Shown: positions 1 through 55,016 of the stretch, in pieces
Numbering within the stretch: the first letter of the stretch is position 1
Layout: each line of letters starts with the position of its first letter
IMG/VR virus record: IMGVR_UViG_3300025671_000081
Coordinates: 1 to 55,016 of that record
Length of the DNA stretch: 55,016 nt
Reading direction: 5' to 3' (one strand)
Source of the DNA: a virus
Lineage: Duplodnaviria; Caudoviricetes
Position numbers and translations under genes: made by a program
Notes under the pieces: model-generated
What the model saw: the letters and a program-made list of their open reading frames with translations, nothing else
Databases searched by the model: none
What the model was told of the DNA's origin: nothing

Positions 1-7
1 TAGCAGC

Positions 8-793
8 ATGAATCAGGTAGCAGAAATGCCGAACCGTCAGGCGGCGATTGAATCTCAGCAGGAATTGCAAAACCTGCTATTCAACCACCAGGCAATGGAG
101 CAGCTTTATACGCTTGCCCAAAACATGGCAGAGGCTCGCGTAACCGTGCCGAAGCATTTACAGGGCAGCGTTGGCGACTGCATGGCTATCTGCATGCAGG
201 CAGCGCAGTGGCGCATGAACCCGTTCGCAGTTGCTCAGAAAACGCACTTGGTGAATGGCACTCTCGGTTATGAAGCGCAGCTCGTAAATGCGGTTATTCA
301 AGCGTCTGGAGCGATTTCTGGGACTTTTACCTACGAGTATCACGGCGATGGAGAAGAGCTTCAGTGTCGTGTGGGTGCCACCTTGGCCGGTGAAAATAAA
401 GTCACTTGGAACGAGTGGTTGCCGATATGGCAGATCACTACCAAAAACTCCCCGCTCTGGAAAACGAACCCAAAGCAGCAGCTCGGTTATCTGCAAGTTA
501 AGAACTGGGCACGCGCTTTCGCGCCGGGCGCAATCCTTGGCGTCTATACGGAAGACGAGTTGAAGGACTACGCCGCAGGCGAAAAGCCAGTTAGTCAACC
601 CGCTCACGAGCGTCCAGCTATCGAGTACTGCCCTGACGACGTATTCACGGCCGATCTGAAAAAGTATCGCCGCCACATCGAGTCAGGCGCCAGAACCCAC
701 GACGAGTTTATCAACCACATGAATACCCGCTTTCAGCTCACTAAAGAGCAGGAAGATGAAATTCGTGCCATCAAATCAAACACCGAGGAATAA
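8..793 (+). CDS. recT: RecT-family ssDNA annealing protein
   Basis: VPKHLQG..DCMAICMQAAQWRMNPFAVAQKT..LGYEAQLVNAVI..PGAILGVYT..E motifs; next to exonuclease. Confidence 0.85.
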   Translation: MNQVAEMPNRQAAIESQQELQNLLFNHQAMEQLYTLAQNMAEARVTVPKHLQGSVGDCMAICMQAAQWRMNPFAVAQKTHLVNGTLGYEAQLVNAVIQASGAISGTFTYEYHGDGEELQCRVGATLAGENKVTWNEWLPIWQITTKNSPLWKTNPKQQLGYLQVKNWARAFAPGAILGVYTEDELKDYAAGEKPVSQPAHERPAIEYCPDDVFTADLKKYRRHIESGARTHDEFINHMNTRFQLTKEQEDEIRAIKSNTEE

Positions 794-796
794 ATC

Positions 797-2431
797 ATGG
801 GAATGCAAGTTATCAGAGATATGGTTCAGGGTTCCGGCGGGTGGAAATCACACCGTCGCACGAAGCGCAACGCATCAGACGCACCAAAAGTCACTGGCGA
901 TTCCTCCTATGGAAACCGTGAGAGTGTTATGGCGTTCCTTAAATTTGGCGTAGAGCCAGAATTCCCCGAGCAGGCCCAAAAACGCATGAATGACGGGCAT
1001 GCTTTCGAGGCTCTAGCCAGACCATTGGCTGAAAAAATCGCTGGCGTAACTCTCTCAAGCATTACTGCTGTTAACGGAGAATATGGCGCAAGCTACGACG
1101 GTATCGACTTTGATTACGAGACCGCATTCGAGCACAAAACATTGAATGCAAAACTGCGTAAAGCTATGACTGAAGATTGCACAGGCATTGAGCTGCCTAT
1201 GGAATATCAAGTCCAGATGGAGCACCAGTGCTTGGTATGCCCATCCATCAAGAAGGTGCTCTTCATGGCCTCGGTGTGGGATTTAGATACTGGTGAACTC
1301 ATAGAAGAGCGTCATTGCTGGTATACGCCAAGTCTTGAGCTTCGCTCTCATATTGTCTCTTGCTGGGATCAATTAGCAGAAGACATGAAGTCTTACACCT
1401 TGCCTGAGCCAAAACCCGAAGCAGTCGCCGAAGAAGTAACCGACCTACCTGCTATCAGCATGGTAGCCAAGGGCGAAGTTGCGATTGTCGATAACCTGGA
1501 AGTCTTCGAAAAAGGTCTGACTGTATTTCTGCAGAAGTCTCTAGTCAAAGATCCAAAAACTGATAACGACTTCGCGACCCTGAATCTGCAGATTAAGGTC
1601 CTTGAAAAGGCCGAAGCCGCACTCAAGACTGCCGGTGATTCTGTACTGGCTCAGGTCGAAGCTGTTGATGCTGCAATGAAGAAAAAAGACAGCCTGGCTG
1701 AACTGGTGCGACAAAACCGCCTGGCCTCTGAAAAGCTGCTGCAGGCGAAGAAAGATCAGATCAAGCGCGATATCGTTATTAACGCAGAAGAAAGTATCAA
1801 CGCACACATCCTAACTCTCGAAGATGAATTTTCGGAGCTTACCGGCTGCCCTCTTCGCATTTGGGTTGACCGGGACGTACCGGGTGCAATCAAAGGCAAG
1901 AGGACCCTTGCCACCCTGCAATCCTCTGCGAACGACGAAGTGGCTCGCGCAAAAATCGCAGCAAATCAGATGGCTGATCGCATTCGCGTGAACATCGAGT
2001 ACTTCGATTCCGTTATCAACGATATTCCGAAAACAATTTTCGGCGACCTGTCCTCTCTCCTGCCAAAGGGTGCTGCAGACTTTGCTGCTGCAGTAACGCT
2101 CCGTATTCACGAGTACGAGAAGCAGATTGAAGAGCAGGCAGAGCGCAAGCGCCAGCAAGACGAAGCGGAAGCCAAGCGCAAGGCAGAGGCTCAAGCCGCT
2201 GTTGATCAGGTGACGCAGGCTCACGAAGATGAGTATCACGAAACGCAGGCCAATCCGCTGGCAGATATTCCGGTGAAGTCTGGCACTCAAGTGAAAGCAG
2301 AAACGACCATTCAGACTCTCGCTGGCGACCTCTGCCGCTACTGCCGCGATAAGGGTCTCACTCCCGCAGACGCTCAAGAGCTGATGGCTCTCGTTGAGAA
2401 ATACACAAACCTGGACGCGAAAGCGGCATAA
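797..2431 (+). CDS. YqaJ-like viral recombination exonuclease with coiled-coil C-terminus
   Basis: QGS..W..R..ASDAP, GH.FE..AR, ASYDG, EHK, Y..QMEHQ motifs. Confidence 0.85.
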
Positions 2432-2441
2432 GGAAATATCG

Positions 2442-2636
2442 ATGCTTATTTTAACGCGCAATATCTCTCAGAAAATCAAAATCGGTGACGACGTAACCGT
2501 CACGGTGCTGGGTGTGAAGGGTAATCAGGTGCGCCTGGGTGTTAACGCTCCTAAGGAAGTTGCAGTACACCGTGAAGAGATTTTCGACCGCATCCAGCGC
2601 GAGAAGTCCGGCAAAGATGCCGAAGGAAATAATTAA
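2442..2636 (+). CDS. csrA: CsrA/RsmA translational regulator homolog
   Basis: [42 protein letters not shown]; ATG 2442 with AAGGA RBS. Confidence 0.95.
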
Positions 2637-2719
2637 GGCACCCGCCTCCGGCCCCCCGGCGCCGAGTCCTGCAGGAAGCAGGAAAGACCGGGAGAATTTA
2701 AAAGATAAGGACGACTGAC

Positions 2720-3229
2720 ATGAAATTAGCAAAACCAAACGAGCAAGACCTTAACGGCGCAATTGACATTGCTCGAATTATCGACGACCTGAGCAAAGGC
2801 TGGTTCCCGTCTGACGACGAAGGCGACCATGTTTTCGACATCATGGACAGCGCAGATTGCCGCAAGGCGTTGGATATTCTGATTGGCATTAGCGACGAAT
2901 GCAGCCTAATGCGCGCCGCCATGACCACGCTAGTTTTGTGCGATACGAACAATAAAGTCATCGACCCGAATATTGACCATGTCGATCAACATCCGGAAGT
3001 AAAAGAAGCGATGGCACTCAAAGAGCGTATCGACAGCTTCTTTACGCAGGAATTCACCGGCGGCATGAAGATCAAAAAAGGTGAAATAAAGGGCGATCAG
3101 GTTTATGAAATTGCTTCTGTCAATTTCGATGAGGCACTTGTAGCGTACAGCGTTGATTGGTCGGACGACCTCCAATGGGCTCGCTGGGAAAACGTTGAAC
3201 TTATCAAAGATCAGGCGGGTGCGGAATGA
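2720..3229 (+). CDS. hypothetical phage protein
   Basis: 169-aa ORF, AAGGA RBS, ATGA overlap with next gene. Confidence 0.75.
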   Translation: MKLAKPNEQDLNGAIDIARIIDDLSKGWFPSDDEGDHVFDIMDSADCRKALDILIGISDECSLMRAAMTTLVLCDTNNKVIDPNIDHVDQHPEVKEAMALKERIDSFFTQEFTGGMKIKKGEIKGDQVYEIASVNFDEALVAYSVDWSDDLQWARWENVELIKDQAGAE

Positions 3230-3510
3230 GCCAGAGTCCTCAGGAAATCATCGAAATGGCCGTTGCCAACGCCGGTAAAAAAGTGGTGAACCACATCGCG
3301 TGGATGCTGTTTATCGGATATTTGTCGATTGCTGCTATCGGCTGGTTCACCTCCGACAAGGATGACACAGACGGACATAAGCGCAGCAATATGGTTCTAC
3401 GTACCGACTACGGTACCGGCTGTCAGTATCTGGAATCGCACACAGGCGTATTAACACCGCGCATGAGCGCAGACGGAAAGCACACAGGGTGCAAGGCGGT
3501 GAGCAAATGA
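3226..3510 (+). CDS. hypothetical protein with one TM helix
   Basis: Hydrophobic segment then TDYGTGCQYL motif; 4-bp overlaps at both ends. Confidence 0.7.
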   Translation: MSQSPQEIIEMAVANAGKKVVNHIAWMLFIGYLSIAAIGWFTSDKDDTDGHKRSNMVLRTDYGTGCQYLESHTGVLTPRMSADGKHTGCKAVSK

Positions 3511-4193
3511 AAGTGAAACCGATGATTTTCAACCCTGACATGGCCTTGGCTTTACACGAAGACCGTAAGGGCCAGACGCGACGACCGGTTGATATACCTG
3601 ATGGCTGGGAATTAAAAAGCGCCGATCTATGCAAAATCACTGGCAAGCACCCCAAAAGTGGTAAGTGGGGTGTCTTGATTCGTCGCGAGACATTCGACGA
3701 AATCTACGAGCATGATCTTATTGCTGCCCCGGCTATGCCTGGAGACCTGATCTATGTGCGCGAAACCTTCCGGCTTTTTGATTCTTATGATGAGTGCGAC
3801 CACGCTGATTTCCCCTGCCCTTGTCCGGGGAATGGTGCGCCTATTTATTTTGCAAGCTGTCGTGATTCCGAGAGTAATTGGAAACCATCTATCCACATGC
3901 CGCGCTGGGCCAGCCGAACCACTCTGAAAGTGACCCGTGTCCGTGTTGAGCGCATTCAGGATATATCTGAAGACGATGCGATTGCCGAGGGATTCAAATA
4001 CACGGGGTGGAGACCGACTTACTCCGACCCAGATTCAGGTGGTGAATACAGCACAGCGAGCGACAAATTTGCAGATACGTGGATCTCAATCTACGGCGAC
4101 CATTGGGATAGCAACGGCTGGTGCTGGGTTATCGACTTTGAAGTTATCCACCAGAACGTAGACAGCTACCTTAAAAATCTGGAGGCAGCATGA
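3507..4193 (+). CDS. phage protein, ASCH/PUA-like family
   Basis: KPMIFN..M..A..RK.QTRR, PGD.IYVRET, WKPSIHMPRWASR..L.VT.VRVERIQDISE.DA.AEG. Confidence 0.8.
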   Translation: MKVKPMIFNPDMALALHEDRKGQTRRPVDIPDGWELKSADLCKITGKHPKSGKWGVLIRRETFDEIYEHDLIAAPAMPGDLIYVRETFRLFDSYDECDHADFPCPCPGNGAPIYFASCRDSESNWKPSIHMPRWASRTTLKVTRVRVERIQDISEDDAIAEGFKYTGWRPTYSDPDSGGEYSTASDKFADTWISIYGDHWDSNGWCWVIDFEVIHQNVDSYLKNLEAA

Positions 4194-4597
4194 GCCTTGA
4201 ACGATTAGCAATAGCCCAGGCATACCTAACGTCAGAGAAGAAGCGACTATTAAAGCTTCGAGAGGCAGAGCTAAGCAATTGCTACTTAATTGAATTCAGA
4301 GTTACCGGAAGATCAGATCACGCGGATTTTATAAATGACATTTCAGATCATGTCGGTGGAAGTCTCAGCCAGTTCTTTTGCTGCTCTGAGGTGGCGTATT
4401 TTTTATTCAAAGATGAAATGAATGACTTTGGCAGCGCAAACTACGAAGAACACATAGAAATGATTGGCTGTCCGCATTGCATACAAGCAAGAGAGATCAA
4501 GCACAAAACAAACGCCATATCTACAAAGCTGGGCCAGATAAGAGGCCAGATAACCATGGCCGGGAATAGACTAATCGGCGAGGTAATATCAGCATGA
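4190..4597 (+). CDS. hypothetical protein
   Basis: 135-aa coupled ORF with CPHC. Confidence 0.7.
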   Translation: MSLERLAIAQAYLTSEKKRLLKLREAELSNCYLIEFRVTGRSDHADFINDISDHVGGSLSQFFCCSEVAYFLFKDEMNDFGSANYEEHIEMIGCPHCIQAREIKHKTNAISTKLGQIRGQITMAGNRLIGEVISA

Positions 4598-4827
4598 CCT
4601 TTACTCCAAACTTCATAGGTGCAATGGGCTCCCTGCTGATACTTGGCATTGCCTTCTTTCTTGGCACCAATGGCCTGGCTTTCGCTGCACTGTCAATGCT
4701 GATTCTGGCTGTTGTTCTGGTTATCTGGCTCGTTATCAGTATCGGCATCTATTGCCTGGCACATAGACTGGCAACGCAGCTGGAAAGCGTTGCCCGTTTA
4801 GATCTGGGAGCGGACGATGAGAGCTGA
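4594..4827 (+). CDS. hypothetical membrane protein
   Basis: Two hydrophobic helices; overlaps neighbours. Confidence 0.65.
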   Translation: MTFTPNFIGAMGSLLILGIAFFLGTNGLAFAALSMLILAVVLVIWLVISIGIYCLAHRLATQLESVARLDLGADDES

Positions 4828-5917
4828 ATTTACTCCAGACAACCACTACGCTGGCCTGCTCGCTCAGGCTAAAGCGCTGTTTAGAATTACTCAGAGTCAG
4901 GAAGCGATCATTTCGACCCTGAGAAGCAAATTAACAGAGCTTGAATCACAGCTTGCCATGGTCGGCACGGCCGAGATTGAAGCGCAGCGCGCGGCCAATG
5001 AGCAACTGACCAATGAAGTGGAACGACTGACTGCGCATAACGCTAACCTACAGACCGCTGTAGATGCAGGGCTGCGTCAATCTTACATGCTGCGAGAATT
5101 CGCATCGAAAATCGGCATAAGTGACCGTGAAGACCCTCTTGAAACTCTGATAGGTGGCTGGACCCGGGCTGCAGAGGCCATGAGAAATTCACTCAATGAG
5201 CATAACCGAATGTGGAAAGAGGTTCTTCAGACCAGGCACGAGCACAGGCAGATGGCCGCACAAAATAAGCGTCTGATTAATTGCTTCACGACCTTAATGG
5301 GGCACAGTACGGGCGTTGCCGGGCTTCACTTAAATGGTGATGTGGCGCCATGGTCTGAGCTGACGGAAGGCGGAAGGTTTGAAGAGTGGCTTCTGCCCTT
5401 GTCAGAACCACGCGACCAGTCTATTGATGCGCTCGAAGCCCAGTGGCAAGCCGAAGCCATTCCCGGTTTTATCCGCGAAATGGGAGAGCGACTGCGCACC
5501 CAGGATAACCGTATTACTGCCGATCCTTTGTTCTGTGTGTTCCAAAAAAGAACCATTGTCGTGCCTGACGAATATGACCATGAATGTATTGAGTGGTTTT
5601 CAGGTGACGATCAGTGCACTGCTGAAGAAGAAGAAGCGGAGCGACTCGAAGAGTTACGAAGCGACATGGAAAGCGACTACTGGCATGAGGACACGATACC
5701 TCTCGATGGTAAAGAGTTTCGCCGTATCGCCGTTGCTGAGTATGACGAGTTCGTCACCGCATCATTTACCGAAGACGATGCTAACGACCATATCCGGATG
5801 AATGGCCACAACCTGAGAAAGCCATTCGTATTCGTTACCAGCCTGTACCGCACTCCGGAAATGATCGAGCTTCGCGAATGGCTGAAGGCTCAAGAAGCGG
5901 CTAAGGAACAACAATGA
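4817..5917 (+). CDS. Ead/Ea22-like modular early protein
   Basis: Coiled-coil N-terminus; C-terminal RTQDNRITADPLFCVFQKR...NGHNLRKPF..S.YR..EM..LR domain. Confidence 0.7.
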   Translation: MRAEFTPDNHYAGLLAQAKALFRITQSQEAIISTLRSKLTELESQLAMVGTAEIEAQRAANEQLTNEVERLTAHNANLQTAVDAGLRQSYMLREFASKIGISDREDPLETLIGGWTRAAEAMRNSLNEHNRMWKEVLQTRHEHRQMAAQNKRLINCFTTLMGHSTGVAGLHLNGDVAPWSELTEGGRFEEWLLPLSEPRDQSIDALEAQWQAEAIPGFIREMGERLRTQDNRITADPLFCVFQKRTIVVPDEYDHECIEWFSGDDQCTAEEEEAERLEELRSDMESDYWHEDTIPLDGKEFRRIAVAEYDEFVTASFTEDDANDHIRMNGHNLRKPFVFVTSLYRTPEMIELREWLKAQEAAKEQQ

Positions 5918-6090
5918 AGCAGCCAGAAACATTTATCGAAATGAAAGCTGAGTGCCCACACTGCGCGGCGCATATTGTGGTTTAAGCGGTAGATGAAACC
6001 GTAAACGGCCTTGAGGAAGTAGTTTGTGAAAACTGCAAAGAGCCGTTTTCTTACTGTTACCCTGGGAATATCTATGGGTTGGCGCAATAA
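5914..6090 (+). pseudogene. small zinc-ribbon gene with in-frame stop
   Basis: ATGA-coupled start; CPHC, TAA at 5983-5985, same frame continues through CENC to TAA 6088-6090 inside attC-1. Confidence 0.65.
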
Positions 6091-6141
6091 CCCAGATTTT
6101 AACGGGCGGCGAAGCCGTCCAATTTTAAATGTTTGTTATTT
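6085..6141 (-). repeat. attC-like site 1
   Basis: Minus strand TAACAAACATTTAAAA-TTGGACGGCTTCGCCGCCCG-TTAAAATCTGGGTTA. Confidence 0.88.
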
Positions 6142-6156
6142 TGATTAGGAGGCCAC

Positions 6157-6381
6157 ATGGCTCAATCACACGTGAAAGCAGGCGCGATTAAAGATTTTGT
6201 TAACTCAATGATCGCCGCGCTGGATGCTGGTTTTGTTGAGGGCAGCACACTAACACTGGCTCAGGTGCATGAAATCGCCCGGAACCACATCGAGGACACA
6301 CACGGCATAAAGACGAAGACCTTGCGTGAAGAATGGGGTGATGAGGTCGCGGAGCTGTGTGGCGCGCCTGAGTCAAAATAA
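6157..6381 (+). CDS. cassette A hypothetical protein
   Basis: AGGAGG RBS; stop codon in the R box of next site. Confidence 0.8.
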   Translation: MAQSHVKAGAIKDFVNSMIAALDAGFVEGSTLTLAQVHEIARNHIEDTHGIKTKTLREEWGDEVAELCGAPESK

Positions 6382-6432
6382 ATCAGAGCTTTGCAGCGAG
6401 CGAAGCGAGTCTGAAACAGTGAATTGTTATTT
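6376..6432 (-). repeat. attC-like site 2 (crossover triplet mutated)
   Basis: Minus strand TAACAATTCACTG..GACTCGCTTCGCTCGCTG..AGCTCTGATTTA; sister of site 9, which ends CTCTGGGTTA. Confidence 0.8.
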
Positions 6433-6446
6433 TTCTGGAGTTTGAG

Positions 6447-6653
6447 ATGGAAAGCATAATACAGATATTCAGGATGGATGATCTTAGCATTGAGACAAGA
6501 ATATCAATAATGAAAAAGCTCGGGACGGCAATCAATTATCAGTATGCTGCTAACTGTACAGAGGAACTGATAATCGAGCTTATTCTCGCACTGGCCCCTG
6601 AAAAAGAAGATGAGCTCCGTGCAGACGAGCATTACGGTCTTTACATGAAGTAA
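6447..6653 (+). CDS. cassette B hypothetical protein
   Basis: GGAG RBS; fills space between attC-2 and attC-3. Confidence 0.78.
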   Translation: MESIIQIFRMDDLSIETRISIMKKLGTAINYQYAANCTEELIIELILALAPEKEDELRADEHYGLYMK

Positions 6654-6705
6654 AAATAACCCGGCGCTTACGTGCCGAAGGTCAATTTAAAGCGCCTTGT
6701 TATTT
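6654..6705 (-). repeat. attC-like site 3
   Basis: Minus strand TAACAAGGCGCTTTAAATTGACCTTCGGCACGTAAGCGCCGGGTTA. Confidence 0.85.
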
Positions 6706-6898
6706 GGCGCGGGAGGATAAAGTAATTAAAACATACAAGATAAACCTGAAATTAGTCCGGAGTTTTTCTATCGGATTTAGTATTTTTTCGCCAACCCTTA
6801 ATAGGTTGTGCGTGGAGCTTCATTTCGGATGCTTTCACTTATGTTTTTGGAGCAAGGGAGACAAGCTTTTTGGCTTCAATAATTATTGGTGTGGCTAG
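6704..6898 (+). CDS. cassette C hypothetical protein (start codon probably lost)
   Basis: Open frame fills the cassette; GTA at 6722 sits where sister cassette D has ATG after the same GGAGGA. Confidence 0.55.
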   Translation: MAREDKVIKTYKINLKLVRSFSIGFSIFSPTLNRLCVELHFGCFHLCFWSKGDKLFGFNNYWCG

Positions 6899-6903
6899 AG
6901 ACC

Positions 6904-6957
6904 AAATAACCAAAAGCTAACGGGCGCGTAGCGTCCAATTTGAGCGCCTTGTTATTT
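6904..6957 (-). repeat. attC-like site 4
   Basis: Minus strand TAACAAGGCGCTCAAATTGGACGCTACGCGCCCGTTAGCTTTTGGTTA. Confidence 0.9.
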
Positions 6958-6973
6958 GGCGCGGGAGGAAAGA

Positions 6974-7165
6974 ATGAACCCATTTAAACGATTTTATTAC
7001 ATTGTTCGGATAGCTATCGCAATGACCAGACTAAAACGTTGGTCAGTGTCATGCAAAGACGAATTTAAGCGTGAACTATGCCGGACTTTATATCTTACGT
7101 CGTGTTTTACATACAACAGCGTTAAATACAGTTGGATGCCCAAGGCTACACCGGCGACAAAATAA
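6974..7165 (+). CDS. cassette D hypothetical protein
   Basis: GGAGGA RBS then ATG 6974; TAA stop in the R box. Confidence 0.75.
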   Translation: MNPFKRFYYIVRIAIAMTRLKRWSVSCKDEFKRELCRTLYLTSCFTYNSVKYSWMPKATPATK

Positions 7166-7214
7166 CGCCGGAATCAGGCGCGAGGCACGAGTCGCACTGA
7201 TCCGTGTGTTATTG
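7160..7214 (-). repeat. attC-like site 5 (anchor class)
   Basis: Minus strand TAACACACGGATCAGTGCGACTCGTGCCTCGCGCCTGATTCCGGCGTTA; body identical to site 10. Confidence 0.85.
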
Positions 7215-7271
7215 AATTAAACGAACTGCAGGAAGCAATAGCGCAGGCGCGTCAGGCGCTGGGAGATTGAT

Positions 7272-7478
7272 ATGGCAAAGAGTAAGCTAACGCCGCTGAA
7301 GAAGTTTGTAGAAGAGCGCTTCGGCGATACAGTACCTATGCGCACAGCGCAGCATTGGTGTCAGCACGGTCATGTTGCAGGCGCCCGTAAGATTAGGCGT
7401 CAGTGGTTTGTCGATCCTGATAAATTCGACAACACCACCGGCAACGAGCTGGCCGACAACATCCTGATGGCGTCCTAA
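7272..7478 (+). CDS. xis: excisionase (copy 1)
   Basis: 68-aa basic winged-helix-like protein (RT..HWC..G...GARKI.R.WFV) directly upstream of int. Confidence 0.85.
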   Translation: MAKSKLTPLKKFVEERFGDTVPMRTAQHWCQHGHVAGARKIRRQWFVDPDKFDNTTGNELADNILMAS

Positions 7479-7481
7479 TCC

Positions 7482-8609
7482 ATGGCACCGAGAGCACGCA
7501 AGCACAAGGGGTTGGAGCCGAATGTGTACCCGAACAAATCAGGCGGGCACACTTACTATCGCTACAAACACCCGCTCACCGGGGTGATGTACCCGCTTGG
7601 CAAGAACAAGGCGGAGGCCAATACGGCCGCCCGGATTCTGAACGCGAAGCTGCTGCAGGATGACGCCTGCATCATCGATAAAATCATGGGCACCGTCGGT
7701 ATCAGCATGGGCGCGCTTGTTGAGCGGTTCCGCGATGACCGATTGCCGGAAATGGGCCTGAAGGTCTCGACCCTAAAACTCATGGGATACCGCCTCAATC
7801 GTATTGTGTCTGACCTGGGCGACCGCGTTATCACGGAAATGACCACGAAAGACTGCGCGACCTGGCTGGATGATAACTTTGAATCAGATCCATACGTTAA
7901 ACACCGCGGTACTCTGATCGAGCTATTCCGGTATGCCGAGAACAAAGGGCTCCGTAACGGCAACGACAACCCAGCGGAAGGCACTTACCCTAACCGTAAG
8001 AAGAAGAAAAAAGCCCGCAAGCGCATGACGGTCGAGCAGTACCTTGCCATTCACGCCGCTGCGCCAGATTGGATGAAAATCGCAATGGAACTGGCCTTGA
8101 TTACACTACAGGGTCGTTCTGAGCTGATCAGAATGCGTTACGACGCTATCAAAGACGGCTACCTGTACGTTGTCCGTCAGAAAGTCGAGAGCCACGAACA
8201 CGCACGCCTCAGAATCAAAGTAACGCCAGAGATTGAGAGTATCGTTTCCCGATCCAGAGACGGTCTGGCCAGTCCCTACATCGTGCACCGTCGCCCGCAG
8301 CGGGTGAAAGAGAACAAAGACACCGATCACTGGACCCAGATTGCGCCTAATGAGTTCACCAAGCAGTTCCGGCTTATCCGCGACAGTCTGCCGGAGTTTA
8401 TCGGCATACCCAAAGAAGAACGCGGAGGTATTCACGAGGTCCGCGCATTAGGGTCGTGGCTGTATGAGCAAGCGGGATATGAGCGCGATTACGTTCAGCA
8501 TCTAATGGCTCACTCTGATGAGAAAATGACCGAATACTATCAGAGCGAGCATGAAGAAAAGTGGATCGACGTTAAAGCTGAACTCAGCCTGGCGTCAGTG
8601 TTTAAGTAA
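7482..8609 (+). CDS. int: lambda-type tyrosine integrase (copy 1)
   Basis: N-terminal arm-binding domain (YYRYKHPLTG..LG), catalytic GRSE, HEVR, AH, MTEYY. Confidence 0.95.
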   Translation: MAPRARKHKGLEPNVYPNKSGGHTYYRYKHPLTGVMYPLGKNKAEANTAARILNAKLLQDDACIIDKIMGTVGISMGALVERFRDDRLPEMGLKVSTLKLMGYRLNRIVSDLGDRVITEMTTKDCATWLDDNFESDPYVKHRGTLIELFRYAENKGLRNGNDNPAEGTYPNRKKKKKARKRMTVEQYLAIHAAAPDWMKIAMELALITLQGRSELIRMRYDAIKDGYLYVVRQKVESHEHARLRIKVTPEIESIVSRSRDGLASPYIVHRRPQRVKENKDTDHWTQIAPNEFTKQFRLIRDSLPEFIGIPKEERGGIHEVRALGSWLYEQAGYERDYVQHLMAHSDEKMTEYYQSEHEEKWIDVKAELSLASVFK

Positions 8610-8667
8610 CCCTAGTTTTAATGGGCGCGAGTAGTACGAGCGTCCACCATTTAAATGTTTGTTATTG
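8604..8667 (-). repeat. attC-like site 6
   Basis: Minus strand TAACAAACATTTAAATGGTGGACGCTCG..CGCGCCCATTAAAACTAGGGTTA; overlaps int stop codon. Confidence 0.85.
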
Positions 8668-8700
8668 CTCTATGAGCAGAAAATAACGGAGATACACGTC

Positions 8701-8853
8701 ATGAAGTGGCTAAGAGAACGAAAAAAAAGACAGCAAGAGCAGCTTGAATTGCTAAGAAGGATTGCTAAAAGTTTAAACGAAATAGAACAAAGTATTGATC
8801 GCAATAGCCGATATGGAAATGCCATTAAGGTAGTGCGGGCATCGAGATATTAG
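8701..8853 (+). CDS. cassette F small basic protein
   Basis: GGAG RBS, ATG 8701, 50 aa. Confidence 0.7.
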   Translation: MKWLRERKKRQQEQLELLRRIAKSLNEIEQSIDRNSRYGNAIKVVRASRY

Positions 8854-8858
8854 AGTAG

Positions 8859-8907
8859 CAATAACCACGCTATTCAGCGGTTTATCCGCTGCAATGCTTT
8901 GTTATGT
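8859..8907 (-). repeat. attC-like site 7 (very short)
   Basis: Minus strand TAACAAAGCATTGCAGCGGATAAACCGCTGAATAGCGTGGTTA; one extra base in left L arm. Confidence 0.82.
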
Positions 8908-8929
8908 GTGAATTACGGGAGATATTGTT

Positions 8930-9169
8930 ATGAGCCATCACGGGCATGGTTATAGAGTTTACCCTGATGATATGTCAGAACATACTCATGAAGAGTGGTC
9001 AAAAGCTGATAGCTGGATAAACGGTCTAGAGTTTAGAAAGGACTTTAATGAGGCTTTAGCTTTGGCAAAACTTGGAGCCGTTAATTGCCAATTTCCTTTC
9101 ATTGTAATGGAGATACCAATTGGCGGCAAAAGACAGAGATTTTGTGATTGCTGGGTGATAGAACCCTAA
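8930..9169 (+). CDS. cassette G hypothetical protein
   Basis: GGGAGA RBS; fills cassette. Confidence 0.78.
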   Translation: MSHHGHGYRVYPDDMSEHTHEEWSKADSWINGLEFRKDFNEALALAKLGAVNCQFPFIVMEIPIGGKRQRFCDCWVIEP

Positions 9170-9173
9170 TGAC

Positions 9174-9231
9174 ACATAACCCGGCGTTTAACTGTGAACG
9201 CCAGTGAATCATTTATAACGCTTTGTTATTC
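9174..9231 (-). repeat. attC-like site 8
   Basis: Near identical to sites 11 and 13 (+ strand TAACCCGGCGTTTAACTGTGAACGCCAGTGAATCATTTA.AACGC.TTGTTA). Confidence 0.9.
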
Positions 9232-9247
9232 GTTGGAGTTGAGTTAA

Positions 9248-9751
9248 ATGAGTGGATTGTTTGGAGAGCCAGTAGAGCGATCGCCGCACAAAAGCGTTGA
9301 GTGGTACACGCCGTCGTGGGTATTCGATGCTCTTGCAATCGACTTTGATCTGGATCCGTCTTCTCCACACGATATGGAAACGGCGGTACCAGCAAAGAAG
9401 AAGTTCACCATCTTTGATGATGGTCTTAAACAGGAGTGGTTCGGACGAGTGTGGCTGAATCCTCCTTATGGAAAAGATACACCGTTCTGGATCCGCAGAA
9501 TGATCGAACACGGTAATGGTATTGCACTGGTATTCAGCCGCACTGATGCGGCTTGGTGTCAGGAAGCAATGGCGGCATGTACTGCAATGCTTTTTGTTAG
9601 TGGACGGATCCAGTTCACACCAGGCAAAGAGAATCAGCACAAAAAGAGCCGTTGCGGTGCTGGTACCGTGCTCTTTGCTTTCGGAAAAGAGAGCGCCTGT
9701 GCGTTGAAGCGTATGAGCGATCGCGGAGTTTATTTAGAACGGAACGAATAA
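9248..9751 (+). CDS. cassette H phage DNA N6-adenine methyltransferase (Dam-type)
   Basis: EWYTP, FDLDP, DGLKQEW, VWLNPPY, FSRTD..W, GRIQF motifs. Confidence 0.9.
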   Translation: MSGLFGEPVERSPHKSVEWYTPSWVFDALAIDFDLDPSSPHDMETAVPAKKKFTIFDDGLKQEWFGRVWLNPPYGKDTPFWIRRMIEHGNGIALVFSRTDAAWCQEAMAACTAMLFVSGRIQFTPGKENQHKKSRCGAGTVLFAFGKESACALKRMSDRGVYLERNE

Positions 9752-9807
9752 CCCAGAGCTTTGCTGTGCGAGTGCAGCGAGCGTCTGTCAAAAGTGAATT
9801 GTTATTC
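9746..9807 (-). repeat. attC-like site 9
   Basis: Minus strand TAACAATTCACTTTTGACAGACGCTCGCTGCACTCGCACAGCAAAGCTCTGGGTTA. Confidence 0.85.
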
Positions 9808-9815
9808 TTACAGAG

Positions 9816-10016
9816 GTGATTATGAGCAGAGAGATGCTAACGAATCGTTTGGAAAAAATTGCCGGTAGTAACGTGATTATGTCAAACGACAAAGAGAAAG
9901 CGGCGCTGTGTAAGTGTGTCAACTATCTGGCCACGCAGCTACAGATTCTTGCGAATGACTTGGATGAAAGTCCTGCAAATGTTTTTAAGCTGGCGTCCGA
10001 GATACTGGAAGAATAA
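9816..10016 (+). CDS. cassette I hypothetical protein
   Basis: GAGGTG RBS (start may be ATG 9822); stop in R box. Confidence 0.75.
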   Translation: MIMSREMLTNRLEKIAGSNVIMSNDKEKAALCKCVNYLATQLQILANDLDESPANVFKLASEILEE

Positions 10017-10065
10017 CGCCGGAATCAGGCGCGAGGCACGAGTCGCACTGATCCGTGTGTTATTG
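10011..10065 (-). repeat. attC-like site 10 (anchor class)
   Basis: Body identical to site 5. Confidence 0.85.
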
Positions 10066-10122
10066 AATTAAACGAACTGCAGGAAGCAATACAGCAAGCG
10101 CGTCAGGCGCTGGGAGATTGAT

Positions 10123-10329
10123 ATGGCAAAGAAGAAGTTAACGCCGTTGAAGAAATTCGTAAAAGACAAGTTCGGCGACGACGTACCTATGCGAACCGCG
10201 CAACACTGGTGCCAGAATGGGCACTTGGCTGGAGCCCGAAAAGTAGGCCGGAAATGGTTTGTCGATGCAGAGCAGTTCGATAAAACTACCGGCAATGAAC
10301 TGGCCGACAGCATCCTGATGGCGTCTTAA
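10123..10329 (+). CDS. xis: excisionase (copy 2)
   Basis: 15 of 68 residues differ from copy 1 (hand count). Confidence 0.85.
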   Translation: MAKKKLTPLKKFVKDKFGDDVPMRTAQHWCQNGHLAGARKVGRKWFVDAEQFDKTTGNELADSILMAS

Positions 10330-10332
10330 TTC

Positions 10333-11460
10333 ATGGCACCAAGAGCGCGCAAGCATACAGGTCTGGAAGCGAATGTGTACCCGAACAAGTCCGGCGGGCA
10401 CACTTACTATCGCTACAAACACCCCCTTACCGGGGTGATGCACCCGCTTGGCAAGAACAAAGCCGAGGCCAACACGGCAGCCAGAATTCTGAACGCGAAG
10501 CTTTTGCAGGATGATGCGTGCGTTGTCGATAGAATCATGGGCACTGTTGGTATCAGCATGGCCGCTCTGGTTGAGCGGTTCCGCGACGACCGATTGCCGG
10601 AAATGAACCTCAAGCCGTCCACCCTCAAGCTAATGGGTTACCGACTGAATCGCATTGTGACCGACCTGGGCGACCGCGTTATCACGGAAATGACCACGAA
10701 AGACTGTGCGACCTGGCTGGATGATAACTTTGAATCAGATCCATACGTTAAGCACCGCGGCACTCTGATCGAGCTATTCCGGTATGCCGAGAACAAAGGG
10801 CTCCGTAACGGCAACGACAACCCAGCGGAAGGCACCTACCCTAACCGGAAGAAGAAGAAGAAAGCCCGTAAGCGCATGACGGTCGAGCAGTACCTTGCCA
10901 TTCACGCCGCTGCGCCAGATTGGATGAAAATCGCAATGGAACTGGCCTTGATTACACTACAGGGTCGTTCTGAGCTGATCAGAATGCGTTACGACGCTAT
11001 CAAAGACGGCTACCTGTACGTTGTCCGTCAGAAAGTCGAGAGCCACGAACACGCACGCCTCAGAATCAAAGTAACGCCAGAGATTGAGAGTATCGTTTCC
11101 CGATCCAGAGACGGTCTGGCCAGTCCCTACATCGTGCACCGTCGCCCGCAGCGGGTGAAAGAGAACAAAGACACCGATCACTGGACCCAGATTGCGCCTA
11201 ATGAGTTCACCAAGCAGTTTCGGCTTATCCGCGACAGACTGCCGGAGTTTATCGGCATACCCAAAGAGGAACGCGGCGGTATCCACGAAGTCCGTGCACT
11301 AGGGTCGTGGCTGTATGAGCAAGCGGGATATGAGCGTGATTACGTTCAGCACCTGATGGCTCACTCTGATGAGAAGATGACCGAATACTATCAGAGCGAG
11401 CATGAAGAAAAGTGGATCGACGTTAAAGCTGAACTCAGCCTGGCGTCGGTGTTTAAGTAA
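10333..11460 (+). CDS. int: lambda-type tyrosine integrase (copy 2)
   Basis: 11 of 375 residues differ from copy 1 (hand count); catalytic residues intact. Confidence 0.95.
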   Translation: MAPRARKHTGLEANVYPNKSGGHTYYRYKHPLTGVMHPLGKNKAEANTAARILNAKLLQDDACVVDRIMGTVGISMAALVERFRDDRLPEMNLKPSTLKLMGYRLNRIVTDLGDRVITEMTTKDCATWLDDNFESDPYVKHRGTLIELFRYAENKGLRNGNDNPAEGTYPNRKKKKKARKRMTVEQYLAIHAAAPDWMKIAMELALITLQGRSELIRMRYDAIKDGYLYVVRQKVESHEHARLRIKVTPEIESIVSRSRDGLASPYIVHRRPQRVKENKDTDHWTQIAPNEFTKQFRLIRDRLPEFIGIPKEERGGIHEVRALGSWLYEQAGYERDYVQHLMAHSDEKMTEYYQSEHEEKWIDVKAELSLASVFK

Positions 11461-11512
11461 CCCGGCGTTTAACTGTGAACGCCAGTGAATCATTTAGAAC
11501 GCATTGTTATGC
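11455..11512 (-). repeat. attC-like site 11
   Basis: Minus strand TAAC-AATGC-GTT(C)TAA...TTAAAC-GCCGG-GTTA, with the canonical extra C in L''. Confidence 0.9.
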
Positions 11513-11529
11513 GTTGGGAGGATACCGAA

Positions 11530-11853
11530 GTGACAGACCAAGAAAAAATAGTTTCAGCAATCAAGCATATACCTACGGATGAGATAGCTGCGCTGCCGTA
11601 CTTCAAGAACCGTGGGAAGAATTTCATAGCCCGTGGATTGGCGAATGATAAGACCGGGGAGCGTGAGCGCGCATTCAGTGACGTCATAAAGGAATTTCAC
11701 GAGGACGGCAACAGTCTCTGCCTTATTGTCGGTGAAGATGAAGCCGAATTGCGCGGGGCTTTTACCTTGTTTCAGTGGCTAACAACAAATGTCGGAAGCG
11801 TCGTTCTTGATAGGGCGTTACGGTCTACAGGAAAGAAGGTTGTTGACGCATAA
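11530..11853 (+). CDS. cassette J hypothetical protein
   Basis: GGGAGGA RBS then GTG 11530; stop in R box. Confidence 0.78.
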   Translation: MTDQEKIVSAIKHIPTDEIAALPYFKNRGKNFIARGLANDKTGERERAFSDVIKEFHEDGNSLCLIVGEDEAELRGAFTLFQWLTTNVGSVVLDRALRSTGKKVVDA

Positions 11854-11898
11854 CGCCGGAATCACGGGCCGCAGGTCCCGTGAAACCGTGTGTTATTG
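11848..11898 (-). repeat. attC-like site 12 (anchor class)
   Basis: Minus strand TAACACACGGTTTCACGGGACCTGCGGCCCGTGATTCCGGCGTTA. Confidence 0.85.
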
Positions 11899-11918
11899 AT
11901 GCTTTGGCGACTACTGTA

Positions 11919-12193
11919 TATTGCCAATGTATTGCCAATTATTTGCCAATGCAAACAGCAGGCACAAAAAAGACGCTTATAAGCGCCTGATTTGTAAGGG
12001 ATTTTTGGTAGGACTACCCAGATTCGAACTGGGGACCTCTACCATGTCAAGGTAGCCTTCCAAATCCGCTAAGCGTCTGTTTTATAAGGGATTTACCCCT
12101 TAAAACCGTGCGCAATGAGCGCAATAAACGCGAACCGCGCAACCTTTTAAAATCAATGACTTAGGTTTTGCGCAACCACTGGATATTGCCAAT
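11919..12193. other. attP region: arm-type repeats (TA)TTGCCAAT at 11919, 11930, 11942 and 12184; IHF-consensus site 12151-12163
   Basis: Repeats flank the tRNA-derived core; AATCAATGACTTA matches WATCAANNNNTTR. Confidence 0.8.
12006..12055 (-). other. attP core = 3' part of tRNA-Val(GAC), not a full tRNA
   Basis: Minus strand CTACC-TTGACAT-GGTAG anticodon arm, CCCAG-TTCGAAT-CTGGG T arm, ending CCTACCA; D arm and 5' acceptor strand absent. Confidence 0.9.
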
Positions 12194-12200
12194 AGGAATT

Positions 12201-12764
12201 ATGATGCCCAGACGAAAACAAAAACCAAAAACCCGCAAGAAGCCCATGCGCAGAACGGCACGTCAAGTGCAACGTCATGAAGCGTCGCGGCTCATAAAAG
12301 ACCTGGTCGCCGTGTACGTCTTCACCGGTAGCGGCTCAAAGCCTCGAGTATTCAACCGCACAACGTTCATAGAGGTTCCGGTTACCGATGAAATTGACTC
12401 CGCCCTAAAGAGTCACCCGTACCGATGGCGTATCAGCACTGCCCTTCTGCTTCGCGAAAAGAATGGCAAGCGGAAACTTATTAGTGAAGAGGTGTCTGCT
12501 CGCGATAAAAATGGAATCGCTCGAATCGAGTACGGAAACCTAGCGCCACAGGTTGTCGATAGTCACGTCGACCTCGTCTCAAGCTACTCCAACCAAGACT
12601 TAATAGTAACAGTGGGCTGGGTTGCTGATCCAAGCGGCAAAGAGCTCTCGCCAGAAGATGAAATGCGTCTCTATGAAGCAGCGAAGGCTTATGAAAACTT
12701 CATCGCTGCTTGGGAACTTCCTGCTGCTGAGGCTGCCGGCCAGTTAGTGGAAAAGGTAGCGTGA
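12201..12764 (+). CDS. hypothetical phage protein
   Basis: AGGA RBS before ATG 12201; long ORF. Confidence 0.7.
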   Translation: MMPRRKQKPKTRKKPMRRTARQVQRHEASRLIKDLVAVYVFTGSGSKPRVFNRTTFIEVPVTDEIDSALKSHPYRWRISTALLLREKNGKRKLISEEVSARDKNGIARIEYGNLAPQVVDSHVDLVSSYSNQDLIVTVGWVADPSGKELSPEDEMRLYEAAKAYENFIAAWELPAAEAAGQLVEKVA

Positions 12765-12796
12765 CGAATCCTGAAGAGGATGAAAAGCACAGGTAC

Positions 12797-12854
12797 ACAT
12801 AACCCGGCGTTTAACTGTGAACGCCAGTGAATCATTTATAACGCATTGTTATGC
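12797..12854 (-). repeat. attC-like site 13
   Basis: Near identical to sites 8 and 11. Confidence 0.9.
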
Positions 12855-12871
12855 GTTGGGAGGATATTTAA

Positions 12872-13075
12872 GTGACAGATGAAAATTCATTCGTGATTCG
12901 TCTTTTACACGAGAAAAACGAGTTGCATTGCAGAATGACACTACTAAATCGTTTCAATCATTCTGATAAATTTTTAGAGCTGAGCGAAGAAGAGCAAGTG
13001 CTACTACTGGAACAACACAGAGCAATGCAGAAATATTACGGGATACTCAACAAGCGCTGCGCCCTGTACGCATAA
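12872..13075 (+). CDS. cassette K small helical phage protein (crAss001_48-like)
   Basis: RL..EK.EL..R...L..F...DKF..L..EEQ.LL..Q..AM..Y..IL..R pattern. Confidence 0.75.
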   Translation: MTDENSFVIRLLHEKNELHCRMTLLNRFNHSDKFLELSEEEQVLLLEQHRAMQKYYGILNKRCALYA

Positions 13076-13127
13076 CGCCGGAGTCGCGCGTCGAGGTACG
13101 AGATCGCCGCGCACCCGTGTGTTATTT
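13070..13127 (-). repeat. attC-like site 14 (anchor class)
   Basis: Minus strand TAACACACGGGTGCGCGGCGATCTCGTACCTCGACGCGCGACTCCGGCGTTA. Confidence 0.82.
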
Positions 13128-13415
13128 CGGTATGACCATAACCTCTATATCCGGAGCTGCAACCCGGGCACGCTCAGGGAACCGACCTTCTTCAGGTTCG
13201 CATATCAGAACAATGGCCGGCATCCGCCCTGTCGATCGAGCGTAGTAAAGAGCCTGGCCTACAGCCTCCGCCCATTTATGGCACCAGTCGAACTCAACCG
13301 CGTGAGTAGGTGTGAGGCAGTCGACCCGGGTACGGTCTTCGAGCACGTATTCGGTTTTACCGCCCATATGTGGGCAATACGCGCCAACGTAGTCAGCTTC
13401 CATTGGTCTCGTCAT
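13122..13415 (-). CDS. small PD-(D/E)XK-like fold protein
   Basis: RVDCLT..HAVEFD..KWAEAVGQALYY motif; stop codon inside R'' of site 14. Confidence 0.65.
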   Translation of the reverse strand: MTRPMEADYVGAYCPHMGGKTEYVLEDRTRVDCLTPTHAVEFDWCHKWAEAVGQALYYARSTGRMPAIVLICEPEEGRFPERARVAAPDIEVMVIPK

Positions 13416-13578
13416 TTGCTGCAGATTGATTCATTGCAGCAATGTAGCCTAAACGGAATGACATCGCATCTTTAATGACAGGGTGATCGGGTTCGAGTTC
13501 GGCGATAGAAAACAGGGCCTTCTTACCGCAAGGCTTCTGAGTAATGATGAGACTTTCGGTGATTGCTATTACTTCCAT
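13393..13578 (-). CDS. hypothetical protein
   Basis: GGAAGAG upstream of ATG 13578; overlaps next gene. Confidence 0.5.
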   Translation of the reverse strand: MEVIAITESLIITQKPCGKKALFSIAELEPDHPVIKDAMSFRLGYIAAMNQSAANDETNGS

Positions 13579-13712
13579 GAGGTGCTCTTCCTTATTGATA
13601 AACAAAATATTAATGCATCCAATTGCAAGCGTCATCGGTAACAGAAGGTCAATTTATCCAATGCAGACAAAATGGCATACTTTGTCTAAATGGGAAAATT
13701 GAGGTTAAAGGT

Positions 13713-14159
13713 ATGCATGGTGTGGCCGGTCTGGGCAGTCGACTTCGAGAAGCGCGCAGGGAGGCGGGGCTATCAGCTGATTGGATGGTGCGCTTTCTTA
13801 ATGGGTACTTAGTATCAGCAGGTATGAAGCCCGTAGGCATACAGACCTATTACAGCTGGGAGCGAATAGGCACTCCCAGAGAAAGACCGGGGAAGTCCTA
13901 CCCTCACCCGCTGATTTATAAGCTGGTGCTGATCCCGCTGGGTGTGACTGGATACTGGCTGTTCAATGGGGATATGGGCGGCAAGATAGTAAAGTACAGA
14001 AAGGATCTTCCTCAGCTTGAGAAGATCAATTACGGCATCGAACAGAAATCAGGAGTAACGCTGCCTGATCGCTTGAGGATGGAATTTAATAGGGTTGAGC
14101 CGCTAATGAACAACGGCCAGCGTAGAGGGTTATTGGAAATGCTAAGGGCAACCAGATGA
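13713..14159 (+). CDS. XRE-like HTH DNA-binding protein
   Basis: LGSRLREARREAGLS..., YSWE.IG, LGVT.YWLFNG; GAGG RBS. Confidence 0.7.
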   Translation: MHGVAGLGSRLREARREAGLSADWMVRFLNGYLVSAGMKPVGIQTYYSWERIGTPRERPGKSYPHPLIYKLVLIPLGVTGYWLFNGDMGGKIVKYRKDLPQLEKINYGIEQKSGVTLPDRLRMEFNRVEPLMNNGQRRGLLEMLRATR

Positions 14160-14398
14160 TAGGCAGCTGGACATACGAAGAGGCGGCAACGCTGATACTG
14201 ACATGCTATGCACTCAGCTTCGTCATCGTAATTATGTCTGACAGTGTACCAACCAAGTGGCGAACGTGGACCACGGTGCACTGTGTTGCGCTGGCGGTAC
14301 CCATCGCAACACTGGCCACCTCAATTCTGGTGGCGATACCCGGCCTTATGATTCTTGGCCTGGTAATCGCAGCCACGTCCCGGGTTAAGCGTCGATAG
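14156..14398 (+). CDS. small membrane protein
   Basis: 2-3 hydrophobic helices; coupled to HTH gene. Confidence 0.6.
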   Translation: MIGSWTYEEAATLILTCYALSFVIVIMSDSVPTKWRTWTTVHCVALAVPIATLATSILVAIPGLMILGLVIAATSRVKRR

Positions 14399-17300
14399 CT
14401 TTCAGCTTCGGCGATACACGCTCAATCAAGTGATTCCTGCGCAGCTTCAGCAAGTCGATCTGACGTCGCTTTTCTTCTGCGCTGAGACTTCCGTTTTTCT
14501 CAATGGCCTTAATCCGGTTGCGGATCTCCTGTAGCCGTCGGTTCACCTGATTCATTAACTTGCGCATACCAAGCAGGTCGCGGTTTTCCCTCAAGGTGTC
14601 GGCGTACTCTTCCATGTCGCCCTCTTCTCTGTACTTCCTCATATCCGCATAGAGGCGGTCAGCCTTACGCAGTGAGTCATAGAAAAGCTCTGCGTCTTTT
14701 GTGTAAGACGGCCGAGAAGCATCACGATAGAAGCGTTTGATCGGCTGATACTCTGTCAGGAAAACAGACGGTTTTTCTGTATCGCTGAACTGACGAACAG
14801 CTACATCAGGAATGGCCGACGCCCATGCGCCAACCTGTCCGAGGTAGCCACCGATTAAGAAGTCCATCTGAACCGGTGACAGCGCGTAGTTTGAATCTTC
14901 GCCGAACACGCCCGTGGTCACCTTGCTCAGCATCTTGGCGACGCCGGTTGTGCCCTCATTGACCCGATTACTTTTGCTCAGTCGGGACTGCCCCATGGTT
15001 TCAATCTGACGCCCGGTGAACGAGTCCTTGTTCGCGTAGACATCCAGCGAAGGCTGAAACATCTGAGGCACAGCACTGAATGCAAACGTACCTGTCAGCA
15101 TGTGCCACATACGCTCACGGAACAGTTTGCCGGTAGCCTCGTCGTTCATGCCTTGCTCAAGTAATCGCTCAGTTACCGTTGCGATGGCGCCAACCTCAAA
15201 CGGTTTAGGGATGGTAATGACGTGATCCGTTTCCGGAATACGGAACCACCAGTAGGAATCCTTCAGCCAGTCTGGGGCTTTACGGTATTCCTCATCGTCC
15301 TGGTTATGTGCGAACAGAGTCATAGTGGCAACCGAAAGCGCGCCAACCACAGCAGAGAATCTGGCTGCCGCCTTTTTCTCTTCAATGCTGGTTTCGACAT
15401 TACCAACCCCAAGCATCTGCGCCACTACCTTCGTCGATGGCTTCACGCCAGAGCGATACAGCTTATCCAGGCCCTGCAAGCGAGCATTCAGGAATGGTAC
15501 AACGTCGATCAGAAAGCGAACCGCAGGCCACGCGCCATGCGCAGAGAAGTCCATCAGGTCGCGAGCCTGAAACGCTGCGTACATGGTCCCCTTTCCCGCA
15601 TCCTCAGCCTGCTTGAATGCAGCCGCACGATTCACGTTCTCAAGGCTGTTATTCACATCCATCCATCTATCCCAGCCAGCCTGTAAAGGCTTCAGCCCCA
15701 GAGACAGAAGCTGTTTAGGGTCCTTGATAACCTTTGCCCGGCGCATCTGGCCATCGATCTGATACCGGATAGAGTCAGCATCCTCGCCATAAACGTGACC
15801 GAAGCTGAACGCACCGCCAGACGCCATCAGCCGCGCTCGTTCATATCCGTGACGATCAAGCAGACCGAACGATTTGAGACCCTGCGCAATGTTGCTGGCC
15901 GCGTTCTTGCTCATGTCGGTAACCGCCACTGCACTCATAGAGTCCCGCAGAAGGTTGGCGACAACGAACTGAGGCGTACTGGTGGTCAGGTTGGTGAAAG
16001 TTCTTTTAAACCAGCGCATAGCCGACATGGCATAGCCGTTCATGCCGGTGTGGTTCAGACTGGTCAGCGACGAATAGACCATAGGGTCAGAAATGTCGTA
16101 CCACTCTTTCACGCCATTACGCAGTATGAAGGTGCTTTGCTTTTTGTCCCGAGCTGCCTCGACAGTTTTCTCTGCCGCGCCTAACTCCACCGCGTTATCA
16201 ATGCCCTGCTTCGCTGCCATGTTCTTCATGCTGGCATCAACCAGGTGGTGTAAGTTCATCAATGTGTTTTGCAGGAGGTCATTCAGGTTCTGAGTGCCAC
16301 CCTTCAGCTTCTTATAAGCCTGCTGGCGAGAAAGCCCGCCCATAACCCTTGGGCCTGTAGTGTCGTCGTTGTCTTCGTCCAGTCGGTAAAAGGGAACGTA
16401 AAACTCGTTCGCCCACATTTCCCGGTTTTCGCTGGTGATAATTCCTGACTCTTCAGCAATCGCCAGAACGTCGTCCCGGTACTGCTGGAACTCTTTGAAC
16501 ACCTTTTCATACAGAACGTTACGGTTACCGCCGTTTTTCAATTCGCCGCGGTTAAGCCCTTTCAGCGCCTGAATGTCTTCCGGAGTGAACAGATTTTCAC
16601 GACCTTCGGCCATCAGCTTTTCGCCGCGGTTACCGGCGATCCACCCCATGAAGCGCTCAATCTCAGCGGACGAGCCCAGTTTATTCAGGGTATAAATCAG
16701 GCCGTTAGTGTCTTTCTTCACATCGACGATACCGTCTTTGTTCATAAAGATACGGCCTGCGTTCATCATCGCAGACACAGCACCAGAGGCGGCATTGCTC
16801 ATTTTGGCGCGAGCCCAGGCAGAACGAGTGATGTTTTCTTCACTGGTGATATTGCCGTCAAGCAACTTCTTATCCAGCTCCATCAATCCAGCATAGCGAT
16901 CAACCAGACCCTGACGGACCTTTAAGCGCCAGCCGTCCATAACGCCGCGCACTTTTTCGGCGGCAGTTTCTACCGGGCCTTTCGGCCCGATTTTAGAGAG
17001 GGCTGATTTCTCGGCATCGTTAAGGCTGGAGTCTTCCGCAAGGTCGTCGGATAAGCGGGCGAGAGTTCCACCATCCTGACCAGACGAACCATTCTCACGA
17101 AGGTGACGACGCCCTTTTTCAATCAGCGCCAGAGTGTCTGTATCCGTCCAGTCGATATCAGGATTGAATTTGCGGATCAGGTCGCGCAGGGCAGCAATAG
17201 CACGCTGTACCAGCCCCATCTTTTTACCTTTCTCGGCAAGGTGGGCAATGTACTCCAGAACAGCAATACGACGCTCATCTGGGTTGTCATAGTCAAATGC

Positions 17301-20300
17301 GTAGCGATCAATGTCTTTATTGATAACGCTATGGCCAGCCCGATAATAAATATCGTCCAGCATTTCCAGATAGGCTTTACCACCCAGCTTTTCGTTCTGC
17401 TTCAGGTAGTTGATAACGCCTCCATGGCCGACTACCTCATGCAGGAATACACGCTTGGCGTGATATTGGTCCCGGATGTTTCCAGCGACGATGTAGGTTT
17501 TTCCGGTCTTGATATCGTAGGCACCGTCGGCGCTGTCGAAGTATGCACCAAGGTCAATCTTGACGCGCCCGGGCAGATCCAGACTTGTCTCCACCACTTC
17601 AACGGAATCCATGCCTTCAGCCATATTCTCAAGCCATCCACGCACCTGCTTGGCGGTGCTTCGGGTTTGTACTCGGGATTTTCCGCTGAACTGGCTGGCG
17701 AGTGAGCGGATCTCTGCGCTCACGTCGTCGGAGAGGGATGCAAGGATGGTCTTGTCACCATCCTTTCTCGCCTCAATCGTCTCAAATATTTCATCAAAGG
17801 CTTTCTCTACAGGAAGAAGTTCTGACTCTCTGAGATACGGATACCTCTCTGCGTCTCTCGCAAACTCAGACTCTGGTGTCACATTCGCCAGAAAATCGTT
17901 CCTGTTTCCCTTTTTAGCAAGAGAGGCAATTACGTAGTTCTCAAAGGAGCGAGCGGCCAGCTCAATAATCTGTGACCAATACGCATTAGGCTTGCTATCA
18001 ATCTTCAAAGACCGCTGTCTTACGGGTGAAGAATTTAGAACGCTTGCCAGATCAGCAAACTTCTTCTCCACTTCCGGCCTCACCCCCTCGGGATGGCTCT
18101 TATCTCTTTCCCATTCTGAATCAGCAAAATCCCCATTATTCCCATAATTTTTCTGGTATCGCTCTAATTCAAACTTAGTTAGCCTTGCGCCTCTGATTTT
18201 CTTATTGACCATCATCGGCTCAGGTCTGAAAGTAATATAATTACCCTGTCCTTTGGCGGGCTCCTGCCCCCTTTTTCTCCAAAAGTAGTTATCGAGAGCA
18301 TGGAACCACTCATGGGCCAGCGAACCTGAACCCTGAGTTTTTGTCAGGTTGATCACCATCGACCAGGGCTCGTAATGAGCAGCGGCACGCCCGCCCCTAC
18401 CTCTTGAGCCAAACCCGATACCAAGCTGTCCACCCAGCCCTATAGCCTCTGGCGGGATATTCAGAGTGTCCGCAAGATCCATAAACGCATCATACGCGGC
18501 GTTGATAAGCCCTTGTCGCTCCCTTCCTCCCTTTCCTTGCTTGACCCAATTACCAAACTCAGCCCCTCGGATTGAGAACCTTTCGATAAACTCTTGAGGT
18601 GATACGTCCTTTCCTGATCTCCAATCTTCACCGACACGGGCCTTATTTTTTGAGCCTCGTGTATCTGCCTTTGATACGTTGTCCCGCGCCTTTACTGATT
18701 CCCATGCATTTACCAAATCATCATATCCGTCAATGATGTATGACCTAGCCTCGCCCAGGGTGTCGAACGTCTTGAGTGCGCGGCGTTCGCGATCACCTTT
18801 CTTGTTGATATAGAACTTCTTCCCGCCACCGGATGATCGTACTTCAAACTTCATCGACCGTTCTTTAGTCGCGGGCTCCCCAAGATACTCAGATACAGGG
18901 GCAGTAAGGTCAGAAACTGACTCCATGCCGTAGAAAGCCTTTCGTTTACCATCGATTTCTACGTCATACCAGCTTCCAGGAATCATCTCACCGCTTTCGT
19001 CACGATACTTCCCGCTCGCTCTTGATACCCTTTTTATTCTGTCCCACTGCTTCCTATCGACGGCAGACAAAAGCTCCACCTTGTCCGCAAGATTTCTCAG
19101 GGCACCTCCCTTTTCGCGCATCACCGAAATAAGTGATTCAGCCCCTTCGCCGGAAGCAAGCTCTAACAACTCACGAACAGACTTGACTGAATCGACCCAG
19201 CGCTTGAGGCGACCCCTTACCCGTGGCTTGTTCGGTATCTCATCTCGAACCACCTTGTACAGTGCTGCCTGCTTAACGTCTTCAATTTTGTTAATTTCCC
19301 CTTTCGGGAACAACTGAGAGAGCGTTGAATCCGCTATACCCTGATCATCCAAATCGGAAAGTCTTTCGGTCGCAGTGCGAAGCTCATCTTTTCTTGCGCC
19401 ACCCAACTTCTCACCAACATCATCGATGTCAGAATCAGGGGTGGAAAGGGCAGAATCAACCTCCACATCAGGCCCAAAGTCATCATTCACCTCAGTAGCG
19501 CTTGCCCGTGGCGCATCAGCAATGTCAGAGTTCCCAGCCTCCGCTGCGCCCTCTGGTACCGGATGAAGCTCGAAACCACCTTCTACTTCTACCAGCTCGT
19601 AACCTGGGTGCTTCTTCAGGGCTTTACGGGCTGCGCCTTTGTTCTTGTAAGGGTTCCCAGCGCTGTTGCGGATGATGGGCTTATCGTCTTTCTCTGGAGC
19701 TGCCTGTTCAGCCTGATCTGGCTCGCCATACTCTTCACGCAAAGAAGCCCATGCCTGACGGTTCACGCCTTCTGGCGAATCGCTGTTCAGCTCATTGAAC
19801 TGCTCAAATGACAGTGCCGACTGCGCTCGATCTACGTCAGTCTCATATTGATCTTCAATGCGCTGCATTGCGGATTCGTAGCCAGGCGAAGAAGGCTTCA
19901 GCCCTTCAGCTCTGGCCATCTTTTTCAGATAAGCCTTGCGAGTGGCTGTAAGAATTTCAGGAAGGTCAGGGGCTGGTTTTTGTGCGGGCTTTGATTTTTG
20001 TTTGCTTTCCTTTTTCGGACCCTCAGAACGAGAAACCCCGGCAGGTGCCGGGGTTTTTTCTGGTTCATTACCTTGGGAGCTTTCTGGATTATCTGGGGAG
20101 TTATTTCGCGCCTCTTGAAGCAAATCACTCTGTCCAGCCGCTGCAGCCTGATCTGCCTCAGTATCTGACCCCGCCAAGGCAAACGAATCCACCTCTGCGT
20201 CTGCCTTTGCTTTCTGCTGAGATTTCCGTTCAGTTTCTGAATTTACCTTCTCGGCCTGCTGGCGCTCTTCTTCCTTCTGGCGAAGGTCTTCTTCCGTGTA

Positions 20301-23102
20301 GGACGTTAAGAGTTCTTCTTCGGCTTCCGGTTCGCTTTCGCTTTTGACCCACTCTGGCTCTTCACCTCGGTCGGCGGATTCTTTTTCCAGTGCTCGTTGA
20401 TTTGCAGCGCGTACAATACTTGCGGGTGTAATTTCTTGTCCATTCTTATGCGCCTCGGTCGCAACAAATAATCTCAGGCTGAACTCTACAGGATCGTCAC
20501 CGAATTGCTTGGCAACTTCAGTAACAACATTCTCAGGCAGCCCGGAATCCAGAGCTTCGCGAATGTCATCAGCAAGTGCATGCCCTACACCGTTACCGCC
20601 CGGCACGGCCTCATAGTCAGTATCAGTAAAACGCTGATCGCCAGAGGATGCAATACGCTTTATCGCATCAGAGTATCGCTGAGGCACGGGATCAGAGTCA
20701 GCAAATCCCGCCTCTTGCGGCGTCATTTCACCGCGCATTACCTTGCGGAATTTGACCAGGTCTTCACGTTCTGGTCTGGCTTGAGTTCGAGCGTATTCAT
20801 TACGATTTTCGGTAATATGATCCAGAGCGTAACGAACGGCACGGGCCTGACCTCTGCCAAGCGGTCGCCCCTTCAGAGCCTGATCAATCGTCTTCTTCAG
20901 TCCCTTCACACCCAGACGCTTTACATTATCCGGAGCGTCCTGAAACCATTTTGGGTTTTGTGACGGCGTGCGCTTAACAATCTTGTCGTTACTGTCTCGG
21001 ACGTATGTTACCCCGCCACCAGGAACGAGATCACCGGCCATATTCTCAAGGCCAGAGCGGAAGTAAGAGCGCAGGAGACGGCCATCATCAAGCCCTTTCG
21101 GCAACTTGTGCTTGCGGATCTGATCTTTCACTCGGTCAGACAATTCGTCAGCCCGATCACCGCCAGCAAAATCAATGCCGCGCTCCGGCTCATAATCCTG
21201 AATGGCCAGCCCTGACTGATCACGCTCCTGGCGCTCAAAATCTATAGGCGCATTAGGCCCCGGCAGCTCTTCAACGTCAACAACTGGCGGCACCGGCTCC
21301 TGATCTATAGTGATCTCATCGACAGGAATTTCTTCAATGTCTTCAGGGCGCATTCTGGCTGGCGCATTGCCAGGGTCTTGCCCTTGCTGCTCAGTCATTG
21401 CCCGTTCGATTTGCTGGCGAGCCGCTTTGGCTTCTTCTGTGGTGCCCATGTAGTACGGTGCATCCACAGAGTCAGGAATCAGCGTTGACGGATCGGGCTC
21501 ATAGTCAGAAACTTCAGGCTGAAGGTTATTAACCCGAACTCTATCCATTTCATCGTAGCTTTCCTGAGTCCGCTCCAGATACTCACCGATAGCAACATAC
21601 TCTGCCGGAAGCTGAGATTTCGGCTCAGAGGCTTCTGCGTCACGCTGCCCCATCTGGGTAACTTCGCGATAAATCTTCAGTGCGCGCTCATTGAAGCGCT
21701 TAGCTGATTCGGTATCACCTTCGTTAGCGAACTCTTCCGCCATCTGGAAATTACGCTTAGCTGCACGCAATCGGACAGCCTCATCCTCAAAGCCCTGCTG
21801 TTCGGCGATTCTGATATCGTCATCAATGCCACGATATTGACCACGCTCCGCCTTGACCTGCTCTACTGCCTGTTCCAACGGCGGCATAGGCTGCACCTGA
21901 GCGTATGACTCCTGTGCATTCTCTTCTTGAGCTGGTTCGCCCTCAGTCAACTCGCTGGTCTGCTCCTGAATGGACGGCTTCTCTCTTGGAGTGCCTTTCG
22001 TGAGCGCCCCCATAACGCCACCCATGCCGGCGCCAAGAACACCCTCATTCAGTGCATTGGTTGCAACGCCTTCCATCAAGTCGCGATCAGTGTCCACGCC
22101 CTCATTCACCATGGCGCGGTTAATGTTGAATTGCTCCATACCGCCCTGAGCCGCTTCGGGGATACCTTGACCAATCGCCTGCATTCCGGCATTCGTCAGT
22201 CGCTTACCAGTGCCAACGCCTCGAATGAGATTGTCGATGTAACGACCGCCGATGGCATCCAGCGTCAGGTTTGCGGTGATAGTAAGAGGGTCAGCCTGAA
22301 CCGACGTAGCAACACGCTCTGCCAGCGCCTTGGTCGCGGTTTTCCGCAATTCACTGACCGTTGCATTAGGGTTCTGCTGATGCAGCTGGTAGTACAGCTT
22401 TCGGAATTCATTCGATTCATCAAGATCAGAATCCTCAAGATTCATAATCTCATCACGAACCTGAATACCCATCTGACCGCCGGTAATGCCAGCACCTGCG
22501 AGCGCCTGACCAGTAACACCAGCGCCAGAGCGAATCATGCTTTTGGCATATTCCTGAGCCGCTTCTTTGGTCATGCCTTTGGCCATGCCGCGCTCGATCA
22601 GGTTTTTCGTAACAACCTTCGCGCCAACTTTGGCTACCGCACCGGTAAAACCAAAACCAGTTACAACCTGACCGGCCAACTGACCAGCCATATTGGAAAA
22701 CTGCAGACCTATCGATTCAGGGTCTGACCAGGCTTCGCCAAATTGTACGTCGCCGTTTTCGTCCTCTGAGAAAAACTGCTTACCCATCGCCTCGCGGCCA
22801 GAGTCAGACATCTGGTCAATCTGACCTTCTGCCCAGTTCTGAGTCGCGTCACGCAATTTCCCAGCGGTTTCTGAGCCGGTGATCTGGTAAACAGTTTCCG
22901 CCATGCCAGCGGCAGACTGGCCTGCCCCCATCTGGAAGACATCGACGGCGTCACCACCGAAACCCTGCTCGCCATCTTCAGCAATGCGCTGAGCTTCAAC
23001 GTCTGCCGCGGTTTTTCTGTTGGAGAATCCGCCTGACATGGGCGGTGGATTTTGATAGGCGATGTCGTATAGGGAAGGAGACTTACTTTTGGTATCCGTC
23101 AT
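14385..23102 (-). CDS. giant internal virion/DNA-ejection polyvalent protein (LPD1-like, metallopeptidase-like and LPD38-like domains)
   Basis: 2905 aa at end of virion operon; RGAEFGNWV..AAAHYEP..INLTK..SLAHEWFHALD; HEVVGHGG; C-terminal IPKPFEVG. Confidence 0.8.
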   Translation of the reverse strand: MTDTKSKSPSLYDIAYQNPPPMSGGFSNRKTAADVEAQRIAEDGEQGFGGDAVDVFQMGAGQSAAGMAETVYQITGSETAGKLRDATQNWAEGQIDQMSDSGREAMGKQFFSEDENGDVQFGEAWSDPESIGLQFSNMAGQLAGQVVTGFGFTGAVAKVGAKVVTKNLIERGMAKGMTKEAAQEYAKSMIRSGAGVTGQALAGAGITGGQMGIQVRDEIMNLEDSDLDESNEFRKLYYQLHQQNPNATVSELRKTATKALAERVATSVQADPLTITANLTLDAIGGRYIDNLIRGVGTGKRLTNAGMQAIGQGIPEAAQGGMEQFNINRAMVNEGVDTDRDLMEGVATNALNEGVLGAGMGGVMGALTKGTPREKPSIQEQTSELTEGEPAQEENAQESYAQVQPMPPLEQAVEQVKAERGQYRGIDDDIRIAEQQGFEDEAVRLRAAKRNFQMAEEFANEGDTESAKRFNERALKIYREVTQMGQRDAEASEPKSQLPAEYVAIGEYLERTQESYDEMDRVRVNNLQPEVSDYEPDPSTLIPDSVDAPYYMGTTEEAKAARQQIERAMTEQQGQDPGNAPARMRPEDIEEIPVDEITIDQEPVPPVVDVEELPGPNAPIDFERQERDQSGLAIQDYEPERGIDFAGGDRADELSDRVKDQIRKHKLPKGLDDGRLLRSYFRSGLENMAGDLVPGGGVTYVRDSNDKIVKRTPSQNPKWFQDAPDNVKRLGVKGLKKTIDQALKGRPLGRGQARAVRYALDHITENRNEYARTQARPEREDLVKFRKVMRGEMTPQEAGFADSDPVPQRYSDAIKRIASSGDQRFTDTDYEAVPGGNGVGHALADDIREALDSGLPENVVTEVAKQFGDDPVEFSLRLFVATEAHKNGQEITPASIVRAANQRALEKESADRGEEPEWVKSESEPEAEEELLTSYTEEDLRQKEEERQQAEKVNSETERKSQQKAKADAEVDSFALAGSDTEADQAAAAGQSDLLQEARNNSPDNPESSQGNEPEKTPAPAGVSRSEGPKKESKQKSKPAQKPAPDLPEILTATRKAYLKKMARAEGLKPSSPGYESAMQRIEDQYETDVDRAQSALSFEQFNELNSDSPEGVNRQAWASLREEYGEPDQAEQAAPEKDDKPIIRNSAGNPYKNKGAARKALKKHPGYELVEVEGGFELHPVPEGAAEAGNSDIADAPRASATEVNDDFGPDVEVDSALSTPDSDIDDVGEKLGGARKDELRTATERLSDLDDQGIADSTLSQLFPKGEINKIEDVKQAALYKVVRDEIPNKPRVRGRLKRWVDSVKSVRELLELASGEGAESLISVMREKGGALRNLADKVELLSAVDRKQWDRIKRVSRASGKYRDESGEMIPGSWYDVEIDGKRKAFYGMESVSDLTAPVSEYLGEPATKERSMKFEVRSSGGGKKFYINKKGDRERRALKTFDTLGEARSYIIDGYDDLVNAWESVKARDNVSKADTRGSKNKARVGEDWRSGKDVSPQEFIERFSIRGAEFGNWVKQGKGGRERQGLINAAYDAFMDLADTLNIPPEAIGLGGQLGIGFGSRGRGGRAAAHYEPWSMVINLTKTQGSGSLAHEWFHALDNYFWRKRGQEPAKGQGNYITFRPEPMMVNKKIRGARLTKFELERYQKNYGNNGDFADSEWERDKSHPEGVRPEVEKKFADLASVLNSSPVRQRSLKIDSKPNAYWSQIIELAARSFENYVIASLAKKGNRNDFLANVTPESEFARDAERYPYLRESELLPVEKAFDEIFETIEARKDGDKTILASLSDDVSAEIRSLASQFSGKSRVQTRSTAKQVRGWLENMAEGMDSVEVVETSLDLPGRVKIDLGAYFDSADGAYDIKTGKTYIVAGNIRDQYHAKRVFLHEVVGHGGVINYLKQNEKLGGKAYLEMLDDIYYRAGHSVINKDIDRYAFDYDNPDERRIAVLEYIAHLAEKGKKMGLVQRAIAALRDLIRKFNPDIDWTDTDTLALIEKGRRHLRENGSSGQDGGTLARLSDDLAEDSSLNDAEKSALSKIGPKGPVETAAEKVRGVMDGWRLKVRQGLVDRYAGLMELDKKLLDGNITSEENITRSAWARAKMSNAASGAVSAMMNAGRIFMNKDGIVDVKKDTNGLIYTLNKLGSSAEIERFMGWIAGNRGEKLMAEGRENLFTPEDIQALKGLNRGELKNGGNRNVLYEKVFKEFQQYRDDVLAIAEESGIITSENREMWANEFYVPFYRLDEDNDDTTGPRVMGGLSRQQAYKKLKGGTQNLNDLLQNTLMNLHHLVDASMKNMAAKQGIDNAVELGAAEKTVEAARDKKQSTFILRNGVKEWYDISDPMVYSSLTSLNHTGMNGYAMSAMRWFKRTFTNLTTSTPQFVVANLLRDSMSAVAVTDMSKNAASNIAQGLKSFGLLDRHGYERARLMASGGAFSFGHVYGEDADSIRYQIDGQMRRAKVIKDPKQLLSLGLKPLQAGWDRWMDVNNSLENVNRAAAFKQAEDAGKGTMYAAFQARDLMDFSAHGAWPAVRFLIDVVPFLNARLQGLDKLYRSGVKPSTKVVAQMLGVGNVETSIEEKKAAARFSAVVGALSVATMTLFAHNQDDEEYRKAPDWLKDSYWWFRIPETDHVITIPKPFEVGAIATVTERLLEQGMNDEATGKLFRERMWHMLTGTFAFSAVPQMFQPSLDVYANKDSFTGRQIETMGQSRLSKSNRVNEGTTGVAKMLSKVTTGVFGEDSNYALSPVQMDFLIGGYLGQVGAWASAIPDVAVRQFSDTEKPSVFLTEYQPIKRFYRDASRPSYTKDAELFYDSLRKADRLYADMRKYREEGDMEEYADTLRENRDLLGMRKLMNQVNRRLQEIRNRIKAIEKNGSLSAEEKRRQIDLLKLRRNHLIERVSPKLKAIDA

Positions 23103-23111
23103 GGGGCACTC

Positions 23112-24680
23112 TTAAAAAGAATCTAAGGAGGCGGATGCGTCAGACAGAGATACGATCTGCTGAGCGATGGCGTTTACTTCTTGGGCGCTGCTGGCTTTTT
23201 GTGCAGCTTCACGAAGTGATGCAATTTTTTCGTAAGATCTGTTCTGTTCAGCCTCAGCTTTTCTTCTCTTCCTTATCTGTGAGCGTCTTTGCCCGGCCAG
23301 CAAGTCTTCTCTGTCTTCAGAGGCTGCTTGTTCTTCGATGGCCTCAGTAGTTTCTTGCGGAGCATCTTCGTTGCGCCTCATGCGCCTCGTTGAGCCTGGC
23401 GGCGCAGTATCTGATACTTTCAACTCAGGCATTGGCGGTGCCTTGGCACCCAGCGGCGAACCTTCTAGTGCAGAATTTGCCAAAGACACAGCATTCTGTT
23501 GCGCCTGCGATAGCTGCTCCTGCTGCGCCAATGCTTCTTCCTCTTTGCGCTTTTCTTCGTCCTCAAGATACTTATTCCATGCAGATTTCATTTCCATCAA
23601 CTGAGGGCGGGTCAGCGGGCTGTAATCTCCTTTCTGTGCCTTGAGGTTTTGAGCGTAAATGATCTCATCCAGCGTCGCACCATAAAGAGCAACGGTATTC
23701 TGGTTAAGGCTATCCCTCGCCCTTTGTCGCTCTTCCTCTGTCATAAAGTCAGGGGAAGTATCGATTTCGTTCAGGGCTTCAAACAGTGGCTTGGTATCAA
23801 TCTGGTTTTTCTTTTGATCTTTAGGGTCGACTGCTTTAGCCCCGCCGACAATAGTGCTCTTCCCTGTCTTATTGTCGAACTGGTAAAGCACCTCTTGCCC
23901 GTTTTTGTCGTACCCTTTCTTATACTCGAAACCATCCTGCCCGGCTTGCGGAGAAAGTCGCGAACCAAAATACGCATAGTAAAGGCTATCAGCTATCGCT
24001 TTAGGGTCGCCGCCGGCTTTATCGAGCATATTTGAAACGCCACCCTGATACATAGCGGCATTGGCCATCTCTCCGAACTTTGCATCGTCAATAAGAATTA
24101 TTTCATCATCCTTGTTTGAAGACCCATTTTTTGTCATTGGGGCTCTGTAGGGTTGCCCATCCTTGCCGATCAGCTCCAACTCCAGGGCGACGCGTCCATC
24201 CTTGGTTCTCCGAGCCGCCGCAACGCGACGCTTCAGCCCGTCTTTTGCTTCACGAGCGGCCAGTTGATCAGCCAGCAAAACATCACCAGCACCAAGCAAT
24301 GCAGGGTTTTCAAGATTTCCCGTATCTAGCGCCTCTTTAAAAACGCCTCCCGCCTGCTTCATTTCCTGCCGTCTTTTTGGGTCAAAGTATTTCTTGGGCA
24401 ATAGGGACTGATATTTCTCAGAAAACTCAGGGCCCAGAGGCGTTCCTGTAACATAAGTCGCCCGAAGGTCTGTCTGCATTTCCTTCTCAAGCTGAGCACG
24501 TTCAGTTTTCTGCTTTTGGGTAGCGTACTGCTCCTCTTTCATTGCGAAAAGTTTATTTTCGCGTTCCGCAGCCTGTGCCCGCAGTTCGCGATTCTGCTTT
24601 GCATCTATCGCAGCATTGCCAAGAGAGAAGCCTTTTGCGAAGCCTGTTACGGCACTCTCTGTACTCAATCCATCTGCCAT
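23112..24680 (-). CDS. putative internal virion/ejection protein
   Basis: Helical charged 522 aa; position before giant protein. Confidence 0.65.
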   Translation of the reverse strand: MADGLSTESAVTGFAKGFSLGNAAIDAKQNRELRAQAAERENKLFAMKEEQYATQKQKTERAQLEKEMQTDLRATYVTGTPLGPEFSEKYQSLLPKKYFDPKRRQEMKQAGGVFKEALDTGNLENPALLGAGDVLLADQLAAREAKDGLKRRVAAARRTKDGRVALELELIGKDGQPYRAPMTKNGSSNKDDEIILIDDAKFGEMANAAMYQGGVSNMLDKAGGDPKAIADSLYYAYFGSRLSPQAGQDGFEYKKGYDKNGQEVLYQFDNKTGKSTIVGGAKAVDPKDQKKNQIDTKPLFEALNEIDTSPDFMTEEERQRARDSLNQNTVALYGATLDEIIYAQNLKAQKGDYSPLTRPQLMEMKSAWNKYLEDEEKRKEEEALAQQEQLSQAQQNAVSLANSALEGSPLGAKAPPMPELKVSDTAPPGSTRRMRRNEDAPQETTEAIEEQAASEDREDLLAGQRRSQIRKRRKAEAEQNRSYEKIASLREAAQKASSAQEVNAIAQQIVSLSDASASLDSF

Positions 24681-24689
24681 AACAACCTC

Positions 24690-24950
24690 TTAAAGTAATT
24701 CGTAAGCCAGGTAGCCTGCAGCGGCCCCTACAGCCATGCCAGCCGGCCCACCGATTGCGCCTGCTTGCATGCCAGCTATCATGCCCAGTCCTGCGCCAGT
24801 ACCCACAGCGCTTGCTCGGGCAGCCTTATCCGCAGCCTCAATTTGATCACCTGCAATCTCTCTCGCTTGCTCACGCTTTGCGGCATCAGCAAGGCCGGTC
24901 ATGGCGTTGTTGTTGAATTTATCCGCAACACTGATCAATCCGTAACTCAT
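24690..24950 (-). CDS. small Gly/Ala-rich virion (ejection) protein
   Basis: Glycine-zipper GTGAGLG..GGPAGMAVGAAAG. Confidence 0.7.
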   Translation of the reverse strand: MSYGLISVADKFNNNAMTGLADAAKREQAREIAGDQIEAADKAARASAVGTGAGLGMIAGMQAGAIGGPAGMAVGAAAGYLAYELL

Positions 24951-25429
24951 CAGCTACCACCTCCGCTCAGGCTGGATATGTTAGAACCGGCGATTAATTT
25001 ATTCCGACGATCAATGGCAGAGTCACGAGCGTCGCTCGCAGCCCCCGCCAGAGATACAGCTTTGGCTCGTTTAAAATCTTTGTACCTGTCGTTCTTCTGG
25101 GCACTGGATAAGCTCACTCCCATTCCGTTGGCTCTCGCTTTTTGGCCTGCATAGACAGAGTTAGACCCCAGGTTTACATTACGCTTTGCCTGACCCACCG
25201 CCCGATCAACGTAGGTGTCGTCTGTAATGTCTTTCGCGTAATCCATAATGTATTCAAGATCGTCTTCCTTGAAGGTATCCCAATCGGCGCGTATCAGTTG
25301 AGCCAGTGCGTCTTCCGCACTATTCGTTGAGATTTTTCCGTCCTCTGACTCATACCGTTTTGGACCAATATCCTCTACTGTATTTCCGAACACGGTTCGG
25401 TTTGACGAGACAAATACTGGTACTCCCAT
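24950..25429 (-). CDS. putative internal virion protein
   Basis: Synteny; Ala/Ser-rich helical. Confidence 0.65.
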   Translation of the reverse strand: MGVPVFVSSNRTVFGNTVEDIGPKRYESEDGKISTNSAEDALAQLIRADWDTFKEDDLEYIMDYAKDITDDTYVDRAVGQAKRNVNLGSNSVYAGQKARANGMGVSLSSAQKNDRYKDFKRAKAVSLAGAASDARDSAIDRRNKLIAGSNISSLSGGGS

Positions 25430-25431
25430 AA

Positions 25432-26007
25432 TTAACCCTCCGCCTCTGGCTTGTTGAGATAGTATGAAGCGCCAAGGCCAGCCGCTGTGCCAAGGCCGCT
25501 TACTGTCGCCTTGCTGGAGTTAAAGTCTGCGAACGCTTTCTGGTTAGCTTCTTCAGTTGCTCGATCGGCAATGTCACCGAGACCTATCTGAGCCTTTGTC
25601 GCCTCTCCCGTTGCCATAGCAACACGGTTGGCACGACCACCAAGGTAAGCAGAGTCGATAGAGAACTCTGCCTCTCCCATGCCTCTACCGACGACTTCAG
25701 CACCGGTTCCAGTCAGCTCGTTAAACTCAGAGGTAGATGCACCAGAGCTAGGATCAATACCCTTTTGTTGCTGCCTCACCTTTGTTGTTTTTGCCGCATC
25801 TTCCAGCGACGACATACCGGCAATATTTGCCTTGCCTCGGGCGTAATTCCGATAGCCAGAGCTACCCAGGGCATCTACCTGACTCTCATAGGCTTCTTTA
25901 ACAAAGTCCAGATCGCGAGCAATGTCGTATTGCTCGACCGCAACAGCTGCAGACTCTTTCTCTGCCTCTGTCATTTCTGGCTTGCTGCCACCGCGATTAC
26001 CACACAT
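25432..26007 (-). CDS. putative internal virion protein
   Basis: MCG.GG start, GIDPSSG, C-terminal GTAAGLG. Confidence 0.7.
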   Translation of the reverse strand: MCGNRGGSKPEMTEAEKESAAVAVEQYDIARDLDFVKEAYESQVDALGSSGYRNYARGKANIAGMSSLEDAAKTTKVRQQQKGIDPSSGASTSEFNELTGTGAEVVGRGMGEAEFSIDSAYLGGRANRVAMATGEATKAQIGLGDIADRATEEANQKAFADFNSSKATVSGLGTAAGLGASYYLNKPEAEG

Positions 26008-26011
26008 ATCG

Positions 26012-26470
26012 TTAAACCTTTATGTACATTCGACCAGACTCTGAATAGCCCAACCCATTTAGAAGCTGATAGCCAGCCTCGTTATTAAGCCCCAGTCCAA
26101 CACCCAACATTATTCTTGAAACCCCGCGCACCAGGCATTCATCCTCGTATTCTCGAATCAGGGATTTGGCGACCCCCTGTCTTTGCACCAAGGATACGAA
26201 TGCAATATCGCAGGAGAATAGAGCGTTGCTGTGATGGGGTTTAAAAATCTCCGCCAAGATAGCGCCAGATATCGCGCCTTTATCATCGACGGCAACTTTT
26301 AATATCAGGCCACCGTCACCCGAGACGGCCCGACGCATAGATAAAAGTATCGCCTCTGCGTCGTATTCATAAGTCGAAAATGAAGATGCCTTGTGGAGTG
26401 CTGAACCCAGACAGTGAAGATTTGGAATGTCCACCTCATTGGCGTCACGAACATGAAAGCCATAAGACAT
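26012..26470 (-). CDS. GNAT-like acetyltransferase-fold protein
   Basis: FV...RQGVAKSLI..Y...C..RG, L..LGY motif; start set after terminator. Confidence 0.7.
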   Translation of the reverse strand: MSYGFHVRDANEVDIPNLHCLGSALHKASSFSTYEYDAEAILLSMRRAVSGDGGLILKVAVDDKGAISGAILAEIFKPHHSNALFSCDIAFVSLVQRQGVAKSLIREYEDECLVRGVSRIMLGVGLGLNNEAGYQLLNGLGYSESGRMYIKV

Positions 26471-26483
26471 AACAATCACCCAC

Positions 26484-26517
26484 AAAAAAGCCCGGCACAG
26501 TCTCCTGGCCGGGCTTT
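26484..26517 (-). terminator. rho-independent terminator
   Basis: GCCCGGC stem plus T6 on minus strand. Confidence 0.75.
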
Positions 26518-26572
26518 GGATATAATTTAAGCAGTTTGGATAAATGTACCCCGTGCTGCGCACGCTGTAAAG

Positions 26573-27460
26573 CTAACCGCCTGAAACCTTGTATTGAACG
26601 GAATAGCTGTCTGAATTTGCCGGGTAAATCCTAACGGTTCGCAACGTATAGATATTGCTGCCCTCTGGCGGCGTGTCCGTAAGTAACGCATTCAACTGAT
26701 GAATGTATCGTTTCTCTCCATTCGGCCCGGTGTTGCTTGTTTGATGCTGCGTAGGAGTCGCAGAAGCAACGACAGAGCCACCACGGATCAGCTGAACATA
26801 AACCGCATCACCTGTTTCCGCCTTCAAAACAGAGTTCGTTGCATCCCATTCGGTATACGACTGGAATACTCCTGAAAACTCCACCTCAACACGCCCGGCA
26901 TTTTGCCAGCCAGTCGTATCAATGGTTATTTCCACATCAGCCCCGACAAGCACCCCAGATTGATAAAATGGATCTGCGGCACTCTTTATGGCTGTCGAGC
27001 TGGAAAATGGACCACTACTGTCGCCGACGTGACGAAGAAAATAGTAATAGTCAGTCGCCGGGTCTACAGCCATATCAATAAACTGGCTTCCTCCAGAAAT
27101 CCCAATACGGGTCGCTTCTGTCAGACTGTCAGTTGTCGCTCGCCAGACTTCCGTATGCCTATGACTTTCATTTAAGGGAAATGACCAGGATATCAGGATA
27201 CCACCACGAACAAGAGAGACGGACACACCAGAGGGCGCAGGTGACGAATCCGCACCGGTACTCGAATCCCCTCCTGATGATCGCCCACCATATTTGCCGA
27301 ACCCGATAATCATATTCTCAACTTCGCGACGGGATGGCCTTTCCCGCTCGTCTCTGCCTTTGCCTCTCAGTGAGTAGCCAGAAAACTCATTGATAGCGGC
27401 AACGCACTTTTCAAGCGCTCGCGGATCACGCGGGTCAATCGCCTTGTCACGCCTGCTCAT
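26573..27460 (-). CDS. tail protein with FN3-like domain
   Basis: APSGV..ILISW..HTEVWRA..FID..YYYFLRHV...GPFS. Confidence 0.65.
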   Translation of the reverse strand: MSRRDKAIDPRDPRALEKCVAAINEFSGYSLRGKGRDERERPSRREVENMIIGFGKYGGRSSGGDSSTGADSSPAPSGVSVSLVRGGILISWSFPLNESHRHTEVWRATTDSLTEATRIGISGGSQFIDMAVDPATDYYYFLRHVGDSSGPFSSSTAIKSAADPFYQSGVLVGADVEITIDTTGWQNAGRVEVEFSGVFQSYTEWDATNSVLKAETGDAVYVQLIRGGSVVASATPTQHQTSNTGPNGEKRYIHQLNALLTDTPPEGSNIYTLRTVRIYPANSDSYSVQYKVSGG

Positions 27461-29052
27461 ACAAGCTCCACCTTACTGCTGGCAATGGCTGCAGAGTTGA
27501 TTCTATCTTCGCTCTCAAGGCGCACTTTAAAGCGACTATAAAAACCTGGTGAGAATCTAAACCCTTCATCCGTGCTCGTTGTATGACTTGAAGAATACAC
27601 CTCGCTGCCACGATGAGAGCCTACCAGTGTCAGTGCAGCTTCCGCTTCTGAGTCCAGCCGCCCGGAAGAAATAACAGCGCGGCCAGGACGCACATGCTCC
27701 CGCGATTCCCATAACATTTGCATATTGCTGCCGGAATCAAATTCAAACACGGTCAAACTATCGTCACCACTTTTTACCAGCAGGTATAACGTGTCGGTCT
27801 CATCATCATAATGACCATCAAGAACCTGATCGCCATCAACGCCGGTAATATCAAGCGGCCAATACCCTTTTGCAGGGTCAAATGCAAAAGCACCGGTAGA
27901 GGCAAAGCACAGATAAAAGCTGCGATAACGGAACGCGACAAAACTTGCAGGATCGAGCGCGAGCCACTGTTCCTTACTGAATATCTCACGGGTAATAACA
28001 TTCGCACCGCCCGCACCGATAGCAACCAATCCTTCCGTACTCGGATAAAACGCAGTCTCGCCCATGTCTACGATGCCTCGACGACTGAGGTTAGGTGCGC
28101 GCAGATCAAGTTTCAAAATCGAAATACCACCCGGGTGCGTTCCTTGAAACACATACGGCTGGCTATCCGTCGTGACAATGAGTGCGCCCTGAGTAGCGGC
28201 CATGCCTTTAACAGTAGCGGGGATTGCATACTGATAGTCTATTGGCCAGGCATGCGGGTAGTATGGCTCACAAAAACAAACCGTATTCTCAAACCAGCTT
28301 GCCATATAACCGTTACCAGCATTAACAAGCCCTTCAAGATTATCAGGCGGTGCATTGAAGTTCTCAGATTCGCAGGCGTATCCAAGCTGTGCGGTATCCT
28401 TCTGGTCGTTGTAGCCATCGATAGTGTCAACAATCTCAGCGACCAACTGAAAGTCTCCGCCGCTATCGCTTCGATACAGGCGCCTCTTAGCGACTCGACT
28501 ATCGTTATTTGCCCCGAGCGATACATAAACACTGGCCGAATCCCAGCGCTGAATGACCTGAGTCACATCGGAAGGTTCCGATTCCTCACCCAGTACCGTC
28601 ACTCCGGTCACATAGTAAACTGAGTTATATACAGGTATTGACGGGTCACCCGGGTCAGCATTATTCCACGAAGATGAAACTGATGGGGTGTTTGGAACCT
28701 TGACAGCAAGGTCGCCACTCGAAGGACCGCCGCCGCCGAGCTGGTAGTAAACCTGTGGCTTTTCCGAATCGCCCGCTGCGTACATTCGATTATAAGCATC
28801 ATTCGCTATGGGGCCTCGCAAGAAGTCCGCATTATCGGTACGACTCAGAGTTTCTGTTTTATCGTAGTGGTAGAGAGACCACGACTTAACTCCAGCGGCG
28901 ATACTAAAACCCGCCTCTACGGGAAGCTTAAACGGTACGACACCATCACCTTCAGGTCGGCAGTTCAATGTCCTTGATGCAAACCCTTCCGGCAATAGAT
29001 TGTCGTCCAGAACCGGGATCATCCCCTTCATCTGACTGAATTGGATTTTCAT
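27457..29052 (-). CDS. podovirus tail tubular/nozzle-like protein
   Basis: KG.IP..D.LLP..A start, GEESEPS, FCEPY.PHAWP..Y motifs. Confidence 0.65.
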   Translation of the reverse strand: MKIQFSQMKGMIPVLDDNLLPEGFASRTLNCRPEGDGVVPFKLPVEAGFSIAAGVKSWSLYHYDKTETLSRTDNADFLRGPIANDAYNRMYAAGDSEKPQVYYQLGGGGPSSGDLAVKVPNTPSVSSSWNNADPGDPSIPVYNSVYYVTGVTVLGEESEPSDVTQVIQRWDSASVYVSLGANNDSRVAKRRLYRSDSGGDFQLVAEIVDTIDGYNDQKDTAQLGYACESENFNAPPDNLEGLVNAGNGYMASWFENTVCFCEPYYPHAWPIDYQYAIPATVKGMAATQGALIVTTDSQPYVFQGTHPGGISILKLDLRAPNLSRRGIVDMGETAFYPSTEGLVAIGAGGANVITREIFSKEQWLALDPASFVAFRYRSFYLCFASTGAFAFDPAKGYWPLDITGVDGDQVLDGHYDDETDTLYLLVKSGDDSLTVFEFDSGSNMQMLWESREHVRPGRAVISSGRLDSEAEAALTLVGSHRGSEVYSSSHTTSTDEGFRFSPGFYSRFKVRLESEDRINSAAIASSKVELV

Positions 29053-29684
29053 TCTTCCACCTGATCTCGATAGTCGACTTGATAGCCGTATCTGTGATTG
29101 ATACCGGCCTGAATGATCACAGGGTCTGATAGGCCAGAGACATAAGGACCATTCTCTGTAGCAAAATCTTCGGAATGCAAACGAAGGTACAAACTCCCGG
29201 ACTTGAAGTACCATAAAAAAATATCGGTATTCTCCGGGTCGTCCTTGTTCTCAACGGTCAGATAGATATCCTGAATATCAGAATCCAACTCCAGCAGTGC
29301 AGGAAGCCCAGATTGCGGGTCTCTCCACCATACGCCCATGGTGGCATCCTGACGTAAATAACAGAGTATGACGGTGCCGTCTTGCGAGAAGTCCAAGCTG
29401 ATCTTCTGCAGTGGATCTATCAGTGTCAGTAGCGGCCTTGGCTGGCCATCCCATAAGCCGTTGTAGATTTTTTTCTGCAGAAAAGCAGCGCCAGATGATT
29501 CAACATACGCAACCCATTCATGCTGATAGTTCCCTTTTGATAAATCAGGATTTCCGGTTGACGAAGAAATATCAAAAGGGCCGTATGAAAAAGACTTGAA
29601 CAGGTGGGCATCGTCAAACACAGGCAGGAATCGCAAAGGACGAATCAGCTCTCCACGCATCGAGCCATTAAGCACCGGAATCAT
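29049..29684 (-). CDS. putative tail protein
   Basis: Synteny; beta-rich. Confidence 0.55.
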   Translation of the reverse strand: MIPVLNGSMRGELIRPLRFLPVFDDAHLFKSFSYGPFDISSSTGNPDLSKGNYQHEWVAYVESSGAAFLQKKIYNGLWDGQPRPLLTLIDPLQKISLDFSQDGTVILCYLRQDATMGVWWRDPQSGLPALLELDSDIQDIYLTVENKDDPENTDIFLWYFKSGSLYLRLHSEDFATENGPYVSGLSDPVIIQAGINHRYGYQVDYRDQVEE

Positions 29685-30612
29685 AACGGCCCCAAGTGAA
29701 GGTCAAATCAATTTCTAGGTTGTAGTTGGCAGGCAAGGTAAAGCCTGGATCAATCTCCATTCGCGGAACCTTCCTTGAGCTGGAATTATTAGAAGCCGAA
29801 TAAGAGACCTGTAATTTCTCCGGAGTCTGATCGTTCTCGATATAGTCGAATGAAGCTCTCACCGTTACCTGTCTAGAAGCTCCGTCAAATGAGTACGGAG
29901 TGCCAACAGAGCTACTACCGGAGCGAGAATAGCCCCCGCCAATCAGGTAATAGCTACTACCGTCGTATGATGAACTGCCAAACATAGGCTGAGCGAACCC
30001 AAACGCATGTATACCCTCTGCAGTGGTGTTATTGGAATCTGCAGCATAAACCGTGTAGCTCAGGTCGCCGTGTGGGGTGGATACCGTGCCAGAACCCAAA
30101 ATCTCATCAGGAATTATCGAATAGAGCGTGTAGGTAACCCGAACTGTTTGATTATCTGTGACAGTTATTGTGATCGGATTTCCACTACCATCCTTTATCA
30201 GGGATCGACTCATCAGCGTCCCGGTAGATCCGCCTTTCCTTATGCCAAGCTCTGACAGATCGCCAGATATATTCGTAAACTCAACTTCTCTGGCACACTT
30301 ATAGATGGCTGGGTAAGCCCCCTCTGCACTGTCTCTGGTGAAATTAGTGAAGTCACCACTGGCCTTGCTTGCTATCTGATTACCGAGATCGGTGTCGCTG
30401 TAAGCCGGAGTGGTAACTACTCCGGCACCCAAGCACAAGTGCAAATAAAAAACGCCGGAGAATCCATTAACCTGCTGCCGAAATGGGCCCGGATCTTCAA
30501 GGGCTGCATCGGTAATCAGGTTATCGAACTCGCCCGAGTCAAATACAATGCCCTCATCTTCAAGGACTTGTACTCTATAACTGCCTCTCATCAGCGTTGG
30601 CTTTAGCTTCAT
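29668..30612 (-). CDS. putative tail fibre/appendage protein
   Basis: FDNLITD, ELGI..LMSRSLIKDGSGNPITITV..VTY; paralog of 31177-32010. Confidence 0.6.
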   Translation of the reverse strand: MKLKPTLMRGSYRVQVLEDEGIVFDSGEFDNLITDAALEDPGPFRQQVNGFSGVFYLHLCLGAGVVTTPAYSDTDLGNQIASKASGDFTNFTRDSAEGAYPAIYKCAREVEFTNISGDLSELGIRKGGSTGTLMSRSLIKDGSGNPITITVTDNQTVRVTYTLYSIIPDEILGSGTVSTPHGDLSYTVYAADSNNTTAEGIHAFGFAQPMFGSSSYDGSSYYLIGGGYSRSGSSSVGTPYSFDGASRQVTVRASFDYIENDQTPEKLQVSYSASNNSSSRKVPRMEIDPGFTLPANYNLEIDLTFTWGRYDSGA

Positions 30613-30613
30613 T

Positions 30614-31192
30614 CTACACCTGCAAGGTACTTGTTACGTTTGTAATTACTACGCTCTGAACGATTGGAGCCCCTTCGGCATCCGGCTCTGCATTGCTATC
30701 GAAGTAGTTAGGGAAATATTGCTGTTCACTGCTGACCGCAGCAATGACAGCCTGAGCTACGTACACTTCCGCATCATCCACTTGCTCAGCATTGGAGTTG
30801 AACACGAGTTCGGTAAACACAAGCTCACTACGAACCGCCATAACTTCTGCCGAGATGGAAAACAACCAGCTATCGGGTAATGTTTCTGGCGTGCTACCTG
30901 CGTCTGATCCAACATTACCCCACTGATCAATCCTAAGAAGCGTCGCAAATAGTGTCACCGACATGTCATTAAGCGAGAGGCCCGATATTGAATCATCCCT
31001 CCATGAATCGCCCGCGATATCACTCCATCGCGTCTTATAACTGGATATTTCAGATGAAAGGTCAAGCCCGAGCCGATTATCGCGACCTGACAGCCATGAA
31101 TAGGAATACCAATCTGTTGATTCTGTATCAAAGTCCTCGTGATTATATAAATCACCAAGTATCGAAAAGTGCGATATCACGATATGGACCAA
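30614..31192 (-). CDS. hypothetical virion protein
   Basis: Acidic ORF within tail operon. Confidence 0.55.
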   Translation of the reverse strand: MVHIVISHFSILGDLYNHEDFDTESTDWYSYSWLSGRDNRLGLDLSSEISSYKTRWSDIAGDSWRDDSISGLSLNDMSVTLFATLLRIDQWGNVGSDAGSTPETLPDSWLFSISAEVMAVRSELVFTELVFNSNAEQVDDAEVYVAQAVIAAVSSEQQYFPNYFDSNAEPDAEGAPIVQSVVITNVTSTLQV

Positions 31193-32010
31193 GCAAAATT
31201 GAATGTCAGGGTAAGATCGTGATCAGCCGGCAGCGTGAAAGACTCACTCAGCTCAACAACAAAATGAGAGTTCGAATATTCGAAAACCCTAAAGCCAGTT
31301 ACCGTTCTATTTTCTGCCTGAGCAGACCAATTAACGATCAGTTCGCATTCCTGGCTCTCTGAGTTGTAGTTGATTGTCACCGTGGTACTTCGGTCTTCGC
31401 CCGAACTTTTCAGCATCTCAAAAGAATTGCCGGCACTCGTACCAACCGGATTGTCATAGCGCCCGGCAAGAATGCCTTTCGGTGAAGAAAGATCATCCGA
31501 CGGCCTTGCTGTGTAATTTACCGACTGTCCGAACTGCGTTGTTATTTCGCCAGTATCCAGCACATCAGGCACAAGGAAGTACACGAAGAATGTTACCTCT
31601 AGTGTCTGGTGTGCCTGTATTGGCACCCATGTCTGATAGCCGTTCCCGTCTCGAATAAGCGTCCTTGATAACAAGTCGCCCTCGGCCAGTCTTCTAAAAC
31701 CAACCTCGCGAATATCACCAACAAGTCCGGTAAAGCTCACCGTTACAGAACGCCTGGCATATCGATCCTGGCCATCCATAAAAATCGTGGCGTCACTTGA
31801 GAATGTACCGGATACCTGACCAAGCTGATTATCGAGCGCAACCTGAGTACTGTATGGCTCGCTATCGCCATCACCTACGCAGATAAAACCAGACGAAAAC
31901 GGGTCACCGTGATTCAGCGCCTCATTCAGAATAAGATTGCGCACCTCGCCGGTATCAGAAATACACTTCCCTGAATCAATCACGCGAAGCTGGTAGGCAC
32001 CTTTAATCAT
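31177..32010 (-). CDS. putative tail fibre/appendage protein
   Basis: RNLILN, EVGF..LLSRTLIRDGNG..LEVTF; paralog of 29668-30612. Confidence 0.6.
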   Translation of the reverse strand: MIKGAYQLRVIDSGKCISDTGEVRNLILNEALNHGDPFSSGFICVGDGDSEPYSTQVALDNQLGQVSGTFSSDATIFMDGQDRYARRSVTVSFTGLVGDIREVGFRRLAEGDLLSRTLIRDGNGYQTWVPIQAHQTLEVTFFVYFLVPDVLDTGEITTQFGQSVNYTARPSDDLSSPKGILAGRYDNPVGTSAGNSFEMLKSSGEDRSTTVTINYNSESQECELIVNWSAQAENRTVTGFRVFEYSNSHFVVELSESFTLPADHDLTLTFNFAWSIS

Positions 32011-32447
32011 AGCGGCACTGTATCCCCTGTTAGCGTCCAAAGCGCCTCAGCGGCCTCGGACTTTGCCCGTATCGCGGTCAGCGACACCACTGACCCATTG
32101 CCTCTTAACTGGGTCGTTCCCGGCGTCTGAATAATGCCATCGTCCAGTGCCTGAACCTGAACTACACCAAAGCCGAAGTTCTGAATCTGAAAGGTCGTGC
32201 CCGGTACTGGGTCGGATACCAGAAAGAATGTCACCGTGTTCAGATCATCATTCACCATGAAGTAAGTGAATGCGTCGTCGTCGGTACCGACAGTCACTTC
32301 AGTGGTGCCCGCTTCGATTTGTCGCAAACCTACGCCGGTCAGAGCTACGCGCGCCCAATGACGAGCCCGCTCAGCCCAGTGCGCAGCCTGATCCACCAAG
32401 TCTTTGCACTGCTGAATATACGTGCTCAGATCAAAAGGAAATTTCAT
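32007..32447 (-). CDS. tail fibre-associated protein
   Basis: PGTTFQIQ..G.G.V....W.LTGD motif. Confidence 0.55.
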   Translation of the reverse strand: MKFPFDLSTYIQQCKDLVDQAAHWAERARHWARVALTGVGLRQIEAGTTEVTVGTDDDAFTYFMVNDDLNTVTFFLVSDPVPGTTFQIQNFGFGVVQVQALDDGIIQTPGTTQLRGNGSVVSLTAIRAKSEAAEALWTLTGDTVPL

Positions 32448-33016
32448 GCGCCCATTACCTCAGTATGTTTCTGAGTAACGTCGGCCTGTAGCGCTTCCAG
32501 ATACTCAAGCGTTGCCGGGTCGAGCTGGTTAAACTTCACCATAACGCCAAGGTCAAAGGTCGGGTCCATATCGTTACTGACGTTGATCGTAATGTTGTCA
32601 GGCTCTTGAGACCCGCCTTGCACATACACAGGTGTTTCGCCAACAACAGGCCCGCTGCCCTGCCGGTAATAATTCTGACGGTGTAGTTCCGCATCCAGTA
32701 CAGGAGCAACCGCCAACATGAGTGGGATAAACTCACCTGATCCGGTATCAACAAGGATATCCAACGCCACAGAACTGACCGTAAGCGCCGACGTGACTGT
32801 ATCCGCAATCGTGCAGGAGATTTGCCCGAGCGCGGCCTGTGCTGCATCTGGCGCCCCTGTTACCTCATAAAGATCACCCAGCACATGAGGCGAGCGACCA
32901 AGCCGAACCTTTAACGTCCAGCCAGTCGTATCAATTACCTGCTCCGTATCCGCGTTCGTAAACGTCACGCGCATAGAGCGGCCTTCGCCTTTCAGAATCG
33001 GTCTGAGTCGAATCAT
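32444..33016 (-). CDS. virion adaptor protein (BppU N-terminal-like)
   Basis: G.G..MRVTF.N....IDTTGWT..G.I...I....T..L pattern. Confidence 0.5.
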   Translation of the reverse strand: MIRLRPILKGEGRSMRVTFTNADTEQVIDTTGWTLKVRLGRSPHVLGDLYEVTGAPDAAQAALGQISCTIADTVTSALTVSSVALDILVDTGSGEFIPLMLAVAPVLDAELHRQNYYRQGSGPVVGETPVYVQGGSQEPDNITINVSNDMDPTFDLGVMVKFNQLDPATLEYLEALQADVTQKHTEVMGA

Positions 33017-33678
33017 TGTTTATTCACCGGGTTTTTAGGAGAAACGCGAACGTCGTTCTGCATCTTTACGCCAATGGCGTTGTACGCTCGCTGGAGATTG
33101 GCCTGAGCCAACTGAGCGTTAAAGCTGTCCTCTGAATCCTTATCAAAGGCCAGAAAAATAATGTAATGGCGCAACGCTTCGTTGTACTGCTCCCGCACGA
33201 ATACTTTTTCAGTATTCTCGTCATAACTTCTCAGCGTATGCCGTGTGCGCGGAGTAAGCACAACCAGCAATTCCAGCAATGACCCTTCTTTCGCCGGCGG
33301 ATACACATAGAAGCGCAGAGGATCACGTTCGTCGTAAATAAAATACTGCTGCTGGTTACTTGCCGGGCGCGAATGCCAGTCAGGTATCACCCTGTCCATT
33401 TGCTCTTGTGACTTAAAGTTCACCGGCCTCATGGCGCCCTCAAGGTTGCGCTTTATATCGACCAGGCGAACCGCACCGACGGGCAACTCTTGCCGCGTTC
33501 CTGCAGCACAGGAAAACTCAGAGTTATCCGCAAACGCTTCAGGCATCAAACCCAGCAACCAGTCGTAGGACTGATTGAGATAGTCCACCAATTCAGTATT
33601 GGTCCAGCGTATGCCGGTACCGGTTTCCTGCAGCGTATTCTTCACCGCATTGATTAACGCACTTACGAGAATAGCCAC
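33013..33678 (-). CDS. head-tail adaptor protein
   Basis: LQET..IRWT..EL.DYLN, AGTRQ.LP, FYVYPP, AFDKDSE. Confidence 0.7.
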   Translation of the reverse strand: MAILVSALINAVKNTLQETGTGIRWTNTELVDYLNQSYDWLLGLMPEAFADNSEFSCAAGTRQELPVGAVRLVDIKRNLEGAMRPVNFKSQEQMDRVIPDWHSRPASNQQQYFIYDERDPLRFYVYPPAKEGSLLELLVVLTPRTRHTLRSYDENTEKVFVREQYNEALRHYIIFLAFDKDSEDSFNAQLAQANLQRAYNAIGVKMQNDVRVSPKNPVNKQ

Positions 33679-33680
33679 GA

Positions 33681-34277
33681 TCAGACCTCCCAGACGCTGC
33701 GAGCGAATCCGGCGCGACCCTTACGGCTCACATCAAACTCATTACGAACGTCCGCCGCTGCAGCCATCCACATGGTTTTGTATTCGCTGGCGTAGTAGCC
33801 ACTCAACTGAGGATTCGACCAGTCATTGCCGGGCATTGCCATCAAGCGCGCTTTTACTCCGGCCGCAATACAGTCCGGCCAGCGATCCAGAATGGAATCA
33901 GGAACACTTGTGGCGCCGGGCCGCGGCTTCAGAATAATAAGCGCCTTCGCCTTTGACTCCGCCGTCACCGATTCAGCCAGCTCAATAACGGAAGGTGCAT
34001 GCTGAACATAATCACCAGGCTTCAGCGTACTGCCATCCACGGTCAGATTTTTAATCCCAACAACGATGTGCCCCTCATACGGGGAAACAAAGTCGTAGCG
34101 ATCGAGACCGGGCGAGACAGAAAATTCCACCTCTTCAATAAACGCCTGTGTCTTTTCGCAAAAGTCCGCGAAAACAGTACAGGCATGAGAAGAGATAATG
34201 TCGTCAATACAGCCGGGCAGCTCAGGGAGCACCGATACTATGATTGACGAGAAATCGCTGAAGCTATGGTGGATCAT
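33681..34277 (-). CDS. head-tail adaptor-like protein
   Basis: LPGC, FCEKT, IAAG.KARL.AMP..WSNPQL..Y. Confidence 0.65.
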   Translation of the reverse strand: MIHHSFSDFSSIIVSVLPELPGCIDDIISSHACTVFADFCEKTQAFIEEVEFSVSPGLDRYDFVSPYEGHIVVGIKNLTVDGSTLKPGDYVQHAPSVIELAESVTAESKAKALIILKPRPGATSVPDSILDRWPDCIAAGVKARLMAMPGNDWSNPQLSGYYASEYKTMWMAAAADVRNEFDVSRKGRAGFARSVWEV

Positions 34278-34285
34278 GGAAGCCC

Positions 34286-34804
34286 TCAGCCGTTCAGGCT
34301 ATCAAATACAGCGTTCAGTTCTTTGGCACCGAACTCCGGGCAGTTTTCACCGATTGCAGCTCGAACAGCGGCAATTTTAGGCTTGCCGTTTTCGGTAAAG
34401 TGCTCTTCGTTATCGGAATTCAGCGACAAGATTGCGTTCGTGATAACGTCTTTCAGATCATCAGTCGCATCGTCGCCGCCGTCTTCATCCAGAAGCTTCT
34501 GAGCATCTGCCTTTGCAGCCGCCGCACGCTCCGCCGCCTCCAAGGCTTCACGTTCTGCCTTTTCAGCTTCTTCAAACGCAGACTTCTTCAGCTTCTTCTT
34601 GACTTCATCAAGCTGTTCGCCTTTAACAAATACATCCTTGAATCGCAGCAGCTGGCCAGCCGCTCGACCATCGACATACTGGATGTCGCCAAAACCCGAC
34701 CACACCACACCAGTTCTGGCGATAGTGTCCTTCTTGAATTCTTTATTGCCGATATAAGCAATCGCAACCGGCTTTGCGAATTCATCAAAAGTACGTTCAG
34801 CCAT
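34286..34804 (-). CDS. hypothetical head-associated protein
   Basis: YIG.K..K.D...TG.VW N-terminus; FT..GKPK C-terminal domain. Confidence 0.65.
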   Translation of the reverse strand: MAERTFDEFAKPVAIAYIGNKEFKKDTIARTGVVWSGFGDIQYVDGRAAGQLLRFKDVFVKGEQLDEVKKKLKKSAFEEAEKAEREALEAAERAAAAKADAQKLLDEDGGDDATDDLKDVITNAILSLNSDNEEHFTENGKPKIAAVRAAIGENCPEFGAKELNAVFDSLNG

Positions 34805-34816
34805 AATGGCCTCCAT

Positions 34817-34841
34817 AAAAAAGCCCGGCACAGAGCCGGGC
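34817..34841 (-). terminator. rho-independent terminator
   Basis: GCCCGGC stem plus T6. Confidence 0.75.
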
Positions 34842-34870
34842 GAAGTTAAGGTTTAAGGTTCGCGACGGTC

Positions 34871-35281
34871 TTAAAGCAGACCGGTATAGCGATACTCCGG
34901 GACAACAGTCACATCACCGGTGCCAGTGGCACCCGTAACGGTAACCGTCAGGTAAGCGCGAGCAGGAAGCTCATAAGGAGCTTCGTCATACGCCAGCTTG
35001 CCAGCGGCAGCCGAGTCCGCAACAGACCCGAAGAAGTCCTGGTCATCCGTGCCTTCGCCGCCCGGAAATTCGATACCGAACTCAAGGCCAGTTCCAGCAC
35101 CCATTGCGCCGTGATATGCCTTCAGGCCATCAATGGTTACGCCTTCAGGAAGTTCCAGAACTCGAATCACTGTGTCAGCAGCATCCGCGTTAAAGTTTGC
35201 AACGCCAGCTTCACGGGAGACGTTGCCCTGTGCCGCGTTATAAACGCGGTTTTTCAAAGTGGCAGAATTTTTAGTTGCCAT
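34871..35281 (-). CDS. capsid cement/decoration protein
   Basis: 136-aa beta-rich protein directly after major capsid gene. Confidence 0.6.
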   Translation of the reverse strand: MATKNSATLKNRVYNAAQGNVSREAGVANFNADAADTVIRVLELPEGVTIDGLKAYHGAMGAGTGLEFGIEFPGGEGTDDQDFFGSVADSAAAGKLAYDEAPYELPARAYLTVTVTGATGTGDVTVVPEYRYTGLL

Positions 35282-35339
35282 ATAAACACCTCAAGGGCGA
35301 CCAGTGCCGCCCAGTATGAGATTAAAGGAACGCTACCGA

Positions 35340-36581
35340 TTACTGACTTACAGCCGTATCGACAACCATTACACCGTGGTCATTTTTACGACCGTTCTTG
35401 TCAGCGAAGCGGATCTTCTTCTTACCATCCATCCAGCGGCAAGAGATTTCATAGGCGTTGCCATGATCCTTTTCTTCTTCCGTAAGGCCGACATAACCCA
35501 TGTCGTCGCCACCCTGGGAGCCGACGTTACCGAATGCCCAGCCAAGTGCCTGCGCACCCAGAAGAACACCACGGTGAACGTTGACGCCCGGAGCAACCTG
35601 GGTTTCAGTCGCTTCATTGACGTTCTGACACACGTTCACAGGAGTGCCTGCCGCAAACTCCACCCAGTTGCTGTTCATCTTCTTGATGAGAATGCCTTCC
35701 CAGAAGTAGCAGTCACCAGCAAAAATCGGGTTCTTGCTGATTGACGCAGTACGGTTTTTCGCAGCCGCGTACATTTCCTGCCACTGCTTCGCACTGGTGG
35801 TCGCCTTGAAGTCCTTGAACTGACGCGGAGTCAGGTACAGAACGTACATTGGGTCTTCATCGGCGAGCATGTCACCCTTAAAGCGAATCGGCTGCATCAC
35901 CATGCTGTCCTGCTCATCGATCAGGAGTCGCATGTTTTCCACCGTATCCAGAGTGAACACGTCGGACGAGTCGATATCGTTCAGAGAGGTAGCATCACCA
36001 CCGTAGAAGTGACGATCATAGGTAGGTGCCTGCAGGCCGTTTACCATAATCTCATCAAACTCAGGATGCGCCTGACCCGGCACGATCAAGTGCGTCGCTT
36101 CACGAGTACCGCGAGCACCAGCCAGGTGGTACAGAGTGGTCTCATCACAAAGACGGCTGTAGTAACCGCCCTTACCGGCCAGCTCATTTCGCGCAATAGC
36201 CTTTAAGTCGTGCTTGGTGCGCTGCTTGGCCATCTTGCCACCAGGATTAACCATGTGACGACCTTGCAGGATTTTCAGATCCATACTGGAAGAGGTTAGC
36301 GTTTCACCGCGTCCGTCCAGAGGCTTATCACCCATGGTCGGGGTCTTATTGAGGATGTGAAAAACATCCATTTCAACTTCTTCGCCGGCTTCTTTTGAAA
36401 GGTTATTTACACGCACAATGGGCGCACCTTTACCGGTTTGACCGCGAGTGGACCCACCCTTCTTCTTGATAGACATATCCGCCGAGTCCACCAGCAAATT
36501 GGTGAAGTTCGGCTGACGAGTCATGTCGGTGAACAAAGCACCGTTTTCAACCTTGTTACTTTTTACAACTGGCATAATCAA
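35340..36581 (-). CDS. major capsid protein (N4-gp56/DUF4043-like)
   Basis: PIVRV..L.K.AG..V, PTMGD..L.G.GE.L, GGKM..QRT.HDL, LLGAQAL, DHGVMVVDT. Confidence 0.85.
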   Translation of the reverse strand: MIMPVVKSNKVENGALFTDMTRQPNFTNLLVDSADMSIKKKGGSTRGQTGKGAPIVRVNNLSKEAGEEVEMDVFHILNKTPTMGDKPLDGRGETLTSSSMDLKILQGRHMVNPGGKMAKQRTKHDLKAIARNELAGKGGYYSRLCDETTLYHLAGARGTREATHLIVPGQAHPEFDEIMVNGLQAPTYDRHFYGGDATSLNDIDSSDVFTLDTVENMRLLIDEQDSMVMQPIRFKGDMLADEDPMYVLYLTPRQFKDFKATTSAKQWQEMYAAAKNRTASISKNPIFAGDCYFWEGILIKKMNSNWVEFAAGTPVNVCQNVNEATETQVAPGVNVHRGVLLGAQALGWAFGNVGSQGGDDMGYVGLTEEEKDHGNAYEISCRWMDGKKKIRFADKNGRKNDHGVMVVDTAVSQ

Positions 36582-36605
36582 TCACCTGAATTATGTGACC
36601 GAAAC

Positions 36606-37589
36606 TCAATACCAACTCATCACTTCCTGAATCTGAGCATCAGACATCTTGGCCATTTCGGCTTCGCGCTCAGCATCAGACATCGACTCCAGACGCTCTC
36701 TAAGAGACTTTTCTGTGCCGGGAGCCTGACCAATATCAGTAAGTGAGTTAGGGGTAGGAGCTTCGGCGCTATCTACGATTTCCTTGGCGCGCTGCTTCAC
36801 GGATTTCTGCTCCGCTACAGCGTCGCCAAAGGCTGCTTTGGTTCGCCTTGCAACTTCGGCAAAGCGGTCTGCGGGCGCGGCGTTTTGCCACTTGGGATCT
36901 GCCTGCAGTTTTTGGTCGATGGTTAAAGCCATGTCCCAGCGGTCTGGGTCTTTGGCTTGCCAATTGGTGAGGTCTGAGTTGTTTTGAAATGCTGAGCGAG
37001 CGGCTGCAGCTTCTGCGTCATCCACTTCAGCTTGAGCCTGATTTACAGTCTCGGCCTGTTGCGCTTGTGCTTGCTGCGATTTAAAAAGGATTCGAGCAAG
37101 CTTCGCCTCCATAGAGCCGTAACCGTAATCTTCTTCAACATCAGCCAATTCATTTTCGGTAATGGCATCTGGGTCAGCAAAGGCTGAGTCCATATCCACG
37201 CCCTGACGATCAAGGTTCGCTTTGGCGTTACTGATCTGTTTGTCGCTTTCAGAAAGACGAGCATTCGCCTCATCCAGTTGACGCTTCAGATCGGCTTCAC
37301 GCTGTCGCGCTGCCTCAAGCACTTCATACGGAATTGTGTGCTTGCCATCTTTCGTTGCGATTGGCGCGCGCTCTTCTTCATCCTGGCCGGACGGTTCGCC
37401 ATCGCTTTCACTGTCATCACCTGAGTCCGCTTCTGCTTCCGCAGCTTCGGTTTCTTCAGGGGTTTCAGCTTCCGCTTCGTCCTGTTCGTTTGAATTGTCT
37501 TCGCCAGCGTGTGCAGCCAGAGCCTTTTCAATTTGGTCCGGATCACCGCTTGCCAATGCGTCATCAACGCTCATTACTTCGTCACTCAT
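36606..37589 (-). CDS. scaffolding protein
   Basis: Acidic helical; KDGKHTIPYEVL; between portal and capsid. Confidence 0.75.
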   Translation of the reverse strand: MSDEVMSVDDALASGDPDQIEKALAAHAGEDNSNEQDEAEAETPEETEAAEAEADSGDDSESDGEPSGQDEEERAPIATKDGKHTIPYEVLEAARQREADLKRQLDEANARLSESDKQISNAKANLDRQGVDMDSAFADPDAITENELADVEEDYGYGSMEAKLARILFKSQQAQAQQAETVNQAQAEVDDAEAAAARSAFQNNSDLTNWQAKDPDRWDMALTIDQKLQADPKWQNAAPADRFAEVARRTKAAFGDAVAEQKSVKQRAKEIVDSAEAPTPNSLTDIGQAPGTEKSLRERLESMSDAEREAEMAKMSDAQIQEVMSWY

Positions 37590-37674
37590 TTCTCACCTGT
37601 TTGCTGTATCGCTAAGCTGCGTAATTGATATTGCGTTTTGCCGTCACGACCTCGGCTTCGTGAATTCGGGGCAT

Positions 37675-37699
37675 AAAAAAACCCGCTCAATGGCGGGTC
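37675..37699 (-). terminator. rho-independent terminator
   Basis: ACCCGC stem plus T-run. Confidence 0.7.
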
Positions 37700-37719
37700 T
37701 CTTTATTGAATTCTGTTTT

Positions 37720-39735
37720 TTAAATGGCTTGCTGCCACTCGTCAGGCAAAGGCGGAGGAACTGCCGCCGCCTGCTCTATTTCCATCTTCGTTTTTTGCTG
37801 ATCAACGTCTTCTGATTCTGCGCGCTCTCGTGTGTACTGAGCGTCTGCCTTGGCCTTGTCGACTTTCGCGGCCAGCTCTTCCAGTTTCAGCATGACTTCA
37901 CGCATCTGAAGCTCATCCATTTCCTTCTGCTTCTGCTGCTGCTCCTGCATCTGCGCTTGCTGCTCTGGCGTCATATCTTCAGGATCAATTTCACCTGTAA
38001 ATTTCTGCACCAGCTTCATGAGTTCAATGCGTTTTTCTTCCGGCACGTCCAGCTGATCAACAAAGATACCCAGGCCAGCCATCTGAGCGTCGCCCGGCAG
38101 CTTGGAAATAAAGTCCATGAGCATTTGCGAGACTTGAGCGCGGTAACCCGGCGACTGTTGAATCTCACCCAGCACCACTTGTGTTTTCGCCTGAGCGATA
38201 GCGTTGGTCATTTCGCCGTCCTGGTCATTGTTCAGTACGACCTGCTTCGGCTTCTCGCCCAACTTGCCCGGCACCATGATTTGAATGTTTCGGCTCTCTG
38301 TCATTTCCTCGACTTCGTGAGCCATGACCAGTTCACCAACCATCTGGCGAGCGTTGTTGTAGTTGTCGTTAATGTCAGCCAGTGTCGTTGCGCCCTGCTC
38401 AACCAGAGAGTTAATTGCCACGCCAGACTGAGCGCCGCCCTCTTTACCCAAGAACGCGTTGTAAATACCCGCGACATCCTGAATCAGCATCTTGGCGTCT
38501 TGCATGATCTGGAATTGCTGAGCACCGATACCCTGATCTGATTCGACTTTGAATAGCGCTCCGCCCTCACGCTTACCGGCACCGTTCAACTTAACAATAC
38601 CGTCAGCCTGGTGAACCTGCTGGCGCAGATCGTTATCACTCATCGCCGTTGCGTCATCATCCATGGTGATCCGCTTGTAATTCAAGTCACCAGTCAGGCG
38701 AATGCGACGGAAGTTAATTTCGTCTTGCGGGCTGAGCATTGAGCGACCCAGTCCATACGGAATACCAGTCTCATCTTCACGCGCACCGAAGAACGGTACA
38801 TACGGATACATATTGTGAGGATGCGGACTGGCCATATCCTTGACGAAGTGCGGACCGATATACCAACTCAATCGAAGTGACGGCACCGAGCACTTTATGA
38901 TTTTCACCCGACCCGAAACCACCATCGCGTTGTGAATCGGGTTGTCCTCCTGATACACCACTGCGCGGCCATCTTCCGAGCGCAATACGATGCCGGGCAT
39001 CCATACGCGGTAATACAGCTCGTACACCTTCACCATGTCACGGTGCGGTAAAATCCATTCCTTCTCGTCACGAGTGCTGTACTGATATTCGCGGTACGCC
39101 TGAGACAACGTGTCGCCTTTGTCGTAAAAATCATCCATATCGAATGACGACCACTGGCCAATACTGTGCTTGATGATTTCTTGTTGGCTTGGGAAGAAAG
39201 CCTCAGCCTCGTCCTTATCAACCCAGCGTTCACGCAGGAGCCAGCTACAGTTATTCAGATCCGCAGCGGTGCGCCAGTCGAATGAAATTTCATTTCTGTG
39301 CACCGTGCTGATTTTGTATTTTGATCCCAGCGAGTTACTGTTCTTTTTAACTTCCACCCAGCCGATACCAGAAATCACCTGAGCCTTGTACGCTTCCGCA
39401 CATGCCTGATTTGCCTTGCCGGTTCGCAGGCCCTCATTCAGACGGACATTCAGACCTTCAGCCACTTCCCTGAATTCATCGTCGTCAGCACGAACGAACC
39501 AGTCAGTACGGCTACGCGCCTCCATACCCAACACACCATTGATCGCAGGCTGCATCAGATTGGTGATCAGAATCGGAAGTTTCTTAGCCTTCAGCGAGTT
39601 AATCACTTCCTGATCGAGCTGGTTGCCGTCGTAATACTGGTGGCACCGTGAAGCGAGACCGCGCCACTCTGGCTGATAGTCGCGTTCCTGCAGAATCTTA
39701 TGCAGTCGCATACTGTGCTTCAGATCGTCAGCCAT
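37720..39735 (-). CDS. portal protein (P22-like)
   Basis: YYDGNQL, NL..P.I..VLG.E, YPYVPFFG, PYGL.R, SGVAI; Gln-rich tail. Confidence 0.88.
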   Translation of the reverse strand: MADDLKHSMRLHKILQERDYQPEWRGLASRCHQYYDGNQLDQEVINSLKAKKLPILITNLMQPAINGVLGMEARSRTDWFVRADDDEFREVAEGLNVRLNEGLRTGKANQACAEAYKAQVISGIGWVEVKKNSNSLGSKYKISTVHRNEISFDWRTAADLNNCSWLLRERWVDKDEAEAFFPSQQEIIKHSIGQWSSFDMDDFYDKGDTLSQAYREYQYSTRDEKEWILPHRDMVKVYELYYRVWMPGIVLRSEDGRAVVYQEDNPIHNAMVVSGRVKIIKCSVPSLRLSWYIGPHFVKDMASPHPHNMYPYVPFFGAREDETGIPYGLGRSMLSPQDEINFRRIRLTGDLNYKRITMDDDATAMSDNDLRQQVHQADGIVKLNGAGKREGGALFKVESDQGIGAQQFQIMQDAKMLIQDVAGIYNAFLGKEGGAQSGVAINSLVEQGATTLADINDNYNNARQMVGELVMAHEVEEMTESRNIQIMVPGKLGEKPKQVVLNNDQDGEMTNAIAQAKTQVVLGEIQQSPGYRAQVSQMLMDFISKLPGDAQMAGLGIFVDQLDVPEEKRIELMKLVQKFTGEIDPEDMTPEQQAQMQEQQQKQKEMDELQMREVMLKLEELAAKVDKAKADAQYTRERAESEDVDQQKTKMEIEQAAAVPPPLPDEWQQAI

Positions 39736-39738
39736 TTA

Positions 39739-41217
39739 TTACGCCATCCAGTGATCAGAGTTTGTTGATTGAACCGTTCGCCCGTCGATAGGCTTTGTGC
39801 TCATCACGCGAACCAGCATGATGATTAAGTAACGCATTGCGTCCATCAGGTGATCGTTCTCCTTAACGACCTTGCCGCTGTCGTCCCGGCGATACAGACC
39901 TATTTCGTGCCATACGCCGGTCAGGTTGCTGAATATCTTTAATCGACCAGTGGCTAGGCGTTCATTCACCGCCAACAGTCCAGCTTCAACCGCGTTGTCG
40001 GCCTTGATCAATTTCAGCCCTTGCGCAACGTAGATATCGAAAAGATTCTCGCCGTCTTTTTGTCCGCGACCTTTCGATGCCGGATCAATAGTGCCCACCA
40101 CCCAATCGCCACGCGCTTTAACCGCGGCAGAATGTTCAGCAGGAGTGACCTGCCCCATGTAGTGCTCGGTGTACAGATAAACGATGTCGTTGTCTCTGTC
40201 CCACGCGCCCCAGACCACTGCTGTTTTATTCCAACCCACGTCCATGCCGTAGGCTTTCGGCCAGTGCTTCGGGATCATAAATGGCTTGCACTTAATGTCG
40301 TCCGGGTCATACGGATAAATCGCACCGGAACCTAATGACGGCTCACCATTCATACGCGCTTTAAGCTGATAGGGTTTCAGCTTCAGCGACTTAATCAGCT
40401 TGTCTTTCTGATCCTCTGACAGGTGCGGAGCGTGAGCCCAGCCAGCCTTAACCAGATACCGAGGGTTTTCGGTATCGGTAAGCACCTGATCCTTACAGGA
40501 ATCCAGAAACGCCAGCACCAGCTCTGTTAATCCAGATAGAGGCGTAAACGTCAGGATGAAAATACCGTTCGTGGTCATCGTCCGTATCAACGCCTCTTCG
40601 TAAACGTCATACGGACATTCTTCATCCATCCAGATGATGTCCTCTTCCGTGCCCTGGAAGATTTTTCGCCCCTGATCGTAGGAGCGCAGCTTTAATACCG
40701 ACCACTCACCATCAACGTGCTTAACCGGCACCGTGTCGTAAGCGTCAGACACGCCCGGCTTAATAGTCGGCTTGCCCAGCAAGTGCTTAGGAATAATCCC
40801 AGTTCCCCATGCCGGCGTGTCGTACTTACCACCGAACAGCTTCTTCTGAATGATGTCTCGAGTGGTCTGGTTCGTGTCACCTGCAGCCAGGGCATTGATC
40901 TGACGATTAAACCGCTTGCCATCCCACCATTCCGGGTAAAGTCCGGTTAAATGGCAGTATAGCTCATACCCACCGGCTTCCGTCTTACCAACGCGGTTAC
41001 CGGCCATAAACAGGCGCTCAGAGTGATAAGCACCAGCCGTAAAAAATTCAGTATGCTTCGGATAGAGTGCGCGCCTTAGCGGCCCCTCATCCTGAAATAA
41101 TTCGCCAACGCGGTTGTACCTGCGTCGACGTTCTTTCTCTTCCAGTAGCGCGAGCAATTCACGCTTACGATCAAGACTCAGATGCTTCAGATGCGAGGCG
41201 TCGAATTCGCTCATCAA
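39739..41217 (-). CDS. terL: terminase large subunit
   Basis: Walker A AGNRVGKT, Walker B IWMDEE, TFTPL.G, nuclease GMDVG and DHLMDAMRY. Confidence 0.93.
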   Translation of the reverse strand: MMSEFDASHLKHLSLDRKRELLALLEEKERRRRYNRVGELFQDEGPLRRALYPKHTEFFTAGAYHSERLFMAGNRVGKTEAGGYELYCHLTGLYPEWWDGKRFNRQINALAAGDTNQTTRDIIQKKLFGGKYDTPAWGTGIIPKHLLGKPTIKPGVSDAYDTVPVKHVDGEWSVLKLRSYDQGRKIFQGTEEDIIWMDEECPYDVYEEALIRTMTTNGIFILTFTPLSGLTELVLAFLDSCKDQVLTDTENPRYLVKAGWAHAPHLSEDQKDKLIKSLKLKPYQLKARMNGEPSLGSGAIYPYDPDDIKCKPFMIPKHWPKAYGMDVGWNKTAVVWGAWDRDNDIVYLYTEHYMGQVTPAEHSAAVKARGDWVVGTIDPASKGRGQKDGENLFDIYVAQGLKLIKADNAVEAGLLAVNERLATGRLKIFSNLTGVWHEIGLYRRDDSGKVVKENDHLMDAMRYLIIMLVRVMSTKPIDGRTVQSTNSDHWMA

Positions 41218-41761
41218 TCTGGGCTTCCGTTAGCTTCGCCTCTGGCTTCTCATCATCTTGCGGCGCGTCCAGGTTGTATGCCTGACGTTCGATCTTTACC
41301 AGCTTTTCCATGGCGGTGACCATGTTGCTTGCAGCTTTACCCATGTAATCCAGAGGCAGATCAATACCAACAATTTCACCGTCACGGTCTTGAACCTCGA
41401 TGCGACCAGCGTCAACCTGATCACCCAGTTTTTCCAGCATGGCGCTTACAACGTCACGGCCTTTCTTCGCCCAAGCCCGATGCTGAAACACAACGCTTGC
41501 GGCAGTGGTGGCGGCGGCTTCAATAATTGCTTCATCTGACGGTCGCGGCATTGACGAATCTTCGCTACCTGTCGTCAGAATATCCCGCGTTCTGTCTTGG
41601 ACGTTTTTACTCAGGTCTTTCGTCCAGCCCTTGCTTTTTGCTTTTTGCGAAATGGTCATGGAGCGCGGGCCGTGCATGGTTTCCAGCTGGCGAAACGAAT
41701 ACAGGCCGGTGCGATAATCTTTTTCAATCGCCTCCCAGTCGTACGTTGGTCTCTTAGCCAT
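41171..41761 (-). CDS. terS: terminase small subunit
   Basis: DWEAIEKDYR.G..S.R..GW; ERQAYNL; upstream of terL. Confidence 0.8.
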   Translation of the reverse strand: MAKRPTYDWEAIEKDYRTGLYSFRQLETMHGPRSMTISQKAKSKGWTKDLSKNVQDRTRDILTTGSEDSSMPRPSDEAIIEAAATTAASVVFQHRAWAKKGRDVVSAMLEKLGDQVDAGRIEVQDRDGEIVGIDLPLDYMGKAASNMVTAMEKLVKIERQAYNLDAPQDDEKPEAKLTEAQIDERIRRLASEASES

Positions 41762-41851
41762 AAATCACCACCATCACAAACAGCACATAAAACAAAGCCC
41801 CGACAAACGGGGCTTCAATCTCTTTAAATAAACAACGTCGCTCGCCAGCTG

Positions 41852-42133
41852 TCAGGGCCCGACACCCTGGACTACTTCACGACAATGCTCTACGCTCCTG
41901 AAGTAGATCAGGAGGTCACGCATATCTCTTTCTACGAGCAACACCTGAGCATTGCCCTTTTGATCCTCAGTCGCGGCCGGAAGTGCTGGAATCGGCGGAA
42001 TGCACGCCGCCAGTTCCGTTGTCCGCTCGTCCTGACAGATCAGATCCGTCGCCCCCTTCATCGTCGCGCACCCGGCCACGAAGAAAGCGCATATTCCAGC
42101 TACCAACAGGGTCGCCGTGAATTTCTTTAACAT
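41852..42133 (-). CDS. outer-membrane lipoprotein spanin (Rz1-like)
   Basis: Signal peptide with lipobox VAG-C; overlaps upstream gene in another frame. Confidence 0.65.
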   Translation of the reverse strand: MLKKFTATLLVAGICAFFVAGCATMKGATDLICQDERTTELAACIPPIPALPAATEDQKGNAQVLLVERDMRDLLIYFRSVEHCREVVQGVGP

Positions 42134-42230
42134 CGTCCCGATACTCCTGCTCTCGTTTCTGCGCCTCAGACGCCCGGAAAAACCCGAGCGCTGCGCTGAT
42201 CAACTTTAGTAACGTGGAGAAGCCGCGCAC
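41967..42230 (-). CDS. putative inner-membrane spanin (Rz-like)
   Basis: N-terminal hydrophobic helix; overlapped by lipoprotein gene. Confidence 0.5.
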   Translation of the reverse strand: MRGFSTLLKLISAALGFFRASEAQKREQEYRDDVKEIHGDPVGSWNMRFLRGRVRDDEGGDGSDLSGRADNGTGGVHSADSSTSGRD

Positions 42231-42571
42231 TATTTCAGCGCCTTGTTAATGCCGCGACTGTCAATTTTGAACGGGTCGTTCGGCTTCTGCTTCGCAAACA
42301 GGAAGTTAAGCGCCAGGTAATCGATCACCTTATACAGCTTACCGATAATGCGGTTATCACTCGGAGTAGGCGTTAGCGACACGATCAACGACGCAACAGG
42401 ACTCAACAGGAACAATACCGCCAGCGCCTTTTCTACCGGATTAAGAACAGACCAGAGGCCGACCACCATGGCCGCCGCGTCCGTATCAATAACAGCAGCC
42501 TCAGCCGCAAATACCAGAGCCGGAGCAAAGAGCAGCCCAAGCGTTAAAAACACTGTAGTAATAAATTTCAT
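42230..42571 (-). CDS. holin-like membrane protein
   Basis: TM helices; AS.I..LTPTPSDN...KLYK.ID.LALN motif. Confidence 0.6.
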   Translation of the reverse strand: MKFITTVFLTLGLLFAPALVFAAEAAVIDTDAAAMVVGLWSVLNPVEKALAVLFLLSPVASLIVSLTPTPSDNRIIGKLYKVIDYLALNFLFAKQKPNDPFKIDSRGINKALK

Positions 42572-42663
42572 CGCTAATACCTTTCGGTCAATTAGAAAAA
42601 AACCCGCACGATTTGAGCTTCACAGTCGGGAACCCCCGACCCTCGATAGGCTTGGCGGGTGTA

Positions 42664-43227
42664 TTAGTTGTCGTGACTTTCATTGTGGCGCTGCTCAACA
42701 ACGCGGAAGCCAACATACGGCCACAGCTCAAAGACTGCGTTCTGAATCGCAACCTTAACACCCACTTCGTCGTTATCATTTTCTGGCGATACTGACACGC
42801 TTGGCCGACCAGTCACGGTAAATCCGTTATCCATGGTCAGGATGGCAAAGCGCAGAACGCTACCAGATTCGATCTGGTGGCGAATAATCTCCACCTTCTT
42901 GATACTGCCATGCAGCTCATCCAGCGAGACGCGACGCGCATTCAGTCCGCGAGCTTCGATCATGCCTTCGGTTACCACATCGTCTACAGACTTTTCGGCA
43001 ATGAGTGGCTGAGCCTGATACTCTTTGTCAAAAACAGGCGTAGGCGACCAGCTGATATAGCCTTCATGGCCAGGGTGATTCGATTCGCCACCATAGACGT
43101 ATTCCACCAGAAAACCAGCGTCAGCAGGATTCTCGTCAGCAGGACACTCCCAGCCGCGATACTCATTGTATTCGCCACGAGTCATTGGCTTGGCCAGCAC
43201 GCGCTTGGTACCGATAAATTCTTGCAT
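42664..43227 (-). CDS. phage Gp49/66-like fusion protein
   Basis: FIGTK..A.PMTR.EYN.YRGW N-domain plus L...NGFTVTG..SVSPEN...G...A..NA C-domain. Confidence 0.7.
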   Translation of the reverse strand: MQEFIGTKRVLAKPMTRGEYNEYRGWECPADENPADAGFLVEYVYGGESNHPGHEGYISWSPTPVFDKEYQAQPLIAEKSVDDVVTEGMIEARGLNARRVSLDELHGSIKKVEIIRHQIESGSVLRFAILTMDNGFTVTGRPSVSVSPENDNDEVGVKVAIQNAVFELWPYVGFRVVEQRHNESHDN

Positions 43228-43700
43228 TACATCGCCCCTTTCAGGAAATTGACCACATCCATATTCGGACGCGGTGAGATGGTTGTGTATTCGCCTTTCT
43301 TGTCGCGCACCCAGATAACAGGGTTTCCGTTTGACGTTGGCCGCTTATCCAGATGCAGCATCCAGTGAGGTTTGCCGTCGTACTGCGTATCGAAATACAG
43401 ACCGATACCAGTAAAGCCGCAACGGATTGCAACGATCAGCGCGTGGAATGGATCGCAGTCGCAGAACACGTCACCAGCGTCTGACTTGCGACCGCTGCCG
43501 ACGTAATGACGGCTCGTCTCGCTGCCATCCTCACGAATCCAGCCACCTTTAACTGGCGACGGATTAACAATGCAGCCCAACTGAACACGGAAGAACTCAA
43601 GCGCATAGATAAAGCCAGGCTCTATCTTTTCCAAAACACCCGCGGGAAACTCGCCCGGGCTAAAGTGTTCAATGTCAGACCAGTCAATAATTTGCTTCAT
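43227..43700 (-). CDS. endolysin, peptidase M15-like
   Basis: HFSP.EF, SRH..G..A.D, GF.GIG.Y, LHLD.R zinc-ligand pattern. Confidence 0.75.
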   Translation of the reverse strand: MKQIIDWSDIEHFSPGEFPAGVLEKIEPGFIYALEFFRVQLGCIVNPSPVKGGWIREDGSETSRHYVGSGRKSDAGDVFCDCDPFHALIVAIRCGFTGIGLYFDTQYDGKPHWMLHLDKRPTSNGNPVIWVRDKKGEYTTISPRPNMDVVNFLKGAM

Positions 43701-44035
43701 GCGAACGCCTTGTAAATTCTTAGAGCTGTGCCGATTGTCACGCACATTACACAGACTGTTAATCCCATTGCGATTTTAGCGACGGGGCCAGCCTCGTACA
43801 TGGTTTCGTTTTTGTCTGCCTGCCAAGCCTTACGGCAGTGGTTGGAACCATCGACCGGCTTGAACGCATAGTTTATTACGCGCTCCTGAATAACCCAGAA
43901 ACGCTCAGATCCGCGCGCAGCGAAATATCCAGTGCGAGCCGAAATAGTTGAATCTGGATTGCCACCGAATACCGAATTACCAAACTGATCGAGGGACAAC
44001 AGTATGTTGTAAACATACGAATTACGCTCAGTCAT
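43697..44035 (-). CDS. hypothetical phage membrane-associated protein
   Basis: N.L.SLDQ.GN...GG.PD.TISAR, NHC motif; GGAGG RBS. Confidence 0.7.
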   Translation of the reverse strand: MTERNSYVYNILLSLDQFGNSVFGGNPDSTISARTGYFAARGSERFWVIQERVINYAFKPVDGSNHCRKAWQADKNETMYEAGPVAKIAMGLTVCVMCVTIGTALRIYKAFA

Positions 44036-44529
44036 ACCCCCTCCTGATCGTTTCCCGGTTGTTCCGCTGAATACTCGCTCAAATTGTCGAGCGACCACTC
44101 TGAGCCAAGCACCAGCTCAATCGCTAGGTTCGCGGCGTCTGTCATTTCCTCAGGCACAGATGCAGCAAGGGTCGCGTTATCGAACTCGCTGCTCTGGAGC
44201 TTGCGCATAAACGTGATAGTAAAATCGATCTTTTCCCACTCAGTGAATAATCGGCGCGAGATCTCGTTACCGGATTCATCAACTCCGCCGAGCAGCGGCT
44301 TAAATAACTGATACTCACGAAGAGTTAAATACCCCAGCGGGGTAAACGACTCGCCATCGTCATCGCTGAACTTTTTGCCGCGATAGATGTGAATCTCAAA
44401 TGTCTGGCCACCCTGAGTGACATCCAGCACAGATAGCGGCGAGTGGTTTGCGTAATCAGAATGGATACCGGGAATAACAACAGAGACCATTTGATGATCG
44501 GGAAGATCTGCTGCATTAATCAGGCTCAT
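44032..44529 (-). CDS. hypothetical protein
   Basis: 165-aa coupled ORF. Confidence 0.7.
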   Translation of the reverse strand: MSLINAADLPDHQMVSVVIPGIHSDYANHSPLSVLDVTQGGQTFEIHIYRGKKFSDDDGESFTPLGYLTLREYQLFKPLLGGVDESGNEISRRLFTEWEKIDFTITFMRKLQSSEFDNATLAASVPEEMTDAANLAIELVLGSEWSLDNLSEYSAEQPGNDQEGV

Positions 44530-45242
44530 AGCGCGCCCTCTGCGTATTCGATGACTCTATCTCCGTCACCCACCCAGAAATCATCGCTAGGTTTTTTAGT
44601 GACTGTCTCCCAGTCTCCGGGCACATAGTTAATAATCGTGCCATTGTTGCCGCCTACGGTATCACGCAGCACACCACCGTTGTCATCGAATGGCCAGTAG
44701 TTTGTTGTAACGCCCGACTGCTTTATCTCGATGCTGAAAACATTTCCGCTATAGTTAGGAATTCCGGTATTGCTGCTCCACTTCGTGAAAAATGAATCTA
44801 GCACAATCGGGCCAGAATACGATGCCGTCGCCAGCAGAGTGCCGTTTGCGTAAAAACTGACCGTGCTACCTGATTTAATATACTCAAATTTGTGAATTAC
44901 TCCCGTCGCTGGAACCTCCGATAGAACTGTATTGGACGGAAATCCATAACCAGAAATCCCAGTCCCATTCGTTAAAAACCGAGATTCGTTTTCGTTATCA
45001 TTCGTCGTATCAGCGAAAAACCAGCCACCACTCGCACCAGGCCATTTAGCATAAAACTCAATCTCGCAATCGCCAGCGACTGTTATCGTGCTGTCTAACG
45101 ATACATGTTGAGTGGCGTTGAGGTTCATAATTGCGCGGGTAATAGCACTCACTCGTCGATAGAACCGATCTCCCGGATCTAACGGATTGCGCCAGGGCGA
45201 TAGGATGCCGCTCTTACGAATGCCGCTTTGCGCTTTAATCAC
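44526..45242 (-). CDS. LamG/concanavalin-like domain protein
   Basis: Beta-rich; FY.NG, YSGNVFSIEI, YWPFDD..G..RD..GGNNGT. Confidence 0.6.
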   Translation of the reverse strand: MIKAQSGIRKSGILSPWRNPLDPGDRFYRRVSAITRAIMNLNATQHVSLDSTITVAGDCEIEFYAKWPGASGGWFFADTTNDNENESRFLTNGTGISGYGFPSNTVLSEVPATGVIHKFEYIKSGSTVSFYANGTLLATASYSGPIVLDSFFTKWSSNTGIPNYSGNVFSIEIKQSGVTTNYWPFDDNGGVLRDTVGGNNGTIINYVPGDWETVTKKPSDDFWVGDGDRVIEYAEGAL

Positions 45243-45535
45243 TGACTGCTCACGCTCACTGAGTATTCTGCGCCGGTATTCGTTGGCGTCAGAACAATAA
45301 ATGCGAGAGAGCCAGCTTCGACTTGGATCATGCCGTTTTCGGGGATGACGTTTTCGCCGTCGGCGCCAGGATTGCGAGCGTCCGCAACGTCAAAGCCTTT
45401 CGGCACTACAGTAAGCGTAACGTCGCCGGTCGAGCCTTTGATGTGAACGGTGTGCAGCGACACGGAATCAATGACAGGAATGTTTTGCACTCCAGTGAAC
45501 GGCCCGAAGACCGCGCTCTTAGTAATATCAGCCAT
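45239..45535 (-). CDS. hypothetical beta-rich protein
   Basis: 98-aa coupled ORF. Confidence 0.65.
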   Translation of the reverse strand: MADITKSAVFGPFTGVQNIPVIDSVSLHTVHIKGSTGDVTLTVVPKGFDVADARNPGADGENVIPENGMIQVEAGSLAFIVLTPTNTGAEYSVSVSSQ

Positions 45536-45773
45536 TCGTCCCGTCTCCCCGAATCTGTCGATCAGTCAGCACCGCAATATCTTTATCATGCTGGCTGATT
45601 ATCGTCGCGTGCTCATCAAGCCGCGTCTGATGTCGAATGTGCTGCTCATCGTGCACTGACAACTTAAACGAGATCATGCCGTAGATTTTACCAAGCCCGA
45701 TCAGCTGCACAGCAAAAGTTGCGAACAGTCCGACCACCGCGATCAGTATGTTCATGTCGACGTTTTCAAGCAT
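45528..45773 (-). CDS. single-TM coiled-coil protein (holin/antiholin-like), first late gene
   Basis: N-terminal TM helix; start placed after tR'-like terminator. Confidence 0.55.
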   Translation of the reverse strand: MLENVDMNILIAVVGLFATFAVQLIGLGKIYGMISFKLSVHDEQHIRHQTRLDEHATIISQHDKDIAVLTDRQIRGDGTNG

Positions 45774-45792
45774 GATTAAAAATCCCAGACGC

Positions 45793-45825
45793 AAAAAAGC
45801 CCGGATCAGATTTAACTGCCGGGCT
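45793..45825 (-). terminator. tR'-like terminator
   Basis: GCCCGG stem plus T6 just downstream of the promoter. Confidence 0.7.
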
Positions 45826-45857
45826 GCTTTAAGGTCACTGACGACCAATTTACTGAT

Positions 45858-45886
45858 TTTATACCCTAGCTGCGCAGGAGTGTCAA
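45858..45886 (-). promoter_or_regulatory. sigma70 late promoter (pR'-like)
   Basis: TTGACA-17 bp-TATAAA on minus strand. Confidence 0.8.
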
Positions 45887-45926
45887 CAATTATCAACGCT
45901 GGATGTTAATTCAGGGGCAGTTGGTG

Positions 45927-46466
45927 TTAGAACGGAATGCCGTCATCAAAGTCATCGAAGCTGTTACTCGGCGCTGGCATCTGCTGCGCTGGAGCTTGCT
46001 GAGGCGCCGAACCTTGCTGTGGTTGCTGATACTGAGGGTTTGACTGTCCAGCCTGCTGTTGAGGTGCTGACGCTTGCTGAGGCTGCGCCATCTGTGCGCC
46101 TGGTTGCTGATAGCCACCCTGATCATTCTGTTGGCGGCTATCCAACATCATCATTTCATTGCAGATGATCTCAGTGGTGTAGCGCTTAATGCCGTCCTTC
46201 TCCCACTCTCGAGTACGCAGCTTGCCTTCGAAGTAGGCGCGCGAACCTTTCTTCAGGTACTGCTGGCAAATTTCAGCCAGACGACCGTATACAGTTAGTC
46301 GGTGCCACTCAGTCTGTTCTACCTTCTGGCCGGTTGCCTTGTCGTTGTAACTTTCATCTGTTGCCAGTGACAGGTTGGCCACTGCATTGCCATTGGGCAT
46401 ATAACGAACTTCCGGGTCACGCCCAAGAGTACCGATCAGAGTTACTTTGTTAATTGCTCTTGCCAT
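45927..46466 (-). CDS. ssb: single-stranded DNA-binding protein
   Basis: [22 protein letters not shown]; C-terminal DFDDGIPF. Confidence 0.96.
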
Positions 46467-46582
46467 TTCTACTCACCTTTCGTATTTGTCCCGGCTCTGC
46501 CAGGACGGTTATTGTCATGTCTCCGCTGCTATATCGTCAGCCGGTGACAGTACGCCGCCCGGCTGCTTTAGCATGTTCAGCT

Positions 46583-47140
46583 TCACGGCTCAAAACTCAG
46601 AACTTCTGAAACAAGAATTGACTGTTCAACTGCTCTGTCGTCAGCTAGGAAGCTGTACTCATAACAGTGTACTGCCAGAGTCTCTTTCCACAACCTCTTA
46701 GACGCCTCCAGCGACTGGGTCGGGGTTTCAGATAAAACTCTATCGACGTACATTGCATGCTTGTCTGCAAAGTTTCCATGCCCATCCTGATTCCCTATTG
46801 CTCGAAACTGGTTCGCGCATTCTATGAGCATGTCTTTTGCGCCAGACGCAGCACCCCGCAACCGCTCCACCTGCGCGGCTAGTTCGTTAGCCTTCTGGTT
46901 AAACAGCCATTCGGCACGATCCCAGGCGGCGTTTACTATCTTCTGCTTGTCCGCCGGTAGTCCATCCAAACCCCAGCTAGCGTTAAAATCTTCCCGCGTC
47001 TGTGTGTACGGTACTTTTTCTAGTCGTTCGACTTTTGCGGCTAGTTCGCTGCTTTCGCGGGTTAACTCTTCTATTGTCGCTTCATGCTTAACACAAAGCT
47101 CTGACAGTGTTTTTTGGCTTACTAATGTGTATTTATTCAT
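46583..47140 (-). CDS. hypothetical protein
   Basis: 185-aa ORF, internal ELAAxVERL repeat. Confidence 0.7.
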   Translation of the reverse strand: MNKYTLVSQKTLSELCVKHEATIEELTRESSELAAKVERLEKVPYTQTREDFNASWGLDGLPADKQKIVNAAWDRAEWLFNQKANELAAQVERLRGAASGAKDMLIECANQFRAIGNQDGHGNFADKHAMYVDRVLSETPTQSLEASKRLWKETLAVHCYEYSFLADDRAVEQSILVSEVLSFEP

Positions 47141-47154
47141 ACCCTACCCTCTGT

Positions 47155-47203
47155 TAATAACACACGCCAGCACGAGACAAAGCTCGTGTGTGCGGCGTTA
47201 TTG
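47155..47203 (+). repeat. solitary attC-like site 15 (anchor class)
   Basis: AATAACACACGCCAGCACGAGACAAAGCTCGTGTGTGCGGCGTTATT; GTTA overlaps stop of minus-strand ORF. Confidence 0.72.
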
Positions 47204-47458
47204 CTCTCCGCTCAAATCTTCCGCGTAAACCTGGATCATTCCTTTCATCTGAATCTCTTCCTTGAGCCAGTGGTAATGCTTCAGGTGCCACCAGTCGCCT
47301 GTTGTGATGAACTTCCGTCCACGCTCTACCCCTCTCAGCTTTAGCGGGGTATTGAGAAACGTCCATTCACTGCGTCTGAGATCCAGCTCCTTGGCCAGCT
47401 CTTGTGCCTGTTTCAGCTCGCCAGCGAGAATAAATAGCTTATCGTTAGTCACTTGCAC
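47198..47458 (-). CDS. hypothetical protein
   Basis: 86-aa ORF in nin-like operon. Confidence 0.65.
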   Translation of the reverse strand: MQVTNDKLFILAGELKQAQELAKELDLRRSEWTFLNTPLKLRGVERGRKFITTGDWWHLKHYHWLKEEIQMKGMIQVYAEDLSGEQ

Positions 47459-47694
47459 GCCCTTTTTTCGGAATCGATCAACCAGTTGTTCTTAATACCC
47501 AGCAACCAACTGTACGTATAAAACCCACTTAGCAGGAGTATTCCCCACTGCTCCGCCGTGTACGCTGAGTAAAACCAGAATGGCTGGCCGCACAACCCAA
47601 ACAGGCAGGCGTACTTCTTCCATTCTTCTCGACTTTGCTGAGTGAGCCATATCGCTATGACTCCAGTTACTGCAATTGCTATCTGATCAAGCAT
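47449..47694 (-). CDS. small membrane protein
   Basis: Three TM helices; GL.GQPFW..QWG motif. Confidence 0.7.
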   Translation of the reverse strand: MLDQIAIAVTGVIAIWLTQQSREEWKKYACLFGLCGQPFWFYSAYTAEQWGILLLSGFYTYSWLLGIKNNWLIDSEKRACK

Positions 47695-47954
47695 TACTGA
47701 TTGCTCCGCCCGTCAATTGCTCGCATTACCTCGGCCTTCATTGCCGGGTGCATCACAATCCTTCTGGTTTCGTTACACACATAAAACTCGCGGCTAGGAA
47801 CCTGGTCGATAACGACTTTTGTGGCCCGGAGTGGACGCCAAGGGCGCGACAGAAGCCGCTCACGCCACGTTCTGGTCACTGTCTTCTCTTCTGGCTGAGT
47901 GAGCGCCGGGTTTTCTATCACTGTGTAGCCGCATAAAGGGTCATTCAGGATCAT
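47694..47954 (-). CDS. hypothetical protein
   Basis: RTWRERL.SRPWRP, IVMHP motifs. Confidence 0.65.
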   Translation of the reverse strand: MILNDPLCGYTVIENPALTQPEEKTVTRTWRERLLSRPWRPLRATKVVIDQVPSREFYVCNETRRIVMHPAMKAEVMRAIDGRSNQ

Positions 47955-48321
47955 AGCTTGAGTCTCTCAGCACGTTCGTTTCGACAAAACACGGAATGCA
48001 ATATGTTTTGCCATCTGCGCATTCAGCTCTCTCGGCCCGCACTTCTTCTCGACACTGCTCGCATACGGTAGGGTTGCAGGCAATCTGGTTAGGTATAAAC
48101 CGCAACACTGGCCCAGAAGAGGAATGAATCTTCGCCTTCAGGCTCTCGATCTCTTTCGGGGAAAGCTTGTCTGGATTCGCCACTATCGGCTTTTTGTCAA
48201 AAAGCAGCCGAGCCGTCCGATAATTGATTTCGGCCATAAGATCGCGATTTGGCTGAGCTATAAACTGTTCAACCGACTCCCTCAAAATATCGATATGCTC
48301 CTGACGTAATTCGCTAGTCAT
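47941..48321 (-). CDS. hypothetical protein with C-terminal zinc finger
   Basis: CEQC...CIPC. Confidence 0.6.
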   Translation of the reverse strand: MTSELRQEHIDILRESVEQFIAQPNRDLMAEINYRTARLLFDKKPIVANPDKLSPKEIESLKAKIHSSSGPVLRFIPNQIACNPTVCEQCREEVRAERAECADGKTYCIPCFVETNVLRDSSYDPE

Positions 48322-49049
48322 ACCGCCTCCCGGTTACGTTCGTTTCTGACGTTTTCCCAGTACCGCTCCAGCCACGCCTCAATCGGAGCCAGGCACAGGT
48401 TATCCACAGTCTTTATCTCATCCATAATGAGATTCCAGAGCGGAGCCCACTGGCGTGACCAGTTGCGCGTCTCGATTCGATTGCAACGACCGGTTGCCAT
48501 TAACCGTCCCAACTCCTGAACCTGACTGGTATTCAATGAGAGGCTTCTGACGGTTCCTCCCTCGATCGCGGGACTAATGGCTTCCCGGTAATGGCAGAGC
48601 GCGCAGTAGATCAGATCCAGAAGTGCGGCTTGGCGCTCTATCGGCATATTCGGGAACTGGGCTTTCATTTTTTTCTGACACACACGATACAGGTGGTTCT
48701 GAGCCTGCTTGAACTCCAGCTCAGTCGCTTGGAAGTCGGGCATATACATGATGTTGCCGAAGGCCCGCTCGTGGTGTTTCAGTTTTCGGTTTAGGTCAGA
48801 ACGTATCTGCATCTTCTGCTGATCACACCATATCTGGTTCAGATTGCTACTGAATCCACCGAAGTCGGGATTCGTGACCTTGGTTTTGCTCCAGTCACCA
48901 GACACTGCAGAAGATTGATTCTGCTTAATGCCCAGCTTGGCAGTCTCAACAGCTCCAGCCAGCGATGAATCAGAGCCGTAGAAATAAATCCAGTGCCACA
49001 GATTGCGAGTGGTCAGAGGCTTTGGCAAATTGCGCGTCAGATTAGTCAA
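48318..49049 (-). CDS. putative Q-like late antiterminator
   Basis: Follows NinG; pR'/tR' structure downstream; call mainly positional. Confidence 0.45.
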   Translation of the reverse strand: MTNLTRNLPKPLTTRNLWHWIYFYGSDSSLAGAVETAKLGIKQNQSSAVSGDWSKTKVTNPDFGGFSSNLNQIWCDQQKMQIRSDLNRKLKHHERAFGNIMYMPDFQATELEFKQAQNHLYRVCQKKMKAQFPNMPIERQAALLDLIYCALCHYREAISPAIEGGTVRSLSLNTSQVQELGRLMATGRCNRIETRNWSRQWAPLWNLIMDEIKTVDNLCLAPIEAWLERYWENVRNERNREAV

Positions 49050-49734
49050 TGGATGGCTCCTTTAAGTCGCTCAGCATTTTTTTAAATTTGCCTTCCGTTG
49101 CCTTAAAGTCTTCGATCGTAAACTTCGCTGGTTCGTGAGGGCCTTCAAGCCACTCCACATTCTCTATTCCAATCCTCCGCACAAGTTCCACTCGGTATGC
49201 AGCTGTAACCTGATGATTCTTGCGGGCATAATTTCCTGCACCGCCATTACACGACTTGCACTGACGGTGCGCGTTCATCGGCTCGAATCGCAACTCTGGG
49301 TGGCTGCCTACGCTCAGGTAGTGACCGCAGTCCCATGCTCCGCCGGGCTTCCACCCCTCGCTCTGCTCAACCTCGCTCTCAGTGCGACCGCAACTCACGC
49401 AAGGCATGCCCGCGTCTCGCGCCCGTATGTAAGCGTTAAAATGCTTTTGAGCGACCTTTTGACGATAATTGCGATCATTATCACGCAGTTTGTCTTTCGC
49501 CTTTTTGGTCTTGGCTCGATATTCACGCTCTTTTTTCTTGGCCTCCTTCGCCATCACCCGCTTAACGTAACAATCCAACCCCTGACGAAGGCGGTCGCGC
49601 TCAGCCTGCATGTGCTCTTCTGCATAGCTGTTCATGCACTCGAACGAATGGAATTTCTTCTTGTGCGGAATGCTCTCTGACTTACTTGCTGGCGGCAGAG
49701 CTTCGCCGCATCCGCATTTACAGCGACGAGTCAT
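49042..49734 (-). CDS. ninG: NinG/Rap recombination endonuclease
   Basis: AQ..FNAYIR.RD...PC.SCG, WDCGHY.SVGS.PELRF...N.H.QC..CN. Confidence 0.9.
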   Translation of the reverse strand: MTRRCKCGCGEALPPASKSESIPHKKKFHSFECMNSYAEEHMQAERDRLRQGLDCYVKRVMAKEAKKKEREYRAKTKKAKDKLRDNDRNYRQKVAQKHFNAYIRARDAGMPCVSCGRTESEVEQSEGWKPGGAWDCGHYLSVGSHPELRFEPMNAHRQCKSCNGGAGNYARKNHQVTAAYRVELVRRIGIENVEWLEGPHEPAKFTIEDFKATEGKFKKMLSDLKEPSID

Positions 49735-49894
49735 TGTTGAGCTCCTCTTGTCTGCGAATCGCCTTTTGTTGATTCACAGCATGACGACTTGGCATCCGTA
49801 GCGGGGCTGGCTTGAGACGAAGGATCAATACCAAGACGGAAGCAAGAATCAAAACAACAATGCCGCATGCTATATTGAAGCTTAACTCGCTCAC
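49718..49894 (-). CDS. small membrane protein
   Basis: GGAGG RBS, GTG start, one TM helix. Confidence 0.5.
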   Translation of the reverse strand: MSELSFNIACGIVVLILASVLVLILRLKPAPLRMPSRHAVNQQKAIRRQEELNNDSSL

Positions 49895-50442
49895 GCCGCC
49901 TCCCCGCGATTGCTCGCTATCCACTCGCGCTCAGCCGCTGCTATTTCCTCAGCGGTTGCTGGCCACTGAACGCCAAGCTCAACACCATAAGCATAAATAA
50001 ACTCGATGAAGTCAGAGCCTTCTGCCACCGAAAAACCTGTCGTGCTCGGACGAACAGTAACCATGCGTCCAGAACCGTCCATAGCCGGAACAATCTGACC
50101 AGGCTTACGCAGCGGCTCACCAGCTAAGGCGCGCTCCTGCTCAAACTGATCAACAAGCAATGCTTTCCAGATTTCCGGCTTGTACTTCCGGCGACGATTT
50201 CGACCGAAGAAATAAACGATGCGGCCTGGGTCTGAATCCGGGTGCTTAGTCTCAAAGGTAACCTGATCCGAAATAACCGCGATCAACTTGTGATACAGCT
50301 TTTCTTGCTCACGGCTGCGCGAAGGCCGGCGCACCAGAACGGAAATAGGACCGCCAGCCAAGGTATCAAGCATGAATTGCTTCAGCGCAGTGAACTTCTG
50401 CCGCGCCGTATTATCAGGATGAATCGTGATCTCTTTTGCCAT
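49891..50442 (-). CDS. ninB: NinB/Orf-like recombination protein
   Basis: RS.EQ..YH..I..IS.QV, WK.LL, STT.FS..E.SDFIE.I.A.G. Confidence 0.75.
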   Translation of the reverse strand: MAKEITIHPDNTARQKFTALKQFMLDTLAGGPISVLVRRPSRSREQEKLYHKLIAVISDQVTFETKHPDSDPGRIVYFFGRNRRRKYKPEIWKALLVDQFEQERALAGEPLRKPGQIVPAMDGSGRMVTVRPSTTGFSVAEGSDFIEFIYAYGVELGVQWPATAEEIAAAEREWIASNRGEAA

Positions 50443-50681
50443 TACGCTATTCTCCCCTGTGCTCTCAGTTGCTCTCTGTATTCGCGGGCAACGCCATTCA
50501 GATATTCATTTGCCTGACGACGGCCTGAGTAGTTCTTGGCCATGTACAGCCGGTCGTATTCGTCAGCCACTTCCTGTTGCTTGTGCGCAGGAATGACCGC
50601 CATACGCACCATGATCCAGCTCTTCTCAGAGCCCCAGCGCGAATAGCTGTAAAACTTCGGCATGATCGGCGTCTGATTCAT
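50442..50681 (-). CDS. hypothetical protein
   Basis: Coupled ORF. Confidence 0.65.
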   Translation of the reverse strand: MNQTPIMPKFYSYSRWGSEKSWIMVRMAVIPAHKQQEVADEYDRLYMAKNYSGRRQANEYLNGVAREYREQLRAQGRIA

Positions 50682-50914
50682 ACCAGCTCGACCACCTTGG
50701 CTTTCTGATTGCGGTCAGCGGACATGATGGCGTCCATTTCCACGGCGGCATCCATCGCTATCCAGGCGAACTCAGTTAAGCGCCCGCCGGGCAACATCCA
50801 TCCGCGCTCTACAGCGTGAGGAACAACCGTCGCCGAACCATGAACAATCGCCTTTAGGCCATGACGACTCGGATAAATTGACGTATCAGTTTTGCGTTCG
50901 TAGTTTCTACTCAT
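50678..50914 (-). CDS. hypothetical protein
   Basis: Coupled ORF; GW.LPGG motif. Confidence 0.65.
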   Translation of the reverse strand: MSRNYERKTDTSIYPSRHGLKAIVHGSATVVPHAVERGWMLPGGRLTEFAWIAMDAAVEMDAIMSADRNQKAKVVELV

Positions 50915-51963
50915 AATCCCATAGCTCCCATACTCGCCTTGATATACTCGATCGCTACTTCTGCATTAATTGCATTGCCGTAGCCCTTTAGGCGCCCTTT
51001 TCTTGCTTCAGACGTCGGAAAGCAGATATCGCCGCTATGTCCCACGCCTCCGGAAGTCCCATCAACCAGCGCGAATGTGCCGGATTCAACTGGCCGGAAC
51101 TTTCCATCCCGGCACAGGAGCCAGTCAGAATCTGACCAGAAGCCGTTAACCGGACCGGCTGGTTTAATTCCGTCAGCTGCACCATTTCCGGCAGAGCCAC
51201 ACACCCCGGACGCGGAGTTACCTTTCCACCCTTCACCGCATCCGTTGCCGTTGCCGTTGCCGTTGCCGTCGGCCACGACGCCAGCGCCGCCTGTCGCGGC
51301 AACTGATCCAGCCTGCTCCGCCCATCCGGGCGTACCGTCTTCATGCCCGGCGAGTCCTTCCAATCCCGAGCTGAGGCTGTCACCCAGCCCTGCATAAAAT
51401 CCTGTAAAGAACAGGCGTTGGCGGATGTTCGGAGAACCGACGCCCGCAGCCGGAATATCAAACGCCGCGCTGGCGTAACCTGCGTCTTCCAGGTCAGCTT
51501 GTACAAGGTCGAACCACGTTGTTCTGCTGTCGCTTTTAATCTGCTCAGTATTCCAGCCTGTAGCGTCTCGCTCTTTGCTCGAAGCTCCGACAATGAGATT
51601 GCTGGAGACCTGCTCTCCGTAGATGACTGGTGGTCGATTTTCTTTAATGAGTTCGTACCAGGTTGGCCAGAGGTGTCGCTCGTCTTCAAAGCCTTTTTGT
51701 CTACCGGCTGCACTGAATCCCTGACAGGGACAACTGCCTGTCCAGACTGGTCGGTCGTCAGGCCACCCGGCTTGTCGCAATGCGTAACTCCAGACGCCGA
51801 TGCCGGCAAAGAAGTGGCATTGCGTGAAAGGTCTAAGGTCATCTGCTCTAACATCAACAATGCTCCGTTCATCAACTTCGCCCGGGGCGATTACATTCAT
51901 CCGGATCAGCTCGCGCAGCCAGGCAGCGGCAAAAGGATCAATTTCGTTGTAGTAAGCCGTCAT
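50911..51963 (-). CDS. DNA cytosine-C5 methyltransferase (alpha polypeptide)
   Basis: FFAGIG, GSCPCQ.FS, GEQV, R.R, GYGNAI motifs. Confidence 0.88.
   Translation of the reverse strand: MTAYYNEIDPFAAAWLRELIRMNVIAPGEVDERSIVDVRADDLRPFTQCHFFAGIGVWSYALRQAGWPDDRPVWTGSCPCQGFSAAGRQKGFEDERHLWPTWYELIKENRPPVIYGEQVSSNLIVGASSKERDATGWNTEQIKSDSRTTWFDLVQADLEDAGYASAAFDIPAAGVGSPNIRQRLFFTGFYAGLGDSLSSGLEGLAGHEDGTPGWAEQAGSVAATGGAGVVADGNGNGNGNGCGEGWKGNSASGVCGSAGNGAADGIKPAGPVNGFWSDSDWLLCRDGKFRPVESGTFALVDGTSGGVGHSGDICFPTSEARKGRLKGYGNAINAEVAIEYIKASMGAMGL
50988..51875 (-). CDS. overlapping alternative-frame C5-MTase beta-like polypeptide (true start uncertain)
   Basis: 295 open codons nested in MTase; W.T..ARDWK and motif IX-like LNPAHSRWLMGLP. 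Confidence 0.6.
   Translation of the reverse strand: MMNGALLMLEQMTLDLSRNATSLPASASGVTHCDKPGGLTTDQSGQAVVPVRDSVQPVDKKALKTSDTSGQPGTNSLKKIDHQSSTESRSPAISLSELRAKSETLQAGILSRLKATAEQRGSTLYKLTWKTQVTPARRLIFRLRASVLRTSANACSLQDFMQGWVTASARDWKDSPGMKTVRPDGRSRLDQLPRQAALASWPTATATATATDAVKGGKVTPRPGCVALPEMVQLTELNQPVRLTASGQILTGSCAGMESSGQLNPAHSRWLMGLPEAWDIAAISAFRRLKQEKGA
51242..51269. repeat. 6-bp tandem repeat (CCGTTG)x4.7
   Basis: Encodes GNGNGNG in one frame and TATATATAT in the other. Confidence 0.9.
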
Positions 51964-52520
51964 GCCGCTTTCTTCCGGTGACGTGTGTTAAAAAACTCTT
52001 CAAGCTCAGGGAAAATCCGCATAGCCAGGCGAGCCAGATCAGGCGTGTAGTTGTTGTTGATTTTGAAGAGCTGGCCAGCATCGTGAATCCGGTGCTCGTC
52101 CCAGCGAAGGTGTTCAAAAATTGCTTTGCTTGCGTATCGCTTGTGGGTCTTTCTGCGCTCGATCGCTTCGGCGATGAACGCACTAAATAGGGCCTGATTT
52201 TCTGTCTGGTAAATGTACTCACGCATACCGTCGCAGAAGTCACCGAAGTCAATCAGCACCTCAATGATTACCGCCTCACGCTCCGCTTTGTTCAGTGCCT
52301 TCCAGCTTGTCAGCGGCATTGGATACGCAAGGTCTTCATGGTCGCGGAGTTTCTTAACGCGATCAGCGTACTCAGTTTCAATACCCTTCTGACCCTGAAA
52401 CTTCACCGCCAGTAGTGCGGGTTTTTTATCCTGCTCAGGCGCCAGCACGGTAACCACATGACCCAGTTCGCCGGTACACTTGAGGCGGACGATATCGCCT
52501 GATTGAAAATCTTTTCTCAC
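51960..52520 (-). CDS. hypothetical phage protein
   Basis: I.EHLRW, FKINNNY...LAR motif. Confidence 0.7.
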   Translation of the reverse strand: MRKDFQSGDIVRLKCTGELGHVVTVLAPEQDKKPALLAVKFQGQKGIETEYADRVKKLRDHEDLAYPMPLTSWKALNKAEREAVIIEVLIDFGDFCDGMREYIYQTENQALFSAFIAEAIERRKTHKRYASKAIFEHLRWDEHRIHDAGQLFKINNNYTPDLARLAMRIFPELEEFFNTRHRKKAA

Positions 52521-52522
52521 GG

Positions 52523-53200
52523 TTACGCCTCCAGCTGAGCAAGGATCGATTGCATATTCCGACTTGCCCTGGTCGGCTCGGTCGGCAAATGCGGCAATGT
52601 CTGTTCGGGCTCAACGTTCACAGGCTCGTTCCAAGGCGCGCCAGATAGCCAGTGTCGAATCACTTCAGCGTGTGCAGTCTCAACCGCATCACGAACCGCC
52701 TTGTAGTTCGCGGACCGCAGAGCATGGCCGTCGAGAATTGACCACAAGTGATACGTGGCACCGTCCAGCTTCAGCGACGGCGAAGCGAGCTTGCGGTTAA
52801 CAATTCGGGCAGCATCCTCAAGCGGAGGAATGCGCGCATCACGCATTGCCCACTCCCACGCCCACACGCAGAACTGACCAGGCGACACAGGGCGAACGTA
52901 ACCAGAAGCACGGCAGGCCATAAGTCCGAATTTAATCAGCACGTCGCTCGTTACTCCTTGCTGAACCAGCGTCTCCAGCCACATACACTTTCCAGCTTCA
53001 ATGTCGTCCGGGGCCGGGTACAATTCCCGCCACTTCGGGAATATCGCTATGACCTGACCCCAGAGCCAATTGATCATCTGAATGTCCGTCTGTGTCGGCT
53101 CCGGGGAATCCAGTGCGGAACTTTTGCGCCCAGTCGGTTGATTCGTTCGCTTTTCTGAGCTCAGCTTCGCGACTTGATAATTGAGATCCTGCATGGCCAT
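52523..53200 (-). CDS. replication protein P-like (helicase loader)
   Basis: IFP.W, K..W...L...GV, G...CR, SPGQF..W; follows initiator. Confidence 0.7.
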   Translation of the reverse strand: MAMQDLNYQVAKLSSEKRTNQPTGRKSSALDSPEPTQTDIQMINWLWGQVIAIFPKWRELYPAPDDIEAGKCMWLETLVQQGVTSDVLIKFGLMACRASGYVRPVSPGQFCVWAWEWAMRDARIPPLEDAARIVNRKLASPSLKLDGATYHLWSILDGHALRSANYKAVRDAVETAHAEVIRHWLSGAPWNEPVNVEPEQTLPHLPTEPTRASRNMQSILAQLEA

Positions 53201-53999
53201 TGCCTCGCTGGTTGGTATCGTTCAGGTGTTTTGCCCAGGCTTTCTGGACGGATTTCAGGAATGCGGTTTGAAAGTTTCCACCGTGGGGAAGGCGCCCGGC
53301 AGTGAGCCAGTACGCTCGGAATTCAGGAATGCAGTTGCGAATAAAATCTTCAGGAACGCTCGTCATCGCAATTCTGCGAACAGTGGTTTCGTCAGGGTTC
53401 CAGTCTTCCGACATTTCGGGCTGCTGCTGGTAGGGCTGGACGTTTTCAGAAAATCGATTCGCGTGTTGTTGTAGTTGTTGTGTATTCCCTTCCCTTTCCC
53501 CTTCCAGTTCCCTTTCCCCATGTGCGTGCATGTGCGTGCATGTGCGTGCATGTGTCTGAGTTTCTGAATCAGTACTTGTGGAAACTTCCTGCGACTCTGA
53601 AACGCTGACTTCTTCAGGGTTTTGCCCTGCATCATTAATGCATGTGCTTGCATGTGCATTACTTTCTTTGGGGGGAAGTTTCGATTTTGCTTCACGAGCA
53701 TTGGGACATTGGTGTTTTAAGAATGTCGGTATGCATCCAATCTCGCGACCATCCGCAAGGTATTTTTCGACAAGGCCGATACGCTCAAGCGCGTCAAGCA
53801 CGTGTGAAAAGTCGGTGGTGTCGTAAGGCATTACATCCAATTTCAACTGACGTGGACGCCACTCGAATCGCCCCTCTCGGTCGCAGCATGTAAATAAGCC
53901 TATGAACGCCAGGCGGAGCGGCAGCCCAGATTCAATCTCAGCTTCGAATAAATCTTCATGCCGAAATAACTCCGGCTTTACTGTTCTAATGCGAGCCAC
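52998..53999 (-). CDS. replication initiator (O-like) with DnaT-like C-terminal domain
   Basis: MARIRTVKPE, RL.FIGL...D.EGRF, F.KHQ; M..DW.P..EF.AYW. Confidence 0.8.
   Translation of the reverse strand: MARIRTVKPELFRHEDLFEAEIESGLPLRLAFIGLFTCCDREGRFEWRPRQLKLDVMPYDTTDFSHVLDALERIGLVEKYLADGREIGCIPTFLKHQCPNAREAKSKLPPKESNAHASTCINDAGQNPEEVSVSESQEVSTSTDSETQTHARTCTHMHAHGERELEGEREGNTQQLQQHANRFSENVQPYQQQPEMSEDWNPDETTVRRIAMTSVPEDFIRNCIPEFRAYWLTAGRLPHGGNFQTAFLKSVQKAWAKHLNDTNQRGNGHAGSQLSSREAELRKANESTDWAQKFRTGFPGADTDGHSDDQLALGSGHSDIPEVAGIVPGPGRH
53519..53659. repeat. iteron-like repeats, probable origin
   Basis: (CATGTGCGTG)x3.5 at 53519-53554 and variant CATGTGCTTGCATGTGCAT at 53641-53659 inside the initiator gene. 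Confidence 0.65.
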
Positions 54000-54464
54000 A
54001 AACGATACCTTTTAAGGGCCTTAAAAAATCTGTAGATAAAAATAACCAGAGATCCAGCATCTGGCTGTTACGTTTTTTACCGGGTCGCCTTCCCGTAAAA
54101 TACCGGCCACTGGAGCCAGCTATCAGAGCCTGATTTTGTCTACCGGTTTGCTTCCGGTACGTAGTCACGACTACACCGTTCCGCGCTCGAATAAGTCAGA
54201 GTTGCCAGGCCCCATGCCTGATTCCGTCTTACCGTGCGCTTCCAGGCGGAGGAAGCGCAAAGACCATAAGCGCCGTCGCCTACGCTGCTGCTACGCTCTT
54301 TAACTTCAAGAGCCGGTTATTAGCCCCACCGACAGCTGGGGTCGTCTCACCAACAGGTATTAGTCAGATGTGTATTGATATGCTGACTGTCTCCAAGCTA
54401 CTTATGGAGTCCCGGCAAAGTCTGGCGTTGCCGCGCCAGTCAGTCAGCATACGAATGCACACCT

Positions 54465-54489
54465 AAAAAAGTCCGGGCCGAAGCCCGGC
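54465..54489 (-). terminator. rho-independent terminator
   Basis: CCGGGC-TTCG-GCCCGG plus T6. Confidence 0.8.
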
Positions 54490-54503
54490 AATGGAGTCCA
54501 CCC

Positions 54504-54725
54504 TTACGTGGAATGCACAAGGCTCAAGTGGCTCGACTTTTTCGTCGCCTCTTGATCCTTCAATTTCTTAACTTCAGCTTGCAATGCCGCGAGCAAGTCA
54601 GCGCCCTGCTTGCCTTGCTGAACTTTTCTGCGAACAATGCTCAGTATTTCTGACTCAGACATCCCGAGTGCCGCAGTCAGCACTTCCATGTCAGTCGAAT
54701 ATTCCGTTTTCACTTCCCCGGCCAT
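54504..54725 (-). CDS. hypothetical (possible CII-region regulator)
   Basis: GGGAGG RBS; position upstream of replication genes. Confidence 0.6.
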   Translation of the reverse strand: MAGEVKTEYSTDMEVLTAALGMSESEILSIVRRKVQQGKQGADLLAALQAEVKKLKDQEATKKSSHLSLVHST

Positions 54726-54785
54726 GACAACCTCCCGTTTCCGGCCCTGGTTCAGACCTTCTATTATTTTTAAATCAGGACAGAA

Positions 54786-55004
54786 TCAGTGATTAACTGC
54801 ATTATCCGGACGGTCATCATTCATATGACGAGATTCAATTTCACGACGCATTGCGCGAATCGCATCCGAGACTTCCATTTGAGCCAGTCGCTCCTGCATC
54901 GCTGCGTTTTGCGCAGTGTCGGTATAAGGAACACTTCGGCGATCCAGCCCTTCAATGACGAGATCACGAATCGTGACGGAAGGCTGACCACCCGTCGCCT
55001 CCAC
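54786..55004 (-). CDS. hypothetical protein, probably 5'-truncated by window edge
   Basis: Open frame near window end. Confidence 0.5.
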   Translation of the reverse strand: MEATGGQPSVTIRDLVIEGLDRRSVPYTDTAQNAAMQERLAQMEVSDAIRAMRREIESRHMNDDRPDNAVNH

Positions 55005-55016
55005 ATATTCGCGAAG

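Follow-up and report, generated by a model that had tools for sequence, protein, structure and literature searches.

The array and its genes

Positions 6085-13127 of the window (the whole 55,016-nucleotide stretch of viral DNA analyzed here) contain 14 attC-like imperfect palindromes of the form TAAC...TGTTA, with 13 gene units between them, every one encoded on the plus strand (Table 1). The opening box is TAAC in 13 of the 14 sites, the exception being TAAA in site 2, and the closing box is TGTTAT in all 14. The window sites measure 43-58 nt, compared with 50-125 nt for real attC sites. The array lies in one continuous plus-strand gene arm beginning at RecT/RecE. This arm converges with the minus-strand arm at site 14, whose tail box contains the stop codon of a minus-strand ORF (13122-13415). 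An isolated site of the same family (47158-47200) sits among minus-strand genes; its head box contains the stop codon of ORF 47198-47458, and ORF 46583-47140 starts 18 nt past it (both on the minus strand).

Table 1. Sites and genes of the array, with the isolated site; for the sites, the strand is that of the canonical top strand
Feature	Position	Strand	Basis
Site 1	6088-6138	-	R1 16.9 bits, R2 47.9 bits, fold
Cassette ORFs	6157-6381, 6447-6653, 6704-6898, 6974-7165, 8692-8853	+	ORF table
Site 2, degenerate head box TAAA	6379-6429	-	no R1 match; R2 17.5 bits
Site 3	6657-6702	-	R1 15.1 bits
Site 4	6907-6954	-	R1 14.7 bits; one cassette with ORF 6974-7165
Site 5, TAACGCCGG type	7163-7211	-	R1 19.6 bits; left end of xis-int unit 1
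xis-like and lambda-type int, copy 1	7272-8609	+	phrog_629 excisionase; Arm-DNA-bind_1, Phage_integrase
Site 6	8607-8664	-	R1 8.8 bits; R2 31.9 bits (outside R2 training set)
Site 7	8862-8904	-	top R1 match: 24.2 bits, E 0.0028
Cassette ORFs	8930-9169, 9822-10016, 11485-11853	+	ORF table
Site 8, TAACCCGGCGTTTAAC type	9177-9228	-	R1 15.7 bits, R2 42.4 bits
Phage-type N6-adenine DNA methyltransferase (Dam)	9248-9751	+	PF05869, E 3e-15
Site 9	9749-9804	-	R1 13.1 bits, R2 36.4 bits
Site 10, identical to site 5	10014-10062	-	R1 20.2 bits; left end of xis-int unit 2
xis-like and lambda-type int, copy 2	10123-11460	+	domain matches, alignment to copy 1
Site 11	11458-11509	-	R1 12.5 bits, R2 39.6 bits
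Site 12, anchor fixed to attP segment	11851-11895	-	R1 22.2 bits
attP	11907-12195	-	tRNA-Val(GAC)-like 3' part ~12005-12056 on minus; flanking TATTGCCAAT-type repeats
ORF	12168-12764	+	phrog_5434
Site 13	12800-12851	-	R1 16.1 bits on minus, 9.3 bits on plus
ORF	12872-13075	+	phrog_774, PF21825
Site 14, TAACGCCGG type	13073-13124	-	R1 21.9 bits
Isolated same-family site	47158-47200	+	R1 8.7 bits, R2 18.1 bits, both on plus

Domain and phrog searches identified Dam, ORFs 12168-12764 and 12872-13075, and the xis and int genes, and returned no family match for the other cassette ORFs. Ribosome-binding motifs can be read in the sequence before the cassette ORFs. The head box of site 9 includes the Dam stop codon TAA, and this arrangement, which the original prediction had described as frequent, is found in 8 of the 13 ORFs, both int genes among them.

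In the first xis-int unit, the excisionase-like gene (7272-7478) is followed by the integrase gene (7482-8609). The two int genes are not integron integrases; they are of lambda type, with an arm-binding domain and without an IntI family match. These two phage integrases serve the attP at tRNA-Val, the GAC anticodon of which was assigned by eye. ARAGORN found no whole tRNA gene at attP; the full tRNA gene continues at the corresponding attP point of a prophage locus (L162), and loose contig ends fall at 12004-12056, within the tRNA-like segment. Family searches detected no IntI in the record, and no tyrosine recombinase (PF00589) is present in five other array-bearing viral records, two of which are complete genomes with terminal repeats. 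Judged by this gene content, the recombinase for the array sites would have to come from outside the phage.

Polarity of the sites

Polarity was assessed with two tools trained on real attC sites, with intI as the guide to their orientation: a covariance model (R1) of 29 sites, and a position-weight classifier. The model sites come from chromosomal integrons of the order containing the host of a related prophage (G006, a metagenome-assembled genome titled Oceanospirillaceae). IntI scores above the family cut-off in 152 of the 301 genomes of this order, and 21 real arrays were used (20 beside intI, plus that of G006 itself). A strand-symmetric detector found 46 sites in real arrays, compared with 8 in reversed-sequence controls.

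R1 matched every array site except site 2 on the minus strand (13 of 14; 8.8-24.2 bits, E 0.003-7.6), and the scores are individually weak (E <0.05 in just 5 of the 13 matches). A single array site, site 13, was also matched on the plus strand, with a lower score. In the 21 real arrays, all 128 matches fell on the strand predicted from intI, the 29 training sequences being included in this number. The classifier, which oriented 41 of 42 real sites correctly when cross-validated with the locus of the test site left out, calls the plus strand 'bottom' in all 13 window sites tested. It likewise assigns 'bottom' to the isolated site when this is read in gene sense (score -22.5); here too, the top strand runs antisense to the surrounding genes. 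The central loop carries GAA on the plus strand in sites 1-3, in agreement with the bottom-strand GAA described in passages of Nivina et al. 2016.

In 10 of the 12 intervals between consecutive R1 matches, the longest ORF runs opposite to the top strand of the model; the other two are ambiguous and none is co-oriented. The array ORFs, every one on the plus strand, are thus antisense to canonical attC polarity, as the original prediction stated, and a covariance model, named there as a possible refutation, does not return them to the normal orientation. The GCTTCGC hairpins cited as a sign of this polarity were confirmed on the minus strand of sites 1 and 2, and are missing from all the others.

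The same method applied to real integron arrays gives 21 of 26 intervals co-oriented, 2 antisense and 3 ambiguous. The 21 inter-site intervals of other viral loci, where R1 scores reach 43.8 bits, comprise 10 antisense, 10 ambiguous and one co-oriented interval, the last of just 121 nt; the count includes the near-duplicates L027 and L032. Since the other viral contigs examined share the inversion while real arrays of the likely host order have the usual orientation, 'a distinct inverted cassette class' is a fair description.

Unit boundaries and flanks

Similarity between the two xis-int copies extends from AATAAC (sites 5 and 10) to GTAACCC (sites 6 and 11), with 44-60 identical bases per aligned 60-base block, whereas their flanks are unrelated and their downstream site bodies differ. 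The cassette at 6907-7165 is common to a viral locus (L078), with homology running from TAAC to the next TAAC. The body, tail and ribosome-binding site of site 3 recur in L162 behind a different upstream gene, and the body and tail of site 12 recur together with the attP arm in L162/L306 and L305/L307. Site 12 and attP are the same in three genomes, where they are preceded by three different upstream cassettes, and three different site bodies follow the int 3' end. Among 49 site pairs with bodies at least 85% similar, which are not independent of one another, the downstream flank alone is kept in 14, the upstream flank alone in none and neither in 35. The site body thus travels with the downstream gene, in accordance with the predicted position of each body 5' of its own ORF.

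The 5 nt after GTTA of each site are the reverse complement of those before TAAC of the next at 57 of 65 positions, a total reached in none of 200,000 permutations; complementarity is perfect in 9 of 13 pairs, and the flanks of the degenerate site 2 are complementary to those of its neighbors. The head and tail of the same site, in comparison, match at just 36 of 70 positions. Bacterial integron cassettes likewise have reverse-complementary ends. Complementarity is imperfect in the xis-int and attP units (3, 3 and 2 of 5), which may not be true cassettes but backbone segments that unequal site-specific exchange has duplicated. Three independent tests (models of real sites, the limits of shared units and the linkage of flanks) agree that the minus strand is the canonical attC top strand.

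Predicted folds and expression

The window sites are shorter and fold less regularly than real attC sites, which counts against the explanation proposed below. Real sites form regular folds with bulges on the 5' arm of the top strand. The extra base that the original prediction placed in the L'' arm was confirmed for site 11 and related sites. For sites 5, 10 and 14, all of TAACGCCGG type, bulges are instead predicted on the arm opposite to that of real sites, and for site 12 a symmetric loop, so that the bulge-arm criterion is not uniform across the array. The bottom strand is the more stable in 39 of 43 real attC sites, compared with the plus strand in 7 of the 14 window sites (mean difference -0.57 kcal/mol); in these predicted folds, the stability asymmetry typical of real attC sites is almost absent.

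A sigma-70 scan of the array gave 4 promoter-like sites, compared with 13.2 in shuffles, and none before most ORFs. This scarcity and the single plus-strand arm give weak support to the suggestion that the array is expressed by early read-through. Sites 7 and 8 are spanned by contigs from RNA libraries, which can hold DNA, and the contigs carry no strand information. Terminator-like patterns occur at 5 sites on the minus strand and at 3 on the plus strand.

Interpretation

As the best explanation we propose, with moderate confidence, an inverted integron-type cassette array without IntI (CALIN) in the early arm of a temperate phage. The 7-kb array lies between the RecT/RecE genes and xis-int-attP on the plus strand, each unit consisting of C, hairpin body, GTTAT with ~4 variable nt, RBS, ORF, complementary 4 nt and ATAA. 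This order puts the crossover in the TAAC box, adjoining the stop codon of the preceding gene, and the hairpin belongs to the downstream gene. The sense strand of the genes is the counterpart of the recombinogenic 'bottom' strand of bacterial attC sites, a mirror image of bacterial cassettes. A host integron integrase would act in trans, moving units among phage genomes via folded single-stranded sites; the presence of intI only in degraded form in G006 counts against such a host source. Because the cassette genes appear to lack promoters of their own, they would be transcribed by read-through from the early promoter. When the genes run with the replication fork, the bottom strand would be on the lagging-strand template, an orientation reported to favor folding and excision (Loot et al. 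2017).

A unit captured in a bacterial integron would lie backwards to Pc and be silent, as had been predicted and as follows logically from recombination through the attC bottom strand, described in passages of Nivina et al. 2016. A bacterial cassette captured by the phage array would conversely be antisense to phage transcription. If true, this mutual silence suggests that phages keep their own, separate pool of swappable genes, a mirror image of the bacterial one.

Judged by their boxes alone, the sites look canonical on the plus strand, with the ORF stop in TAAC and GTTA followed by the next gene, and the bulge predicted for sites of TAACGCCGG type is on the plus-strand 5' arm, so that these might be ordinary cassettes with each ORF followed by its own attC. 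A misreading of polarity is nevertheless very improbable: R1 reports the minus strand in 13 of 13 detected array sites and has an error-free control, the classifier agrees on bottom as gene sense in 14 of 14 sites, and the crossover falls in the TAAC box according to both the unit boundaries and the flank linkage. The plus strand as canonical top strand is thus contradicted by all three tests. It is also unlikely, though to a much lesser degree, that the array was assembled by past integron-type recombination and that the hairpins are now inert intercistronic elements, which might stabilize or process the early transcript as RNA hairpins or block antisense transcription from the converging minus-strand arm. 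The weak, irregular folds with little strand asymmetry would suit such elements, as would the terminator-like patterns and the stop codon in the hairpin 5' base in 8 of 13 units, with the RBS ~10-20 nt further on. RNA function, however, leaves the invariant TAAC and TGTTAT boxes unexplained, 9 of 13 units retain perfectly complementary flanks, and near-identical bodies are found in several genomes in differing contexts and are sharply bounded at the TAAC box, which speaks for recent exchange.

Other routes of exchange appear less probable than inert sites. A non-IntI recombinase of host or phage might act on the folded hairpins, whose attC likeness would then be convergent or distantly inherited and to which 'canonical polarity' would not apply. 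The absence of IntI from this and related viral records, the modest scores against the real-attC model and the irregular bulge pattern are compatible with this. We consider it improbable since the sites have in common with attC sites of the host order their boxes, a TAACA start, a (G)GAC motif at ~17-20 nt and GAA in the loop, and related viral sites score as high as 43.8 bits against the real-attC model. In addition, the integrases encoded by the phage carry an arm-binding domain and have an attP apart from these sites, the five other array-bearing records are devoid of any tyrosine recombinase, and IntI1 recombined 5 of 6 attC sites from virulent phages, according to passages of Qi et al. 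2023 (PMC9892861). Slightly less probable still is shuffling by homologous recombination between conserved intergenic modules (hairpin and RBS), with no site-specific reaction. The hairpin body, tail and RBS region do form a ~80 nt block before different ORFs (families D2 and D8), but such shuffling explains neither the reverse-complementary variable 4-5 nt on either side of each ORF, nor the exact TAAC-box ends of shared units, nor detection by the real-attC model on one strand only.

Comparison with known systems

The sedentary chromosomal integrons of G006's order share with the array the TAAC...GTTA boxes, a top-strand TAACA(A/C) start and GC-GTTA end, the (G)GAC motif, the GCTTCGC/GAA loop, an unpaired spacer and complementary cassette ends. 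They differ in their longer, regularly folding sites with a clearly more stable bottom strand, and in the position of the site after its ORF (21/26), adjoining intI and attI.

In T4-type phages, promoter-stem-loop modules flank mobile genes and are thought to act via homologous recombination. These too are intergenic hairpins between small accessory early genes, with gene content shuffled among relatives, but they have neither attC boxes nor complementary cassette ends. Reverse-oriented cassettes with an ORF antisense to the attC top strand (e.g. toxin-antitoxin cassettes) are known in bacterial integrons, where they are a minority in a co-oriented array and have their own promoters. The phage array, by contrast, is inverted throughout, as are related phage arrays, and no promoter is predicted before most of its ORFs.

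Among the closest known systems are the 17 CALINs in phage genomes described by Qi, Rajabal, Ghaly, Tetu and Gillings 2023 (PMC9892861), clusters that are thus already published; our literature search found no report of gene/attC inversion. In passages of that paper, as here, phages without IntI have several attC-type sites between small ORFs, the cassette genes include a DNA methyltransferase, and host IntI is proposed to act on the sites. The same passages give these CALINs 'the typical structure' of bacterial arrays and make no mention of antisense genes. The array described here, in comparison, has 14 sites with all genes inverted, and forms part of a temperate phage's recombination/lysogeny arm, where it includes xis-int units and attP.

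Organization of the cassette array

The window is the whole IMG/VR virus record (55,016 bases, rated complete). Its + strand genes run from RecT and RecE (phrog_561 and phrog_7655) through the array region to ~13.1 kb, beyond which the long ORFs are almost exclusively on -, and the array forms the end of the + strand gene arm. It contains 14 imperfect palindromes of 43-58 nt each, numbered 1-14 along the + strand, which separate 13 gene units whose plausible ORFs are all on +. The stop codon TAA lies within a TAAC box for 8 of the 13 ORFs, and a ribosome-binding motif (read from the sequence) is found ~10-20 nt past each GTTAT. The coordinates of the features discussed here are collected in the table.

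Features of the phage record, and of two loci from other genomes, discussed in the text
Feature	Position	Strand	Description
Zinc-ribbon-like ORF	5914-6088		Small ORF (CPHC...CENC), split by in-frame TAA at 5983-5985
Cassette array	6085-13127	+	Sites 1-14 with 13 gene units
Small cassette ORF	6974-7165	+	90% identical relative in viral locus L078
xis-int unit 1	7161-8612	+	Excisionase-like and integrase genes, left end at site 5
xis-int unit 2	10012-11463	+	Excisionase-like and integrase genes, left end at site 10
attP	between sites 12 and 13		tRNA-Val(GAC)-like 3' part on - strand, flanked by TATTGCCAAT repeats
attP tRNA-like core	12004-12056		End or divergence point of metagenome contigs from four runs
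Region of site 14	13073-13415		Exact convergence point of + and - gene arms
ORF at site 14	13122-13415	-	Stop inside site 14 tail box
Long ORF	14385-23102	-	2905 residues
Isolated site, R1 match	47158-47200	+	Between two - strand genes
Isolated site, R2 match	47155-47203		
Separated site halves	1555-1675 of L305		Related phage; start codon between halves
Shortened intI frame	2941-3800 of L254 (G006:C31)		intI frame, followed by attI-like sequence and cassettes; frame matches only IntI model positions 1-131 and 273-314

Several peculiarities border the array. At its left end, the frame of the split zinc-ribbon-like ORF goes on to a TAA overlapping the head box of site 1, and possible explanations are a pseudogene, read-through, or a variant arising in sequencing or assembly. 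At the right end, the - strand ORF that stops in site 14 is the sole ORF in ordinary orientation relative to an attC-like site. Farther along the - strand, the C-terminal 999 residues of the 2905-residue ORF match the giant phage protein families phrog_18222 and phrog_9854, with a weak match of the C-terminus to phrog_15406, a family named DNA methyltransferase.

Identity of the sites

The head box TAAC is present in 13 of the 14 sites and GTTA in all 14; the only invariant alignment columns are the TAAC start (TAAA in site 2) and the TGTTAT end. The box ends base-pair in the predicted folds of most sites, placing AAC/GTT inverse-core and core boxes at the ends of an imperfect palindrome as in attC, and the predicted folds also contain an unpaired spacer and a terminal loop. 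In the TAACCC-type sites the predicted bulges are on the canonical arm; of the four TAACGCCGG-type sites, three (5, 10 and 14) have them on the opposite arm and site 12 has a symmetric loop. At -3 to -13 kcal/mol, the folds are weak and irregular beside those of real attC sites, which fold regularly (5 bp, bulge, 3 bp, bulge, 3 bp).

An alternative identity as intrinsic terminators (a G+C-rich stem followed by a T run) was rejected, the pattern being marked on + at only 3 of the 14 sites (1, 7 and 14). No Rfam family reaches its gathering threshold in the window, nothing similar to the array was found in the GenBank phage collection in either near or distant mode, and the exact 33-nt site pattern is absent from the viral contigs searched. 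With 14 sites in 7 kb and no IntI, the array has the composition of a CALIN (at least two close attC sites, no intI). It is not a complete integron with intI, attI and Pc (the integron cassette promoter) beside the array, TIGR02249 having no match in the whole 55-kb record.

Recognition by models of real attC sites

Reference sites were taken from the order of G006, an Oceanospirillaceae metagenome-assembled genome, in which IntI scores above the family cut-off in 152 of 301 sampled genomes. Twenty arrays beside intI were fetched and oriented by intI, and a site detector treating both strands alike returned 46 sites, versus 8 in reversed-sequence controls; discarding one duplicate and three apparently false, A+T-rich hits left 42 real sites. 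An earlier hairpin detector (AAC...GTT plus lowest energy) was too noisy and was replaced. A classifier using position weights over the 12 nt inside each box assigns the correct strand to 41 of the 42 real sites when the locus of the test site is left out. Read in gene sense, all 13 window sites tested and the isolated site at 47 kb are classified as bottom strand (-4.4 to -22.5 bits), the strand that is recombinogenic in bacterial integrons.

A covariance model (R1) was built from 29 real sites of up to 82 nt with structures from individual folds, since RNAalifold gave no consensus on the real attC alignment. Run over the whole window with filters off, this model (our own, not that of IntegronFinder) gives 20 matches at E up to 10. 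They include every array site except site 2, always on the - strand and with weak individual scores (8.8-24.2 bits, E 0.003-7.6); one of these sites also scores on +, more weakly. As a control, all 128 matches (E up to 1) in 21 real arrays, including the 29 training sequences, fall on the strand that intI predicts. Relatives of the array sites in other viral contigs score up to 43.8 bits with R1. A second model built from phage-borne sites (R2), whose training set included 8 of the window's own sites, finds all 14 sites, the isolated site and nothing else convincing in the genome.

The original prediction held that the cassette ORFs are antisense to attC polarity, and had named a covariance-model check of polarity as its possible refutation; with R1 on the - strand for 13 of 13 detected sites, the inversion withstands that check. 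The isolated site of the same family is matched on +, again antisense locally: it is flipped along with its local genes, so polarity follows gene direction and not absolute strand. Fold energy was rejected as a polarity marker, since it does not discriminate among the window sites: of 43 real sites, 39 fold more stably as the bottom than as the top strand, and + is the more stable strand in only 7 of the 14 window sites.

Unit boundaries and flanks

The resemblance between the two xis-int copies extends from AATAAC (sites 5 and 10) to GTAACCC (sites 6 and 11); beyond these limits the sequences are unrelated, and the site bodies that follow differ in type. Similarly, DNA homology between the small cassette ORF and its relative in L078 extends from the TAAC of the upstream site to the next TAAC, the site bodies differing beyond; this small cassette is the only one shared in a tblastn comparison of the cassette proteins with all fetched loci. 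The window, L162/L306 and L305/L307 have site 12 and the attP arm in common; each has a different cassette just upstream, whose last bases match the tail of the preceding site. Three different site bodies are found after the int 3' end.

Flank linkage was scored over 16 nt on either side in 49 site pairs with at least 85% similar bodies, taken from this window and 17 further loci. The downstream flank alone is conserved in 14 pairs, the upstream flank alone in none and neither in 35 (pairs not mutually independent, direction one-sided), and upstream flank identity never exceeds 0.56. Models, boundaries and flank linkage all put the crossover in the TAAC box, which makes the - strand the top strand and assigns each site to the + gene downstream of it. 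By these three lines the predicted antisense arrangement of the cassette ORFs is confirmed.

The units also carry a cassette signature. When each site is paired with the next, the five bases that follow GTTA in the first are the reverse complement of the five preceding TAAC in the second at 57 of 65 positions. Complementarity is perfect in 9 of 13 pairs, and no permutation of the heads, out of 200,000, gave so high a total; as a control, the head and tail of the same site match at 36 of 70 positions. The three poorest pairs are those of the two xis-int units and the attP unit. In integron cassettes, the first bases stand in this relation to the inverse core of the attC that belongs to them, so that circularization restores the site; a circular intermediate of the units would account for it here. 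The canonical arrangement, in which the ORF lies on the top strand and attC travels with the upstream ORF, is not found.

Two further observations concern rearrangement within units. The xis-int units are mosaics: identity is complete over the site and leader, 44-55 bases per aligned 60-base block over xis and the 5' part of int, and 54-60 over the 3' part of int, which suggests that exchange takes place within the int gene in addition to the sites. In the related phage locus L305, the head and tail halves of a site lie ~100 nt apart, an appearance that would fit a split site or the growth of an ORF into one.

Comparison with bacterial arrays and other viral loci

Orientation was scored throughout from the longest ORF between consecutive sites, with a 1.3-fold strand margin required. 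Of the 26 intervals in real integron arrays, 21 were co-oriented, 2 antisense and 3 ambiguous; the corresponding numbers for the window array were 0, 10 and 2 (12 intervals). Other viral loci gave 1, 10 and 10 (21 intervals); L027 and L032 among these loci are near-duplicates, and the one interval scored as co-oriented measures just 121 nt.

A scan of the genome collection with TAACCCGGCG...TTGTTAT returned 120 stretches, nearly all judged by eye to be chance matches, L162 being the one clear relative. A Competibacteraceae contig (L142) has an attC-like look. A 47-nt sequence with the same box ends, beginning ATAACCCGGCGGGGG, is identical in 69 fetched loci (L018 and ~68 other viral loci), most from one sample series; it may be a site of the array family or part of a conserved gene.

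Recombinases, attP and a related host genome

Each integrase gene of the window is preceded by an excisionase-like gene (phrog_629). Both integrases (375 residues) combine a lambda Int arm-binding domain with a catalytic domain, and were ruled out as integron integrases on account of this lambda-type domain and the lack of any IntI family match. Only one relative of the integrase protein was found in viral contigs (39% identity). Five other array-bearing viral records, two of them complete with terminal repeats, contain no tyrosine recombinase, and any recombinase must therefore be supplied by the host.

The anticodon of the tRNA-like sequence in attP was read by eye; ARAGORN finds no whole tRNA gene, and the tRNA-like piece is unmatched in E. 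coli genomes. In G006, a related prophage (L162) ends in the same site 12 and arm repeats, joined to a complete tRNA gene. One of the metagenome contigs that part from the window at the attP core continues into the rest of a tRNA gene, and these breaks fit host tRNA genes or integrated phage copies in the samples.

The intI of G006 is degraded, and an attI-like sequence and attC sites adjoin it. The shortened intI frame of L254 is followed by a sequence similar to the Shewanella-type attI (as quoted by Qi et al. 2023) and at least two cassettes; the locus is a decaying integron, in the same genome as the related prophage.

Expression of the array genes

A promoter scan of positions 2400-14500 found 4 sigma-70-like sites, versus 13.2 in shuffles, and none ahead of most ORFs. 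Site 7 is covered completely by RNA-library contigs of two runs, and site 8 by a contig of one run, each extending over 31 nt past the site in both directions; such libraries may contain DNA, and the contigs are strandless. Read-through from an early promoter is the likeliest reading of how the array genes would be transcribed. The idea that inversion avoids attenuation of sense transcripts was rejected, terminator-like patterns occurring at 3 sites on + and 5 on -, too small a difference. Contigs of four public runs show no joints across cassettes; contigs drop rare variants and are thus silent on excision.

Possible function of the inversion

In integrons, the integrase picks the attC bottom strand, so that promoterless cassettes land facing Pc. 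In the phage arrangement attC would stand in front of its gene and the recombinogenic strand would be the sense strand, in temperate and apparently virulent phages alike. Phage cassettes would then be silent at a bacterial attI/Pc, and bacterial cassettes, anti-phage defence included, silent in a phage array; by this link, inversion would insulate expression of the two pools from each other. Inversion would also put the folding strand on the lagging-strand template of fork-directed genes, allowing fast shuffling during the phage's short stay in the cell. We offer tentatively, as a possibility at somewhat below even chances, that phages keep a mirror-image, phage-only cassette pool, insulated in expression from the bacterial one, which host IntI shuffles among co-resident phages, rapidly owing to lagging-strand folding. 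Of the original interpretation as a distinct inverted cassette class, the inversion stands, and we infer the enzyme, the mode of expression and the outcome within a host integron.

If the whole phage array family is inverted, the same chemistry would serve a second, phage-owned cassette pool, separate in expression. Phages would swap early genes by a host enzyme, likely with counter-defence and lysogeny functions; the early genes here include a Dam methylase, the xis-int modules and many orphan genes. Surveys counting only co-oriented ORFs would misread phage arrays. The array sites are also a clean experimental system for the determinants of strand choice, because their structural asymmetry is weak yet their junctions are sharply one-sided.

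Relation to known systems

Full-text literature searches, judged by title or abstract, returned no reverse-polarity cassette arrays in phages. In the parts of Qi et al. 2023 (PMC9892861) consulted, 17 CALINs in phages are described, IntI1 recombined 5 of 6 phage attC sites, and the phage arrays are called typical with inverted genes unmentioned; the attI-like sequence of G006 resembles the Shewanella-type attI quoted there. According to the passages drawn on from Nivina et al. 2016 (PMC5027507), bottom-strand choice secures orientation towards Pc, and promoter-facing cassettes are absent from sequenced integrons. Likewise, the relevant passages of Loot et al. 2017 (PMC5371416) state that a bottom strand on the lagging-strand template folds and excises more readily, and that most sedentary arrays (25 of 30) carry their bottom strands on the leading-strand template. 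Phage CALINs themselves are already known, and the array described here is a phage CALIN with reversed cassette polarity.

Follow-up and report, generated by a model that had tools for sequence, protein, structure and literature searches.

Integrase-less clusters of attC sites (CALINs) are known from phages, and the main-text parts of Qi et al. (2023, PMC9892861) report that five of six tested phage attCs recombined with attI1 under IntI1, and that one phage array adjoins a hairpin with two inverted GTTRRRY motifs. Another related system is that of T4-type phages, in which small ORFan genes lie behind a conserved stem-loop (PeSL) and are shuffled among related phages in hyperplastic regions, no dedicated recombinase being identified in the parts of these reports considered here (Arbiol et al. 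2010, PMC2839356; Comeau et al. 2014, PMC4122927). PeSLs harbor a strong sigma-70 promoter, and homology-based recombination was thought likely in the corresponding sections of the first report (PMC2839356). Moreover, the preprint of Loot et al. (2023, 10.1101/2022.09.11.507474), in the parts considered, describes cassettes inserted and excised at non-integron sites (attG) by an integron integrase acting in trans.

The virus record IMGVR_UViG_3300025671_000081, whose whole analysed stretch of 55,016 nucleotides is called the window below, corresponds to a temperate marine phage with integron-style gene cassettes, the 14 sites of which are arranged in four runs (Table 1). Four of these sites (S5, S10, S12 and S14), referred to as anchors, present the pattern TAACGCCGGA...CCGTGTGTTA, and each is the last site of its run on the + strand. 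Compared with the phage CALINs as treated in the sections cited above, this locus likewise carries attC arrays without intI, with orphan DNA methyltransferases among the cargo; it differs in having a conserved anchor class that ends every run proximally, fixed beside xis-int and attP, in the inversion of its cassettes relative to attC, and in the existence of sister phages with empty and filled anchors. Neither anchors nor inverted cassettes are mentioned in the main-text parts of Qi et al. (2023, PMC9892861), supplements apart.

The original prediction of a distinct site class closing every array was confirmed by exact motif counts. TAACGCCGGA occurs exactly four times in the window (7163, 10014, 11851 and 13073) and so does CCGTGTGTTA (7202, 10053, 11886 and 13115), all on +, while the joint pattern search gave four forward, no reverse and no control matches; TTGTTA ends all ten non-anchor sites (S1-S4, S6-S9, S11 and S13). 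The site cluster is not a chance product: the TAAC-N-TTGTTA pattern had 21 matches (1.5 expected), and a hairpin detector, which gave 3-12 hits in five whole-window shuffles, recovered 13 of the 14 sites in 7 kb, with eight hits across the other 48 kb. Anchors are structurally distinct too, with folding energies (DNA parameters) of -10.9 to -13.4 kcal/mol versus -3.8 to -8.1 for the other sites. The anchor-like site of a second subclass lies within the minus-strand early region, and a variable ORF (47140..46583) comes after it.

Table 1. Sites and neighboring features in the window (R1, profile of chromosomal attCs)
Feature	Coordinates	Strand	Remarks
S1, internal attC-type site, type A	6088..6138	-	First site of array 1 on +; R1 10.7 bits, minus
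S2, internal site, type B	6379..6429	-	Left box degenerate (TAAA for TAAC); R1 11.8 bits, minus
S3, internal site, type C	6657..6702	-	R1 16.5 bits, E 0.046, minus; same body in MAG prophage
S4, internal site, type C-like	6907..6954	-	R1 28.6 bits, E 9e-5, minus; best attC match of the window
S5, anchor	7163..7211	-	Adjoins xis-int copy 1; R1 28.4 bits, minus
xis-like ORF (7272-7478) and lambda-type integrase copy 1 (7482-8609)	7272..8609	+	Pfam Arm-DNA-bind_1, Phage_integrase
S6, internal site, type A	8607..8664	-	R1 match
S7, internal site, single type	8862..8904	-	R1 19.3 bits, E 0.011, minus
S8, internal site, type D	9177..9228	-	Upstream of Dam methyltransferase cassette (9248-9751); R1 match
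S9, internal site, type B	9749..9804	-	R1 match
S10, anchor	10014..10062	-	Identical to S5; adjoins xis-int copy 2; R1 28.2 bits, minus
Excisionase-like ORF and integrase copy 2	10123..11460	+	Pfam domains
S11, internal site, type D	11458..11509	-	R1 match
S12, anchor	11851..11895	-	Adjoins attP; R1 25.1 bits, E 5e-4, minus
attP region	11896..12200		Repeated ATTGCCAAT-like arm motifs; tRNA-Val(GAC) 3' part on minus (about 12003-12068)
S13, internal site, type D	12800..12851	-	R1 match
S14, anchor	13073..13124	-	Adjoins convergent core genes; weak R1 match, 7.6 bits
Anchor-like site, second subclass	47158..47200	+	TAACGCCGCACAC...GCTGGCGTGTGTTA on minus; R1 15.2 bits on +

The nature of the sites was addressed with the profile R1, derived from 37 attCs beside intI in eight host-family genomes, chromosomal sites only, which contains just three base pairs and is therefore mainly a sequence profile. 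It matched all 14 phage sites on the minus strand, four at E ≤ 5e-4, six at E < 0.05 and the rest at E 0.17-4.5, with a same-orientation (+) match among them at S7 only (6.3 bits). In 34 other loci, R1 gave 54 matches at E ≤ 0.5, of which 40 coincided with detected sites, on the opposite strand in 40/40. These results indicate that the phage sites are of attC type, with the top strand opposite the cassette ORFs. The phage-site scores of 7.6-34.6 bits versus 43-60 bits for chromosomal attCs count against the reading favored below. In chromosomal arrays the ORF was co-oriented with attC in 34 of 41 intervals (two anti, five ambiguous), and in the window in none of 13 (ten anti, three ambiguous; Fisher p = 1.6e-8). 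Read in attC orientation, the whole array has its proximal end at S14. Inversion of all cassettes relative to their attC had not been expected beforehand.

The architecture TAACAA...GGAC...CGCC...GCGTTA is common to the phage sites and the chromosomal integrons of the host family; the central 17 nt of S1, GGGCGGCGAAGCCGTCC, is also found in a chromosomal attC of the MAG prophage's host, and in both systems the crossover would be at R' G|TT. The chromosomal arrays differ in adjoining intI, in their co-oriented ORFs and in their higher profile scores. Phage sites depart from chromosomal attC in one box each, internal sites having GGGTTA or TGGTTA for CGTTA and anchors TAACAC for TAACAA; in attC orientation the anchor's R' box (GGCGTTA) is canonical, and the unusual R'' flank TAACAC is present in none of the 37 chromosomal attCs.

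Anchors are resident in the phage backbone. As had been proposed, they abut core DNA, which was verified against a related 58 kb MAG prophage: S5 and S10 stand ahead of xis-int and S12 ahead of attP (with the caveat that S13 follows 905 nt later, beyond attP and a single ORF), while the DNA after S14 is 92.6% identical from 13081 onward. The attP position is based on the ends of this prophage, which overlap at window 12003-12056, a full tRNA-Val(gac) being found at the prophage end; the attP region of the window itself gave a weak Rfam tRNA match. The prophage shares the anchors and their loci with the window but not the cassettes: the bodies of S5 and S12 are identical, the flanks are about 90-94% identical, and every upstream ORF differs. 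The S5 body is likewise identical at the same locus in L164, as is the 45-nt S12 body in L149/L165, L155 and L163, again with different upstream ORFs. Altogether, five to six different left flanks were observed at the attP-side anchor, and likewise at the xis-side anchor. In relatives, the S14 locus carries mosaic homologues, and the S14 body is 100% identical, with both flanks different, in an unrelated phage family (L005/L006/L008). An empty anchor, which the original prediction had proposed to look for in relatives, was found within this unrelated family: in L006 the stop codon of a core ORF lies within the anchor TAAC, whereas its sister L008 holds one cassette exactly at the anchor TAA|C and L005 holds other cassettes there.

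Random internal placement of anchors was almost never seen. Detected sites lay within 1.3 kb downstream of an anchor in 3 of 35 distinct contexts and upstream in 24 of 36 (Fisher p = 4e-7), the three downstream cases being one in host DNA, one across attP and one second anchor. One anchor (L148:977) is nevertheless internal, which counts against the reading favored below, as does the finding that anchor bodies are mosaics of one another, switching within the central CGAGGNACGAG motif (L020, L147, L148 and L163). Since the loci were gathered by searching for anchors, the rule that runs close with an anchor has been put to a weaker test; the L085 array ends in a TTGTTA site, and the 565 nt at hand contain no anchor. 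Neither the mosaics nor the internal anchor had been foreseen.

Cassettes have been exchanged between phages at defined positions. Insertion and deletion junctions fall at the anchor TAAC on +, which corresponds to the attC R' G|TT once oriented by R1, in agreement with the crossover proposed beforehand. The S4 body and ORF 6974-7165 are common to the window and L085, with TAAC bounding the homology on both sides; what follows this ORF at TAA|C is an anchor in the window and a type-A body in L085. In the same way, ORF50 is joined to S7 in the window and to an anchor in L163, Dam to S9 in the window and directly to an anchor in L170 (Dam 3' end, 342 nt, 100% identical), and int to three different site bodies. 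Window 8607-8865 (from S6 on) recurs with 100% identity in L163, behind the core gene instead of int, and identical cassettes (259 and 342 nt, 100%) were found in phages with 7-17% xis-int divergence. Cassettes have a GC content of 44.4% versus 51-54% for core DNA. In-silico deletion of the cassettes regenerates the perfectly complementary boxes noted beforehand (CAATAAC...GTTATTG) in array 1, and less complementary ones in the others (arrays 2 and 3, AAGTAAC/GTTATTG, 5/7 complementary; array 4, ACATAAC/GTTATTT, 6/7); the natural empty anchor of L006 (AAATAAC/GTTATTG) is 6/7 complementary. Junctions at the opposite box (G|TTA on +) were also seen, which counts against canonical bottom-strand exchange, as this gives none. 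Identical UTR and ORF stand behind different site bodies (ORF77 in MAG versus L008; L154 versus L160), and an identical right flank behind different anchor bodies (L154 versus L158). The opposite-box junctions were a further unforeseen observation.

That int and ORF 6974-7165 (in L085) also form junctions between internal sites would be expected if these were true attC sites and the anchors had no docking role, each being an attC tied to a backbone segment (xis-int, attP). Exchange would then take place at any site, the terminal position would only reflect that core DNA is not lost, and the runs would be ordinary integrase-less attC clusters. This explanation, which is possible but rather doubtful, is compatible with the linkage that every site, anchor or not, keeps to its + right-side DNA, and with the anchor+xis+int unit, which has TAA|C at either end and occurs twice. 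However, it does not readily explain why one ORF directly adjoins three different anchors (L151, L154 and L160), why ORF77 adjoins anchors in two phage families, or why nested arrays differ at the anchor side (L163 and L170 versus the window). The anchors are also a sequence class of their own, marked by TAACAC and by far more stable hairpins, and recur in unrelated phages.

The phage has a complete homologous-recombination kit (RecT, RecE, NinB, Rap and SSB), which counts against the reading favored below and would suit a second explanation, judged unlikely: regulatory hairpins (terminator or attenuator plus leader) shuffled by RecET/NinB/Rap and hairpin-base slippage, their attC likeness being convergent. 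Such hairpins would be comparable to the promoter/stem-loop cassettes of T4-type phages, which the locus resembles in its small ORFan genes behind a stem-loop and their shuffling, or to the terminators of morons. At 45-60 nt, the site bodies offer sufficient length for annealing-type recombination, and the central switches of the mosaic anchors, the junctions at both boxes and the second hairpin that type C and D sites can form just ahead of the ribosome-binding site point the same way. PeSL exchange was also mapped to the stem-loop in the sections of PMC2839356 considered. Against this, R1, built on chromosomal attCs, matches 14/14 sites on one strand, the S1 central segment is shared with a host attC, and many new ORF|body joints share only TAAC, which homologous recombination cannot create. 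Promoter-like sites are missing at the hairpins (4 in 9.5 kb versus 9.5 expected), anchors were not scored as intrinsic terminators save for a small sub-stem at S14, and the second hairpin is no common feature of the sites (stems averaging 3.5 in length versus 3.0 in mismatched controls). The sites thus differ from PeSLs, as portrayed in those sections, in lacking promoters, in matching attC and in the TAAC-only joints.

The anchor+xis+int unit of 1455 nt has cassette-like bounds, and copy 2 aligns gaplessly to copy 1 with 71-100% identity per 100 nt; the stop codon of integrase copy 1 lies within the TAAC of S6. This twice-present unit had not been foreseen. It may have arisen when two related phages underwent one such exchange at non-allelic sites, with the S6/int copy 1 junction as the proposed crossover point. 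An assembly chimera of two co-occurring strains, which would account for the duplication and with it for two of the four arrays, is unlikely: the window comes from a metagenome-derived virus record, a 300-nt stretch 100% identical between copies could mislead an assembler and only one copy is present in the related MAG prophage and L163, but the int1|S6 joint shares just TAACCC with alternative joints, too short for a mis-join, at least half of the words sampled from 5900-13400 recur in each of 17 run rows (which does not prove the joint), and the anchor observation is independent of the duplication.

The reading favored here, with modest confidence, is that of integron-type attC hairpins, with backbone anchors in the role of attI and cassette exchange at G|TT. 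The attC top strand is the phage minus strand, so that cassette ORFs are inverted and their coding strand is the attC bottom strand, recombinogenic in integrons. Each run, in attC orientation, begins with an anchor, a very stable backbone hairpin adjoining xis-int, attP or the next core block. Cassettes would be gained and lost by site-specific exchange at R' G|TT, that is TAA|C on +, which would explain why their own TAA stop forms their last three bases. A host-supplied integron integrase would act on folded single strands, and new cassettes would land mainly beside the anchor, making it the counterpart of attI. Like attI, the anchor is the first site of its array, adjoins non-cassette DNA and is the place where new cassettes appear; unlike attI, it is an attC-type imperfect palindrome, adjoins no integrase gene, is present in three to four copies per genome and is common to unrelated phages. 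Besides, attI is recombined as double-stranded DNA. The docking role is partly to largely supported: the proposed residency in the phage was confirmed, whereas equivalence to attI is doubtful, anchors being folded attC-type hairpins and not attI-type sites.

The phage lacks an integron integrase, with no NCBIfam integron-integrase match and PF00589 matching only the two lambda-type integrases. Among sampled host-family genomes, 44 of 61 have an integron integrase above the curated cut-off (0 of 14 control genomes) and 57 of 61 have attC matches; the host bin of the MAG prophage has attC arrays and only a 181-aa truncated intI-like ORF, which counts against a host supply. The most likely catalyst would be the host integron integrase in trans; we infer this enzyme, its single-stranded substrate and its preference for anchors. 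According to the parts of the preprint considered (10.1101/2022.09.11.507474), attG is far from att sites in sequence and structure, and the anchors differ in being attC-like and conserved. These findings suggest that phages borrow the host integron machinery for swapping small genes.

The paired motifs TAACGCCGGA and CCGTGTGTTA occurred four times each in the window, all on the plus strand, and delimited four of its 14 hairpin sites (S1-S14), termed anchors (S5, S10, S12 and S14), with one closing each run of sites as the original prediction had described. The ten other sites, located between 6088 and 12851, shared TAAC...TTGTTA, except that the left box of S2 read TAAA; the inverted terminal boxes TAAC...GTTA, containing the conserved AAC...GTT of attC sites, were therefore present in 13 of 14 sites. 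The cluster comprised 21 pattern matches against 1.5 expected, and a hairpin detector recovered 13 of the 14 sites within 7 kb, with eight matches in the rest of the window and 3-12 in shuffled sequences. Every site folded into a hairpin closed by TAAC/GTTA, and the four anchors formed much more stable ones, with folding energies between -10.9 and -13.4 kcal/mol, those of the other sites lying between -3.8 and -8.1 kcal/mol. The anchors also shared a G-T pair and a bulged T in the 3′ arm, as read on the plus strand. When they were aligned, the invariant outer pairs were kept and the inner arms fell out of register, and no count of compensatory changes is claimed from this covariation analysis. 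It had further been proposed that in silico removal of the cassettes regenerates a site with perfectly complementary boxes, which held for the first run and failed for the others. A folded attC strand has two stems, R and L, together with a spacer that stays unpaired and with extrahelical bases; the phage sites may share this structure. The sites had no match in Rfam.

Other structural features were observed among these sites. An apical motif CGAG-N4-6-CGAG (CGAGGCACGAG, CGAGGTACGAG) was found in many anchors, in some internal sites and in some chromosomal attC sites (L175, L181), and C-GNA-G triloops were seen on the plus strand of other sites (GCGAAGC in S1 and S2). It is inside this apical motif that mosaic anchors change partners. 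In the type C/D sites, the 3′ arm may alternatively pair with the bases following TTGTTAT (GCGCC/GGCGC, AACGCA/TGCGTT), giving a small hairpin that directly precedes the ribosome-binding site; this second hairpin was rejected as a general feature, since the mean stem was 3.5 against 3.0 in controls and it did not extend across site types. Degenerate or half terminal-type sites were found in two other loci, with the left half only (L050) or with a left box TAAAAAC (L108), the latter box also being present at a site in array 4 of the related prophage; these suggest decay of sites after fixation.

Coordinates of the features discussed (window positions unless a locus is named)
Feature	Position	Strand or reading	Remarks
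Anchors S5, S10, S12, S14	7163-7211, 10014-10062, 11851-11895, 13073-13124	plus	paired TAACGCCGGA/CCGTGTGTTA
Anchor+xis+int copies	7160-8614 and 10011-11465		1455 nt each; gapless alignment
Second anchor subclass	47158-47200	minus	TAACGCCGCACAC...GCTGGCGTGTGTTA; early region
Variable ORF after second-subclass anchor and leader	47140..46583		
Apical CGAG-N4-6-CGAG examples	7181-7193, 13093-13105; 8629-8643		anchor centres; S6
Alternative 3′-arm hairpins of type C/D sites	6690-6720, 6942-6972, 11497-11517, 12839-12859		
Degenerate or half sites	L050 about 6490-6520; L108 about 570-630		
Attachment core	12003-12056		of the related prophage
Zinc-ribbon-like ORF upstream of S1	5916-6086; magrc (related prophage) 56688-56753		shortened in the prophage
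Weak attC-profile match	42207-42251	strand of local genes	13.8 bits, E 0.19
Integron parts of host bin	L185 2941-3486 and 4146-6221; L184 600-3000		

The window is a complete virus record of 55,016 bases from a temperate, lambdoid-style phage, in which an ORF scan identified RecT, RecE, an internal virion protein, SSB, Rap/NinG, NinB, a DNA methyltransferase, a helicase loader and a replication initiator. A PF00589 scan of the whole window found two lambda-type integrases with an arm-binding domain as its sole tyrosine recombinases; neither matched the integron-integrase model, and no intI lay beside the array as it would in a complete integron. A near-identity search with 5900-13500 against deposited phage genomes returned no match, none being close to this phage, and relatives sought in viral contigs through the integrase were limited to a single distant locus of 39% identity. 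Within the species collection, the exact anchor pattern was limited to a single genome, an Oceanospirillaceae bin with a prophage of ~58 kb. Block by block, this prophage showed roughly 82-97% identity to the window; it was integrated in tRNA-Val(GAC) and carried one xis-int only. Its xis-side anchor (49 nt) and attP-side anchor (45 nt) were identical to those of the window, with flanks about 90-94% identical, and the ORFs upstream of both anchors all differed from the window's; at the third anchor locus, a homologous hairpin had the same centre and different arms. It was also observed that a site in the prophage starts directly after ...AACATTTAT of the shortened zinc-ribbon-like ORF, so that the distal end of the array differs in position between the two phages and does not coincide with a site. 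The 18 sequencing runs that best matched 5900-13400 were labelled freshwater metagenomes, and the relatives' records are marine.

Pattern scans found anchors in 13 viral-contig and 26 metagenome stretches, 24 of the latter 26 being true hairpins, and the pooled anchors amounted to 48 sites with 25 distinct bodies in 39 distinct contexts. The viral-contig pattern ATAACCCGGCG...TTGTTAT matched at least 114 stretches, of which 86 loci represented an unrelated conserved 47-nt sequence and were excluded from all counts. The claim that anchors close their arrays would be contradicted by anchors at random internal positions; a same-strand site within 1.3 kb downstream was found in only three of 35 contexts (those with 300 nt or more of downstream sequence), namely host DNA past a prophage end, S13 across attP, and a second anchor in L148. 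Upstream, a site was present in 24 of the 36 contexts with room for one (Fisher p = 4e-7 against downstream). Since the loci were chosen for having anchors, these counts are a better test of anchors being last than of last sites being anchors. In loci that were detected via internal sites, most runs ended in an anchor or in a related stable hairpin ending in GTGTTA, one run (L085) lacked an anchor end within the available sequence, and GTGTTA-ending sites of other types did occur at internal positions. In an order-level sample of 401 genomes, real anchors were confined to the prophage-bearing bin; three other pattern matches were not hairpins, and the control matches numbered seven. The window also contained an anchor of a second subclass, with a conserved leader ACAGAGGGTAGGGTATG and then a variable ORF after it; the related prophage lacked this anchor and had two other ORFs and a different hairpin there, and the subclass was also present in L007, L021-L024, L027 and L148.

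Read on the plus strand, the canonical attC crossover point (G↓TT in R′) is TAA↓C, and natural joints were located there for at least six ORFs and for an empty/filled anchor pair. The empty anchor that the original prediction led one to seek in relatives was found in L006, where the stop codon of a core ORF is the anchor's TAA; its sister L008 carried a single cassette inserted exactly at this point, and L005 had different cassettes there. Cassette genes likewise changed partners: ORF50 preceded S7 in the window and an anchor in L163, Dam preceded S9 in the window and an anchor in L170, and the ORF at 6974-7165 with the S4 body was common to the window and L085, the body after the ORF differing in L085. 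Three different bodies followed the integrase gene, and a single ORF adjoined three different anchors in three contexts. Phages with 7-17% divergence in xis-int shared such cassettes at 100% identity (259 and 342 nt), and the GC content of cassette DNA was 44.4% against 51-54% in the backbone. Homology-based exchange cannot account for joints that share TAAC only. The nested series from L163 through L170 to the window, together with the repeated cassette-anchor adjacency, fits growth beside the anchor, although a deletion series would look the same.

Joints were also found at the opposite box, where one leader and ORF followed different bodies (ORF77 in the relative and L008; also L154 and L160), and one right flank followed different anchor bodies in L154 and L158. 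An S14 body with 100% identity was present in the unrelated L005/L006/L008 family, where neither flank was related, and anchor bodies were mosaics whose partner switch lay inside a shared central motif. These joints and mosaics could result from other-strand exchange of near-symmetrical hairpins or from RecET-type exchange between similar bodies.

The identity of the sites was addressed with the family of the related prophage's host bin, represented by 61 genomes, and with 14 control genomes. A model search detected an integron integrase above the curated cut-off in 44 of the 61 host-family genomes and in none of the 14 controls. A profile was built from 37 attC sites of arrays beside intI in eight host-family genomes, which followed TAACAA...GGAC...CGCC...GCGTTA (TAACAA in 36 of 37, CGTTA in 37 of 37); because the RNAalifold structure of this model contained just three pairs, it is mostly a sequence profile. 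With filters off, it matched every one of the 14 phage sites, always on the minus strand, at scores from 28.6 down to 7.6 bits: S4 (28.6 bits), S5 (28.4), S10 (28.2) and S12 (25.1) at E<=5e-4, S7 at E 0.011 and S3 at E 0.046, so that six of 14 sites had E<0.05, and the remaining ones at E 0.17-4.5, with S14 lowest. In the orientation of the ORFs, only S7 was matched, at 6.3 bits. Across 34 other loci, 40 of 54 matches coincided with sites called here, and all 40 lay opposite to the cassette-ORF strand. Chromosomal attC sites scored 43-60 bits under the same profile and the phage sites far lower, which indicates that the latter are a divergent subclass. Internal sites departed from the chromosomal consensus by GGGTTA or TGGTTA for CGTTA, and anchors had the canonical GGCGTTA, yet TAACAC in place of TAACAA. 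A group of at least two neighbouring attC sites without an integrase is known as a CALIN, and the 14 sites in 7 kb, with intI absent, correspond to one. The host bin of the related prophage contained attC arrays of canonical type together with an intI-like ORF truncated to 181 aa, covering model positions 1-131 and 273-314 only, with attC sites adjoining it (L185), and a separate canonical array on a different contig; one attC of this bin also contained the 17-nt centre of S1.

Of 41 intervals in chromosomal arrays, 34 had the ORF in the direction of the attC top strand (two anti-oriented, five ambiguous), against none of 13 in the window (ten anti-oriented, three ambiguous; p = 1.6e-8). Thus, the window lacks the canonical layout, in which an ORF precedes its attC and shares its orientation; the phage cassettes are inverted, with the attC bottom strand as the coding strand of the phage. 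A first reading, in which the anchor at the plus-strand end contradicted integron geometry, was dropped once the sites had been oriented with the chromosomal attC sites: in attC orientation, every run begins with an anchor beside core DNA, which is the place of attI in an integron. Separately, the weak attC-profile match elsewhere in the window has the canonical cassette orientation, unlike the arrays. An attI is a non-hairpin site beside intI and specific for its integrase, and the anchors are instead imperfect palindromes of 45-52 nt with no intI nearby. The original prediction that anchors are phage-resident docking sites replacing attI is largely supported by the comparative evidence as to docking; the enzyme would presumably be an integron integrase, and the anchors may be preferred targets in the manner of attI. 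A plainer reading, that anchors are ordinary attC sites that merely adjoin backbone DNA, is possible.

A regulatory role of the hairpins, by analogy with the PeSL cassettes that PMC2839356 describes in T4-type phages, is a weakened alternative. The site tails TGTGTTATT are U-rich, yet below the rule of a terminator scan (GC-rich stem and T run), which left the anchor stems unflagged apart from a 5-pair sub-stem at S14, and flagged S1 and S7 on the plus strand. Against this alternative, the sites match attC, many joints have only four bases in common, and the strong sigma-70 promoter joined to a stem-loop that marks PeSLs was not seen in 5000-14500, where four promoter-like sites were found against 9.5 expected and none coincided with a hairpin. 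Xer/dif-like and IS200/IS605-like readings appear less likely, as no likeness to such sites was seen, and neither Xer nor an IS200/IS605-type transposase was found among about 37 window ORFs scanned or in the whole-window PF00589 scan.

The two anchor+xis+int units were 71-100% identical per 100 nt, including a 300-nt identical block, and both were flanked by TAAC on each side in a cassette-like manner, formally bounding the unit as a cassette; two relatives were single-copy. In L163, the S6 site comes after the core gene upstream of the first run and not after the integrase, and the window thus looks like the product of a single TAA↓C exchange between two phages, one of which would have contributed its post-int site and the other the site that opens its xis-side run.

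Arrays of attC sites in phages were already known, and the present locus concerns the way they attach to the phage genome and grow. PMC9892861 describes integrase-less attC clusters in phages, reports that five of six phage attC sites tested recombined with attI1 under IntI1, and notes one array whose boundary adjoins a hairpin containing GTTRRRY motifs in inverted orientation. The preprint 10.1101/2022.09.11.507474 reports that integrases can also mediate insertion away from att sites. Literature searches on related terms yielded no account of a conserved anchor class, inverted phage cassettes or a cassette-bounded integration module, although supplementary details of array boundaries may be relevant.

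A tentative reading, held at somewhat below an even chance, is that in temperate phages of integron-rich marine bacteria, attC-type docking hairpins fixed in the backbone flank the integration module, and the host integron integrase trades phage-specific, inverted ORFan cassettes among unrelated phages; anchor+xis+int would itself behave as a cassette, making the integration module movable by integron recombination. The locus provides a concrete layout, with a conserved, backbone-fixed hairpin class at the proximal array end, cassettes reading toward it, empty and filled states in sister phages, and integron integrases common in the host family. It also points to a cassette pool inverted relative to attC, for which standard integron annotation would choose the wrong strand. 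If the host enzyme acts on these sites, the many small ORFan genes near phage integration modules would gain a defined insertion mechanism, and gene exchange through integrons would extend from bacteria to phages.

Follow-up and report, generated by a model that had tools for sequence, protein, structure and literature searches.

A complete phage genome carries an array of fourteen attC-like hairpins bounding small gene cassettes, among which are two copies of the phage's own xis-int unit. Given some fourteen attC hairpins and no IntI in the phage, the cassettes are most likely shuffled by a host-supplied enzyme; we consider a host integron integrase acting in trans on the phage cassettes to be the best explanation and a fairly probable one.

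The phage genome and its integration module

The sequence analysed (the window, 55,016 bp) is an entire virus record, estimated by CheckV to be 100% complete. It leaves little or no 'missing part' of the phage genome to hold an intI gene, as a preliminary description of this DNA had allowed. The phage is marine, temperate and complete.

That description had also stated that the phage has no IntI and that its only tyrosine recombinases are lambda-type integrases with arm-binding domains; both statements held. A search of the whole record with TIGR02249 (IntI) gave no matches at E ≤ 10, and exactly two tyrosine recombinases were found, with PF00589 matches at 8019–8552 and 10870–11403. Both proteins (375 aa each) combine PF00589 with PF09003, the lambda Int arm-binding domain. 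They are encoded on the + strand by int1 (7482..8609; PF09003 E 1e-12, PF00589 E 2.6e-10) and int2 (10333..11460; PF09003 E 1.2e-11, PF00589 E 1.4e-10); no NCBIfam family was found for either product. The alignment with lambda Int covers 99% of the length at 26% identity, and Int2 is 97% identical to the Int of a related prophage (locus L003), while its comparison with an intact host-family IntI gives a BLASTP E-value of 0.19. Each int gene is preceded on the + strand by a 68-aa excisionase-like (Xis-like) ORF: xis1 (7272..7478), taken from the ORF list and having no Pfam match, and xis2 (10123..10329), in which HTH_17 scores 20.6 bits (E 5.4e-4), below the cut-off of 27. HTH_17 does not match xis1; the two ORFs are about 75–83% identical at the DNA level.

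The matching attP mentioned earlier was confirmed. Positions 11850–12056 are 92.8% identical to the prophage end L003:12657–12863, and the identity breaks off within tRNA-Val(GAC) (L003:12813–12889). The attP core (12004..12056, − strand), placed by this alignment, has the same sequence as the 3′ part of tRNA-Val(GAC), the block of identity covering 51–53 nt of its 3′ end. Contigs branch off into host DNA at positions 12004 and 12056, and five related prophages (L003, L036, L037, L038 and L039) abut the same tRNA gene. No TAAC or GTTA box was found inside the 51–53-nt core. Three tandem putative arm-type repeats ATTGCCAAT (11920..11950, + strand) lie to the left of the core and a fourth copy (12185–12193) to the right; the copies at 11920, 11931 and 12185 are exact and that at 11942 has one mismatch. 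Since the window-wide count allowing one mismatch (19 versus 16.3 expected) is not above chance, only the clustering of these repeats is suggestive. The two lambda-type integrases would serve only recombination between attP and attB in tRNA-Val.

attC-like hairpins and their kinship to host sites

The preliminary description presupposed arrays of recombination sites. Such an array is real, as judged from its 14 hairpins and their recovery by a covariance model. Hairpins of the form TAAC…GTTAT number 14 between 6087 and 13125, with one more at 47157. The pattern TAAC-N30-70-TGTTAT has 13 distinct + strand sites, all in 6088–13125, compared with three on the − strand across the entire window. 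At the remaining array site (6381) TAAA replaces TAAC; the array thus has GTTAT at 14/14 sites and TAAC at 13/14. Fold z-scores of the hairpins range from −1.2 to −4.6. The sites have the fold expected of attC, an imperfect hairpin with R box, spacer and bulged L box, in which structure is kept while sequence varies. With 14 sites in 7 kb and no IntI in the record, the array is a CALIN as defined in 10.1101/2022.09.11.507474, where at least two neighbouring attC sites without intI nearby are called for.

We compared the sites with the host family's sedentary chromosomal integrons (loci L013 and L024–L031). From 17 chromosomal attC sites adjoining intI at nine host-family loci we derived a covariance model, R1, a proxy attC model that uses host-family sites alone; in its source alignment 87.8% of cells are paired and covariation exceeds that of all 500 shuffles. 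R1 was run on both strands of the whole window with filters off. Its top 12 matches all fall on the predefined sites, and 13 of the 15 predefined sites are matched at E ≤ 1.4 (11 at full length, two in part). E-values for single sites are modest (0.003–1.4), two type D sites being missed and two type B sites matched partially. Three unrelated control loci (L001, L002 and L004) gave no matches at E ≤ 2.

All array sites are on the − strand. The array opens with a type C site (6087..6139; 12.0 bits, E 1.4; hairpin z −2.9), followed by the type D variant with TAAA for TAAC (6381..6431; hairpin z −3.3), which R1 missed, and two type E sites, the first (6656..6703; 16.7 bits, E 0.083) 97% identical to L003:12473–12541 and the second (6906..6955; 22.1 bits, E 0.0033) the best R1 match of the window. 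A type A site (7162..7212; 16.3 bits, E 0.1; hairpin z −3.7) precedes xis1, and a type C site (8606..8665; 19.0 bits, E 0.022) that retains the GG-A-CGC/GCGCC motif of host attC sites follows int1. Next come a type F site (8861..8905; 16.5 bits, E 0.096; hairpin z −3.9), a type B site (9176..9229; partial match at 9215–9229, E 0.18) before a Dam methylase ORF (9248–9751; PF05869 E 3e-15), and a type D hairpin missed by R1 (9748..9805). The type A site before xis2 (10013..10063; 16.3 bits, E 0.1) is identical to the one before xis1, and a type B site follows int2 (11457..11510; 13.8 bits, E 0.47). A type A′ site (11850..11896; 18.0 bits, E 0.038) always lies directly before the attP arm and recurs with it in L003, L036 and L037. 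The array ends with a type B site (12799..12852; partial match at 12838–12852, E 0.26) and a type A″ site (13072..13125; 17.7 bits, E 0.047), of which 55/55 nt are identical in L005, L006 and L008. The solitary site near ssb (47157..47201; 18.0 bits, E 0.039) is on the + strand amid − strand genes, and so it is again antisense to its local genes.

R1 gave 31 matches at E ≤ 2 in related loci; 29 of them run antisense to int, and the top match scores 34 bits (E 3.9e-6). When 23 distinct phage sites were fitted to the model, 87.9% of cells were paired, against 29–46% with the partners slid; in this alignment (A3) 12 of 19 pairs have changed on both sides, and the UAAC/GUUA pairs are kept in all 23 rows. 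These results support the assignment of the phage sites to the host family's own type of attC. Host and phage sites share a build of xTAAC, 3-nt spacer, 5 bp, bulge, 3–4 bp and bulge, often with GG-A-CGC/GCGCC, then a spacer and GTTAx, and in both the TAAC box often contains a stop codon. Host-family arrays adjoin intI, whereas the phage array has none. The type A bulge is on the opposite arm from that of host sites. The type A pattern was found in one of 86 host-family genomes, there only within a prophage, and its exact form is absent from the 85 others; type A, at least, is not common to the phage and the chromosomal integrons.

In the usual cassette the ORF comes first and attC follows on the coding strand, and host-family arrays keep to this rule with sense-oriented sites; phage sites lie upstream and inverted, a feature that the preliminary description had overlooked. 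All 13 window sites matched by R1 are antisense to local genes, which makes the phage cassette [inverted attC + RBS + ORF + TAA]; it reads C-attC-GTTAT, RBS, ORF, TAA. The TAA of TAAC is the stop codon of the upstream ORF in 8 of 13 units, int1 for example ending on the box of the site that follows it, and the RBS lies ∼10–25 nt past GTTAT. This inverted orientation is not predicted by capture from host arrays.

Cassettes and rearrangement junctions

The segment 7161–8612 is repeated as 10012–11463, with TAAC boxes at both ends. The repeat and its boxes delimit a cassette of inverted type A site, xis1 and int1 (7166..8609, + strand); the repeat and comparison with relatives delimit a second of inverted type A site, xis2 and int2 (10017..11460, + strand). 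Neighbours of the xis-int unit vary among L003, L036, L037 and L041. The unit thus behaves as cassette-like cargo present in two copies, and the attP stretch too sits in a cassette-like unit.

A cassette made of the type C site after int1 and a 50-aa ORF (8701–8853), located at 8610..8864 (+ strand), has an identical copy in L037: positions 8607–8865 equal L037:7427–7685 at 100% over 259 nt. In L037 the copy is upstream of xis-int, i.e. on the opposite side from that in the window, while the xis-int units themselves are only 93% identical. The right-hand neighbours are non-homologous, a type F site in the window and a type A site in L037. Contigs assembled from a marine run (contigs, not reads) add joints at the TAAC box between Dam and type E and between orf122 and type E. 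The identical cassette at different positions, along with this order variant, indicates recent movement.

A 265-bp cassette with a type D site and a 66-aa ORF (9752..10016, + strand) is absent at the same junction in L041, where the end of the Dam gene, ...GAATAA|C, is joined straight to a type A site; the cassette is inserted between non-homologous sites. The end of int, GTAA|C, is followed by five different site types, and the A″ site moves together with its downstream gene, the sequences upstream being different in three contigs. Every junction that was mapped lies in the ATAAC box shared at the R′ end (TAA|C, + strand), at a resolution of 5–8 shared letters. The joints int|C, int|B, int|G, orf50|F, orf50|A, Dam|D and Dam|A have only the ATAAC(C) box in common. 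IntI would be expected to cross over on the − strand at G|TT in R′, a point equivalent to TAA|C on the + strand; its substrate would be the + strand in folded form, corresponding to the bottom strand of attC.

The enzyme that moves the cassettes

The preliminary description proposed that the phage most likely borrows host IntI in trans during induction, since the SOS/LexA signal that induces many prophages also induces many intI genes. This proposal is partly supported: the sites are of host type, the host family is rich in integrons (IntI scores above the curated cut-off in 55 of 86 genomes), and the junctions coincide with the crossover. No support comes from the only identified lysogen genome, G001, whose intI lacks ∼141 internal residues. 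That gene is a remnant, and the array cannot now be moved by G001's own IntI; no other IntI match was found in G001, a MAG that may be incomplete. SOS induction may be a trigger, as proposed, but a Peptidase_S24-type repressor was looked for in the phage and not found, and among 11 intI loci a strict LexA box was seen at just two.

Reliance on a host enzyme has a parallel in CTX-phi and similar elements, where host XerCD acts on a folded single-stranded phage site and the whole phage genome integrates at dif. Both would depend on a host tyrosine recombinase acting at a hairpin of one strand; here, unlike CTX-phi, the reaction would move single cassettes within and between phages, and a separate Int integrates the genome.

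A closer precedent is the phage CALINs of PMC9892861. There IntI1 recombined 5/6 phage-borne attC sites in trans, and the survey reported 17 CALINs among 10,705 phage genomes. The shared features are attC sites flanking promoterless small ORFs in phages without intI and DNA methyltransferase cargo (Dam here, N6_N4_Mtase in L003). The examples illustrated there have 2–3 attC sites, compared with 14 in a single array here, and relative to the CALINs described there the window differs in that every site is inverted with respect to the ORFs and that the duplicated xis-int and the attP stretch sit in cassette-like units.

Genes might instead be shuffled by homologous or short-homology recombination, with the phage RecT/YqaJ-type exonuclease (aided by NinB, NinG and SSB) or host RecA as agent and the conserved hairpin-plus-leader blocks as portable homology; a site-specific enzyme would then be unnecessary. 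We regard this, the main rival, as unlikely. The phage has its own homologous-recombination system, with recT (8–793, + strand; PF03837 E 1.1e-24) and a YqaJ-type exonuclease gene (797–2431, + strand; PF09588 E 3.7e-7) together spanning 8..2431, and it also encodes NinB, NinG and SSB. The xis-int copies are mosaic in a way typical of gene conversion (site and leader 100% identical, xis 70–80%, the 3′ two-thirds of int 99–100%), some site-plus-leader blocks are kept in front of different ORFs (type E with TTTGGCGCGGGAGGA at three places), and crossovers in int and A′/attP could exchange the variation between int and attP as a block. Yet site families without homology meet exactly at TAA|C in several junctions, and the joint between backbone and cassette in L037 lies within at most 6 nt at the 5′ edge of the site, not along its 60 nt. 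Two other phages with such sites, G089 and G090, have no ORF matching the window RecT by BLASTP at E ≤ 1e-5, and the attC-type fold with its compensatory changes would be left unexplained. T4-type PeSL (promoter-early stem-loop) cassettes and lambdoid 'boundary sequences', which work via homologous recombination and are not attC-like, resemble the array in that short conserved intergenic stem-loops surround small accessory ORFs shuffled between related phages; here, by contrast, non-homologous sites are linked at one fixed dinucleotide step, and homology to either side of every joint, which a PeSL-like process requires, is not seen.

It is improbable, too, that the hairpins are mainly attC-derived RNA or transcription-level elements that no longer recombine, acting for example in transcript processing or stabilisation or in stop codon–RBS coupling, the cassette pattern being a fossil. 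The sites do all separate ORFs that run in the same direction within one operon, the stop codon and RBS spacing described above would suit such coupling, folding is about as good for the top strand as for the bottom, and lysogen G001 has no working intI. Against this, the array position of the identical 259-nt cassette varies between phages that differ by 7% in int, an independent marine run holds a further order variant, and 14/15 sites are confined to 7 kb in the variable int/attP region instead of being spread across all operons; a regulatory role is in any case compatible with recombination.

An unrecognised recombinase encoded by the site-bearing phages themselves is very unlikely. One could hide among the many window ORFs without a Pfam family, but the three complete site-bearing phages have no ORF of at least 50 aa in common (BLASTP, E ≤ 1e-5): the window shares three with G089 and one with G090, and G089 and G090 share none, in a comparison that remote homologues would escape.

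Least credible of all is the alternative of the preliminary description, now disfavoured, that the folded sites are substrates of the phage's lambda-type Int, alone or together with Xis: xis-int is always flanked by type A sites, one of which is always ∼25 nt before the attP arm, and there are two int copies, but the same site families occur in five of five other viral contigs without PF00589 (two of them 100% complete), which makes phage Int an unlikely driver, and moreover the attP core lacks both boxes, the arm-type repeats cluster at attP only, the sites bound xis-int like any other cargo and Int2 matches IntI only at the E-value of 0.19 given above.

With host IntI acting in trans, the host-encoded integrase would excise, insert and reshuffle the phage cassettes. 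The phage's own integration genes would then be among the gene cassettes that a host enzyme likely shuffles.

Tyrosine recombinases and attP of the phage

The 55,016 bp IMG/VR record, estimated by CheckV to be 100% complete and with no end repeats found, belongs to a lambdoid temperate phage. RecT (8-793, + strand) and a YqaJ-type exonuclease (797-2431, + strand) are encoded at the left end of the window, while NinB, NinG, SSB, a lambda-P-like protein and a DnaT-like protein are encoded on the − strand. Structural genes fill the middle, among them one 2,905-aa ORF (14385-23102, − strand) that adjoins the tail genes and carries a HEWFH zinc-protease-like motif. The match of another − strand ORF (50911-51963) to the C-5 cytosine methylase model is confined to model positions 66-111; this methylase is partial or else divergent. 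A search of the phage for a Peptidase_S24 repressor found none, and a megablast comparison of region 5900-14400 with 50,697 phage records gave no match.

The Pfam PF00589 search detected exactly two tyrosine recombinase genes, int1 and int2, within two xis-int copies (7272-8609 and 10123-11460). Both Ints are 375 aa long and combine a PF09003 arm-binding domain (E 1e-12 and 1.2e-11) with the catalytic PF00589 domain; a 68-aa Xis-like ORF precedes each int gene. None of the four Int/Xis proteins received an NCBIfam family name. Among isolated phages, Marinobacter phage PS3 has the nearest Int (47% identity). For lambda Int the value is 26%, and all 121 matching phage records have <60% Int identity. 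The preliminary description held that the only tyrosine recombinases are lambda-type Ints with arm-binding domains and that nothing resembles the integron integrase (IntI). Both statements stand: the IntI profile search that it proposed for the full record (TIGR02249) gave 0 matches at E<=10, and an intact host-family IntI matched Int2 at E 0.19 (BLASTP). An intI gene hidden in a missing part of the phage genome was rejected as a candidate, since a record of this estimated completeness leaves little or nothing missing.

The attP described earlier is real. Window 11850-12056 is a 92.8% match to one end of the prophage (L003) in an Oceanospirillaceae lysogen MAG; the identity ends inside tRNA-Val(GAC), which four further metagenome relatives abut as well. 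Contigs from public runs depart from the window for host sequence at 12004 and 12056, and ATTGCCAAT repeats flank the attP core, three in tandem on the left and one on the right. Sequencing depth in run X19 was 621 over 11828-12074 vs 3-10 elsewhere, because the tRNA-Val part of attP is covered by abundant host tRNA genes and not by phage. An Rfam search over 5500-14500 at E<=1 produced no attC family, a weak tRNA-like match at the attP core and a chance snoRNA match.

A hairpin site array of the host attC type

Every gap between co-directional ORFs in 6087-13125 holds a 44-60-nt element starting with (A)TAAC and ending with TGTTAT. A strict pattern finds 13 distinct + strand sites in this interval vs three on the − strand of the whole window; a 14th array site, at 6381, bears TAAA, and a further site at 47157 lies amid − strand genes. 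Most sites are predicted to form hairpins closed by ATAAC/GTTAT (z from -1.2 to -4.6 vs shuffles), and about six families, A to F, can be told apart by sequence. The array occupies ~7 kb of the early operon with 13 cassette units; in eight of these the TAA of the box doubles as the ORF stop codon. Cassette cargo includes a Dam methylase in the window, an N6_N4 methylase in the L003 prophage, a crAss001_48-like small protein and several small ORFs without family.

The test of attC identity was set up without any phage sequence. IntI was searched for in the lysogen genome and 85 other genomes of the host family, and scored above the curated cut-off in 55 of the 86. DNA beside intI was taken from eight such genomes and from the lysogen locus, hairpins closed by AAC/GTT were picked and the cassette coding strand was set by checking ORF orientation. 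The host attC sites are built of xTAAC, a 3-nt spacer (AAG), 5 bp, a bulge, 3-4 bp, a second bulge, often GG-A-CGC…GCGCC, a spacer (GGC) and GTTAx. RNAalifold returned no structure for the first MAFFT alignment of these sites (A1); a realignment kept 17 of the 21, leaving out four short or misaligned ones, and its structure was supplied by hand from single-sequence folds. The 17 host sites have 87.8% of cells paired vs 32-42% with slid partners, and their covariation exceeds that of all 500 shuffles. The covariance model built from this alignment (R1) was run over both strands of the whole window with filters off.

The best 12 R1 matches in the window all fall on premarked sites. At E<=1.4, 13 of the 15 sites are matched (eleven at full length, two partially, both of type B); the two type D sites have no R1 match. 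Only two non-site matches appear in the window at E<1, and three unrelated control loci (L001, L002 and L004) have none at E<=2. Taken singly, the window matches have modest E-values (0.003-1.4); what makes the case for attC is their coincidence with independently defined sites and their uniform strand. The relatives score higher, up to 34 bits (E 3.9e-6). Among 23 distinct phage sites 87.9% of cells are paired, with both sides changed in 12 of 19 pairs, figures flattered by an alignment fitted to the model. Judged by sequence, the array is a member of the attC/CALIN class (attC clusters without intI) on four of the features tested, but its sites lack the orientation usual in this class.

The solitary attC-like site at 47157-47201 lies between small − strand ORFs upstream of ssb; such sites form an array in the ssb region of G089, a complete phage whose SSB is 71% identical to that of the window. 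A weak R1 match at 42209-42249 (9.4 bits, E 6.4), in which 24 nt (42225-42248) match type E sites in their 3' half, may be a decayed site.

Mirror orientation and cassette junctions

Every R1 match on a site in the window is antisense to the local genes: matches are on the − strand and genes on + throughout the 6-13 kb array, and at 47157 the match is on + and the genes on −. The same holds in the relatives, with 29 of 31 matches at E<=2 antisense to int, and in G089, where three matches checked against ORFs (11673, 15169 and 15854) are on + with the ORFs on −. The − strands of the phage sites read TAACA(A/C)…GG(C/G)GTTA with GG-A-CGC/GCGCC, like host top strands; at odds with host attC, type A sites have a single bulge, on the opposite arm. 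If the − strand is the attC top strand, the R' box (5'-G|TTAT) corresponds to + strand ATAA|C at the low-coordinate edge of the site, the crossover position in the box being that given in the available text of PMC9892861. A cassette unit would then be expected to begin with this C, comprise hairpin, leader and ORF, and end at the next TAA. Reading the sites in gene sense, with crossover at the 3' GTTAT, was rejected; it is contradicted by the ends of the xis-int repeat, the strands of R1 matches and the spacer and GGACGC motifs. Among the 86 family genomes, one has the exact type A pattern, and only in its prophage; this finding and the inversion suggest that the cassettes belong to a pool specific to phages and were not simply captured from host arrays.

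The junction data agree with the predicted unit. The internal repeat (7161-8612 = 10012-11463) starts with the AATAAC of a type A site and ends with the GTAACCC of the next site, which is of type C behind int1 and of type B behind int2. Across six contexts of the [A + xis + int] unit the upstream 7-mers differ, and five site types come after an identical GTGTTTAAGTAA|C. A stretch of 259 nt that makes up exactly one unit (type C site and 50-aa ORF) is 100% identical between window 8607-8865 and L037:7427-7685, from a comparison locus. This unit is situated downstream of int1 and before a type F site in the window, and upstream of xis-int and before a type A site in L037; the xis-int genes of the two share only 93% identity. 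In another locus (L041) the [B + Dam] unit, 99.7% identical to that of the window, ends …GAATAA|C directly on a type A site, and at this junction the window has an extra 265-bp unit [D + 66-aa ORF]. The A'' site is identical (55/55 nt) in three other viral contigs, with the same gene after it and three different sequences before it. These copies (L005:201-300, L006:4365-4460 and L008:1935-2030) precede a gene starting MANLKAQIHIAKTQLGMDDD, and the contigs have no tyrosine recombinase.

In a marine run from another study the Dam unit is joined to a type E site with 8 letters shared, as seen in assembled contigs and not in reads; 8 letters is probably less than the assembler word length. A further contig of this run, again assembled and not a read, links the orf122 unit with a type E-like site. 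The contig joint 11521>13085 falls in repeated type B sites and leaders and is thus uninterpretable; bins without contig cover (e.g. 10840-11086) were treated as uninformative. X1 may be the source sample. Depths in this run (75.9 and 80.2 for allele-specific xis pieces, 77-97 for unique flanks and 124 for the shared int part) agree with two xis-int copies in one genome, although they give no independent support.

The two xis-int copies are mosaic: site and leader are 100% identical, xis 70-80%, the 5' third of int 80-94% and the rest 99-100%. Such a pattern would suggest gene conversion after acquisition of two diverged cassettes. At 5914-6090 the window has a small zinc-ribbon-like ORF (CPHC…CENC) with an in-frame TAA at ~5983-5985; in L003 the zinc-ribbon-like ORF ends after …AACATTTAT at an attC-like site (TAT|AAC), another box junction.

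Candidate recombinases and a proposed phage cassette pool

To our knowledge, IntI is the only enzyme family that cuts attC at the position seen here. This cutting position, the presence of IntI in more than half of the family genomes and the activity of IntI1 in trans on phage attC sites, as reported in the accessible text of PMC9892861, lead us to regard host IntI acting in trans as the probable mover of the cassettes. The preliminary description had proposed such borrowing from the host; the family-wide occurrence of IntI and the junctions at the box speak for it, and the lysogen itself, with an intI remnant only, speaks against. The IntI search of this predicted host did find an IntI-type gene, but an internally deleted one: the sole intI of the possibly incomplete MAG, with no other IntI match in it, encodes 181 aa. 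In alignment with an intact IntI, residues 1-139 correspond to 1-127 and 138-178 to 269-309, so that ~141 central residues are missing. The remnant (L013:7941-8500, contig C31) has two canonical attC sites downstream (9148-9254 and 11163-11219).

The strict CTGT-N8-ACAG pattern was found at two of 11 intI loci, the remnant (14 nt upstream) and one intact intI (44 nt upstream); at the other nine no LexA box was seen with this strict pattern. The LexA-type box at the remnant is perfect (CTGTTTAAATATACAG). The link of cassette movement to SOS is thin; this, the missing Peptidase_S24 repressor and the confinement of the exact type A pattern to the prophage all weigh against host IntI as the mover.

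Homologous recombination could also shuffle cassettes. The phage encodes RecT/Exo, NinB, NinG and SSB, the mosaicism of the xis-int copies resembles gene conversion and some site-plus-leader blocks are conserved although the ORFs behind them differ. What homologous recombination does not predict, however, is that many of the joints connect site families without homology at a single fixed step. If a shared phage-encoded enzyme of a new kind drove the cassettes, an ORF common to the site-bearing phages might be expected, but the three complete ones have none recognisable by BLASTP at E<=1e-5. Action of the phage Int on the folded sites, the other possibility raised earlier, is unlikely and was rejected: five other site-bearing viral contigs, two of them 100% complete, have no PF00589 match or IntI, the attP core has neither a TAAC nor a GTTA box and xis-int is itself cargo.

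With host IntI as the favored enzyme, we tentatively propose, as a possibility short of an even chance, that marine Oceanospirillaceae phages keep their own mirror-oriented integron cassette pool, mobilised by host IntI in trans. A unit of the pool would consist of an inverted attC, then an RBS, then an ORF whose stop codon is the TAA of the crossover box. The pool would be common to unrelated phages, here the lambdoid temperate phage and two complete genomes without any tyrosine recombinase, one of 38.7 kb with terminal repeats and one of 37 kb. Its cargo would include a whole lambda-type xis-int module and an attP-bearing stretch; through cassette exchange a phage could then alter its integration module or gain a second copy of it. 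With the sites inverted, the bottom strand that recombines would be the non-template strand of the early operon, and phage cassettes would stay silent after capture by a host integron, and vice versa.

Integrons are usually viewed as bacterial devices and, as far as we know, phage-borne attC clusters have been reported so far only as rare, small curiosities. The accessible text of PMC9892861 gives 17 phage CALINs in 10,705 genomes, and that of 10.1101/2022.09.11.507474 describes bacterial CALINs as mostly small, with two cassettes in 1,362 of 2,961. Unlike the rare and small phage CALINs published earlier, the one in the window extends over ~7 kb with 13 cassette units. A literature search of limited coverage returned no report of mirror-oriented phage attC arrays or of a lambda-type xis-int as a cassette.

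Here a complete temperate phage bears a large array on the host-family attC type, and its relatives and an independent marine metagenome show other orders of these cassettes, with the joints at the crossover point of integrons. If host IntI is responsible, phages exploit the host integron machinery to exchange accessory genes such as those for methylases and small unknown proteins, a lambda-type integrase/excisionase module can be mobile as an integron cassette in its own right, and the mirror orientation, being uniform, indicates that phages have a separate cassette pool.

Follow-up and report, generated by a model that had tools for sequence, protein, structure and literature searches.

J and K, two genes of a temperate phage that encode unrelated proteins, are probably integron-type gene cassettes of the same attC family, and would share their flanks because both sit in such mobile cassettes within an array of 14 attC-type sites. 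The window, by which we mean the whole stretch of 55,016 nucleotides that was analysed, is a complete 55-kb temperate phage record. The 14 hairpin sites, of the form ATAAC...GTTAT, cluster within ~7 kb (6087-13125) in the early/lysogeny region, and a solo site near 47.2 kb brings the total to 15 elements (Table 1). We found no integron integrase gene (intI) in the whole record (TIGR02249, E <= 0.01) or in five related viral records (TIGR02249, E <= 0.001), and the only PF00589 genes in the record are two copies of a lambda-type Int. Since the phage lacks an integron integrase, the array is a CALIN, the term for at least two neighbouring attC sites that have no integron integrase gene near them (PMC9892861), and not a complete integron, which would comprise intI, an adjacent attI and an array. 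No Y1 (HUH) transposase (PF01797) was found in the window, which leaves the elements outside the REP/RAYT and IS200/IS605 classes. When positions 5900-13200 were compared by megablast with 50,697 phage records, there was no match. Phage CALINs are rare but already reported; this array is unusually large, and its genes face backwards.

Shared flanks and unrelated cargo

The initial annotation had described near-identical attC, leader and terminus sequences around the unrelated J (107 aa) and K (67 aa) proteins, and our repeat searches agree with it. With 11458-11537 as the reference of an 80-nt family, the block in front of K (12800-12879) is 95% identical, differing from that of J by one base and a 4-nt patch, while the block of a third cassette, H (9177-9256), is 76% identical. 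A 38-nt element core recurs without mismatch at 9178, 11459 and 12801 (0 expected), which bears out the same attC and related leader ascribed to H. There are exactly two copies of the leader TTATGCGTTGGGAGGATA, at 11507 and 12849, against 0.03 expected by chance. By direct reading, the shared block includes GTGACAGA, the first three codons, and similarity ends abruptly thereafter, so that J and K are unrelated from codon 4. At the other end of the genes, J and K have ACGCATAAC in common, and a second repeat family (ACGCATAACGCCGGA...) lies at the ORF ends, at 11846 and 13068.

The proteins themselves are unrelated, as had been claimed: BLASTP gave no alignment of J with K at E <= 100. K belongs to PF21825 (crAss001_48-related) and phrog_774, while J matched nothing among the Pfam, NCBIfam and PHROG families; its six homologs are 105-114 aa long, and none carries a precomputed Pfam domain or was named by its source. 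What the initial annotation did not contain is that (G)TTATGCGT, with which the leader starts, is the reverse complement of the terminus, ACGCATAA(C). A simpler reading of much of the shared "chassis" takes each of these as one half of a 9-bp R box that was split by the insertion of a circular cassette; the frame is then a single integron-type attC site divided in this way.

Table 1. Elements, cassettes and associated features of the window (R1, covariance model of host-family attC sites).
Feature	Position	Strand	Remarks
Array left part	6087..9229	-	E1-E8; small plus-strand ORFs between sites
E1	6087-6139	-	
E2	6378-6430	-	core degraded to ATAAA
E3	6656-6703	-	
E4	6906-6955	-	
E5 (type B)	7162-7212	-	
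First xis-int unit	7166..8609	+	xis 7272-7478, lambda-type int 7482-8609; E5 body in front
E6	8606-8665	-	
E7	8861-8905	-	
E8 (type A)	9176-9229	-	
Cassette H	9176..9751	+	type A site E8 and Dam-type N6-adenine methyltransferase ORF 9248-9751
E9	9748-9805	-	with 64-66 aa ORF and E10 spans 9748..10063
E10	10013-10063	-	identical to E5
Second xis-int unit	10017..11460	+	xis 10123-10329, int 10333-11460; E10 body in front
E11 attC-type site (type A)	11457..11510	-	regex and reading; R1 17.0 bits, minus strand
Cassette J	11461..11853	+	attC body, R-box half TTATGCGT, GTG-start ORF J 11530-11853, end ACGCATAA; Shine-Dalgarno GGGAGGA
E12 attC-type site (type B)	11850..11896	-	R1 13.3 bits; linked to attP arm downstream
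tRNA 3' fragment, likely attP core	12003..12060	-	weak Rfam tRNA match 12009-12068
ORF of 189-198 aa, phrog_5434	12195..12764	+	between attP and E13
E13 attC-type site (type A)	12799..12852	-	R1 19.2 bits, minus strand; 95% identical to E11 block
Cassette K	12803..13075	+	attC body, TTATGCGT leader, ORF K 12872-13075 (PF21825), end ACGCATAA
E14 attC-type site (type B), array right end	13072..13125	-	R1 11.9 bits
Solo attC-type site	47155..47203	+	late region; R1 14.4 bits; top strand opposite local ORFs

Likeness to attC sites and the cassette boundary

That the elements are attC sites, as initially proposed, is supported by a host-attC model, by the complementarity of cassette ends and by the presence of cassette H in a second context. 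The model, R1, is a covariance model built from 22 attC sites adjoining intI in 10 genomes of the likely host family, with no phage sequence, and we ran it without filters over the whole window on both strands. The top 11 matches are all elements, and 12 of the 15 elements are recovered (E2, E6 and E9 are missed), with a single non-element match outranking the weakest element match. All 11 matches inside the array are on the minus strand. Element scores are low (11.9-19.5 bits, individual E values 0.007-1) next to those of real host sites, which reach 26-42 bits when held out and 29.5-56 bits for the own sites of the host metagenome-assembled genome (MAG). The orientation rule is the same in the sister prophage L013 and in the related loci L010, L082, L084, L085 and L086, where two sites score 31-33 bits (E about 1e-6). 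The four R1 alignments examined cover the full model, including its spacer and bulge positions.

The core TAAC...GTTAT is present in all elements except E2. The elements are about 45-60 nt long, and the fifth core base is T, unlike the textbook consensus GTTRRRY as quoted in PMC9892861. We folded 14 elements, omitting E10 (identical to E5); in the minimum-energy structures the ATAAC/GTTAT cores close 8 of them, and fold z-scores of the 14 range from -0.6 to -3.4; E11 folds at -12.3 kcal/mol (z -3.3). Cargo ORFs with an RBS between the sites all lie on the plus strand, opposite the attC matches of the array, while co-orientation is typical of integrons, though not defining. Nor do the elements fit a terminator or promoter-stem-loop class: promoter-like sites are not enriched (4 versus 10.0 +/- 3.7 in shuffles), only 4 of the 16 terminator-like sites are on the plus strand, 3 of them at elements, and no element matches an Rfam family. 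Two plus-strand regex matches (14056-14133 and 30468-30524) were not supported by R1, and we discarded them as chance matches.

Cassette ends carry further information. In 14 of 22 unique cassettes, the two ends are complementary to each other for at least 4 nt past the core, compared to 3 of 22 when the two flanks of one element are paired; none of 100,000 permutations reached 14 (maximum 7), and the count is slightly conservative, since one true pair in the metagenome contig L084 scored as 2. The pairing is also maintained by a compensatory change, GCGT...ACGC in J and K versus TCGT...ACGA in H, where the end ACGAATAA is complementary to the cassette's own start TTATTCGT. Own-end complementarity and the compensatory pair together place the cassette boundary within the core. 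With ~4 complementary nt added to the ATAAC/GTTAT core, the R box of a cassette in circular form would measure 9 bp. No such complementarity is seen in the xis-int and attP units.

The neighbours of each body point to the same boundary. The E5 body with xis-int was seen three times, with three different upstream flanks and three different downstream bodies; the E12 body was seen twice with the attP arm, and an E3-type body three times with its leader. Because bodies keep their downstream partner while the upstream neighbour changes, the crossover is placed between ATAA and C on the plus strand, equivalent to between G and TTAT on the minus strand. Under this junction reading, E11 is part of cassette J, and the attC top strand is the window minus strand. 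The opposite arrangement, with an attC downstream of each ORF and the plus strand as top strand, was rejected on R1 orientation and on the breakpoint pattern. At the right end of the array, the two core arms of E14 hold the stop codons of K on the plus strand and of an ORF at 13122-13415 on the minus strand; a body identical to that of E14 is present in three other viral contigs.

Cassettes in related phages and host integrons

The closest relative, L013, is a prophage in an Oceanospirillaceae MAG. Its integrase is 97% identical to the second int of the window, which has PF09003 arm-binding and PF00589 domains, and at 10657-10863 it carries a body identical to E12 with the same downstream arm. 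BLAST similarity between window and L013 stops at 12056, and ARAGORN identified a tRNA-Val(GAC) at the prophage junction and no tRNA within the window. Close relatives share backbone segments at 80-97% identity and the integrase at 97%, and their contents differ cassette by cassette. An Int protein search gave only two relatives in genome contigs and one in viral contigs; L014 and L015 (39% Int identity) have no array, with at most two regex matches each and no convincing R1 match. The exact 36-nt type A core had no match in viral contigs, while a degenerate version found two viral and six metagenome loci.

Cassette H provides the second context: from 9171 to about 9754 it matches L084 with two mismatches, and both flanks are unrelated. 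In contigs from other runs, ATAAC-type cores are the site of 4 of the 11 listed joints (6086->6906, 9745->10011, 9746->6655 and 8611->6905), three of them sharing 6-8 letters. A contig from run X20 lacks the 265-nt E9-E10 cassette, its junction (9745->10011) lying in GAATAAC with 7 letters that fit both sides, and in a contig from run X19 the end of J is joined to an E3-type body. Together with H, these contigs show one cassette in more than one neighbourhood, joined at the core, and cassettes linked in other orders than in the window. Other joints fall inside bodies or leaders (10037->13098, 11521->13085 and 6965->11849), and some breakpoints lie directly after GTTAT; for the latter, and for joints inside bodies such as 10037->13098, homologous recombination is the better fit. 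All joints come from assembled contigs and not from reads, and uncovered stretches were excluded as evidence. It counts against the cassette reading that the window and L084 also have in common the 5 nt preceding H.

Compared at the level of sequence, the sites are shown to resemble the attC sites of host-family integrons. Among 86 host-family genomes, 55 encode IntI above the curated cut-off, whereas the intI of the only identified host MAG is internally deleted. The sedentary chromosomal integrons of this family have the same ATAAC/GTTAT R boxes and own-end complementarity, the same inner motifs (CGAG-N3-5-CGAG and GGGCG...CGTCC), oriented alike with respect to the core, and some attC sites of 49-60 nt. 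They differ in that they adjoin intI, that the ORF is co-oriented with the attC top strand in 12 of 14 cassettes, that R-box complementarity spans 7 bp against 9 bp in the phage array, and that R1 gives their sites 26-56 bits but the phage sites 12-20 bits. With K as query, no exchange with host integrons was found: K weakly matched one of the 86 genomes (E 5.6e-4, 36% identity).

Phage CALINs with attC sites usable by IntI1 were published by Qi et al. (2023, Front Microbiol, PMC9892861). They too have attC-type hairpins between small ORFs, no IntI, marine-type hosts and DNA methyltransferase cargo, as in H. Judging by its figures, those CALINs comprise about 2-4 sites (17 CALINs reported overall), compared to 14 and a solo site here. 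The present array further differs from those described there in that all cargo runs against the attC top strand, that it holds its own xis-int (twice) and attP, and that its sites are a short, divergent subclass, low with the host-family model. What is newer is the size of the array, the reversal of every cargo gene with respect to attC, and the placement of xis-int and attP within it. Near-identical attC sites on unrelated cargo are, according to the same article, a textbook property of chromosomal integron arrays.

Routes of shuffling and the origin of the frames

If J and K are integron-type cassettes, a host integron integrase acting in trans would fold the window plus strand (the attC bottom strand) and cut between AA and C, and circles of the form C...ATAA could be excised and re-inserted among phages and prophages. 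IntI is often SOS-controlled, so shuffling might take place when the prophage is induced. What J and K share in addition to the R box (RBS and three codons) would then go back to a common ancestor of their attC-proximal part, recombination within the cassette having replaced the cargo.

Two other routes would dispense with the integrase. Promoter-stem-loop (PeSL) cassettes of T4-type phages and lambdoid "boundary sequences" are thought to use homologous recombination and carry promoters, and for the former shuffling by this route has been proposed. By analogy, the elements might be regulatory or structural hairpins (acting in mRNA processing, stability or termination, or as translation-initiation modules), with phage RecT/YqaJ shuffling genes by homologous recombination and the attC likeness superficial or ancestral. 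PeSL and boundary sequences are likewise short conserved intergenic elements flanking small accessory ORFs in a hyperplastic region with modular shuffling; here, on the transcribed strand, every element follows a stop codon and precedes the next RBS, genes for a RecT-like annealing protein and for a YqaJ exonuclease lie just upstream and, by direct reading, in L010 as well, the bodies and leaders form 40-80 nt repeats of sufficient length for such systems, and the joints within bodies or leaders fit this route. However, homologous recombination would not create the cassette-end complementarity, three of the four joints at ATAAC-type cores share only 6-8 letters, R1, derived from genuine integron sites, recovers the elements in a single orientation, and promoters, plus-strand terminators and Rfam matches are few or lacking. 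The phage array differs from PeSL and boundary sequences by its missing promoter signal, complementary unit ends, 5-8 nt core junctions and attC-model match, and we regard this explanation as unlikely. It is more improbable still, to the point of being a marginal candidate, that the sites serve a phage recombinase, most obviously the duplicated lambda-type Int/Xis. The xis-int unit does lie inside the array in two element-bounded copies, and neither the phage nor the sole identified host MAG has an intact intI; yet a complete 38.7-kb phage with terminal repeats (G087) has six R1 matches and neither PF00589 nor TIGR02249, the Int has a lambda arm-binding domain and an ordinary attP on a tRNA-Val fragment, and the sites resemble IntI substrates.

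The initial annotation had gone further, proposing that new ORFs are built into a fixed frame of attC and RBS. Frames do recur with unrelated cargo: type A/A' sites carry six mutually unrelated ORFs, spread over the window, L010, L080 and L082, which takes the reuse beyond J, K and H, and other end-pairs (TGCT/AGCA, TTGG/CCAA, GTGT/ACAC and GCGC/GCGC) recur with different cargo as well. Nothing shows de novo building of ORFs, and recombination explains the recurring frames equally well; RecT and the YqaJ exonuclease could swap cargo between short shared flanks.

A fixed scaffold of attC, RBS and first codons for new ORF cores is compatible with the cassette reading, and we consider it rather doubtful, if less so than either of those two routes. 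Besides the near-identical J and K blocks and the six ORFs, it draws on protein termini. Close K homologs (77-99%) have at least six different N-termini and several C-terminal tails around a constant core, K aligns only to C-terminal parts of longer PHROG profiles, and the one distant K relative found in viral contigs (L087) lies within a longer reading frame, which we recognised by reading and not with a gene caller, and lacks an attC match. J homologs diverge directly after ...KKVV, where J ends with an R-box-encoded D-A-stop. Set against this, no intermediate or mechanism was seen, and the variable termini are accounted for just as well if recombination swapped the leaders. The M-T-D/K starts and L-Y-A ends are moreover native to the J and K protein families (M-T-D and K's final L-Y-A are also found in relatives), so the shared part may be coincidence or recombination microhomology. 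Non-cassette relatives of J could not be mapped, since its alignment search gave no locus in viral contigs. The link to cassette genesis is a reasonable lead and not a result.

Integrons have mostly been studied as bacterial gene-capture devices. Here, a recombination site lies upstream of each gene, beside the RBS, in a 14-site array. If a host integron integrase drives the shuffling, phages would rely on host integron machinery for trading accessory genes, the integration module included, and the junctions inside first and last codons would offer concrete data against which models of cassette formation could be tested; if it does not, the array is still a clear case of phage genes shuffled as modules, with the exact junctions visible. 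A bolder possibility, which we hold only tentatively, is that phages possess their own integron-like platform, in which host IntI, responding to the SOS signal that also induces the prophage, shuffles early accessory genes and even the xis-int-attP module, and ORF cores are exchanged within a few recurring attC+RBS frames. On that account, attC bottom-strand hairpin and RBS would precede reversed cargo, which would be expressed from phage early transcription, whereas in a host integron it would lie antisense and stay silent. Shuffling would take place among co-resident phages, frame junctions would fall within first and last codons, and cassette genesis would be directly observable. The origin of cassettes is described as still open by Ghaly (2021, PMC8352920). 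Outside the array, a site similar to the solo one lies in L010 at 102-159.

The block shared by J, K and H and the array around it

The initial annotation described J and K as unrelated ORFs set in the same attC, leader and terminus, and we confirm that this feature is real. The leader has exactly two occurrences in the window, the 38-nt element core of the attC common to J, K and H is present three times with no mismatch, and both ORFs finish in ...ACGCATAAC. J and K are preceded by 80-nt blocks that share 95% identity; the corresponding block of H reaches 76%. The two proteins are indeed unrelated, with no BLASTP alignment between them; K belongs to PF21825 and phrog_774, and J has no family match in Pfam, NCBIfam or PHROG. 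Both ORF ends are followed by an element of a second type, ATAACGCCGGA...CCGTGTGTTAT.

We found that these elements belong to a row of 14 intergenic elements (E1-E14, 6087-13125), of which 13 come from a simple TAAC...GTTAT scan and one, E2 (6378, degraded core), was found by eye. Every element begins at or within the stop codon of the + strand ORF that precedes it and stops a few bases short of the following Shine-Dalgarno sequence; 8 of the 14 elements folded form a single imperfect hairpin closed by ATAAC/GTTAT. At the centres the sequence varies and pairing is kept, many having small G-N-A-looped stems or a CGAG-N3-5-CGAG motif. G-N-A triloop mini-stems (GCGAAGC, CCGAAGG, GCGTAGC, CCGCAGG) are frequent at hairpin apices; other hairpins hold the direct CGAG repeat, which is present in host-family attC sites too. 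The cargo between elements consists of small ORFs, a Dam-type methyltransferase (H), xis with a lambda-type int twice, and the attP region. Behind E3, the unit shows the leader and RBS typical of the array and no convincing ORF, just a 64-codon TTG frame, and may be a decayed cassette; the E3 body and leader carry different ORFs in two related loci, the sister prophage L013 and L080. E14 sits at a convergent junction, where one core arm contains the stop of K (+) and the other that of a minus-strand ORF (13122-13415); this minus-strand ORF is therefore in canonical cassette orientation relative to E14. A solo site lies far from the array among minus-strand genes, and a similar one is found at 102-159 of L010, a phage locus whose backbone is unrelated to the window.

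Coordinates of the features discussed (window positions unless stated)
Feature	Position	Remark
ORF J	11530-11853	107 aa
ORF K	12872-13075	67 aa
ORF H	9248-9751	
Cassette J	11461-11853	on the ATAA|C breakpoint reading
Cassette K	12803-13075	on the ATAA|C breakpoint reading
Cassette H	9171 to about 9754	stretch matched in metagenome contig L084
Mini-ORF before J	11509-11532	
Mini-ORF before K	12851-12874	MRWEDI-stop
xis + lambda-type int, tandem copies	7272-8609; 10123-11460	each behind an identical attC body (E5 = E10)
Unit after E3	6660-6909	
E14	13072-13125	
Solo attC-type site	47155-47203	other strand than the array
Apex-motif elements	E1-E4, E12; L013 7242 and 7437	G-N-A mini-stems or CGAG repeat
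Contig joint	6086->6906	6 shared letters
Contig joint	9745->10011	leaves out one cassette, exactly 265 nt; 7 shared letters
Contig joint	9746->6655	H then E3 body; 8 shared letters
Contig joint	8611->6905	int then E4 body
Contig joint, run X19	J's end -> E3-type body	
tRNA-Val fragment	about 12003-12060	from a weak Rfam tRNA match and the BLAST similarity end point
CsrA homolog	2442-2636	PF02599, E 1.8e-24
Large polyvalent protein	14385-23102 (minus)	2905 aa

Likeness to integron sites and cassettes

Among 86 genomes from the family to which the sister-prophage MAG belongs, 55 had an IntI score above the curated cut-off. From the 12 kb adjoining intI in 15 of the IntI-positive genomes we picked TAACA...CGTTA hairpins, and a covariance model (R1) was built from an alignment of the 22 shortest, drawn from 10 genomes, with phage sequence excluded. 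When the entire window was searched on both strands with filters off, the 11 best R1 matches were all elements, 12/15 elements were matched, and just one non-element place outscored the weakest element match. All 11 matches within the array lie on the minus strand. Related loci give the same pattern, and two sites there reach 31-33 bits. Window sites score a modest 11.9-19.5 bits, compared to 26-42 for held-out host sites and 29.5-56 for the host MAG's own 15 sites; judged by these model scores, the phage sites are a short, divergent subclass. In four genomes, six host sites adjoining intI show ATAACGCC...TTTGTTAT when read on the strand that runs against the array direction, which agrees with a reading in which the window + strand would correspond to the attC bottom strand.

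Where an element ends in GTTAT, the next four bases have their reverse complement directly before the ATAAC of the following element, not before that of the element itself. J and K share the end pair TTATGCGT ... ACGCATAA, identical to the leader and terminus initially annotated, and H has TTATTCGT ... ACGAATAA, a compensatory change relative to J and K. Counting unique end pairs only in the window and four other arrays (22 units), we found at least four complementary end bases in 14/22 units versus 3/22 when the flanks of one and the same element were compared; 0 of 100,000 permutations reached 14, the maximum being 7. Host-family integron arrays show own-end complementarity as well. Such ends are the classical signature of integron cassettes, in which a circular cassette would carry a fully paired R box that insertion would split. 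The xis-int and attP units are bounded by sites yet lack end complementarity.

Junctions, competing explanations and the recombining enzyme

Cassette H is nearly identical (2 mismatches) in the window and L084; the flanking DNA on either side bears no relation, and a different type of element comes next. The E5 body always has xis-int downstream (3 instances) behind three different upstream flanks, and the int end continues into three different element bodies; the E12 body likewise keeps the attP arm (2 instances) and the E3-type body its leader (3 instances). Since bodies keep their downstream partner while the upstream side changes, a recurrent breakpoint lies at ATAA|C on the + strand, or G|TTAT on the minus strand, matching the R1 orientation. 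On this reading, cassettes J and K each run from attC body through one R-box half, RBS and ORF to the other R-box half. In contigs from other public runs (assemblies, not reads), compared over 6000-13200, parts of the stretch follow one another in different orders with the joints at cores; the 6-8 letters shared are far too few for a graph mis-join. Upstream of H, GACAC (9171-9175) is identical in the window and L084 in otherwise unrelated contexts, leaving five shared bases without account under a simple one-crossover model; the cassettes upstream both start GTGT, but their ORFs and attC bodies differ.

Chance was excluded as a source of these patterns through the leader and core occurrence counts, the R1 window search and the end-complementarity permutations. 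Purely regulatory hairpins shuffled by homologous recombination would not account for why unit ends are complementary, why junctions fall in short cores, or why an integron model matches the elements in one orientation, and a promoter scan, a terminator scan and Rfam gave nothing in favor of this. Profile searches of the whole record found no integron integrase and no Y1 transposase, and the only tyrosine recombinases of the window are the two lambda-type Int copies, both with an arm-binding domain. That a phage-encoded recombinase acts on the sites is unlikely: five related viral records have no IntI and no PF00589 match, yet one of them (G087), a complete phage with terminal repeats, has six R1 matches, which is a point against phage Int. 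The most likely enzyme would be a host IntI working in trans. The one host genome tied to the phage lineage has canonical attC arrays, but its intI is internally deleted. The deleted gene (L016 1372-1917, contig C31 of MAG G001) encodes 181 aa covering model positions 1-131 and 273-314, and canonical attC sites adjoin it, with at least 15 on 6 contigs. A search of the 86 host-family genomes with K as the single query gave one weak match (E 5.6e-4, 36% identity) and no phage cassette.

As attC sites without an integron integrase, the array is by definition a CALIN, and J and K are explained as integron-type cassettes within it. Phage-borne CALINs are a known kind, as presented by Qi et al. 2023 (PMC9892861), and ours is an unusually large, oddly oriented variant, with 14 sites versus 2-4 in the examples shown there. 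Whereas ORF and attC top strand are co-oriented in 12/14 host-array cassettes, the phage array ORFs are all opposite, so that each attC lies upstream of its own gene, abutting the RBS. It is also unusual that the phage's own attP and both xis-int copies sit in units bounded by the array's sites. The two copies are about 90% alike (xis parts 83% identical), and their identities to the L013 copy are 89.7% and 94.1%; they are thus not recent duplicates, and a different phage lineage is the probable source of the second one.

The proposal that new ORFs are built into a fixed attC+RBS frame held in part. The frame does recur, as type A/A' sites precede six unrelated ORFs, but recombination fits equally. 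The frame is mostly one attC site with halves on either side of the cargo, and near-identical attC sites with unrelated cargo are described as normal for chromosomal arrays where Qi et al. treat them (PMC9892861). Past the R box, J/K identity extends over the RBS and three codons, with a variable patch of 4 nt. Close K relatives combine a constant core with six or more distinct N-termini and several tails at the C-terminus, and J relatives diverge exactly where J's R-box-encoded D-A-stop starts, placing the frame/cargo junctions inside the first and last codons. Such junctions fit cargo replacement in a kept frame and, equally well, recombination at short homologies, for which the phage encodes RecT and YqaJ. 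The J and K protein families natively have M-T-D/K starts and L-Y-A ends. An ATG within the R box also opens a mini-ORF, whose stop directly precedes K's GTG start; before J a 4-nt difference removes the stop and the frame continues into J. The annotation of one database homolog (114 aa) takes the R-box ATG as its start.

The phage and its host lineage

The record is a complete, linear IMG/VR virus of 55,016 bp (CheckV completeness estimate 100%). A MAG titled 'Oceanospirillaceae bacterium' contains a prophage (L013) with the same backbone and a 97% identical integrase, inserted at tRNA-Val(GAC); since the window holds the matching tRNA fragment, it is the excised form of a temperate phage. 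Its left end encodes the RecT-like annealing protein, a YqaJ-type exonuclease and, in the early operon, a CsrA homolog. Minus-strand genes fill the right two thirds, among them a large polyvalent protein with LPD38, LPD5 and LPD1 domains and an HExxH-like motif.
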